Notes: a model not told the origin generated them from the sequence alone. Shown: positions 1 through 32,000, counted from the first letter of the stretch. The stretch is DNA of 32,000 nt from Dickeya dadantii NCPPB 898 (GCF_000406145.1 NZ_CM001976.1:3131337-3163336), one strand, 5' to 3'. Numbers and translations are program-made.

Positions 1-801
1 TTGCTGTGAGTCAATTATATTCATAACCATCTTAACTTCCTCACCTTCAACCCTTTTTGCTGGATCAAGCAAGCATATCTCCTGCCCTTGATTATATACT
101 GTCTCCACATTCCTAAATAGATTAAGTATTACGTCAATAGCCGCTTTCGGATCAATTATATGTGGAAACTTTCTAGACATTAGTCCTATAAGCGATTCTT
201 TCTGTTTCGCCGCTGTTCTAGGAAAATCTACCCACTGAATAATTAAATTATCTAATTCCTGTCGATGGAAAACAGAAGACTCATCACTACAGATCTCAGC
301 AACTTTCTTTTCGATTTTATTTTTAATATTCTCGTGTAACTTATCATATAAACAGAGAGAATTCTGCTCGTTTATCTTTGATACCTGCTCAACAACACCT
401 TCGTTTTTAAGCTTCTTTGATGGTGAGTATTTTAATTCCATTTCGGTGTTTGATATAAATGTTAACTGGTGCTTGTAATCTTCACTTTTTTCGAAAGAAT
501 CATTTCTCAGATTATCCCCAACCAATAGTATTTTCGATACCATCTCTGAGAATCTAGCGTCTATAGTCCATATTTTCCCACTGAGTTTCTTGGCTTGGTA
601 GGCATGAACTTCGTTAATATAATTCAAGCAGTCGGTTTTAAAACAAAAGAGAAAGTCATCATGATGTTCAATACAAATAAAAAAACTCTTATTTACGAAA
701 GAATTGAAATTTTCTAATAGAAGATATAGCGCACAGTTTCTTTGAAATTCGAAACCAGTTAACGCATCAACCCCAGCATTTATCGCTTTATTTTTAGCCA
801 C
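1..801 (-). CDS. PD-(D/E)xK nuclease, Cap4/DUF4297-like N-terminal domain (5' part only; C-terminus lies left of the window)
   Basis: Minus-strand frame is open from the window edge to GTG at 799-801, preceded by GGAG. N-terminus reads VAKNKAINAGVDALTGFEFQRNCALYLLLE..FFICIEHHDDFLF..VHAYQAKK. This fits the G-F-x-(F/Y)-Q helix, E-x-x-D-D and Q-x-K layout I associate with DUF4297 nucleases. Absent from the ORF track because it runs off the window. Confidence 0.5.
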   Translation of the reverse strand, partial: MAKNKAINAGVDALTGFEFQRNCALYLLLENFNSFVNKSFFICIEHHDDFLFCFKTDCLNYINEVHAYQAKKLSGKIWTIDARFSEMVSKILLVGDNLRNDSFEKSEDYKHQLTFISNTEMELKYSPSKKLKNEGVVEQVSKINEQNSLCLYDKLHENIKNKIEKKVAEICSDESSVFHRQELDNLIIQWVDFPRTAAKQKESLIGLMSRKFPHIIDPKAAIDVILNLFRNVETVYNQGQEICLLDPAKRVEGEEVKMVMNIIDSQQ

Positions 802-1002
802 CTGACTCTCCTGCAATAGCTAAAAATTTCAATTGTTATCCAGCTATCCTGCGGACGCAAATGAAACCATTTAAACGACATATATCATGAAAACGGGAAA
901 AAATAAAATTACACAGACATGTTTAGTGATCTAAAACTCTGTTTAGAATACTGTTTTTTTATACAGACAGAGGACGTAGAGATCTTATAAAAAGAAAAGA
1001 GA

Positions 1003-1194
1003 TCACTTAGGCTCAATCCCCTGCTTACGAAGCTCTTTACGGGCAAGTTCTTTGAACCAGTTGCCGAGGCTGACACCTTCTTTTGCTACGACTTCATCGA
1101 GCTGTTCACGTAACTCAGGTGAGATCCGGATCTGAAAAGTGGGTGATTTCCCCACTGATGAAGATTTTTTAGTGTCGCGTTTAATCGTTGACAT
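1003..1194 (-). CDS. Ribbon-helix-helix (CopG/Arc/MetJ-type) DNA-binding protein
   Basis: 63 aa. The segment FQIRISPELREQLDEVVAKEGVSLGNWFKELARKEL has the beta-strand, helix, helix pattern typical of RHH repressors and antitoxins. The start codon is embedded in a GTACGTAC inverted repeat. Confidence 0.65.
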   Translation of the reverse strand: MSTIKRDTKKSSSVGKSPTFQIRISPELREQLDEVVAKEGVSLGNWFKELARKELRKQGIEPK

Positions 1195-1236
1195 GTACGT
1201 ACCTTTTTAACTATGCTGAGTTTTATAGGTACGTAC
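1191..1236. promoter_or_regulatory. Perfect 10-bp inverted repeat (GTACGTACCT / AGGTACGTAC, 22-nt spacer) at the RHH gene start; candidate operator
   Basis: Arms at 1195-1204 and 1227-1236 are exact reverse complements. The 13-mer ACATGTACGTACC (1191-1203) recurs exactly at 3600-3612. Confidence 0.4.
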
Positions 1237-1434
1237 AATATCACAAACGCATCTTATACTCATCACCTGTTTCGCCCCTGAAAGGTAGTGCAATACCAGA
1301 CAGGGGCTAACCACACCGTTAAGGAAGTAACGATATGGCTATCAGCAAGTCTAGCAATTCCCTTTTGGATAAGCACCTTAAACAAGTTAAACGTTATTTT
1401 AATCTGTTCCGGCAACAAGCTACGGAGGTGCGTT

Positions 1435-1623
1435 ATGTTCGATAACACACCTTTAGAGCAGGAAGAAATCATCGATCAGTGCAGAGCATTGATCTACGCC
1501 GTTATCGAAACCAAACAGCCACAAGTCAAAGAAATTCTGACGTTCATTCTTTGGGAACGGTTGGATTGGTTGTATCAGGATTTTCATGCGGAAGACGAAC
1601 ACAAACTCAGTGATATGAAATAA
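1435..1623 (+). CDS. Small acidic hypothetical protein (62 aa)
   Basis: ATG at 1435 lies 6 nt after GGAGG, so the longer 1288 start in the track has no such support. A stem-loop terminator follows. No recognisable family. Confidence 0.45.
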   Translation: MFDNTPLEQEEIIDQCRALIYAVIETKQPQVKEILTFILWERLDWLYQDFHAEDEHKLSDMK

Positions 1624-1656
1624 ATTCCATTTATAATTGAAATTTTAAGTAATAAT

Positions 1657-1680
1657 AGAGCTATAATCTTATAGCTCTTT
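1657..1680. terminator. Perfect 9-bp stem / 4-nt loop hairpin between convergent genes
   Basis: AGAGCTATA-atct-TATAGCTCT followed by TT-rich sequence. Lies between the 3' ends of 1435-1623 (+) and 1705-2367 (-). Confidence 0.45.
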
Positions 1681-1704
1681 ATAATATGATACGTTATGAT
1701 TTCA

Positions 1705-2367
1705 TCATTGATTATTTATACTTGAAGTTCTTATTGTCCCTAAGTGCCAATATCCACCACTATATGTTCTAGCTATAGTTAAAAATCCGCAGCACACAAG
1801 AATAGTCAGCGAAACAAGAATGGTGTAATACCAATTAACATCAGAATCAACGGAAAATTTGGGGAGTGAATAAAATAGCAACCCACACCATATTATGGTT
1901 ATAAAAAGACTGATTAATTGATTTATTTTAGATACAGAAATAGGTGATGGACCGGTGAGAATGTGGATAAAATTTTCTTTTATTCCTATAGGCTTAGAGC
2001 GAGATAAGATTACTTTATATAAAGGGCCATTGACCTTATCTTCTAGCATATCAACATGATTCTCCCAATTCTCCTGCCAATATTTGCTACCACGATTTAC
2101 ACAAAGCCAACCAAATGAAAAAACGATACCAAGAGAAAATAATAAAACAGATAGATCTGTTTTCGATGAAGAAGATGATGATTGTATAGCTATAAATCCA
2201 GCAAAGGTCGCAGCTATAAACGTCCAAAAATATGTAGCTCTCTTCCAATAAAGATCTATTTCATACTTTCTAATATCCAATGCATGACTAAGTGACTTAT
2301 TATTTATTTCCTTATCGGATAAAAAAACTTCTTTATATTCTTCATCAGAAAAATTTCTTTTAGGCAT
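1705..2367 (-). CDS. Four-TM membrane protein with a cytoplasmic helical N-terminus; possibly a defence-associated membrane effector-like family (uncertain)
   Basis: 220 aa from MPKRNF. The upstream 16 codons in the track look like run-on. TM segments are ATYFWTFIAATFAGFIAI, LSVLLFSLGIVFSFGWLCV, ISLFITIIWCGLLFYSL and YYTILVSLTILVCCGFLTI. Conserved-looking block NRGSKYWQENWENHVDMLE lies between TM2 and TM3. Confidence 0.65.
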   Translation of the reverse strand: MPKRNFSDEEYKEVFLSDKEINNKSLSHALDIRKYEIDLYWKRATYFWTFIAATFAGFIAIQSSSSSSKTDLSVLLFSLGIVFSFGWLCVNRGSKYWQENWENHVDMLEDKVNGPLYKVILSRSKPIGIKENFIHILTGPSPISVSKINQLISLFITIIWCGLLFYSLPKFSVDSDVNWYYTILVSLTILVCCGFLTIARTYSGGYWHLGTIRTSSINNQ

Positions 2368-2744
2368 AATTATCTCTTTCCATTTAAAATAATCATTAAC
2401 AATTAAGTATAACACATTACATCATTGCTAACCCTACGATGTATTGCATTAGCATTTAACTATCACATTTCAAATACATTTTCATACTGAATTATTTCCC
2501 TCAATGCTTCCATACATTACCAATAGTGATCGTGGTAATAATTTACATTAGTAAACATGATCACTGCCTCTTGTTTTCCCAATTTTCCTGTAGCATGTTT
2601 CTGTTACACAGTTCGTTAAAGAAAACAAACCAGTGGTGGTACAATTATTCACAAGCTAATTTGAATTTTTTTTCATGATAAAAATCACAATAAAACTTTC
2701 CGCCACAAAGCTAAAAAATGTCATACAAATAAATAGGATATAGC

Positions 2745-3389
2745 ATGGACATTGAAACAGAAAAAAATACTGCGATAACAAACTTCATAGATGAATTCGG
2801 TTACAAAGGTGATCATGCAAAGATCAATGTAGAGGTCAAGAAAAAAAATAGAATATTTATGAATAGTAAATATGAAATAAAGGTATTTATAAGTAAAAGT
2901 ACAACAATAGTAGAAGACAAGAATGAAAATGACAAAAAATTCGAACGTTCGATGATAATATATTTAGTAATATGTATAATTCTTGGTTCTTTATTTCTTT
3001 TAGGGGCTTATAACGAATATAAGTTTTATGAACTAGGTTATTTCACACCTATTTTTTTCGGTTTTTTGTATTTTAGAGTATTTTATCCTTTTTTAGGTGA
3101 GTTGCTGAAAAAACAAGCAGATGCTGTATCATTTTTTCTAGGAATGCTAACATCTTGTGGTTTGATATTTAAGCTGTCTGAAGTCCCCGTCAAATCTATT
3201 ATATTAAAAGAAATACCTGATTATATAAAAATTTTCTGTTTATATTTTACTTTATACTTCTTATGTATATTCATTAGTGTGAAATTTTTCATTAGCCTAT
3301 TAGACTATTTAAAATCTCTTACAAACACAAACACAAACACAAACACAAAATATAAAATTGCAAAATTCTTAATAAGAATACTCGATTAG
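2745..3389 (+). CDS. Hypothetical multi-TM membrane protein with a C-terminal (Thr-Asn)4 repeat
   Basis: 214 aa, very AT-rich, with about 4 hydrophobic segments after a ~70-aa soluble N-terminus. No family recognised. Confidence 0.55.
   Translation: MDIETEKNTAITNFIDEFGYKGDHAKINVEVKKKNRIFMNSKYEIKVFISKSTTIVEDKNENDKKFERSMIIYLVICIILGSLFLLGAYNEYKFYELGYFTPIFFGFLYFRVFYPFLGELLKKQADAVSFFLGMLTSCGLIFKLSEVPVKSIILKEIPDYIKIFCLYFTLYFLCIFISVKFFISLLDYLKSLTNTNTNTNTKYKIAKFLIRILD
3321..3350 (+). repeat. In-frame hexanucleotide repeat (ACAAAC)x4 plus ACAAAA
   Basis: Read directly from the sequence. Encodes TNTNTNTNTK near the C-terminus of the 2745-3389 ORF. Confidence 0.95.
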
Positions 3390-3568
3390 CCACCTTTACT
3401 CCTTAATAGTCCCAAAAGCATAAATGGAAGTATTAATATCTGCATGTTAATAGCAAGAAAACAGATAGTGATAGTTTGATGAATTTTATCTTCACTATCA
3501 TAAAAATTAAAAATCCACACATAACCTATAACATTCAAAACAGCAAAAACAAGAAGGTATATTTTCAT
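3386..3568 (-). CDS. Small two-TM membrane protein (60 aa)
   Basis: GGAG lies 5 nt upstream of the ATG. Two hydrophobic helices. Overlaps the convergent 2745-3389 ORF by 4 nt. No family recognised. Confidence 0.45.
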   Translation of the reverse strand: MKIYLLVFAVLNVIGYVWIFNFYDSEDKIHQTITICFLAINMQILILPFMLLGLLRSKGG

Positions 3569-3599
3569 GACAACTCCAGTTCAATTAATTTAATTCACA

Positions 3600-3612
3600 A
3601 CATGTACGTACC
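3600..3612. promoter_or_regulatory. Third copy of the ACATGTACGTACC motif, 32 nt upstream of the 3386-3568 ORF start
   Basis: Exact 13-nt identity with 1191-1203. Confidence 0.35.
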
Positions 3613-3668
3613 ACATAATAGATTAAAATCAAATATTTTTTGAAAGATACAAATATAATATAGTTAAG

Positions 3669-3732
3669 CAAGGGCTAACTCTCCGAAGCGCTACGCTGGC
3701 TTCTCCGAGTTCTCCCTTGTTTTTTTCGCCCT
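3669..3732 (+). other. Candidate oriT: 21-nt imperfect inverted repeat followed by a T-run and a CGCCCT nic-like core
   Basis: CAAGGGCTAACTCTCCGAAGC (3669-3689) and GCTTCTCCGAGTTCTCCCTTG (3699-3719) are complementary at 16 of 21 positions by my count. TTTTTTT then CGCCCT (3727-3732) follows. This recalls the IR-then-GCGCCCT layout of RSF1010-type MOBQ oriT. It sits just upstream of mobC and the relaxase. Confidence 0.4.
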
Positions 3733-3854
3733 TCGGTTGAAAAAAATTAAAAGCAAAATCAACATCATGCATTGACATTGTTAGCTTCTGCCATATAAGT
3801 AAGTATTAAGCATAAGGAATATGCTTTGATTTAATTATATGAAAAGGAGTTCAT

Positions 3855-4232
3855 ATGAGCACTGGTAATACTTTTAATAATATCCTTCGCAGCCATTGCG
3901 TCAGTGTCAGATTAAATAGTGAAGAATTATCGCTTCTGAATGAAAGGCGTGGTAGTCATCGCAAAGGCGAATGGCTGCGTATGGCATTTCTGCATAACCT
4001 TCCCTCCGTAATTCCCTCTATTAATCTCGAAGCATGGAAAACCCTTGGTGATATTTCGCAGAAGCTGAACAGGCTTGTCGCTCATCTGGATAGCAAGAGC
4101 AATGATAGTTCTCTCTCACAAACTGAACTCTTTGCCGTGAAGCGTCAGATCTCAGAGCTTCGCACAAATCTGATCACCGATAATATGTGGAGTGCTTCCC
4201 ATGAAGGGAATGCAGAAGATCAGACGGGGTAA
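3855..4232 (+). CDS. mobC: MobC-type relaxosome accessory protein
   Basis: 125 aa. VSVRLNSEELSLLNERRGSHRKGEWLRMAFL matches the MobC pattern (R-L/T-x-E-E-x-x-L..A...G.S.SE(Y/W)LR). AAAGGAG lies before the ATG. Overlaps the relaxase start. Confidence 0.7.
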   Translation: MSTGNTFNNILRSHCVSVRLNSEELSLLNERRGSHRKGEWLRMAFLHNLPSVIPSINLEAWKTLGDISQKLNRLVAHLDSKSNDSSLSQTELFAVKRQISELRTNLITDNMWSASHEGNAEDQTG

Positions 4233-5337
4233 AAACTTCACTGGTGTCGTTCTCTATGCATTAAAACCAGATTCTCACCACAAATGCACACCTTATGTCA
4301 TTGGTGGGAACATGCTGGGGGATATAGCCGGAGATCTGATCGCCGAATTCAATACCACCAAAACGCTTCGCCCGGATGTTACTAAACCCGTCTGGCATAA
4401 TTCACTTCGATTACCGAAAAGCGAAGCGCTGACAGATGCTCAGTGGTCAAAAATTGCTGATAATTACATGTCACGAATGGGCTTCTCTGAAACGCATCTG
4501 AGATGTTATATCCTTCATGACGACGCAGCAGGCCAGCACATCCACATTATTGCCAGCCGTATCGATCTCACTAATGGAAGCCTTTACTTGGGCAAAAATG
4601 AAAACCTCATTAGCACCCGTATAATCCAGCAGCTTGAACGCGACTATTCACTAAGAACCAAAGGACCAGAATTGGTAGCATCACCATCCCCAGCTTCGCC
4701 CTTCCCTCCTTCGCTATCCAGAAAATCCCCGCTCCAGAAACAGATGGGCGCAAAACCAAAGCCTAAAACACTGTCACGTAACGAAGCGATGATGGAGAAG
4801 TATAAAGGAGAACCATCACCAAAATCGGTCATCCAGGAAGCCTTGGAAGAATTACTTGTCGATAAACCATCCACCACTGAATTTGTGACACAGCTTGTGG
4901 CACGAAAGATCATGGCAGTCCCGAATATCGCTTCTACCGGAAAGATGAATGGGTTTTCATTCGAATACCAGGGGATTGCTTTCAAAGCTTCGCAGTTAGG
5001 TAAATGTTATTCCTGGTCCGCCTTACAAAACAGGCTCGACTACCAGCCGGAACGCGACAATGCTTTCCTGCTTGCATTGAAAATGCCCTCAGTCAGTAAG
5101 GCATCGGTTAGCGAAGCTCTTGATATGACCATTGCTATAGATACCCCTGAAATCTTCAAAGCAGACGTTAACACTCCCACCGAAATGCTTACCCTCAATA
5201 AAGATGCCGGTCAGGATAAATACGCTATCACTTATCCCATAGCGCTTCTCTCTGATGCTGATGCTGATGCTGATGCTGATGCTGATGCTGAAGAAGCGTA
5301 TGCAACCGAAGCAGTAAAAGAAAGCTGGTGCAAGTAA
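4201..5337 (+). CDS. Relaxase / mobilization nuclease (MobA/VirD2 superfamily, MOBQ-like)
   Basis: N-terminal KIRRGKNFTGVVLYAL and the histidine triad HDDAAGQHIHIIASRIDL (HxDx4HxH) are present. The start could be 4192 (GTG), 4201 or 4210. The C-terminus is low-complexity with (Asp-Ala)6. Confidence 0.85.
   Translation: MKGMQKIRRGKNFTGVVLYALKPDSHHKCTPYVIGGNMLGDIAGDLIAEFNTTKTLRPDVTKPVWHNSLRLPKSEALTDAQWSKIADNYMSRMGFSETHLRCYILHDDAAGQHIHIIASRIDLTNGSLYLGKNENLISTRIIQQLERDYSLRTKGPELVASPSPASPFPPSLSRKSPLQKQMGAKPKPKTLSRNEAMMEKYKGEPSPKSVIQEALEELLVDKPSTTEFVTQLVARKIMAVPNIASTGKMNGFSFEYQGIAFKASQLGKCYSWSALQNRLDYQPERDNAFLLALKMPSVSKASVSEALDMTIAIDTPEIFKADVNTPTEMLTLNKDAGQDKYAITYPIALLSDADADADADADAEEAYATEAVKESWCK
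5254..5289 (+). repeat. In-frame hexanucleotide repeat (GATGCT)x6
   Basis: Read directly from the sequence. Encodes DADADADADADA in the relaxase C-terminal tail. Confidence 0.95.
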
Positions 5338-5920
5338 CAAAGAAGCACATGTAACCGAAGCGGCAAAAGAAGCTCACCACAGAAAACGCCTCTCTATGAT
5401 TCAGACCGGCTTCAGATGGTTAGAAACCATCCCCTACCTCAACATCATCCTTGGCATGCTAAAAAAACTCAAAATCCCGACACTCAAACGCCCAGGAAAA
5501 CACAACACCATCACTGGCGTGAAGATGATAGAAATTACGGCAACACCAAAAACCACTATCCAGACTCCGCAAAAATCACACTCATCATCATTCCAAATGT
5601 AGGGCTGAGAAGCCGTCCAGCAAGCCTTTCTTCATACAAAAAACACAAGATTAACGATCGTTAATACCGATTTATATTTAATTTATGATAGTTTTTATCT
5701 ATCACAAGTAAACCATCGATCGTTATAAGCGATTTGCTTTGTTTGATCACAACTGTTCAAAATGTAGCTGTTCCTTTTCCCATAATAGACTGATTTAACT
5801 GGTCTATTTACTTATTCAACTAACGATATAGGTTCAGCAATGACAAATTTCGTCTCATACATAGTTCCTGACCTCTTCATACATCGAATATGACTTTCAC
5901 TCAGCTATTAAGGAATTTGT

Positions 5921-6724
5921 ATGAGCCTTTTATTCATGAGACGTTTCTGGATCGGCGTATTGCTTCCTGTGTTTATCGACTGGCTTTTTATGGCAGGTGC
6001 AATTCAGCTTTGGTGGCTCTGGTTACCTATCAGTGCCCCACTGCTCATCTGGGCTTTTTTTGCCTACAACAAAAATAGGAAAGAAGACGCAGATTCCAGA
6101 ATCTGGATCCGCCAACAGTGGGAAGAGAAAATCACTACTGAAAAATTTGAATTTTGCGGTCGCGCATATACGTTTCAGGAAACGCTCTCAGGCACTGTCA
6201 TCAGCTACAACCCGAACAATGACACTATCTGGGTAAAAACAGATGATGGGGATGAGACACAAATTTCCGCGCATGGCCTACCGTTCCGTGAATCGCATCG
6301 TATTAAAAAATACGAATTCAATGGCTATCATGACCATCATTCCTATGCATCATTTCATGATGCACTGATCGTTAATGAAACCACTAAAGAACGACATGTA
6401 AACATGCCGGAAAAATGTTTTATTGTCTTTGGATTAACGACATTGACTCTGCTTTTGTTTATTCGACCTATAGTAAGATTTACTGCTAGTGTCTATAGTT
6501 CTGCTATGCCCGTCCCAAGTTTTTTCCCTGTTACCTTTATCGTAACTAATATTATCTCTGCTGTTTCATTTATTATTTTCCTTTTTGATTTTAAAAATGA
6601 TGATCTATGGGATATCTATTTGTTATCAACACTGGTCTGTCATGTCCTCATCAGATGGTTAAACATCAGGTCTAGCAAGTTTAATATCAAGTTCAATCGT
6701 CTGGTTATTTCATTTACACGTTAA
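5921..6724 (+). CDS. Hypothetical membrane protein (2 N-terminal TM, ~110-aa soluble domain, C-terminal TM bundle)
   Basis: 267 aa. First gene of a three-gene same-strand unit that ends at the 7543-7573 terminator. No family recognised. Confidence 0.55.
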   Translation: MSLLFMRRFWIGVLLPVFIDWLFMAGAIQLWWLWLPISAPLLIWAFFAYNKNRKEDADSRIWIRQQWEEKITTEKFEFCGRAYTFQETLSGTVISYNPNNDTIWVKTDDGDETQISAHGLPFRESHRIKKYEFNGYHDHHSYASFHDALIVNETTKERHVNMPEKCFIVFGLTTLTLLLFIRPIVRFTASVYSSAMPVPSFFPVTFIVTNIISAVSFIIFLFDFKNDDLWDIYLLSTLVCHVLIRWLNIRSSKFNIKFNRLVISFTR

Positions 6725-6760
6725 GACCTAATAATAGTAAATCCTTAAAGGTTTAAATTA

Positions 6761-7135
6761 ATGAAAAAATTTATCATCGTAACATTGGTATCACTCACTC
6801 TCTCTGGATGTTATTCCTTCGGTAATCAGACTCTGAAAAATGTAACGCAGGAAGACGTAAAAGCTAAAATTGTAAAAGGAAAAACCACCAAGTCAGAAGT
6901 ATTAACCGCCTTTGGTGAGCCGGATAAACGTATCACCTCAGATGATGAGGAGAAATGGTCTTATTCTATGCATAACTACCGCAGTAAACCAACATCATAT
7001 ATTCCGATTGTAGGAATACTGACTGGCGGAACGGATATTGAAGAAAAATCAATTCTCATCACGTTTAAAGGTGAAAAAGTCAGCTCTTATGAATTCACTG
7101 CCAGTGCCAGTGAAATGAAACGCGGTCCCTTTTAA
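6761..7135 (+). CDS. Lipoprotein, possibly BamE/SmpA-OmlA-like fold
   Basis: Signal peptide with lipobox LTLSGC. TKSEVLTAFGEPD resembles the BamE-type motif. Confidence 0.7.
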   Translation: MKKFIIVTLVSLTLSGCYSFGNQTLKNVTQEDVKAKIVKGKTTKSEVLTAFGEPDKRITSDDEEKWSYSMHNYRSKPTSYIPIVGILTGGTDIEEKSILITFKGEKVSSYEFTASASEMKRGPF

Positions 7136-7181
7136 ATACTTTTAAATACTTTTAAATTCAGCAATCCTCAAAACGAGAGCC

Positions 7182-7508
7182 ATGATGAATAAAAAACTAT
7201 CCTTAGGTTTATTACTGGTGCTGTCCTATTTTCTCACCGGCTGTGACAGCGAACCATCAGATGCTGATGTATCTAAAGCAATGCAATCTTTTACTGAAGA
7301 GATGAACAAAGGCGCACCGTCTGAATCAGCAAGAGTCGTTTTCAATTCAGCCAAGAAAATCGCATGCAAAGAGAAAGACAGCGACGGCGGTTACAAATGC
7401 ACCGTCGACTACAATGCAAAGATCCCGTTTTTGGGTGAAAGAACATCAACCATGGAGCTTAAGTTCTTTAAATTTGAAGGAAAATGGAAGGTTTCACCGT
7501 CGAAATAA
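7182..7508 (+). CDS. Small lipoprotein
   Basis: Signal peptide with lipobox FLTGC. The mature part is ~85 aa with two Cys. Confidence 0.7.
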   Translation: MMNKKLSLGLLLVLSYFLTGCDSEPSDADVSKAMQSFTEEMNKGAPSESARVVFNSAKKIACKEKDSDGGYKCTVDYNAKIPFLGERTSTMELKFFKFEGKWKVSPSK

Positions 7509-7542
7509 TTGATATGCCATAAACAGCATCAGGGAAAACATC

Positions 7543-7573
7543 AGCCCGTAGTTTCATCGCTACGGGCTTTTTT
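7543..7573 (+). terminator. Rho-independent terminator
   Basis: AGCCCGTAG-tttcatcg-CTACGGGCT followed by TTTTT. Confidence 0.8.
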
Positions 7574-7675
7574 CATCTGCATTACCTTAGACTTGAACTT
7601 AAAGTTTTCGCGGGCAGGACAGAACACAATCAAATCTGACAGGCAGCATTGAGCGAGATGCAGACAGTAGTAGCG

Positions 7676-8788
7676 TTAAGCACTTTCAACGTCATTATGA
7701 TTTTCAATCCAATATTGCCGATGATTTATCAAATGAGTTGTTAACGGCCAGTTTTGCTTATCTTTAGGTAACCTGAGATATCGGCCATCTAACTCTGCAT
7801 ATTCTGTCCCAGCCAACTGTTCTGATATCCTTATTTTCAACTCGATATCAATCCAGAGCAAACCACGGTCAAATAGAGTATGGATGTCCGTTTTCAGTAA
7901 CAGCCCATGCTGAGCACGGGTATGCCAAGCTCCTGCGTAGGGGGTGATATGTGCAGCTTCAAGCAACACTTGGATTGAACAGCCCGTTACTGCGCATTTA
8001 CCCTCATAAGCTTCAATGAGCTTTCGTCTAAATACTGGTTGCCCTTCTCGAATAATGACCTCACGTAGTGCTTTGAGGCGAAAGTCACCTTCATCTTCAG
8101 GCAATTCATTGAATAATTCATCTCTCGCTTCAACTACCATCCGATCTCCTGGCCTTGGGGCGGCAATCTGAATTGGCGTCCTACCATCATCGGCAATATC
8201 CCATATGCCGTGCAGCTCCTGCACATACTGTTCATACCGTGTATTTTGTAGGTTTCCGCTACGAAATAACAAGTCGTATGGGCTACCCTGGTCAGTCTGG
8301 GCGCTTTTTCGGCTACCAAGATATCGATACCGGGAGTTGCTATTGACGGTTAATGCATCCAGTTGAATACGAATCTCGGTCTCTTTCAGGGGGGCGTTGC
8401 TGTTACGGATCCACTTAACAATATTTGTAGCAGAAGCGGAATTTAGTTGTGTCACGGCATACCATACGCGGAGATATTGCGGATAGTGCATTTCTTCAGG
8501 AATTATACCAGGTACATCAACAACATATGTTGAGAAATTATGATGACGCATCCATTCTCCCCACTGGCGGGAATGGGTGCTAATACCTATGCGATGGGGT
8601 TCGCGTTTGCCAATTTCATCATTGAATTCCTGTCGGGAGGGTGCTCGACCGAGTTTCTGATAAAGCTCATCACAGCAGTCCCACACTGCTCGTACTAACG
8701 GGCCCTGTGGGTATCCATCTTTGCTCTGGTTCAAAGTGTTCTCCGTCAACGAACATATCATGAGAATAGCAATATCCAATTCTGACAC
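7676..8788 (-). CDS. HNH endonuclease (C-terminal HNH of the restriction-associated type) with an unrecognised ~260-aa N-terminal region
   Basis: C-terminus reads CAVTGCSIQVLLEAAHITPYAG....HGLLLKTDIHTLFDRGLLWID. This fits the C-x-(V/I)-(T/C)-G...L-(E/D)-A-A-H-I..., N-G-L-L-L..D-x-H-x-L-F-D pattern. GTG start is preceded by GGGGGA. Confidence 0.8.
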   Translation of the reverse strand: MSELDIAILMICSLTENTLNQSKDGYPQGPLVRAVWDCCDELYQKLGRAPSRQEFNDEIGKREPHRIGISTHSRQWGEWMRHHNFSTYVVDVPGIIPEEMHYPQYLRVWYAVTQLNSASATNIVKWIRNSNAPLKETEIRIQLDALTVNSNSRYRYLGSRKSAQTDQGSPYDLLFRSGNLQNTRYEQYVQELHGIWDIADDGRTPIQIAAPRPGDRMVVEARDELFNELPEDEGDFRLKALREVIIREGQPVFRRKLIEAYEGKCAVTGCSIQVLLEAAHITPYAGAWHTRAQHGLLLKTDIHTLFDRGLLWIDIELKIRISEQLAGTEYAELDGRYLRLPKDKQNWPLTTHLINHRQYWIENHNDVESA

Positions 8789-8952
8789 TAAATCCCCCGC
8801 ATAGCATCAGGCGGTTATGAGCGAAAAGCTGACATTCCCATTGTTTTATCTTTACCTAGTAAAAATAATAAACATTTTTACAAATAAAAATTATAAGTTA
8901 CAATGCGTAATGCCTTTGGTTTAAATATTTACACTTGAAAAGGAGTGACATA

Positions 8953-9610
8953 CCGATGAATAAAAACAAGCTTTTCGCACAGCTATCAAAATATTCACTT
9001 GATGCTCAGATTGATGATTTCGAAAAATATATCATCGGAGCAGGCGGCCAAAATAGAGTTGACTTATCGGAATTAAAAAAAGCATATGAAGATGAAAAAA
9101 AAGAATGCTCCAGATGATTACATTAATTACTTAGAAGACTATTATTCAGAGCAATATGATTTCTTAGTTAACATACAACCAAATATTTTTAATAAATCAG
9201 CTTTAGTATCTTTATACTCATGCTTAGAGCACAATCTAAACGACTATTGTAACATCTGCCAAAAAATTGCAAAAACCAATATATCAGTAAGCGATTTTAA
9301 TGGTGATGGCATTCACAAAGCAAAAAGATATTTAACAAAATTAATGGATATAGACTTTGGTCTATCACAAGAATGGCAATTCATGACAGACCTTAACAAG
9401 GTAAGGAATTGCGTAGTTCATGCTAACGGAGACATTAAAAAAATGAATTCAACTGAAACTTTAAAAACCATTATTGATAAAACACCGACTCTTTCACTAA
9501 ATAATGAAAGTAATATAATAATCTCCTTGGATTATTTAAATGATACTATCATCAAAATTAGAAAACTCTTTCAATGGTTATATACACTTCTGAAGCAATC
9601 ATCGAAGTGA
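8953..9610 (+). pseudogene. HEPN-domain (R-N-x3-H) protein gene, split by a frameshift in an A8 run; the downstream part (9086-9610, 174 aa) may still be expressed alone
   Basis: AAGGAG lies 9 nt before ATG 8953. Frame 1 stops at 9117 and frame 2 is open from 9086. Removing one A from A8 (9095-9102) fuses them, reading ..LKKAYEDEKKNAPDDYINYLEDYY... The HEPN motif is NKVRNCVVHANG. Confidence 0.55.
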
Positions 9611-9798
9611 ATACGATTGCATCTCAGTTTGTTAATGGTCTATTTTTGAAAATAGTTACCGATGATACAGGACTGTTCTCCCTTGATTAACATGCGATCA
9701 TGCTAATGATGTCCGTTCATGGCACAGAGCCGCCTGTAAGATTACGCTTAGCTCTGCGCAGCAACTGTGCCAGATCGGGTCTTAGCTAATACATTTCA

Positions 9799-10209
9799 TC
9801 ACAACCGGCAACCACTCTTCCTGACGCTTGCTGAGGCTCTTATCAACTTGTTCGCGTCATACTTCTTTTTCTCATGCACGTAGATCCGTTCTGTTCTTCC
9901 ACCGTTGTTGATGATGAAGCTGATGATAGAGAGAAAGACTTTATTCAGACGGGCTTTATCAATCAAATCATCACTGATTTTCTCAATATGGCTGTAGTAA
10001 GAGAGAAGTAAAAAGCTCAGCACCACTTCTCGGTTTGAAAATGTCAGATTCTCTATGTCCTGCTGGTATTTAATATAAAATCCGGCACAAAAAAGATAAG
10101 ACTGCTCGGTGATTTCTGCTTCTGAAAAGCCCGATTCATCGAGCTTATCAACGAACCTGTCCAGCAACAGCAAATACCTTTCCATTAAACTCATATTTAT
10201 TTTTTTCAT
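9799..10209 (-). CDS. Hypothetical protein
   Basis: 136 aa from MKKINMSLMERY. The 3' end runs into a GC-richer patch and the last ~20 aa look like run-on. No family recognised. Confidence 0.45.
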   Translation of the reverse strand: MKKINMSLMERYLLLLDRFVDKLDESGFSEAEITEQSYLFCAGFYIKYQQDIENLTFSNREVVLSFLLLSYYSHIEKISDDLIDKARLNKVFLSIISFIINNGGRTERIYVHEKKKYDANKLIRASASVRKSGCRL

Positions 10210-10674
10210 AACTATGCATCCTTGCATTTAAATTATTATTAATTGTCATCCTGACAACATATCAATATCATCATTAAATTAAAAATCAAGCAATATGTAA
10301 AAATATATTTACAGCGGAATATTAAATTTACAAACAATATATTCATTGAATGGCGATTAATTAAATGGCTCGTAATTTTGTTTTTATTAAAAAATTCATG
10401 AAATACTTTACAAAAAAGTATAGATATCACATATATTAAAAAACTGATAATATATTTTACAAAATAACAATCGTTAAAAATTAATTCAATTACTCTGATT
10501 CGGGCTGAACCAGCCTAAATAATTTACATTTAGGTATCAGGTGTGCATAATTATAATTAAGTACACCTGAGACTTAATAACGCCCCGCGAAACCTTTAAA
10601 CAAAAGCCCTCATTAAAAACCGTAAAATATTCTGTAAAATATATAGCCTTTATTGATTGAAATTCTTTACACTT

Positions 10675-10872
10675 TTAAAATACATTTCTTTTTTCAATCG
10701 CGGTTAATATCCATTCATCAATTTCATTTTCAACAAATGCGACAGCACGGATACCAATTTTCACAGGTCGGGGGAAACGTTCTTCACTAATAAGGCGATA
10801 GATCCAGGCTTTTCCAAAGCCGGTTTTTCTCATTACTTCGGGGAAACGAATAAGGCGATTCTGGGTATTCAT
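10675..10872 (-). CDS. alpA: AlpA-family transcriptional regulator / excisionase-like protein
   Basis: 65 aa. RLIRFPEVMRKTGFGKAWIYRLISEERFPRPVKIGIRAVAFVENEIDEWI matches the AlpA/phage regulatory protein pattern. Confidence 0.85.
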   Translation of the reverse strand: MNTQNRLIRFPEVMRKTGFGKAWIYRLISEERFPRPVKIGIRAVAFVENEIDEWILTAIEKRNVF

Positions 10873-10957
10873 AGTCTCTCCTCGTTTTTTTAGAAGAGAC
10901 TATATGAAAAGTTCAGGGAAACAAGCGAATTTCAGCACATCCAGAATTCGCGTGTTT

Positions 10958-11812
10958 TTAGTCCTTGTCTGCGAGCGTTATAACATCCGAAACCCGCATT
11001 TCTTTCAAATGGTTGTTCTTGTTAATAAAATGATGAAACTGAATGATGAATGGCTTGCAGACCGCTTTTAACGCCAGTGGTCTATCGGTATCTTTTATTT
11101 GGTTATTCGCTCTGATCCGCCCTTCTTTATCCGCATGGTCATAGAGCAGTGATGAAAGATGATCATCTGACACACGGATATCATGATGCTTTGCCCATAT
11201 TAGTATGTCGATCATCGGGATCAGCCTGTAATTGATAATTTTCTTGATCGTTCCGTAGCCAAAGCGAACAGTATTTGATAAATCTTCTTCAATGCCCCAT
11301 ATTTTACGCCACTGTGGGAGCATCTCTCTCAGAGATCCGATGATTTCTTCGTCAGTGCCACTGGCGAAATCTATCTCAATCATTATGCTGTTTTTAAAAA
11401 ATACAGGTAATGTCTTAGCGATGGGCGTATTTACGAATTCTTTTGTCACACGATACTCATCACTTTTTGCATCCCAGGAAAACAACGAATCATTCATACC
11501 GTGTATACAAAGATCAGCCAGTCTTCCGGTCGTTGTTATAGAGAAGTGTGGGGATGGGAAAAGCATATTGTCTATTGCAAGGAGCTCCATATAGCTATCC
11601 GTAATGAGGAAGGGTTCTCCACTAAAAAGACTTTTGGTATAAATTTCTGCCAGCCTGATTTCAACATCCCCAGGGTCAGATCTAAAAAACAATGACCGCA
11701 TCACTAGCTCGTGATAAAGCCGCCCAAGAGATATGTTTTCAAACTGCCGATAGGTATCGATATTTAGCCATTCTTTGATTTCTTTAATGTCTTTGTCCGA
11801 CAAGTTTTTCAT
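10958..11812 (-). CDS. Hypothetical island protein upstream of alpA (possibly the DUF6387 type; unverified)
   Basis: 284 aa from ATG 11812, which follows AGAGGA by 7 nt. The track's GTG 11908 start adds 32 aa without RBS support. Same strand as alpA with an 85-nt gap. Confidence 0.55.
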   Translation of the reverse strand: MKNLSDKDIKEIKEWLNIDTYRQFENISLGRLYHELVMRSLFFRSDPGDVEIRLAEIYTKSLFSGEPFLITDSYMELLAIDNMLFPSPHFSITTTGRLADLCIHGMNDSLFSWDAKSDEYRVTKEFVNTPIAKTLPVFFKNSIMIEIDFASGTDEEIIGSLREMLPQWRKIWGIEEDLSNTVRFGYGTIKKIINYRLIPMIDILIWAKHHDIRVSDDHLSSLLYDHADKEGRIRANNQIKDTDRPLALKAVCKPFIIQFHHFINKNNHLKEMRVSDVITLADKD

Positions 11813-11967
11813 ATGATCATCCTCTATCAATTGTCCTTTCCTTAAAAAGGGTAGTTGATTCAGGCTGACCAGCGACTTCTCAGTGCCAGTTACCCTCATC
11901 CCTGCCACAACAACGAAAGTTAGCTTAGGTTCTTATTGACATTGGTTTCTAAAAACAGATAGTGTTA

Positions 11968-12012
11968 TTGGTAGATTTGTTGGTAGAAGTTTTGGTGGTC
12001 ATTTTGGTGGTC
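11968..12012 (+). repeat. Four phased TTGGT(A/G)G repeats with exact 12-bp spacing
   Basis: TTGGTAG at 11968 and 11980; TTGGTGG at 11992 and 12004. The last two units are an 11-nt exact tandem, TTTTGGTGGTC. They sit ~60 bp inside the island end. Confidence 0.8.
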
Positions 12013-12041
12013 TTGACATGAAGAGACTTCCGGCTTAGGTT
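12013..12041 (+). promoter_or_regulatory. Candidate outward-facing sigma70 promoter at the island end
   Basis: TTGACA (12013-12018), 17-nt spacer, TAGGTT (12036-12041). Points toward the tRNA fragment and terminator. Confidence 0.3.
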
Positions 12042-12072
12042 ACTTATTAGCCATTTACTGGCAAAGGCGATC

Positions 12073-12088
12073 CCAGTCAGAGGAGCCA
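12073..12088 (+). repeat. attR-type core: 16-nt copy of the tRNA-Asn 3' end (CCAGTCAGAGGAGCCA)
   Basis: Matches the 3' T-stem half, acceptor stem, discriminator and CCA of enterobacterial tRNA-Asn as I recall it (..GGTTCGAGTCCAGTCAGAGGAGCCA). Upstream bases diverge, so there is no complete tRNA here. Confidence 0.7.
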
Positions 12089-12094
12089 AAATTC

Positions 12095-12135
12095 AACGCC
12101 TTGCAATTCGAAAGAATCGCGAGGCGTTTTTGTTT
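12095..12135 (+). terminator. Strong rho-independent terminator (probably the native tRNA-Asn terminator)
   Basis: AACGCCTTGCAATTC-gaaa-GAATCGCGAGGCGTT forms a 15-bp stem with one mismatch and one G-U pair. TTTTTGTTT follows. Confidence 0.75.
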
Positions 12136-12707
12136 ATGAAACACGAATCCCGCCGGTCGGTGCTGACTGCACACCCATCATCAACGGCACCGCGATATCG
12201 GTATCGTAACGTCTGACGAGTGAGCCATGATACTGCTGAGTCATGACTTCTTTTTACGATAGCGCATCATGAAAATCAGAAAAGAACTATCCGATTCGTT
12301 TTAGTCCCTCTACTTAATAATAAAAACAAACGAAATCATTTATTGATGTTATTTTTCATTTTGCCATTTTATTTCTATATACAAATAACGAATTAATAAG
12401 ACGTTGATATTAAAATCATACGGGAAAAGAATCCCTGTACAGTCGTACACAGCCTCCCCTATACTCGCGATAACATACTATTCAACCGATGTTTATTGTT
12501 GCAGCCAGATGACGAAAGCGCGGTGCGACGTGGCGTCACTCTGGCCGTGGCGGCTGTTCTCAGCGCAGCCCGCCTCTCCATCCGGAAAGAAAAAATAACG
12601 ATGGGGACAAGTTAAAAATACCTATTCGCACCACTATTAATTACCGTAATAAACCACAGCTCAGGGATAAGAGCACACCCGTTATTTCTGGATTCAGGGA
12701 GGGAATC

Positions 12708-13955
12708 ATGAGGGTATTTCTGTCCACGCTTGGCTCTGCCGGGGATGTTTATCCCTTTATCAAAATAGGTGAAGCATTGAAGAATGCTGGATTGGATGTT
12801 TATCTTTGTACCAATCCTTATTTTGAACAGACGGCAAAGGAAAGAGGGCTAAATTTTATTTCAGTTGGCAACAGCGAAGATTATTTACGCGCCGTCAATT
12901 CGCAACGCTTGTGGCATCATCAATCCGCCTTCAATGAAATGGTCAATTTCATGAATGCGCAGCAGCAAGCGGCTTATGACGCGCTGGCTCCATGGGTAGA
13001 CCACGCTTCCGTCATCCTCACCTCGCTGTGGTCCTTCACCGCCAAAATGTTCAGCGAAACCCGGGGATGCTGCGTCATTCCGGTCCGCGTCACGCCATCG
13101 ACGTTTATCTCCAGCTACGACCCGCCCTACCATCGTCAGTTACTGTGGGTTCGCCGATTGCCGATGTATATGCGCCGTCTGTTTTTGTATCTCGCCGAGA
13201 AATATCTGGCCGACCGCCAACTGGCGCCTTTTATTAATACGTTCAGAACCCGGCAGGGGTTGCCGCGTATCGAACGCGTTCTGACATCATGGACGCACCG
13301 CACCGATGCGGCGTTGCTATGCCTGTTTCCGGAATGGTTCGCCTCGCCGTTGCCAGACTGGCCGGCTCATGTTCGACAGGTTGGTTTTCCGTTGTTCAAC
13401 CTGCTGGACAAGCAGCAGGACGATGATCTGGCCCAGTTTATCGCGCGCGAACGCACGGTAATTTTCATGCCCAGTTGGGCACTCAGCACCAAACGCCCGC
13501 TGGCCATCTCGCTGGTGAAAAAAATCCGGCAACGCGGCTACCAGTGCCTGATCGTCGGCAAACCATACCATGAGCTGGCAGACGATACGGGCGTTCGCGC
13601 CGAGAGCCATATTAATCTGGGCCAATACCTGCATCGGTGCGCCGCCATTATCCATCACGGCGGCATTGGCACGATGGCGCAAGCTTTCGCCGCCGGGATT
13701 CCCCAATTGGTTATTCCCAGCGCCTTTGATCAGTTCGATAACGCCCGCCGGGTAACCGCCATGAAGTGCGGCGAATGGCTACCGGAAAGCGACATCGACC
13801 AGTTGGGCGATAAACTGCACAGCCTGTTGGGCAACGCTGACATTGCGGAACACTGCCAGCGTATCCGCCAGCAGTTTCCTTCCGAGCAGACGGTCTGCCA
13901 GCGAATCGTCGACACCGTGCGTGAAGCCTACGCCAGACACATGGCCCAAGGCTGA
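12708..13955 (+). CDS. GT1-family glycosyltransferase, RhlB (rhamnosyltransferase chain B)-like
   Basis: 415 aa. Blocks GSAGDVYPFI, LCLFPEWFASPLPDWP, VGFPLF and HHGGIGTMAQAFAAGIPQLVIPSAFDQFDNA parallel the blocks I recall from P. aeruginosa RhlB and the UGT/MGT nucleotide-sugar motif. Confidence 0.85.
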   Translation: MRVFLSTLGSAGDVYPFIKIGEALKNAGLDVYLCTNPYFEQTAKERGLNFISVGNSEDYLRAVNSQRLWHHQSAFNEMVNFMNAQQQAAYDALAPWVDHASVILTSLWSFTAKMFSETRGCCVIPVRVTPSTFISSYDPPYHRQLLWVRRLPMYMRRLFLYLAEKYLADRQLAPFINTFRTRQGLPRIERVLTSWTHRTDAALLCLFPEWFASPLPDWPAHVRQVGFPLFNLLDKQQDDDLAQFIARERTVIFMPSWALSTKRPLAISLVKKIRQRGYQCLIVGKPYHELADDTGVRAESHINLGQYLHRCAAIIHHGGIGTMAQAFAAGIPQLVIPSAFDQFDNARRVTAMKCGEWLPESDIDQLGDKLHSLLGNADIAEHCQRIRQQFPSEQTVCQRIVDTVREAYARHMAQG

Positions 13956-14259
13956 TAGCGAACATACGGTAATCCCCCGGCTATCGGGATGGCGTGTCTG
14001 GAGCAAAACCAGACACGCTCTCTCCCACATTACCCCGGTCCTGGCACCAGCATTCTGTATAGAAGACGCAGGCTATGCAAAAACGACATAAGCCCCTGTT
14101 CGATCACACTCCTGATGATTTTCCGGGCATGACAGGCCACTGCGTTTACACTGATAACGCCATGTTATCCAACATGAATAATGGCACATGCTATGCATGT
14201 CAAAAAACACAACAGACAAAACATCAATAACAACGCCAATAAAACAACAAGGGGGTTCT

Positions 14260-16023
14260 ATGGCATCGGGAAAATGGCTGCTGCCGTTAAGTCTGACCGC
14301 ATTGCTGGTCAGCGGTGCGGTCCACGCGGTTTCCATACCGGCGGTGGAAGCGAAAAACGGTATGGTGGCCACCTCGCAGCATCTGGCGTCGCAGGTCGGC
14401 GTCGATATTCTGAAGATGGGGGGCAACGCCATTGATGCCGCGGTAGCGGTCGGTTACGCACAAGCGGTGGTCAACCCCTGCTGCGGTAACATTGGGGGCG
14501 GCGGATTTATGACCATCCATCTGGCGGATGGCAAAGATACCTTCATCAACTTCCGTGAAACCGCGCCGGCCGCCGCGTCCGCCAATATGTATCTGGATGC
14601 GGAAGGTAAGGTTAAAAAAGACGCCAGCCTGTATGGCTACCTGGCGGCGGGCGTTCCCGGTACGGTGCTGGGGCTGGAAACCGCCCGCGAGAAATACGGT
14701 AAGCTGACCCGTGCTCAGGTGATGACGCCGGCTATCAAGCTGGCGCGGGAAGGCTTTATCCTGACCCGCGGCGACACCGACATTCTTGACACCACCGTCA
14801 AACGCTTTAAGCAGGACCCGGAATCAGCACGTATCTTCCTGCGCCCGGACGGCTCGGCGCTGCAACCGGGCGACCGTCTGGTGCAGACTGACTTGGCCAC
14901 TACGTTACAGGCGATCGCGGATAAAGGGCCGGACGCGTTCTACCACGGCAAACTCCCGCAAATCATCGAAGACGCCGCCAAAAAAGGCGGCGGCATTCTG
15001 ACGGCGGCGGACTTCGCCAACTATCGCGTAACCGAAACCCAGCCGATCACCTGCAGCTATCGCGGCTATCAGTTCATCTCGTCACCGCCGCCCAGCTCCG
15101 GCGGGATCACGATGTGTGAAACACTGAACATTCTCGAAGGTTACGACCTGAAAAGCATGGGCTTTAACTCCGCGCAGGCAATCCATGTCATGACGGAAGC
15201 GATGCGTCACGCCTACATGGACCGCAACACCTATCTGGGCGACCCGGATTTTGTCAAAAACCCGGTCGACCGGCTGCTGAGCAAAGCGTATGCCGCCGAA
15301 ATCCGCAAGAAAATCGACGACACCAGAGCCACGCCGTCCGAACAGGTGAAACCCGGCATGGAACCGCATGAAAAACCGGAAACCACCCACTACTCGATCG
15401 TCGATAATCAGGGCAACGCCGTCTCCACCACTTACACGGTGAACGGCCGCTTCGGCGCGGTGGTGATAGCCCCCGGCACCGGCTTCTTCCTGAACGACGA
15501 GATGGATGACTTCACCGTCAAAGTGGGCGAGAAAAACCTCTACGGACTGGTGCAAGGCGAGCGCAACGCCATCGCACCGGGCAAACGCCCGCTGTCGTCG
15601 ATGAGCCCGTCGCTGGTGACAAAAGACGGCAAGATCCTCCTGGTGCTTGGCTCGCCGGGCGGCTCGCGCATCATCAGCATCACGCTGCAGAGCGCGCTGA
15701 ATATTCTCGACTTCGGCATGCTGCCGCAGGAAGCGGTTGACGCGCCGCATATCCACCATCAATGGCTACCGGACGAGGTTTACTATGAACAGCGCGGCCT
15801 GTCCGCCGATACGCTCGCGTTGTTAAAAGAGCGCGGCTATAAAATGGTGGAACAAACGCCGTGGGGCGCGACCGAGCTGATCATGGTCGGATTGGCCGGC
15901 GTGGAAGGCGTGATCCCGGCCAACTCCGGCAATGACTCGGCAGTATCCGGTAAGGTGCGCGAAGGGTATCTGTACGGCGCCAACGACTCTCGTCGTCCGG
16001 CTGGCGCCGCCATCGGCTACTGA
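14260..16023 (+). CDS. ggt: Gamma-glutamyltranspeptidase
   Basis: Collinear with E. coli Ggt: GMVA..Q..A.QVGVDILK.GGNA(I/V)DAAVAVGYA, PPPSSGG, the catalytic Thr region ETTHYSIVD, and RPLSSMSP. Signal peptide MASGKWLLPLSLTALLVSGAVHA follows the GGGGG RBS, so the 14188 start in the track is too long. Confidence 0.93.
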   Translation: MASGKWLLPLSLTALLVSGAVHAVSIPAVEAKNGMVATSQHLASQVGVDILKMGGNAIDAAVAVGYAQAVVNPCCGNIGGGGFMTIHLADGKDTFINFRETAPAAASANMYLDAEGKVKKDASLYGYLAAGVPGTVLGLETAREKYGKLTRAQVMTPAIKLAREGFILTRGDTDILDTTVKRFKQDPESARIFLRPDGSALQPGDRLVQTDLATTLQAIADKGPDAFYHGKLPQIIEDAAKKGGGILTAADFANYRVTETQPITCSYRGYQFISSPPPSSGGITMCETLNILEGYDLKSMGFNSAQAIHVMTEAMRHAYMDRNTYLGDPDFVKNPVDRLLSKAYAAEIRKKIDDTRATPSEQVKPGMEPHEKPETTHYSIVDNQGNAVSTTYTVNGRFGAVVIAPGTGFFLNDEMDDFTVKVGEKNLYGLVQGERNAIAPGKRPLSSMSPSLVTKDGKILLVLGSPGGSRIISITLQSALNILDFGMLPQEAVDAPHIHHQWLPDEVYYEQRGLSADTLALLKERGYKMVEQTPWGATELIMVGLAGVEGVIPANSGNDSAVSGKVREGYLYGANDSRRPAGAAIGY

Positions 16024-16122
16024 TCTCTCCCCCGCAGAACGCGGGGGATGCCGAGTGAATTCGGCAGTCCGGCCCTAAGGGGCCGTTGCAAACGCGGTTC
16101 ACATCGCTATCCGACAACGCAA

Positions 16123-16163
16123 CCCCGGTCATCGCGTTAACGCAATGGCCGGGGCGCGTTTTT
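16123..16163 (+). terminator. Rho-independent terminator downstream of ggt
   Basis: Long hairpin CCCCGGTCATCGCGTT/AACGCAATGGCCGGGG followed by CGCGTTTTT. Confidence 0.7.
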
Positions 16164-16183
16164 GCCGTCAGCATGCAATTTAT

Positions 16184-16232
16184 CGCCGATAAACTTACCG
16201 CCGATAAACTTACCGCCGATAAATTTACCGGC
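16184..16232. repeat. 15-bp tandem repeat CGCCGATAAA(C/T)TTAC x3 plus a partial unit, overlapping the MCP stop codon
   Basis: Units at 16184-16198, 16199-16213 and 16214-16228, with partial CGGC at 16229-16232. The first unit completes the palindrome TTTATCG-C-CGATAAA. Confidence 0.9.
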
Positions 16233-17826
16233 TATAGCTCAGTAACAGTTCGTGCCCGGCAACCCCGCTGTCCGGCCGTACGCCTGGCGCTTTACCCGAG
16301 AGCCGGAACACGCCGACCGCCTGCACCAGTTCCTCCGCCTGACCATTCAGGCTGCCCGCGGCGGCGGCCATTTCCTCCACCAGCGCCGCATTTTGCTGAG
16401 TAGTGCGCTCCATGCTCACCACCGCTTCCCCCACCTGCGACACCCCGCTGCTTTGTTCGCTGCTGGCAGAACTGATTTCGCCCATGATGTCGGTCACGCG
16501 GCGAATACTATCGACCACGTCCTGCATGGTGTGGCCCGCATTATCCGCCAGCGCGCTGCCGCTCTCGATCCGCTCCACGCTGGCGGAGATCAGCGTTTTG
16601 ATCTCACGGGCCGACTCCGCGCTGCGCTGCGCCAGTGCACGCACCTCGCCCGCCACCACGGAAAAACCGCGCCCCTGCTCACCGGCGCGCGCGGCTTCCA
16701 CAGCGGCATTCAGCGCCAGAATATTGGTCTGGAAGGCGATACCGTCAATCACGCCGATGATATCGGCAATGCGCTGGGCGCTGTCGTTGATTTCCCGCAT
16801 GGTGTCCACCACCTGCGTCACCACCTCGCCGCCCTGCTCCGCTACCTGGCTGGCGGTCTGGGCCAGTTGGTTGGCCTGCAGGGCGTTGTCGGCGTTCTGT
16901 TTCACCGTGGCGGAAAGTTGCTCCATCGAGGCGGCGGTCTGTTCCAGCGCGCTGGCCTGGGATTCAGTACGCGCGGACAGGTCATGGTTGCCGTGCGCGA
17001 TTTCGCCGCTGGCTACCCCCACCGACTCGGCGCCATGCCGCACCTGCGTGACGATACGAATCAGGCTCGACTGCATGTGCGACAGCGCGTTGAGCACGGT
17101 GGCGATCTCATCACGCCCGCTGGCGTTGATAGGATAGGTCAGATCGCCGTCCGCCACCGCTTCGGCCGCAGCCTGCGCCTGCGCCAGACTGCGGACAATG
17201 CTACGCACCATCAGCCAGCCAAATAGCGCTGCACCGGCAATCCCCGCCAACACCGCCACAATCGCCAGCGCTTTCAGCCACTGGTAACGTTGCACCGAAC
17301 CGGTGTATTCATCTTTAGCCACGTTAACCTGCAACGTCACCAGTTGGCTGAGCAGCGCGTGGCCCTGTTTTTCCAGCGAGCTGACTTTATCATCATAAAG
17401 ACGTATCGCCTGTTCCATCCGTCCGGCCCGGATCGCCGCATCGGTCGGCTGCACGCCTTCGCGATCATAGCGCTGCAGATTGTCGGCAAACTGGTCCGCC
17501 AATCGCGCCTCTTCCGGCGTCAGATAAGTGGCGCGATACTCGCCCCAAACCCGGACAATCCGGTTCAGGTTCTGGTTCAATTCTTCAACCCGCTGCTGCT
17601 TATTCGCCGCCTCCGGTAGCAGCAGCATGTCCATAATCAATACCCGGTTGCGCTGCACCAGCCATTCCAACTGCTCCAGTTGCGCCAGCACCACGGTACG
17701 GTCTTCATACACCGTCTTGAGCGACTGATTGGCCTTCTCGGCGGTAAACATGCCGATAGCCCCCATAATCAGAATGCCCAACGACAGCATCCCGGTGAAA
17801 CTCCATAATCGTGTCGAAATCTTCAT
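16225..17826 (-). CDS. Methyl-accepting chemotaxis protein (4-helix-bundle periplasmic sensor, HAMP, MCP signalling domain)
   Basis: 533 aa with two TM segments flanking a ~165-aa periplasmic domain. HAMP region, then the highly conserved hairpin [41 protein letters not shown]. No C-terminal NWETF pentapeptide. Confidence 0.93.
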
Positions 17827-18202
17827 TGCTGCAAATCCTGTTCTGTGTGGTGTCGTCTGTTGTTATGTCATGTCTGAAAATGTTATGTCGTGCCTGAATC
17901 ATGGCCGTACCGGGCGTGATAATCTGCTGCGGCATAGACTCCCAACCGGAGGAAAACTATATAGAAACGCGAGGTAAGACAGAAGGTTACCGATTTTTCC
18001 GTCAAGCAGACAAAATAGAATGAAATAGAGTTTCATAAGAAGAAACAGGTGGTTTAAGGTCATATTCAACCTGCGAAACGTTACTGACGTCTCCATTCGC
18101 AGCCGTTTATAAAAATGTGCCGAAAACTATTTTTTATATTGTCAGTCGATTGAAAAGAAATTCTTATGATTGAAGTATATTCCTGTCAGGAGAAAGCGTG
18201 TG

Positions 18203-19219
18203 ATGTCCCATGAGCTGTTGCTGCCCCCGCCGTTGCGCCCAGGCGATACCATCGGTTTTTTCTCGCCGTCCTCGCCCGCAACGCACGTTGCCCCGGCGCG
18301 TTTTGAACGGGCAAAAGCCTTTCTTGAACAGCGCGGTTACCGGTTGCACGCCGGCGCGCTGACCGGTAAAACCGACCACTACCGGTCCGGCAGCATCGCC
18401 GCGCGCGTTGACGAACTGAACACGCTGATCCGCGACCCTGCGGTACGCTGCATTATGTCGACCATTGGCGGCAGCAACAGCAACTCGCTGTTGCCGTATC
18501 TCGATTACGACGCCCTGCGCCGCGATCCGAAAATCATCATCGGCTATTCCGACGTCACCGCGCTGCTGCTGGGTATTTACCGCCGCATCGGACTGGTGAC
18601 CTTTTACGGCCCGGCGCTGGTGGCGTCGTTCGGCGAATTCCCGCCTCTGGTGGACGACACCTTCGCCGCTTTTGCCGAAATGACCAATGCGGCGCGGCAC
18701 GGCCATGTCTATCATATGCCGCTGGGCTGGACCGACGAACGGCTGGACTGGAATCAGCAGTCGCGCGCCAAAATCACCCATCCGAACCGGTGGCGCTTCG
18801 ACGGCGGCGGCGTTTATCAGGGACGGCTTATCGGCGGCAACCTCAATACCATGGCGGGGATCTGGGGCAGTCCGTTTATGCCGGTGATTGAAGACGGCGA
18901 TATTCTGCTGCTGGAAGACTCGCTGAAGGACATCGCCACCGTGGAGCGCGCATTCGCCCACCTGAAGCTCTGCGGCGTGTTTGACCGGGTCGCGGCGGTG
19001 ATTCTGGGCAAGCACGAACAGTTCGATGATAAAGGCACCGGCCGTGATTCACTGACCGTGCTGCGCGAAGTGCTTAACGGGCAGCCGCTGCCGGTGCTGG
19101 CGGATTTTGATTGCTGCCATACTCACCCGATGCTGACCCTGCCGCTCGGCGTGCGTATTACGGTCGATTTTGACGCCGGCCGCGTCGCATTAAACGATCC
19201 CTGGCTGCGTCAGCCCTGA
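18203..19219 (+). CDS. S66-family serine peptidase (LD-carboxypeptidase superfamily), MccF-like by length
   Basis: 338 aa from MSHELLLPPPLRPGDTIGFFSPSSP. Contains IGGSNSNSLLPYLDY and the nucleophile motif IIGYSDVTALL. It is longer than LdcA (~300 aa), like MccF. Confidence 0.82.
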   Translation: MSHELLLPPPLRPGDTIGFFSPSSPATHVAPARFERAKAFLEQRGYRLHAGALTGKTDHYRSGSIAARVDELNTLIRDPAVRCIMSTIGGSNSNSLLPYLDYDALRRDPKIIIGYSDVTALLLGIYRRIGLVTFYGPALVASFGEFPPLVDDTFAAFAEMTNAARHGHVYHMPLGWTDERLDWNQQSRAKITHPNRWRFDGGGVYQGRLIGGNLNTMAGIWGSPFMPVIEDGDILLLEDSLKDIATVERAFAHLKLCGVFDRVAAVILGKHEQFDDKGTGRDSLTVLREVLNGQPLPVLADFDCCHTHPMLTLPLGVRITVDFDAGRVALNDPWLRQP

Positions 19220-20112
19220 CCGGGCGGCAGGCAATCAGTGAAGCTGGCGAGAAAATCCGTCAGCCATTCCGCCTGCGCACGTCCATCCAACCCAGGCCGG
19301 TGCGCCAGATAATAGGCCGCGCCGGTTTTTACCGTTTCGGTAAACGGCATCACCAGCCGCTGCCGCCGGATATCCTCCGCCACCAGCGTCACATCCGCCA
19401 TCGCGACGCCAAATCCCTGAATGGCGGCACTGATAGCCAGATCCATGGTGTCGAACTGTTGATTACGGCGCATCACCTGCTCGCCGATGCCGTGGGTTTT
19501 CAGCCACAACTTCCAGTCACGCTGGTCATGCGTTGGATGCAACAGCGTCAGACGCGCCAGTTGTTCCGGCGACAGCGCCGCTTGCCCGGCAGGCAGCAGA
19601 TGCGGCGCCAGCACCGGCGACAGTACCTCGTCGAACAATTTGCCGTCATGGTGGCGCGGCGCAGCATCCGGCGCGAACACTACCGCCACATCAAAATCTT
19701 CGTGACGAAAATCGACGCCGTGTTCGGTGGTGGTGGTCAGCGCGACATGAATATCCGGCCGCCGCTGCTCCAGCGTCATCAGTTGCGCCACCAGCCAGCG
19801 CATGGCGCAGGTCGGCGCCTTCATCCGAATGGAACGCCCTTCGCGCACCCGGTTCGTCACCCGAAATAGTTGATCAAACACCTCGCGAATCTCCGGCAAC
19901 AGCTGACTACCCTGCGGCGTCAACCGTAAACCACGGGCATGGCGCTGAAACAACGCGAAGCCCAGCCAGGCTTCCAGCGACGCGATTTGCCGGCTTACCG
20001 CCCCCTGCGTGACGAACAGTTCCTCCGCCGCCCGGGTGAAATTGAGATGACGGGCGGTCACCACAAAAGCGTGCAGCGCATTCAGCGGCGGGATACGGTT
20101 ATTGATGGTCAT
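19210..20112 (-). CDS. LysR-family transcriptional regulator (GcvA-like subgroup)
   Basis: N-terminal IPPLNALHAFVVTARHLNFTRAAEELFVTQGAVSRQIASLEAWLGFALFQR is nearly collinear with the GcvA HTH. 300 aa. Confidence 0.9.
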   Translation of the reverse strand: MTINNRIPPLNALHAFVVTARHLNFTRAAEELFVTQGAVSRQIASLEAWLGFALFQRHARGLRLTPQGSQLLPEIREVFDQLFRVTNRVREGRSIRMKAPTCAMRWLVAQLMTLEQRRPDIHVALTTTTEHGVDFRHEDFDVAVVFAPDAAPRHHDGKLFDEVLSPVLAPHLLPAGQAALSPEQLARLTLLHPTHDQRDWKLWLKTHGIGEQVMRRNQQFDTMDLAISAAIQGFGVAMADVTLVAEDIRRQRLVMPFTETVKTGAAYYLAHRPGLDGRAQAEWLTDFLASFTDCLPPGQG

Positions 20113-20358
20113 GCGCGCTCTCCGTCAGGCGGCCATAAGAAAATTGATTACATAACTATGCAAAAAACGCGGCGTAGAGCTTAGCACTGTTTCCCGATGC
20201 AAGCGGCATCGTCCGCCCCGATTTCGCGGTAGGCGACGCTGACCATCGCCATATCTTATTGCTCGCAGACAATAAAAACCGCACTGAGCCATGCGTTTTT
20301 CTCATGGCTATTATGACAACAATTCGATTGTAGTACCACCGATGGCAACGTCTAATGC

Positions 20359-20374
20359 ATGAATAGTTATTCAT
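20359..20374. promoter_or_regulatory. Perfect 7-2-7 palindrome ATGAATA-GT-TATTCAT ~90 nt upstream of ybdL; candidate operator
   Basis: Read directly from the sequence. Lies in the 353-bp divergent LysR/ybdL intergenic region. Confidence 0.3.
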
Positions 20375-20465
20375 CTATAGCCAATAAATTTCAGCAGACA
20401 GGGCATCACCCTGTTACCGTTCGCCAGTGAAGCGAGCCTGCTGCGGCACTCAACGGAGACCCCTC

Positions 20466-21641
20466 ATGCCGATTCAAACCCCGGTGCAGTTCAGTTCTAA
20501 ATTACCGGATGTGGGCACGACTATTTTTACCGTTATCGGCCAGCTATCCAGCCAGCACAACGCCATCAACCTGTCTCAGGGTGCGCCCAGCTTTCCCTGC
20601 TCGCCCGAGCTGATCGCCGGAGTGACGCGCGCCATGACCGAGGGTCATAACCAGTACGCGTCGATGTCCGGGCTGGTGTCGCTCAAAGAGGTGGTGGCGG
20701 AGAAAGTCAAACGCCTGTACGGCCAGCACTACGACGCCGGGCGGGAAGTCACCATCACCGCCAGCGCCAGTGAAGGGCTGTATTCCGCTATTTCCGCGCT
20801 GGTGCATCCGGGCGACGAGGTTATCTATTTCGAGCCGTCGTTCGACAGCTATGCGCCCATCGTCCGGCTGCAGGGCGCAACGCCGGTGGCGCTGAAACTC
20901 GCGGTGCCGAGTTTTGCCATCAACTGGGACGAGGTGCAGGCGGCCATCACCCCGCGCACCCGCATGATTATCATCAATTCGCCGCACAACCCGAGCGGCC
21001 AGGTGCTGAGCGCCGACGATCTGGCGCAGTTGGCGCGCCTGACGCGCAACACCGACATCGTGATCCTGTCTGACGAGGTCTACGAACACGTGGTGTTCGA
21101 CGGTCAGCGTCATCACAGCATGGCAACCCACAGCGAACTGGCGGCGCGCAGCGTCATCGTTTCGTCGTTCGGTAAAACCTTCCATGTCACCGGCTGGCGC
21201 GTCGGTTACTGTCTGGCCCCGGCGGCGCTGATGGATGAGATCCTCAAAATCCACCAGTTTATGATGTTCTCCGCCGACACGCCGATGCAGTATGCCTTTG
21301 CCGAGTACATGGCGGACCCGGCGACCTACCTGTCGCTCGGCCAGTTCTATCAGCACAAACGCGACCTGCTGGCGAGCGCCCTACAGGACGGACCGTTTGA
21401 AATGTTGCCCTCCGCCGGTTCGTTCTTCATGCTGGCGAGCTTTGCGCACTTCAGTGATGAAAGTGACAGCGACATGGTCAAACGACTGATTATCGACCAC
21501 GGCGTGGCGACCATTCCGCTCTCGGCGTTTTACACCGACGGCACCGACAATAAACTGATTCGGCTGTCGTTTTCCAAAGATGACGCAACGCTGCTGGCCG
21601 GTGCGAAAGCCCTGTGTCAGGCCGCGGAGCGCCGACGCTAA
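20466..21641 (+). CDS. ybdL: Methionine aminotransferase (PLP-dependent, class I), YbdL-like
   Basis: Collinear with E. coli YbdL as I recall it: SKLP..GTTIFT, INLSQG.P.F, NQYA.M.G, SYDSYAP, NTPHNPS/NSPHNPS, SDEVYEH, SSFGKT(F/Y)H.TGW(R/K)VGYC.AP, KLIRL.F.K. GGAG RBS lies before ATG 20466. Confidence 0.88.
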   Translation: MPIQTPVQFSSKLPDVGTTIFTVIGQLSSQHNAINLSQGAPSFPCSPELIAGVTRAMTEGHNQYASMSGLVSLKEVVAEKVKRLYGQHYDAGREVTITASASEGLYSAISALVHPGDEVIYFEPSFDSYAPIVRLQGATPVALKLAVPSFAINWDEVQAAITPRTRMIIINSPHNPSGQVLSADDLAQLARLTRNTDIVILSDEVYEHVVFDGQRHHSMATHSELAARSVIVSSFGKTFHVTGWRVGYCLAPAALMDEILKIHQFMMFSADTPMQYAFAEYMADPATYLSLGQFYQHKRDLLASALQDGPFEMLPSAGSFFMLASFAHFSDESDSDMVKRLIIDHGVATIPLSAFYTDGTDNKLIRLSFSKDDATLLAGAKALCQAAERRR

Positions 21642-21759
21642 CCGGCTGCCGTATGCCGATCAATGCGGTGGCGCTCGATTTGTGTTTGATGGCTGTTTCT
21701 GTGTGATGTTGATTGCAGTTTAAAGACTACTCATTGATTTACCGGAGATCGTTCCCGAT

Positions 21760-22536
21760 ATGAAAAAATTAAGCATGTTGATGTTGTCGCTGGGTTTACT
21801 GTCCTCCTCCGTCGCGCTGGCGCAGACCGAGCTGCGTTTTGGGCTGGAAGCGGAATACCCGCCGTTTGAAAGCAAAAACGCCAAGGGCCAGTTGGAAGGG
21901 TTCGATATCGATCTGGGCAATGCCATCTGTAAGGCAGGTAATTTCAAATGCACCTGGACCGAAACCTCGTTTGACGCGCTGATTCCGGCGCTGCAGGCCA
22001 AAAAGTTCGACGCCATCAACTCCGCGATGAACATCACCGAAAAACGTAAGGAAGCGATCGACTTTACCACGCCTATCTACCGCATTCCGACCCAACTGGT
22101 CGGCAAACCGGACAGCGGTCTGGCGCCGACGCCGGAAGCGCTGAAAGGCAAGAACATCGGCGTATTGCAGGGGTCGATTCAGGAAGTGTACGCCAAAGCG
22201 CATTGGGAGCCGAAAGGCGTTACCGTGACCTCTTACAAAGACCAGAACCTGGCGTATGACGACCTGGCGGCAGGCCGTCTGGACGGTACTCTGGTGATGG
22301 CGGCGGCCGGTCAGTCCGGCTTCCTCGACAAACCGGAAGGCAAAGGTTTCGCTTTTATCGGCGGGCCGGTGGAAGACACCGCGATTCTGGGCAGCGGCAT
22401 CGGCTTTGGTCTGCGTAAAAGCGACGCCGCGCTGAAAGCCGAACTGGACAAAGCCATCAAACAGGTGAAAGACGACGGCACCGTCGAGAAACTGGCGAAG
22501 CAATACTTCCCCGGCTTCGACGTGCGGGTGCAATAA
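21760..22536 (+). CDS. Periplasmic basic amino-acid ABC-transporter substrate-binding protein (ArtJ/HisJ family), orphan (no permease or ATPase adjacent)
   Basis: 258 aa with a signal peptide ending ALA-QTE. YPPFES, GFDIDLGNAICK and FDALIPALQAKKFDAINSAMNIT.(K/E)R match the family-3 SBP pattern. Confidence 0.88.
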   Translation: MKKLSMLMLSLGLLSSSVALAQTELRFGLEAEYPPFESKNAKGQLEGFDIDLGNAICKAGNFKCTWTETSFDALIPALQAKKFDAINSAMNITEKRKEAIDFTTPIYRIPTQLVGKPDSGLAPTPEALKGKNIGVLQGSIQEVYAKAHWEPKGVTVTSYKDQNLAYDDLAAGRLDGTLVMAAAGQSGFLDKPEGKGFAFIGGPVEDTAILGSGIGFGLRKSDAALKAELDKAIKQVKDDGTVEKLAKQYFPGFDVRVQ

Positions 22537-22585
22537 ACCGCCGCTTGCCGCCGTTTCACATCCTGAACGACGGTTATGAAATCAT

Positions 22586-22619
22586 AAGGCCCGCATCAGA
22601 CGATGTGGGCCTTGTTTTT
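22586..22619. terminator. Hairpin terminator between convergent genes (T-run on the + side)
   Basis: AAGGCCCGCAT-cagacg-ATGTGGGCCTT (one G-U pair) followed by GTTTTT. Confidence 0.75.
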
Positions 22620-22649
22620 GGCACATGCGGTTAGCCGGGAAAACGTCTG

Positions 22650-23801
22650 TTACGGCAACGGTAAATCCTTCAACCGACCGGGGTGTTGTTTGACGATGTC
22701 CCAGGGTATGACGGGCCAGGACTCGCCGGCACAGGGTTGCTGTGCATCTGAAAACGAAGGGGAAAACAGAATGCCTTTCGGCGTCAAAATCCAGTTATTA
22801 TCGTAACCATTCCAGATATCCTGATTGCTGTAATCGCAGTCGTCGCTATTCACCGGAGTACGCATCTGTTCCGGATAATACTGTGTCAGTTGCGTCACCA
22901 GCCAGGCCGGAAGAATTGTATTGTTATACTCACCTTTCTCAATCGTCGAGTTGTCCGGCACCGGGCCATCCCCCACCCACAGCACATCGCTCAGCACCAA
23001 TGGGTGTCCGTCGCTAACGCGTAACCTGATGGGCCAGTTGCCTGAACTGTGGCCTCCGTCGCATATGCTGCTTCGCAGATCCGAGACGCTCAGCACGGAT
23101 GGTGACAGCAACTGAATGTCAACTACCGACATCGCCTCACCCTGATACTGGCTCACCATCATGCAATCATGATAACCAATGACGTTTTGCCATAATAACG
23201 TTTGCAGCGCCGCGTTGAGCCGGCCGCGCTGCGCATCGCTGTAGCCGGATGCAATCTGGAACGTTGTCATACCGGACACCGGCTCCTGCCACCATTCAAT
23301 TTCATGCCCGTTGACCGTCTCTTTTTTCGTCATCGCCAGTACGGTCTGTGCCTGACGCAAATATTCATATGGCGATAATTGATACAACGTCTGCATAAAA
23401 GGCGACAACGCCGCAGGCAAGGCCGCGGGCGACAACGTAACCGGGTAGGTTTTTCCCTTACCGCTGCGCCACTCGCCCTGCCAGTTTTTCTGGTTATCGG
23501 TACGCAGCGTCATCACCGGTTTGCCCGTTTGCGCCTGCTCATCCCACTGCGGTTTACCTTCCCGTAGCACCAGCACGCCCGTTTTGTCCCATTTGCCGCT
23601 CAACGGCAAATCTTTGCGATACTGGCTATAAAAATAGCGTCCCTCCACGCCGTTATCAGAGAACGTCAAGGTCATGACGATACCGGCATTGCCAAGTTTG
23701 CCCTGATACACCGCCACCTCATCCGCCATCGCACAGGTTGTCAGCAACATCAATCCCAGCACACACCCCAAGCGCCTGATATTCTTTATCAACTCGTTCA
23801 T
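22650..23801 (-). CDS. Array paralog P1: secreted two-domain protein, DUF4163/DUF3298 (RsiV-like)-like C-terminal half
   Basis: 383 aa from MNELIKNIRRLGCVLGLMLLTTCAMA-DE (Sec signal). The track's 431-aa version overlaps P2 and has no signal peptide, so I rejected it. Motifs: GRYFY..K.LPLSG, WQGEWR, SPFMQTLYQLSPYEYL, EWWQEP..FQIASGY..LNAAL, CDGGH, LRVSD..LSDVLWV, YPEQ, CDY, PWDIVKQHPGRLKDLPLP. Confidence 0.8.
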   Translation of the reverse strand: MNELIKNIRRLGCVLGLMLLTTCAMADEVAVYQGKLGNAGIVMTLTFSDNGVEGRYFYSQYRKDLPLSGKWDKTGVLVLREGKPQWDEQAQTGKPVMTLRTDNQKNWQGEWRSGKGKTYPVTLSPAALPAALSPFMQTLYQLSPYEYLRQAQTVLAMTKKETVNGHEIEWWQEPVSGMTTFQIASGYSDAQRGRLNAALQTLLWQNVIGYHDCMMVSQYQGEAMSVVDIQLLSPSVLSVSDLRSSICDGGHSSGNWPIRLRVSDGHPLVLSDVLWVGDGPVPDNSTIEKGEYNNTILPAWLVTQLTQYYPEQMRTPVNSDDCDYSNQDIWNGYDNNWILTPKGILFSPSFSDAQQPCAGESWPVIPWDIVKQHPGRLKDLPLP

Positions 23802-23823
23802 ATTCCGTATCCATTCAGCTATA

Positions 23824-23854
23824 GAAAAAGCGCTGCTATCGCCGTGATAGCTGC
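23824..23854 (-). terminator. Possible weak terminator between P2 and P1
   Basis: On the minus strand, GCAGCTATC-acggc-GATAGCAGC (one mismatch) is followed by GCTTTTT. Confidence 0.35.
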
Positions 23855-23860
23855 TTGCGG

Positions 23861-25009
23861 TTACGGCAACGGCAAATCCTTCAGCCGTCCGGGGTGTTGT
23901 TTGACGATGTCCCAGGGCAGGATTTCCCAACCGGAGCCTTTGCACTGCGAAGTCAGATTAGGGGTCATGGTCTGGAAATAGATACCTTTGGATGTCAGGC
24001 TCCAGGGGGCATTCGCCCACACCTCTGACGAACTGTAGTCACAGGCATCCTCGCTCTCGTCATCCGTCGCCGCGGTCTGTTCCGGATAGAGCCGGGCAAA
24101 CTGCGCGGCCAGCCATGTCGGCAAGGTTTCCTGCAAATAGTCATCAGGGATAGCGGAGGCATCCGGCACCGGCGATTCGTCTACCCACATCAAATCAGAC
24201 AGCGTCAGCTCGCTCGCGTCAGAGACACGCAAAATGTGGGGCGATACTTTCATATAACTGTGTGCGCCGCCACACTCTAGAACACTGGATATCACGTAGC
24301 TAATCATCTTCTCTGATAGCAGGCTAATCTTTACCGTATCGTCCGAGTGTTCGCACTGGACAACATCCAGCAACGAGCGCCAAAAACTCTTACGTAGCGC
24401 AGCGTTCAAGGCAGCGAGCTGTTCCGCCGGATAGCCAGAGGTTAACTGAAACATCGACAGTTTAGCGTTCGGTTCCTGCCACCATTCCACGTTATAACCG
24501 TTGACGACGCCTTGCTTGACCATCACCGGTTCAGCCGTTGCACGCAGCAGATAGTCATAAGGCGAGAGCTGGTAGAGCGACTGCATAAAGGGCGATAATC
24601 CGGTTGTCGCTATCGGTGCCACTGGCGACAGCTCAATGGCGAGTGGCTTATCTTGCCCCTGACGCCACTTACCCTGCCAGCCATTCTCGGTAGCGCGTAG
24701 CGTGATGACCGGGCTGCTCGCCGTTTTTTCCTCATCCTCAGTACCGTATTCACTGTCGCTATACGATGTGTACGATTCCCCATCCAGGGTGACGACGCCC
24801 TGCTTGCTGCGCTGACCGTTAATATAGTGAGTCACCCGCTCAGGCGTCACAAAATAGCGGCTCTTCACGCGCCCATCCAACTTAACATCCAGCTCTATCA
24901 CCACTGGCGTTGTTCCCAGCGTGCCGCCATATACCACCGGCGTTGCCTGCGCGTTTCCCGCCAGCAACCCCATCCCCAGAATCCCTGCCATAAAATGGAT
25001 GCTTTTCAT
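23861..25009 (-). CDS. Array paralog P2: secreted two-domain protein, DUF4163/DUF3298-like
   Basis: 382 aa with signal peptide ..LLAGNAQA-TP. Contains CGGAHS, LRVSD..LSDLMWV..PVPD, LYPEQ, CDY and LPWDIVKQHPGRLKDLPLP. Confidence 0.85.
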   Translation of the reverse strand: MKSIHFMAGILGMGLLAGNAQATPVVYGGTLGTTPVVIELDVKLDGRVKSRYFVTPERVTHYINGQRSKQGVVTLDGESYTSYSDSEYGTEDEEKTASSPVITLRATENGWQGKWRQGQDKPLAIELSPVAPIATTGLSPFMQSLYQLSPYDYLLRATAEPVMVKQGVVNGYNVEWWQEPNAKLSMFQLTSGYPAEQLAALNAALRKSFWRSLLDVVQCEHSDDTVKISLLSEKMISYVISSVLECGGAHSYMKVSPHILRVSDASELTLSDLMWVDESPVPDASAIPDDYLQETLPTWLAAQFARLYPEQTAATDDESEDACDYSSSEVWANAPWSLTSKGIYFQTMTPNLTSQCKGSGWEILPWDIVKQHPGRLKDLPLP

Positions 25010-25037
25010 GTAATGTACGATGTCTCTTTATGATCCG

Positions 25038-25061
25038 ATAAAAGCAGCACCGCGGTGCTGC
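25038..25061 (-). terminator. Rho-independent terminator after P3
   Basis: Minus strand GCAGCAC-cgcg-GTGCTGC followed by TTTTAT, 7 nt after the P3 stop. Confidence 0.6.
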
Positions 25062-25067
25062 ATAAGG

Positions 25068-26267
25068 TTAAGGCAGCACCAGCTCACCGTTGCGTACATT
25101 CTCGGCCGAATGACTTTTTATGAATGACCAGGGCAATAACGCCCATGAGTCATAGGTAATTTTACCAATATGGTCATCGGTTGAGATATTGGAATAAAAA
25201 CGCAACCCTTTAGCCGTTGCAAACCAGTTTTTACCAACCTGAACCCAGCCATCAGGTTCAGGGGCTGGATAAGTGTCAGATCGGGCTGCCAGCTCATCCC
25301 GGTGCAAGATCATCAGTTGCTCATACAACCATTTGGGTAGCGCACTATCAAAAGACGGTGACGGGTATTCATCGGCTTCCTTATTCTCCCCTATCGATAA
25401 CAATTGCGACAATGCCACCGGTTTTGCGGTGCGGGTGGAGAGCGTTTGCGGTTTCAGCCAAAATTTTTGCTCGTTGCTGTCACCGGAGCCTTGTCCAGGA
25501 GCATCATCCTCGTACCGAACCATCACCTTACAGTCCCTGTGATATATCTGATTGATATAACTGACCAACGACGCGGAGAGCAGAGTTATCTGAATCTGTT
25601 GTGACAGATAGCCGCCATTATCAACACACGCCTGCTGCTTCAGCATGGTACTCCACCACTCTTGCTGTAAGGTACGGTTCAGCGCCGCCATCGTTTCCGG
25701 TGGATAGCCGCTGACAAACTGAAAAATTTTCACCCGTGTCTGTGGATTCTGCCACCAGGCCAGTCGATATTCCCCCATATCTCTTTCGCCCAGGAACTCC
25801 ACCGGGCGGGTTTGCCATAACAGGTAGTCATAGAGCGACACATCCCGCAGCCCCTGTTTCATCGCTTGTGCGTTATCGTTGGGAATATCAGTGCCGGATA
25901 TCAGCGTCAGGTTTACCGGGAGGCGTTGCCCGTTAGGTTGACGCCACTCGCCTTGCCAGCGCTGTTTTTCTTTATTGGGACGCAACACCATATGGTGTCG
26001 TTTATTCAGTTCTCCATCGCTAATCGAGCTGCCCAGCTGGCTATCCGGTACAATCATCAGCGATTCATCGTCTATTCCCTCAATCCAGGCCGTCAGAGAG
26101 CGGTCTTTATGATCCTGTACATCGAAGAAGCGCCCTGTTGTCGGCCCATCACCGAGCTTTAGCTCCAGCACGACATTAGCATTCCCTATCGTCCCGCGAT
26201 AAACATCCGCCCACGCACATTGAATTAACGCCAGTAGCCCCAGCGCCATAACCGTGATATGTCTCAT
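25068..26267 (-). CDS. Array paralog P3: divergent member of the same secreted family
   Basis: 399 aa with signal ..LIQCAWA-DV and AAGGA RBS. Keeps VYRGTIGN..V.LEL, WQGEWR, LYDYL, WWQNP..FQFVSGYP..LN.TL, LSQLL and LPWSFIKSH. Lacks the CGG(A)H block and the C-terminal Cys pair, and has a different tail (..NGELVLP). Confidence 0.8.
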   Translation of the reverse strand: MRHITVMALGLLALIQCAWADVYRGTIGNANVVLELKLGDGPTTGRFFDVQDHKDRSLTAWIEGIDDESLMIVPDSQLGSSISDGELNKRHHMVLRPNKEKQRWQGEWRQPNGQRLPVNLTLISGTDIPNDNAQAMKQGLRDVSLYDYLLWQTRPVEFLGERDMGEYRLAWWQNPQTRVKIFQFVSGYPPETMAALNRTLQQEWWSTMLKQQACVDNGGYLSQQIQITLLSASLVSYINQIYHRDCKVMVRYEDDAPGQGSGDSNEQKFWLKPQTLSTRTAKPVALSQLLSIGENKEADEYPSPSFDSALPKWLYEQLMILHRDELAARSDTYPAPEPDGWVQVGKNWFATAKGLRFYSNISTDDHIGKITYDSWALLPWSFIKSHSAENVRNGELVLP

Positions 26268-26303
26268 TATCCAATCCTTGCGGTTTATATTTATAACTTA
26301 TAT

Positions 26304-27164
26304 TTATGGCATTACCTGCTGCGTCAGCCGACCGGGGTTGGCCCGCACCAGACGCCACGGCAACACCGCCCACCCACCGTCGCCGCACGTTTTAGGATAA
26401 TACGCCCCTGGATAAAAACGGATGCCCTCTGGTGTCAGTGACCATAAACCCTCATCCCATTCTTCAAATTGGTATGCACAAGACTCGTCATTCATCTGGC
26501 GGGGATAAAGTGCCCTTAATTGCGTTGTGATCCAGTCGATAAGGGTGACCCCGTGGTAAGTATCAAATGACTGGTTGCGCGTGATATCTAAGGGGGGCTT
26601 ACGCAGCATCAGGACATCATCGATCGACAAAGGTCTGGCATCTTGAGTTAACAATGTACTGGCATCGTGAAAGGTGTACGGTGTGTCGCCATTACAGGCG
26701 CTCACCTCTGTTTTCAGATAACTGACCACCGATGGCGTAATCAACGAAAAAGACCACTCAGCGTGATACGCCAATGGAGATTGTCCCTTTTGTGCCTTAG
26801 ACAGCTGCTGATAAGATTCCTGACACGCTTTTTTACGCTCCAGCATCAAGAACATTTCAGCGTTCAGTTTGTTATTGAGCCGGATACGCTGATTGGTCGT
26901 ATAGCCGGAAGCGATTTGTGGGTAGGTAAATCCTGTTAGCGGATCACTCCACCAGATGACGTCGTAACCATTGATATTTTCCTGTTTTGCCACTGTCAGA
27001 TCGGTATTCGTATAACGCTGGTAGGTATCAGGCTCTGACCAATAGAGCCATTGTTTAAACGGCGAAGCATGGGAGGAAGGAGCGGGGACATCGGCAAAAG
27101 CAGAGGTGAACACCATCCCCAAACAGGTAGCCACAATCCTTGCGGTTTTTATTGATAGCATCAT
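26304..27164 (-). CDS. Array paralog P4: short form (signal peptide plus C-terminal domain only; N-terminal module absent)
   Basis: 286 aa with signal ..VFTSAFA-DV. Starts directly at the SPF(K/M)Q..Y block. Keeps NGYDVIWWSDP..PQIASGY..LN.KL, LSIDDVLML, LYPRQM, C.Y, W.LTPEGIRF and GW.VLPWRLVRANPGRL. Confidence 0.8.
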   Translation of the reverse strand: MMLSIKTARIVATCLGMVFTSAFADVPAPSSHASPFKQWLYWSEPDTYQRYTNTDLTVAKQENINGYDVIWWSDPLTGFTYPQIASGYTTNQRIRLNNKLNAEMFLMLERKKACQESYQQLSKAQKGQSPLAYHAEWSFSLITPSVVSYLKTEVSACNGDTPYTFHDASTLLTQDARPLSIDDVLMLRKPPLDITRNQSFDTYHGVTLIDWITTQLRALYPRQMNDESCAYQFEEWDEGLWSLTPEGIRFYPGAYYPKTCGDGGWAVLPWRLVRANPGRLTQQVMP

Positions 27165-27200
27165 ATTACGTAAATAAATTAAGAAAGGAGAAAAGCACCA

Positions 27201-27254
27201 TTCACCTGTTTGTACAAACCGCCACAGGTGAACCCAAAAGACCGTACCATTATA
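27201..27254 (-). promoter_or_regulatory. P4 leader: perfect TATAAT (27249-27254, minus strand), then a 9-bp-stem hairpin (27201-27232) containing the 12-bp perfect palindrome GTTTGTACAAAC (27208-27219)
   Basis: Read directly from the sequence. On the sense strand the hairpin is followed by a U-rich stretch ~35 nt before the P4 ATG. The -35 element is weak. Confidence 0.3.
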
Positions 27255-27297
27255 TCGGTATTACATCCGTATCGCCTTCGCTATCTTACTGATATAA

Positions 27298-28503
27298 TTA
27301 GGGAACCGTGACATATTGAAGACGGCCAGGGTGTTTATTCACAATGCGCCAAGGCACGACTTCCCACCCCTCGTCATCGCATACATCCGTGCCATCCGGC
27401 CGTAGCGGTTGAAAATAAATCCCTTCCGGGGTGAAGGACCAACGGGTGTTGGCCCATGTCTGCGTCGCGGTGTAATCACAGCCTTCACCGGTAGCGCCAG
27501 ATGCGTGGGTCATTTTGGTCGGATACAATTGGGTAAACTGGCTTTTTAACCATTCAGGAAGACGTTCCTGTAAACGCATTTCACCATAGTCATCGCCATT
27601 ATCGTACTCATCGCTCATCACTGGCACCGGAAGATCATCGAGCCAGAACAGATCAGAGAGCAACAGTTCTGGATAGTCCCTAAGAGTCGATGCGTCGTAC
27701 CTGAGCGTTGACGTGTGAGTGAATACTCTGATTTGGGGTTGTTCATCATCCGGACACTGGAATTTTCCCGTCAAGGTATAGCTGACGGCGTTTGGCGACA
27801 ACAAACCAATTTTGACCTTTAGCCCTCCCGCATTGACGCAGGTACTCATGCCAGACAAGGTACGCCAGAACATGTCGCGCAACATTGCATTTAATTGATT
27901 ACGCTGCTCGGCCGAATAACCCGATGCCACCTGAAACATGGAGAAATGGGTAAGCGGGTCTTGCCACCACTCCACCGCGTACTTTCCCATCATTCCTTGT
28001 TTAACCATCTTTGGTTCATATCCCTGCTGGAAAAGGGCATCGTACGTTAATGTGTGATAGACCGTCTGCATAAATGGTGGGGCGCTGGCAACATCACTTT
28101 CTTCAGGAAAAAACTTAACAGGCGACAACACTACCGACACGGGTGCCGCATTGTTTTCACGCCACTCACCGTATAGTCGATTCCCCAATGAACCATGAAG
28201 AATTAATGTTTTTTCCACCCAAGGTGGAGGATCATCCGCACGATTGCCTAATTTCAGCACAATGCCTAATTCATTAACCAAGCCAGAGAGTGGACGAGTG
28301 ACATGTTCAGAAGGGACAAAATAGCGGCTGGTTCTCGCTCTCATCCGATAACTTATCGTCTACAGTTTCTATCACTACTGGCGTTGATTACCCAGCGTTC
28401 CTTTATAGGTACCATGGTCTGTTGGGATGCTGGCCATACCCTTCATACAAACCAAGCCCAGCGCCAGCACCAACATCCTTGAGGTCAATGTTAATAAGTT
28501 CAT
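27298..28503 (-). pseudogene. Array paralog P5: disrupted near the N-terminus by two compensating frameshifts
   Basis: ATG 28503 encodes MNLLTLTSRMLVLALGLVCMKGMASIPTDHGTYKGTLGN, then stops. The family-conserved TPVVIETVDDKLSDESENQ is readable only in another frame (28384-28328). The original frame resumes at ..RYFVPSEHVTRPLSG and runs to 27298. The remaining 348-aa ORF (from 28344) lacks a signal peptide. Confidence 0.75.
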
Positions 28504-28659
28504 ATTAAGTAAATAGATAAGAAAGAAAGCGGATACTATAGCGGAAATGAACTAAGCGCCGTAATCAAAAACAAAACGGCGTCTCGTTTTATACGCGAGG
28601 GGAACGAACCTTGACTCCCCGGCCGGATATATCGCAAGCCGGGGTATACAGCGTAACAC

Positions 28660-29846
28660 TCAGGGCAACGGCAAATCCTTCAGCCGTCCGGGGTGTTGTT
28701 TCACCACGCTCCACGGCACTACCGCCCAGGCTGCATCATCACAAACACTGTCGGATTCAGGAAAGGTCGGGTGGAAAAGGATGCCTTTGGCGGTCAGCGT
28801 CCAGGTCGAATACTGCCAGCGGTCTGGTTCACGATAATCACACTGCGTATCACCCCAGGCACCTTTTATGGTCTTCGCCATCTCAGCCGGATACATCGAC
28901 GAAAGCTGTTCAACCAGCCAGGCTGGAAAAATATCGCCCCTGTCATCTTTAGATTCCGCCACCTCATCCGGTACGGGTGATTCATGAACCCAAAGTAGAT
29001 CGGATAACGCCATACTCTTCGCATCACTCACCCGCAGATTGGCGCTGCGCATACCGGAGGATGCCCCATCCCGCCACAGAACATACTTCCGGAGATGGTG
29101 TAACTGACCGCCCGGGGAAACAACTGGCTAATCTGCATCTCTTCGGTGTATTTCCCTTGTTCTGGATTCGTTCCCACTATACAGCGGTAATGATTCAACA
29201 CCTCCTGCCACAGCTCCTTACGCAGCGCCGTATTCAATCCCGCCAGCTGTTCTGCCGAATAACCGCTGCGTAACTGAAACGTCGTCATGCCGGACAGCGG
29301 ATCTCGCCACCATTCCACGCTGTATCCATTCACGTTTTCCTGCTTCGTCATCACCGGTTCGGCCCCTTCATGCCGCAGGTATTCATAGCGTGAATGTTGA
29401 TACGCCTGCTGCATAAACGGCGATGCTGTCGCAGGCAGTTCGGTGACCAGCGACAGCACCACCGGGTAGGCTTTGCCTTTGTCGTTGCGCCACTCGCCCT
29501 GCCAGGTTTTTTGATCGCGGCTGCGCAGCACTATCACCGGTATCGAATCTTTGCCAGCCAGCGCTTGTTGGTCATCCATAGCATCATCGCCTTCCGATAG
29601 CACCAGATTGCCCTGCGCATCCCGCGAGCCGGATAATGGAATATCCTTGCGGTATTTAGTATAGAAATAACGTCCGCTAATACTCCGGCTTCCCGGCTGA
29701 TTGGGGTCGTTATTCAGTTCCACCCCGATGGCTGTATTACCTATCGTGCCGCGATAAACGGGAAAATCATCGTCAGCCTTAGCAACCCCTGCCAGAAAAA
29801 CGACGCCCAGCGCGACTATCCTTGAGGCTAATGTGAATAAGTTCAT
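28660..29846 (-). pseudogene. Array paralog P6/7: one gene split by an apparent 1-nt deletion in the CGG..H-S-S-G block
   Basis: The 29846-29028 ORF holds the signal peptide, N-terminal domain and first part of the C-terminal domain, ending ..SMFCGGMGHPPVCAAPICG*. The 29052-28660 ORF continues with MRSANLRVSDAKSMALSDLLWVHESPVPD...KQHPGRLKDLPLP. Adding one base near 29060-29063 restores GHSSGMRSANLRVSD (compare P1 GGHSSGNWPIRLRVSD). Confidence 0.8.
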
Positions 29847-30089
29847 GTTAACTATATGAATAAGAAAGGGAGTGGAGACTATAATTGAACTACTGCATTT
29901 CCACTAATCATAACGAATAACCGCCTCAGTAAATAAGCGCACATTGAATACTCCGATGATGCTCACCCATCACTCAATGGCATTTTCTCCTCCACGCTCT
30001 ATGCTATGACGAGTCAGGGACAAACGGAGACGCGGTGTGCGCCGACGTTATCCTGGTGATTTTCTTTTCATACCAAAAAGGACAACACC

Positions 30090-30635
30090 ATGAGTCATAT
30101 CAAACTATTAGGTATTGCCGGCAGCCTGCGTAAAGCCTCTGCCAACCGGGGATTGCTGCGCGCTGCGCAGTCCGTGCTGCCGGCGGGCGTCACGCTTGAG
30201 ATCGCCGACCTGCTGGACGTACCGTTCTATAACGCCGACCTGACCGAGGTTCCCGCTTCAGTACAACGTATCGCCCGTCAGGCCAGCGAAGCGGATGGCT
30301 TCGTGTTCGCCTGCACGGAATACAATTATTCGATGGCGCCGGCGCTGAAAAATATTCTTGATTGGATCTCCCGCCTGCCGGACACCAGCATTCTGAATGA
30401 CAAGCCGGCCGCGCTGATGGGCGCCGGCGGCGGTATGGGCACTTCCCGCTCGCAGTATCATTTGCGGCAAACCTGCGTCTACCTGAATATTCATCCGCTC
30501 AACCGACCGGAAGTCTTTTCCAATGCTTTCGCCGGCGGCTTTGACGATCAGGGCAATCTAAAGGATGAAAAAATCACCGCGCTGATCGCCGATCAAATGA
30601 ACGCGCTCGCCGATGCGATTACGAATAAAAAATAA
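30090..30635 (+). CDS. NAD(P)H-dependent FMN reductase (YieF/ChrR-like)
   Basis: 181 aa. GSLRKASANRGL, TEYNYSMAPALKNILDWISRLP and SQYHLRQ are collinear with E. coli YieF as I recall it. Confidence 0.85.
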   Translation: MSHIKLLGIAGSLRKASANRGLLRAAQSVLPAGVTLEIADLLDVPFYNADLTEVPASVQRIARQASEADGFVFACTEYNYSMAPALKNILDWISRLPDTSILNDKPAALMGAGGGMGTSRSQYHLRQTCVYLNIHPLNRPEVFSNAFAGGFDDQGNLKDEKITALIADQMNALADAITNKK

Positions 30636-30652
30636 ATTACACCTGCATCAGG

Positions 30653-30676
30653 CTGCCGCCCGCCATCGGGCGGCAG
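30653..30676. other. GC-rich 10-bp-stem hairpin between convergent genes (no T-run)
   Basis: CTGCCGCCCG-ccat-CGGGCGGCAG. Confidence 0.4.
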
Positions 30677-30680
30677 TCGT

Positions 30681-31511
30681 TCACGCCGCCACCGTTCCCA
30701 CCTTCATCATCGCCTCGCCGGCGACCGTCAGCGCCGAATGACGACAGAAACGCACCACTTCCCCCACGACCAACAGACTGGGTGACTGCGGCTGATAACG
30801 CGCCATCAGCGCCGGCAAGGTCGCCAGCGTGGCGGTCAGCAAACGCTGTTCCGGCTGGGTACCGCGCTCGATAATCGCCAGCGGCGTACCGGCGGGCAAA
30901 CCATTGGCGATCAGTTTCTGGCACAGACGGCTGGCATGACTCAGCCCCATGTAAAACACCAGCGTCTGTTGGCCGACGCCGAGCGTTTCCCAGTCCAGCT
31001 GCGGTTCGCCGTCGCGGGCATGTCCGGTGATAAAGCGCACCGACTGGGCGCAATCCCGGTGCGTCAGCGGTAGCCCCACCGCCGCGGCGCAGCCGGTGGC
31101 GGCAGTGATGCCAGGCACCACATGGCAGGTCACGCCCTGCTGCTGCAGATAATCCATCTCTTCGCCGCCACGGCCAAAAATGAACGGATCGCCGCCTTTA
31201 AGCCGCACCACCCGTTGCCCGGCTTGCGCCAGTTCCATCAGCAACTGGTTGATTTGCGGCTGCGGCAGCGCGTGGTGCCCCTGCTGCTTGCCGACATCAA
31301 TACACAACGTCTCCGGCTGAACCAACGCCATGATATCGGCGGAAACCAGCCGGTCATGGACCACCACGTCCGCCTGCTGAATCGCCCGCAGCGCCTTGAT
31401 AGTCAGCAGTTCGGCGTCGCCCGGGCCGGCGCCCACCAGCCAGACATCGCCGACCAGCACAGGCTGGCGTTGATGGCCCTGCGCCATCAGTGTGTTCAGA
31501 ATAGGGTTCAT
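30681..31511 (-). CDS. cobA: Uroporphyrinogen-III C-methyltransferase (stand-alone SUMT)
   Basis: 276 aa. [52 protein letters not shown] and VPGITAA are classic SUMT/CysG C-terminal-domain motifs. AAGGAG RBS. Lies directly downstream of the nitrate reductase gene. Confidence 0.9.
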
Positions 31512-31538
31512 GTTGATGACTCCTTATCCGGGCGCGGC

Positions 31539-32000
31539 TCAGCCCGCCCGGCGTAATGTATCCGGCGTGGCATACTGTTGCAGCAACGCCTTCAGTTCCG
31601 GCACGCAGGACCCGCAATTGGTCCCGCATTGTAGTTGTTCGCCCAGTTTCGCCACGCTGTGGCACCCCTGACGGATCGCATCGATAATGCGCTGTTCTCC
31701 CACCGCGAAGCAGCTGCAAATGGTCGCCCCCTGCGGCGCTTCGCCCTGCGGCGCGCATCCGGCCAGCAGCGCCAGCCGATCCGACGTCTGCTGCGGCGGC
31801 GAGGCAAACGCCGCCAGGATCGTTTCACGCTCCAGCACAGGCCGGCGAACGTCGACATACAGCGCCACCGCCACCTGCCCCGACAGCCAGCCAACCGCGT
31901 GAAACAGGCCGCCGTCGCCCTGCGCCTGTTGATAGTCGACGCCGTCCAGTCCGTACTGCCGGGCCAACCAGTCGAGCCAGCGATCCGGCGTCTGTTCGCC
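31539..32000 (-). CDS. nasA: 3' end of an assimilatory nitrate reductase (NasA-type) with a C-terminal BFD-like [2Fe-2S] domain; partial, continues right of the window
   Basis: The frame is open to the window edge, so the track's start at 31967 is internal. C-terminal CSCFAVGEQRIIDAIRQGCHSVAKLGEQLQCGTNCGSCVPELKALL is the C-x-C...C-G-x-C BFD-like motif. Context with cobA fits a nas cluster. Confidence 0.65.
   Translation of the reverse strand, partial: GEQTPDRWLDWLARQYGLDGVDYQQAQGDGGLFHAVGWLSGQVAVALYVDVRRPVLERETILAAFASPPQQTSDRLALLAGCAPQGEAPQGATICSCFAVGEQRIIDAIRQGCHSVAKLGEQLQCGTNCGSCVPELKALLQQYATPDTLRRAG

Follow-up and report, generated by a model that had tools for sequence, protein, structure and literature searches.

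A Dickeya tandem array that probably encodes exported, non-enzymatic binding proteins with a predicted RsiV-like body

RsiV, the anti-sigma-V factor of Bacillus, Clostridioides and Enterococcus, has an extracytoplasmic, non-enzymatic ectodomain built from a DUF4163 and a DUF3298 domain (PDB 5JEN), and it binds C-type lysozyme with high affinity, occupies its active site and inhibits the enzyme 1:1 (PMC5014341). It was the sole biochemically characterised protein with such a body found in the present analysis. Three further solved proteins, 3CYG from Fervidobacterium nodosum, BF2082 (3S5T) from Bacteroides fragilis and PA4972 (4E72) from Pseudomonas aeruginosa, are of about 200-265 aa and add nothing on mechanism, because no function is known for them. 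The periplasmic lysozyme inhibitors known from Gram-negative bacteria (Ivy, MliC/PliC, PliI and PliG) are Sec-exported, small to medium-sized, non-enzymatic and encoded by isolated genes without partners; MliC/PliC is an eight-stranded beta-barrel, and to our knowledge none of these inhibitors occurs in arrays of six or seven copies. In the soft-rot Pectobacteriaceae, the PSMB (RhiA-like) four-paralog island of Pectobacterium parvum is a lineage-specific, strain-variable tandem expansion of non-enzymatic binders, for which a solanidine ligand and a role in virulence have been demonstrated (PMC13490719).

The locus described here was found in Dickeya dadantii NCPPB 898 (GCF_000406145.1 NZ_CM001976.1:3131337-3163336); the whole stretch of DNA analysed, 32,000 nt, is referred to as the window. 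The results showed that positions 22650-29846 of the minus strand hold six head-to-tail paralogs, of which G3-G6 are intact and G1 and G2 are frameshifted pseudogenes (Table 1). A tblastn search of the 32-kb window detected no copy besides these six. One flank consists of genes for a LysR regulator, an aminotransferase and an SBP_bac_3 binding protein, and the opposite flank of an FMN reductase gene, nirE/cobA and nasA, all of them ordinary chromosomal genes. The preliminary description had proposed this six-gene layout, the housekeeping nature of both flanks and the lack of partner genes; all three were borne out, the last of them also at 14 of 14 non-Dickeya loci inspected.

Table 1. Features of the array and its surroundings, in positions of the window
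Feature	Position	Strand	Remarks
G1, first array gene, pseudogene in NCPPB 898	28660..29846	-	signal peptide MNLFTLASRIVALGVVFLAGVAKA followed by DDD
G2, pseudogene in NCPPB 898	27298..28503	-	two frameshifts, N-module (aligned to P0043)
G3, intact short form, 286 aa	26304..27164	-	signal peptide, then DUF4163/DUF3298-like half; without N-terminal barrel
G4, intact, 399 aa, most divergent paralog	25068..26267	-	
G5, intact, 382 aa; protein chosen for structure model	23861..25009	-	
G6, intact, last array gene, 383 aa from MNELIKN	22650..23801	-	
Terminator-like GC hairpin and T-run in the 58-bp G4-G5 spacer	25044..25061	-	GCAGCACCGCGGTGCTGC TTTTATCGGA; consensus match only
Terminator-like hairpin in the 59-bp G5-G6 spacer	23835..23851	-	consensus match only
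Hairpin and T-rich tail 3′ of the G6 stop codon	22588..22611	-	candidate array terminator
Intergenic region separating the divergent G1 and FMN-reductase genes	29847..30089	.	presumed primary promoter region

Comparison of G1 with its intact D. fangzhongdai ortholog L006_1 by tblastn showed a change of frame at the CGG(A)H motif, from +1 to +3, both sides being 70-74% identical; this single frameshift leaves a 272-aa ORF (29846-29028) and a 130-aa ORF (29052-28660). In G2, the signal-peptide remnant MNLLTLTSRMLVLALGLVCMKGMA... enters stop codons; a stretch of about 25 out-of-frame codons comes next, ahead of a 348-aa ORF (28344-27298) in which the frame is regained. Intact 389-aa forms of G2 are found in other D. 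dadantii strains, P0043 being an ortholog of this kind. G3 is 99.6-100% identical across D. dadantii strains and has a short-form ortholog (L013_2, 50% identity) in the array of another Dickeya species; it represents a conserved subtype. Hence, of the one domain-truncated and two decayed members initially reported, the decayed pair was confirmed, whereas the short member is not an accidental truncation. G4 has neither the GGAH motif nor the second Cys pair, and an insertion of 16 residues follows its second Cys; L013_3 and L013_5 are its orthologs, and it is 99.2-99.7% identical among D. dadantii strains. Of the paralogs, G6 stands closest to the homologs that occur as single copies outside Dickeya (39-40% identity).

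The paralogs share only 24-47% pairwise identity, and the motif blocks listed in the preliminary description are present in them, as is the deep divergence noted there. An N-terminal hydrophobic leader was recognised by eye in all six, ending in AxA or GMA. The four Cys residues described earlier are near-invariant across the family (51 of 55 distant members) and, because they are lost as pairs (CCxx, xxCC), fit two disulfides. CGGAHP, the most conserved motif of the family, is eroded in most Dickeya paralogs: among the window copies the canonical CGGAH is kept only in G5, G6 has DGGH, and the motif is lost in G1-G4. The mature proteins have acidic pI values of 4.7-5.4.

No window protein gave a match reaching threshold in Pfam or NCBIfam. 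None matched the DUF3298 HMM (PF11738) at E<=1, and among relatives 2 of 24 did so, with E>=0.02 and below the gathering score. The PdaC/DUF4163 HMM (PF13739) likewise matched no window protein, and it matched 6 of 55 distant family members at E<=0.01, one of which, P0132, scored 29.8 against a gathering cut-off of 29.1. The link of the window proteins to PF13739 is therefore transitive and not direct. The AlphaFold (AF2) model of G5 (pLDDT 86.4, pTM 0.82) was then compared with the PDB by Foldseek, and the five best matches were solved DUF3298/DUF4163 proteins, including 3CYG (7e-6), the RsiV-lysozyme structure 5JEN (1e-4, probability 1.00) and BF2082/3S5T (5e-4), with PA4972/4E72 next (5e-3); target-normalised TM-scores were 0.39-0.53 for these four. 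A profile of the 55 distant family members found 3CYG (E=2.5e-5) and 3S5T (E=1.3e-3) among PDB sequences and no other significant match, aligning CGGAHPD...LtLEDvlW over tGGAHG...LkLyDi of 3CYG, and likewise over 3S5T, a GGAH(G/P) turn leading into an L.L.D(L/V/I)(F/W) strand. These data support a predicted body of PdaC/DUF4163-like plus DUF3298-like alpha/beta structure, the fold seen in the RsiV ectodomain that binds lysozyme. The RsiV-like fold suggested at the outset is thus upheld by the structural search, in which 5JEN was among the top matches of the G5 model, and by the profile match to 3CYG, whereas direct Pfam membership is absent.

The model of the N-terminal module (pLDDT 91.5) showed eight consecutive strands. 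Its best PDB matches were a de novo barrel, FABP4/P2 and bradavidin (TMq 0.53-0.65, E only about 0.02), with rhizavidin and an odorant-binding protein among further near structures; MliC/PliC was absent from its top 50 PDB matches. As E values of about 0.02 are weak, these barrel matches point to a generic fold, not to homology. The module is best described as a separate, predicted eight-stranded calycin-like beta-barrel whose resemblance to the calycin superfold (lipocalin, FABP, avidin) is at the level of fold only. The two-module architecture proposed before was recovered, an N-terminal module and a C-terminal half being seen; that the former is a barrel of its own had been missed.

Compared with RsiV, at about 10% sequence identity, the window proteins lack the cytoplasmic sigma-binding domain and the transmembrane anchor, have a cleavable signal peptide instead, and gain the calycin-like barrel at the N terminus and a Cys-rich extension at the C terminus. 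The host is Gram-negative, the genes form a tandem array, and no ECF sigma (sigV) gene adjoins it; no sigma-factor gene of any kind was seen in the flanks inspected. 3CYG, 3S5T and 4E72 have the xGGAHx ... L.L.D motif in common with the family but possess neither the N-terminal barrel nor the two disulfides. No window protein matched Ivy, MliC/PliC, PliI or PliG in Pfam or NCBIfam. PSMB, a beta-sandwich of about 209 aa, has an unrelated fold (PMC13490719). No Pfam model covers the full length of the Gram-negative three-module branch, and no published function was found for it, in agreement with the earlier remark that the function is undescribed.

Family searches yielded 2,040 representative clusters at E<=1e-3, from many Proteobacteria, where the gene is single-copy, and also from Chitinophagaceae and Deinococcus. 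At 14 of 14 non-Dickeya loci examined the gene was single-copy, with varied, unrelated and mostly housekeeping neighbours. Among the loci examined, tandem arrays (two to seven copies) were confined to Dickeya, and those with both flanks visible (L005, L006, L013 and L014) lie between FMN-reductase and SBP genes. The comparison of strains called for earlier showed copy numbers from 0 to 7 at the Dickeya locus, the zero being D. undicola, in which a 54-nt relic is left at the corresponding site. The duplications are older than the split of the Dickeya species, because paralog types are common to several species; differential loss, fusion and decay followed, independently by lineage.

Gene-wide dN/dS was 0.18-0.33 for the array genes and 0-0.11 for the flanks, the former values implying relaxed purifying selection with no obvious arms race. 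Against the allele of D. dadantii CP110362, G5 showed a dS of 0.335, compared with 0.02-0.07 for the flanks, which points to allele replacement. In strain 3937 the homologous four-gene unit, TU 1363, is a Nanopore-validated transcription unit with mapped transcription start sites; the primary one precedes the first start codon by 55 nt (Table S1A) and the transcript ends 28 nt past the last stop codon (PMC9239193). By analogy with that start site, the primary promoter of the NCPPB 898 array is presumed to lie in the divergent region upstream of G1. The hairpin 3′ of G6 is the likely terminator.

Taken together, the locus is a tandem expansion, specific to Dickeya, of a family that is otherwise single-copy and consists of Sec-exported, disulfide-stabilised and probably non-enzymatic binding proteins. 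A full-length member consists of a cleavable signal peptide, the calycin-like barrel and the PdaC/DUF4163-like plus DUF3298-like body. The duplications preceded the Dickeya species split, copies then being lost, fused or frameshifted independently in different lineages, and the surviving copies are transcribed and under purifying selection. Once exported, the proteins would remain periplasmic, serving as stoichiometric binders or inhibitors of envelope-attacking proteins that arrive from outside, with different targets falling to the divergent paralogs. [quoted passage not shown]

The tentative best guess is that the proteins inhibit cell-wall hydrolases in the periplasm, much as RsiV inhibits lysozyme. 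It is supported by the lysozyme inhibition known for RsiV, the acidic pI, the lack of any catalytic-family match in Pfam, NCBIfam or PADLOC, which agrees with the earlier observation that no catalytic motifs are apparent, and the stand-alone placement of the genes; known periplasmic lysozyme inhibitors are also encoded without partner genes. A more specific version, in which the paralogs form a panel of RsiV-homologous periplasmic inhibitors, each type directed at another hydrolase class (plant, insect or protist lysozymes, competitor muramidases), is rather unlikely as it stands. If the array does encode an inhibitor, it would bring the families of Gram-negative lysozyme inhibitors to five and help to account for how the envelope is defended in plant and insect hosts; should the panel version be true, this new inhibitor family would have the single-copy family of about 2,000 clusters as its widespread ancestral form. 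Several findings tell against inhibition. The fold does not imply lysozyme binding, because 3CYG, BF2082 and PA4972 have no known function. The 99-100% identity of G3, G4 and G6 orthologs within D. dadantii, together with omega well below 1, leaves no clear arms-race signature. The erosion of CGGAHP in the Dickeya paralogs could reflect a shift away from an ancestral function, and the predicted calycin-like module would be equally compatible with binding of small molecules.

Binding of small molecules or host factors, whereby plant defence metabolites, lipids or other ligands would be sequestered or sensed, would make the proteins aids to plant or insect colonisation, acting through the barrel, the DUF3298 body or both, with the paralogs broadening the ligand range. 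This is possible but doubtful. The structures nearest to the N-module are ligand-binding calycins (FABP4, myelin P2, bradavidin/rhizavidin and odorant-binding protein), the weakness of these matches and the existence of a conserved short form without the barrel counting against them, and the expansion is confined to a plant-pathogen genus, with copy number varying between strains. The literature mentions DUF3298 together with the secreted, host-membrane-binding Mpt64, which we take to be Rv1980c of M. tuberculosis; the N-terminal DUF4163 domain of RsiV resembles Rv1980c (PDB 2HHI; PMC5014341). In a related soft-rot pathogen, the tandem, unrelated RhiA-like family binds solanidine and has a role in virulence (PMC13490719). 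However, no link of the array to a virulence regulon and no convincing KdgR box upstream of it were found, and the array genes are not listed in the Tn-seq supplement of PMC6637903.

An ordinary housekeeping envelope protein, serving for example in peptidoglycan association or envelope assembly, may instead have been duplicated by chance in Dickeya, leaving an array that is largely redundant and drifting to loss. The wide distribution of the family, which is single-copy in many Proteobacteria, the frequent position of homologs beside the core genes mraZ/dcw, prfB-lysS and recBCD, and the occurrence of a PdaC-type domain in a peptidoglycan deacetylase (from the Pfam name) are consistent with this, as are the loss of the whole array in D. 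undicola, the decay of two of six copies in NCPPB 898 and the low expression of the homologous unit in strain 3937. Yet seven paralog types have been retained under purifying selection since before Dickeya speciation, which is hard to square with pure redundancy, and no pathway is implied, because the neighbourhood is not conserved between genomes. Chance duplication of this kind is judged unlikely.

The preliminary description favoured an orphan immunity array, with paralogs descended from immunity genes for T6SS or other periplasm-acting effectors and guarding against non-kin toxins. The array does resemble orphan immunity islands in its tandem amplification and deep divergence, its strain-dependent content and its fused and decayed copies, the proteins are exported without a detectable catalytic signature, and the CP110362 locus has also gained two small unrelated genes, a DUF3885 gene and a 117-aa ORF. 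Nevertheless, the search for homologs beside T6SS effectors that it proposed came out negative: toxin, effector, VgrG, PAAR, Hcp, Rhs or T6SS genes adjoined the homologs at none of the 14 non-Dickeya loci, cognate effectors (VgrG/PAAR/Rhs/Tae/Tge/Tle) at none of 20 loci (14 non-Dickeya and 6 Dickeya) in this family of about 2,000 clusters, and the 32-kb window holds no effector, VgrG, PAAR, Hcp or Rhs gene. Single copies within conserved metabolic operons had been named as the pattern that would speak against such an array; what was found was single copies, at all 14 non-Dickeya loci, in varied chromosomal settings, many beside core genes, with no conserved neighbour. No literature tying DUF3298 or DUF3885 to immunity was found either, and this origin is improbable. 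Enzymes with an unrecognised active site, for instance one centred on the His/Asp conserved in the CGGAHPD ... LEDxLW motifs, are very improbable: CGGAHP(D) and L.LED are well conserved in single-copy members, but most Dickeya paralogs have lost the motif and remain under purifying selection, no catalytic family is matched, and the solved homologs are non-enzymatic or uncharacterised.

One deletion would remove every copy, which makes the array a compact genetic handle in an important soft-rot pathogen, suited to deciding whether the DUF4163/DUF3298 fold generally inhibits cell-wall-degrading enzymes or binds host ligands. If the proteins are not inhibitors, the locus is a clean case of birth-and-death evolution in an exported binding-protein family. 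In addition, a 431-aa GTG-start ORF of G6 overlaps the end of G5; Dda3937_01855 is annotated with 431 aa and the RefSeq versions with 383 aa, and the 431-aa version is probably an over-extended annotation.

The ORF listing and alignment showed that six paralogs, G1 to G6 in transcription order, lie head to tail on the minus strand at 22650-29846 of the window, as the preliminary description had proposed, and no seventh copy was found elsewhere in the window by tblastn. Pairwise identity between the paralogs was 24-47%. The two copies thought to be decayed were indeed broken, and their frameshifts were located by tblastn against intact orthologs: that of G1 coincides with the CGG(A)H motif, and those of G2 put about 25 codons of the N-module (the N-terminal barrel part of the full-length proteins) out of frame. 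Other D. dadantii strains carry an unbroken 389-aa G2. G3 had been described as domain-truncated; accidental truncation is ruled out by the existence of a conserved short-form ortholog. All five array proteins tested matched database entries exactly, each recorded as a D. dadantii hypothetical protein. The GC and GC3 of the array were lower than those of the flanking genes (GC3 0.51-0.66 vs 0.66-0.78), and terminator-like hairpins were present in the G4-G5 spacer, in the G5-G6 spacer and downstream of G6. Read from a GTG start, the longest ORF of G6 (22650-23945) encodes 431 aa and shares 85 nt with the 3' end of G5; this is the version annotated as Dda3937_01855 in strain 3937. The annotation is probably wrong, because translation from the internal ATG at 23801 yields 383 aa headed by a proper signal peptide.

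Features of the array and of the low-GC block in the window
Feature	Coordinates	Strand	Length	Remarks
G1	29846-28660	minus	~392 aa (reconstructed)	one frameshift
G2	28503-27298	minus	389 aa in intact orthologs	two frameshifts
G3	27164-26304	minus	286 aa	intact, short form
G4	26267-25068	minus	399 aa	intact
G5	25009-23861	minus	382 aa	intact
G6	23801-22650	minus	383 aa	intact
8xMP octameric membrane protein	1705-2415			low-GC block
MobA/VirD2-type relaxase	4192-5337			low-GC block
HNH endonuclease	7676-8788			low-GC block; weak, sub-threshold DUF7669 match
DUF6387 protein	10958-11908			low-GC block

Single-sequence scans of the window proteins against Pfam, NCBIfam and PADLOC gave no significant match, and no window protein reached the Pfam threshold for DUF3298 or DUF4163, the domains to which the array had been assigned. 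At the superfamily level, however, this assignment is right, as judged from structural matches, family profiles, PF13739 matches and a UniRef label. The AlphaFold2 model of G5, built from a 24-sequence alignment, was confident (pLDDT 86.4, pTM 0.82), and its five best Foldseek matches in the PDB were solved DUF3298/DUF4163 proteins, namely 3CYG chains A and B (7e-6 and 1e-5), chains C and A of the RsiV-lysozyme complex 5JEN (1e-4) and BF2082/3S5T (5e-4); PA4972/4E72 ranked eighth (5e-3). A profile of close relatives searched against PDB sequences was not significant (3CYG, E=0.27), whereas a broader profile of 55 distant members matched 3CYG at E=2.5e-5 and 3S5T at E=1.3e-3, aligning the CGGAHPD...L.LEDxLW of the family onto the tGGAHG...L.L.D of both structures. 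PF13739 (PdaC/DUF4163) was matched by six of the 55 distant members, one of which, P0132, scored above Pfam's own cut-off, and the name 'DUF3298 domain-containing protein' is already attached to one UniRef entry of the G6 cluster. On the modelling, the C-terminal body (the DUF4163/DUF3298-like half) has the fold of the RsiV ectodomain. The N-module modelled alone (pLDDT 91.5) gave an eight-stranded up-and-down barrel, whose nearest structures were a de novo barrel, FABP4/myelin P2, bradavidin/rhizavidin and an odorant-binding protein, at TMq 0.53-0.65 and E of only about 0.02; as modelled, the fold resembles that of calycins, and no homolog could be detected.

Four conserved Cys residues had been noted in the array proteins. 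All four were present in 51 of the 55 distant members and were otherwise lost pairwise (CCxx or xxCC), suggesting that the predicted disulfides are C219-C246 and C323-C356 in G5 numbering. The GGAH motif was strict in single-copy Pseudomonas outgroups and intact in G5 only among the six window copies. Signal peptides were called by eye: a positively charged, hydrophobic leader was present in all six copies, and the AxA cleavage site ascribed to every one of them did not hold for G2, which has GMA. The mature proteins are acidic (pI 4.7-5.4). The Ech1591 ortholog of G6 is labelled 'Lipoprotein' in UniProt; G6 was rejected as a lipoprotein, its LTTC having Thr at -1 and not being lipobox-like, and a signal-peptidase I site (AMA/D) following. 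No catalytic-family signature was found in the array proteins, which are three-module proteins predicted to be exported and to contain disulfides. The array proteins are a distinct branch of the DUF4163/DUF3298 superfamily, one that has no dedicated Pfam model and on which no literature was found. Two distant family members, P0064 (residues 397-484, E=2e-6) and P0142 (residues 289-371, E=5e-4), match at their C-terminal ends the SecDF P1-head subdomain PF22599, a fused domain that is periplasmic and normally contacts translocating proteins.

The family is large: in an exhaustive profile search, 2,040 representative clusters were recovered at E<=1e-3, of which 269 also passed E<=1e-30, and most are 360-400 aa long and cover the whole profile. 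A word-indexed homolog search had under-sampled the family, with 21-23 clusters; the GTDB scan gave four loci and the metagenome scan six, Dickeya being seemingly largely missing or masked there. Fourteen non-Dickeya loci were inspected, from Aquipseudomonas alcaligenes, Aeromonas lacus, a Rhodanobacter MAG, Pseudomonas abieticivorans, Pseudomonas sp. TWP3-2, a Chitinophagaceae isolate and several metagenomic contigs. Each had one copy, and the neighbours shared no common theme: recBCD and rtcB; a DAP-epimerase-like gene; mraZ and the dcw cluster; prfB and lysS; ABC-transporter auxiliary genes and VanY; SMC; TauE. None of these 14 loci showed a recurring partner, be it an effector, VgrG, PAAR, Hcp, Rhs or ECF sigma gene or another, and this genomic-association evidence lends no support to the orphan-immunity reading put forward in the preliminary description. 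Tandem expansion was seen only in Dickeya; in this important plant pathogen, the array is a clean case, amenable to experiment, of an uncharacterised family of exported, putative binding proteins that has expanded in one genus.

The flanks of the window are 97.7-98.8% identical to D. dadantii CP110362.1, and the array always has an FMN-reductase gene on one side and an SBP_bac_3 amino-acid-binding-protein gene on the other. Dickeya genomes differ sharply in what this locus contains. Seven copies are present in the Dickeya genome GCA_000406285.1 and in a Logan contig, three in a metagenomic Dickeya-like contig and three, all intact, in D. fangzhongdai; D. dadantii 3937 has four annotated genes (Dda3937_01852-01855). 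D. dadantii CP110362 has a G6 ortholog, a 749-aa ORF in which two paralogs are fused in frame, and two small genes unrelated to the family. In D. undicola, about 40 bases replace the 7.3-kb array. At this locus in D. undicola 2B12 (L004, 9995-10088), only about 54 nt of the 3' end of the terminal gene are left, which match the 3' ends of G5 and G6 at 94% identity, and the array loss is a clean deletion at a conserved locus. In a neighbour-joining tree, all Dickeya copies formed one clade against the Pseudomonas outgroups and fell into seven paralog types, each common to more than one species; the duplications are therefore old, and present-day array differences reflect differential loss, fusion and pseudogenisation. 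One type is the short form (G3 and L013_2 of GCA_000406285.1), one is missing from the window, and G6 is the type nearest the outgroups (39-40% identity). The CP110362 fusion (L005, 7692-9941) joins a G5-type paralog to a type absent from the window, with ...VKQHPGRLKDL running directly into LGVVTNTTDAEPQLF... and the stop codon, spacer and second signal peptide deleted; comparable 625-750-aa proteins occur in D. zeae and further D. dadantii strains. The two small genes, on the opposite strand between the FMN-reductase gene and the array (L005, 6569-7551), are a DUF3885 gene (206 aa) and an unannotated ORF (117-121 aa); neither is in the window, and PADLOC and the literature gave nothing on either.

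The dN/dS (Nei-Gojobori) of array orthologs was 0.18-0.33 vs 0.00-0.11 in two flanking genes; the array genes are under constraint, which is relaxed three- to five-fold relative to the flanks. The G3, G4 and G6 orthologs of different D. dadantii strains share 99-100% identity. G5 has two alleles, about 82% identical, whose dS of 0.335 against 0.02-0.07 in the flanks points to replacement of an allele by recombination. Between G2 (27298-28344) and P0043, its intact 389-aa ortholog from another D. dadantii strain, long identical stretches were observed, and the substitutions were clustered at about residues 150-265, in the DUF4163-like region, suggesting gene conversion or localised diversification. 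The homologs in strain 3937 form transcription unit 1363, whose primary TSS precedes the first start codon by 55 nt and which has two further TSSs inside it, and Nanopore co-transcription of its three adjacent gene pairs was validated, of low signal and validated, respectively (PMC9239193, including Table S1A). Expression in 3937 is low (Dda3937_01852, baseMean 137; PMC9458453). These data show that the array genes are transcribed and that selection maintains them. The homologs, omega <1, confident folds and transcription rule out an artefact or chance ORFs. No mention of Dda3937_01853-01857 was found in the main text of papers, and the array genes are not listed in the chicory Tn-seq and auxin RNA-seq supplements.

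We infer that the array proteins act by binding. [quoted passage not shown] RsiV, the only member of the fold with known biochemistry found in the literature, inhibits lysozyme 1:1 by inserting loops into its active site (PMC5014341). The array differs from the RsiV-type anti-sigma system in having no sigma-binding domain, TM anchor or sigV, and its proteins are not members of Ivy, MliC, PliI or PliG. Possible, if rather doubtful, is a binder of small molecules or host factors for plant or insect colonisation, a reading supported by the calycin-like barrel of the N-module and by an unrelated PSMB array in Pectobacterium parvum as a precedent (PMC13490719). It is unlikely that the proteins have a housekeeping role in the envelope, with copies that are largely redundant. 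True toxin-derived orphan immunity is improbable, no genomic association with toxin genes having been seen at the loci inspected, and the array is not demonstrably a T6SS immunity island. An enzyme of unrecognised kind is very improbable.

The sigma-70 promoter scan of the array was at chance level, and no convincing KdgR site was found upstream of it. A KdgR-box-like sequence, AATGAAATAGAGTTTCATA, with two mismatches to the consensus, is present at 18019-18037 of the window between an MCP gene and a peptidase S66 (mccF-like) gene. A low-GC block occupies positions 1-12650 (29-46% GC vs 57-65% across the remaining window) and also encodes several ORFs without a Pfam match; it resembles an integrated island of the mobilisable or defence type and is unrelated to the array.
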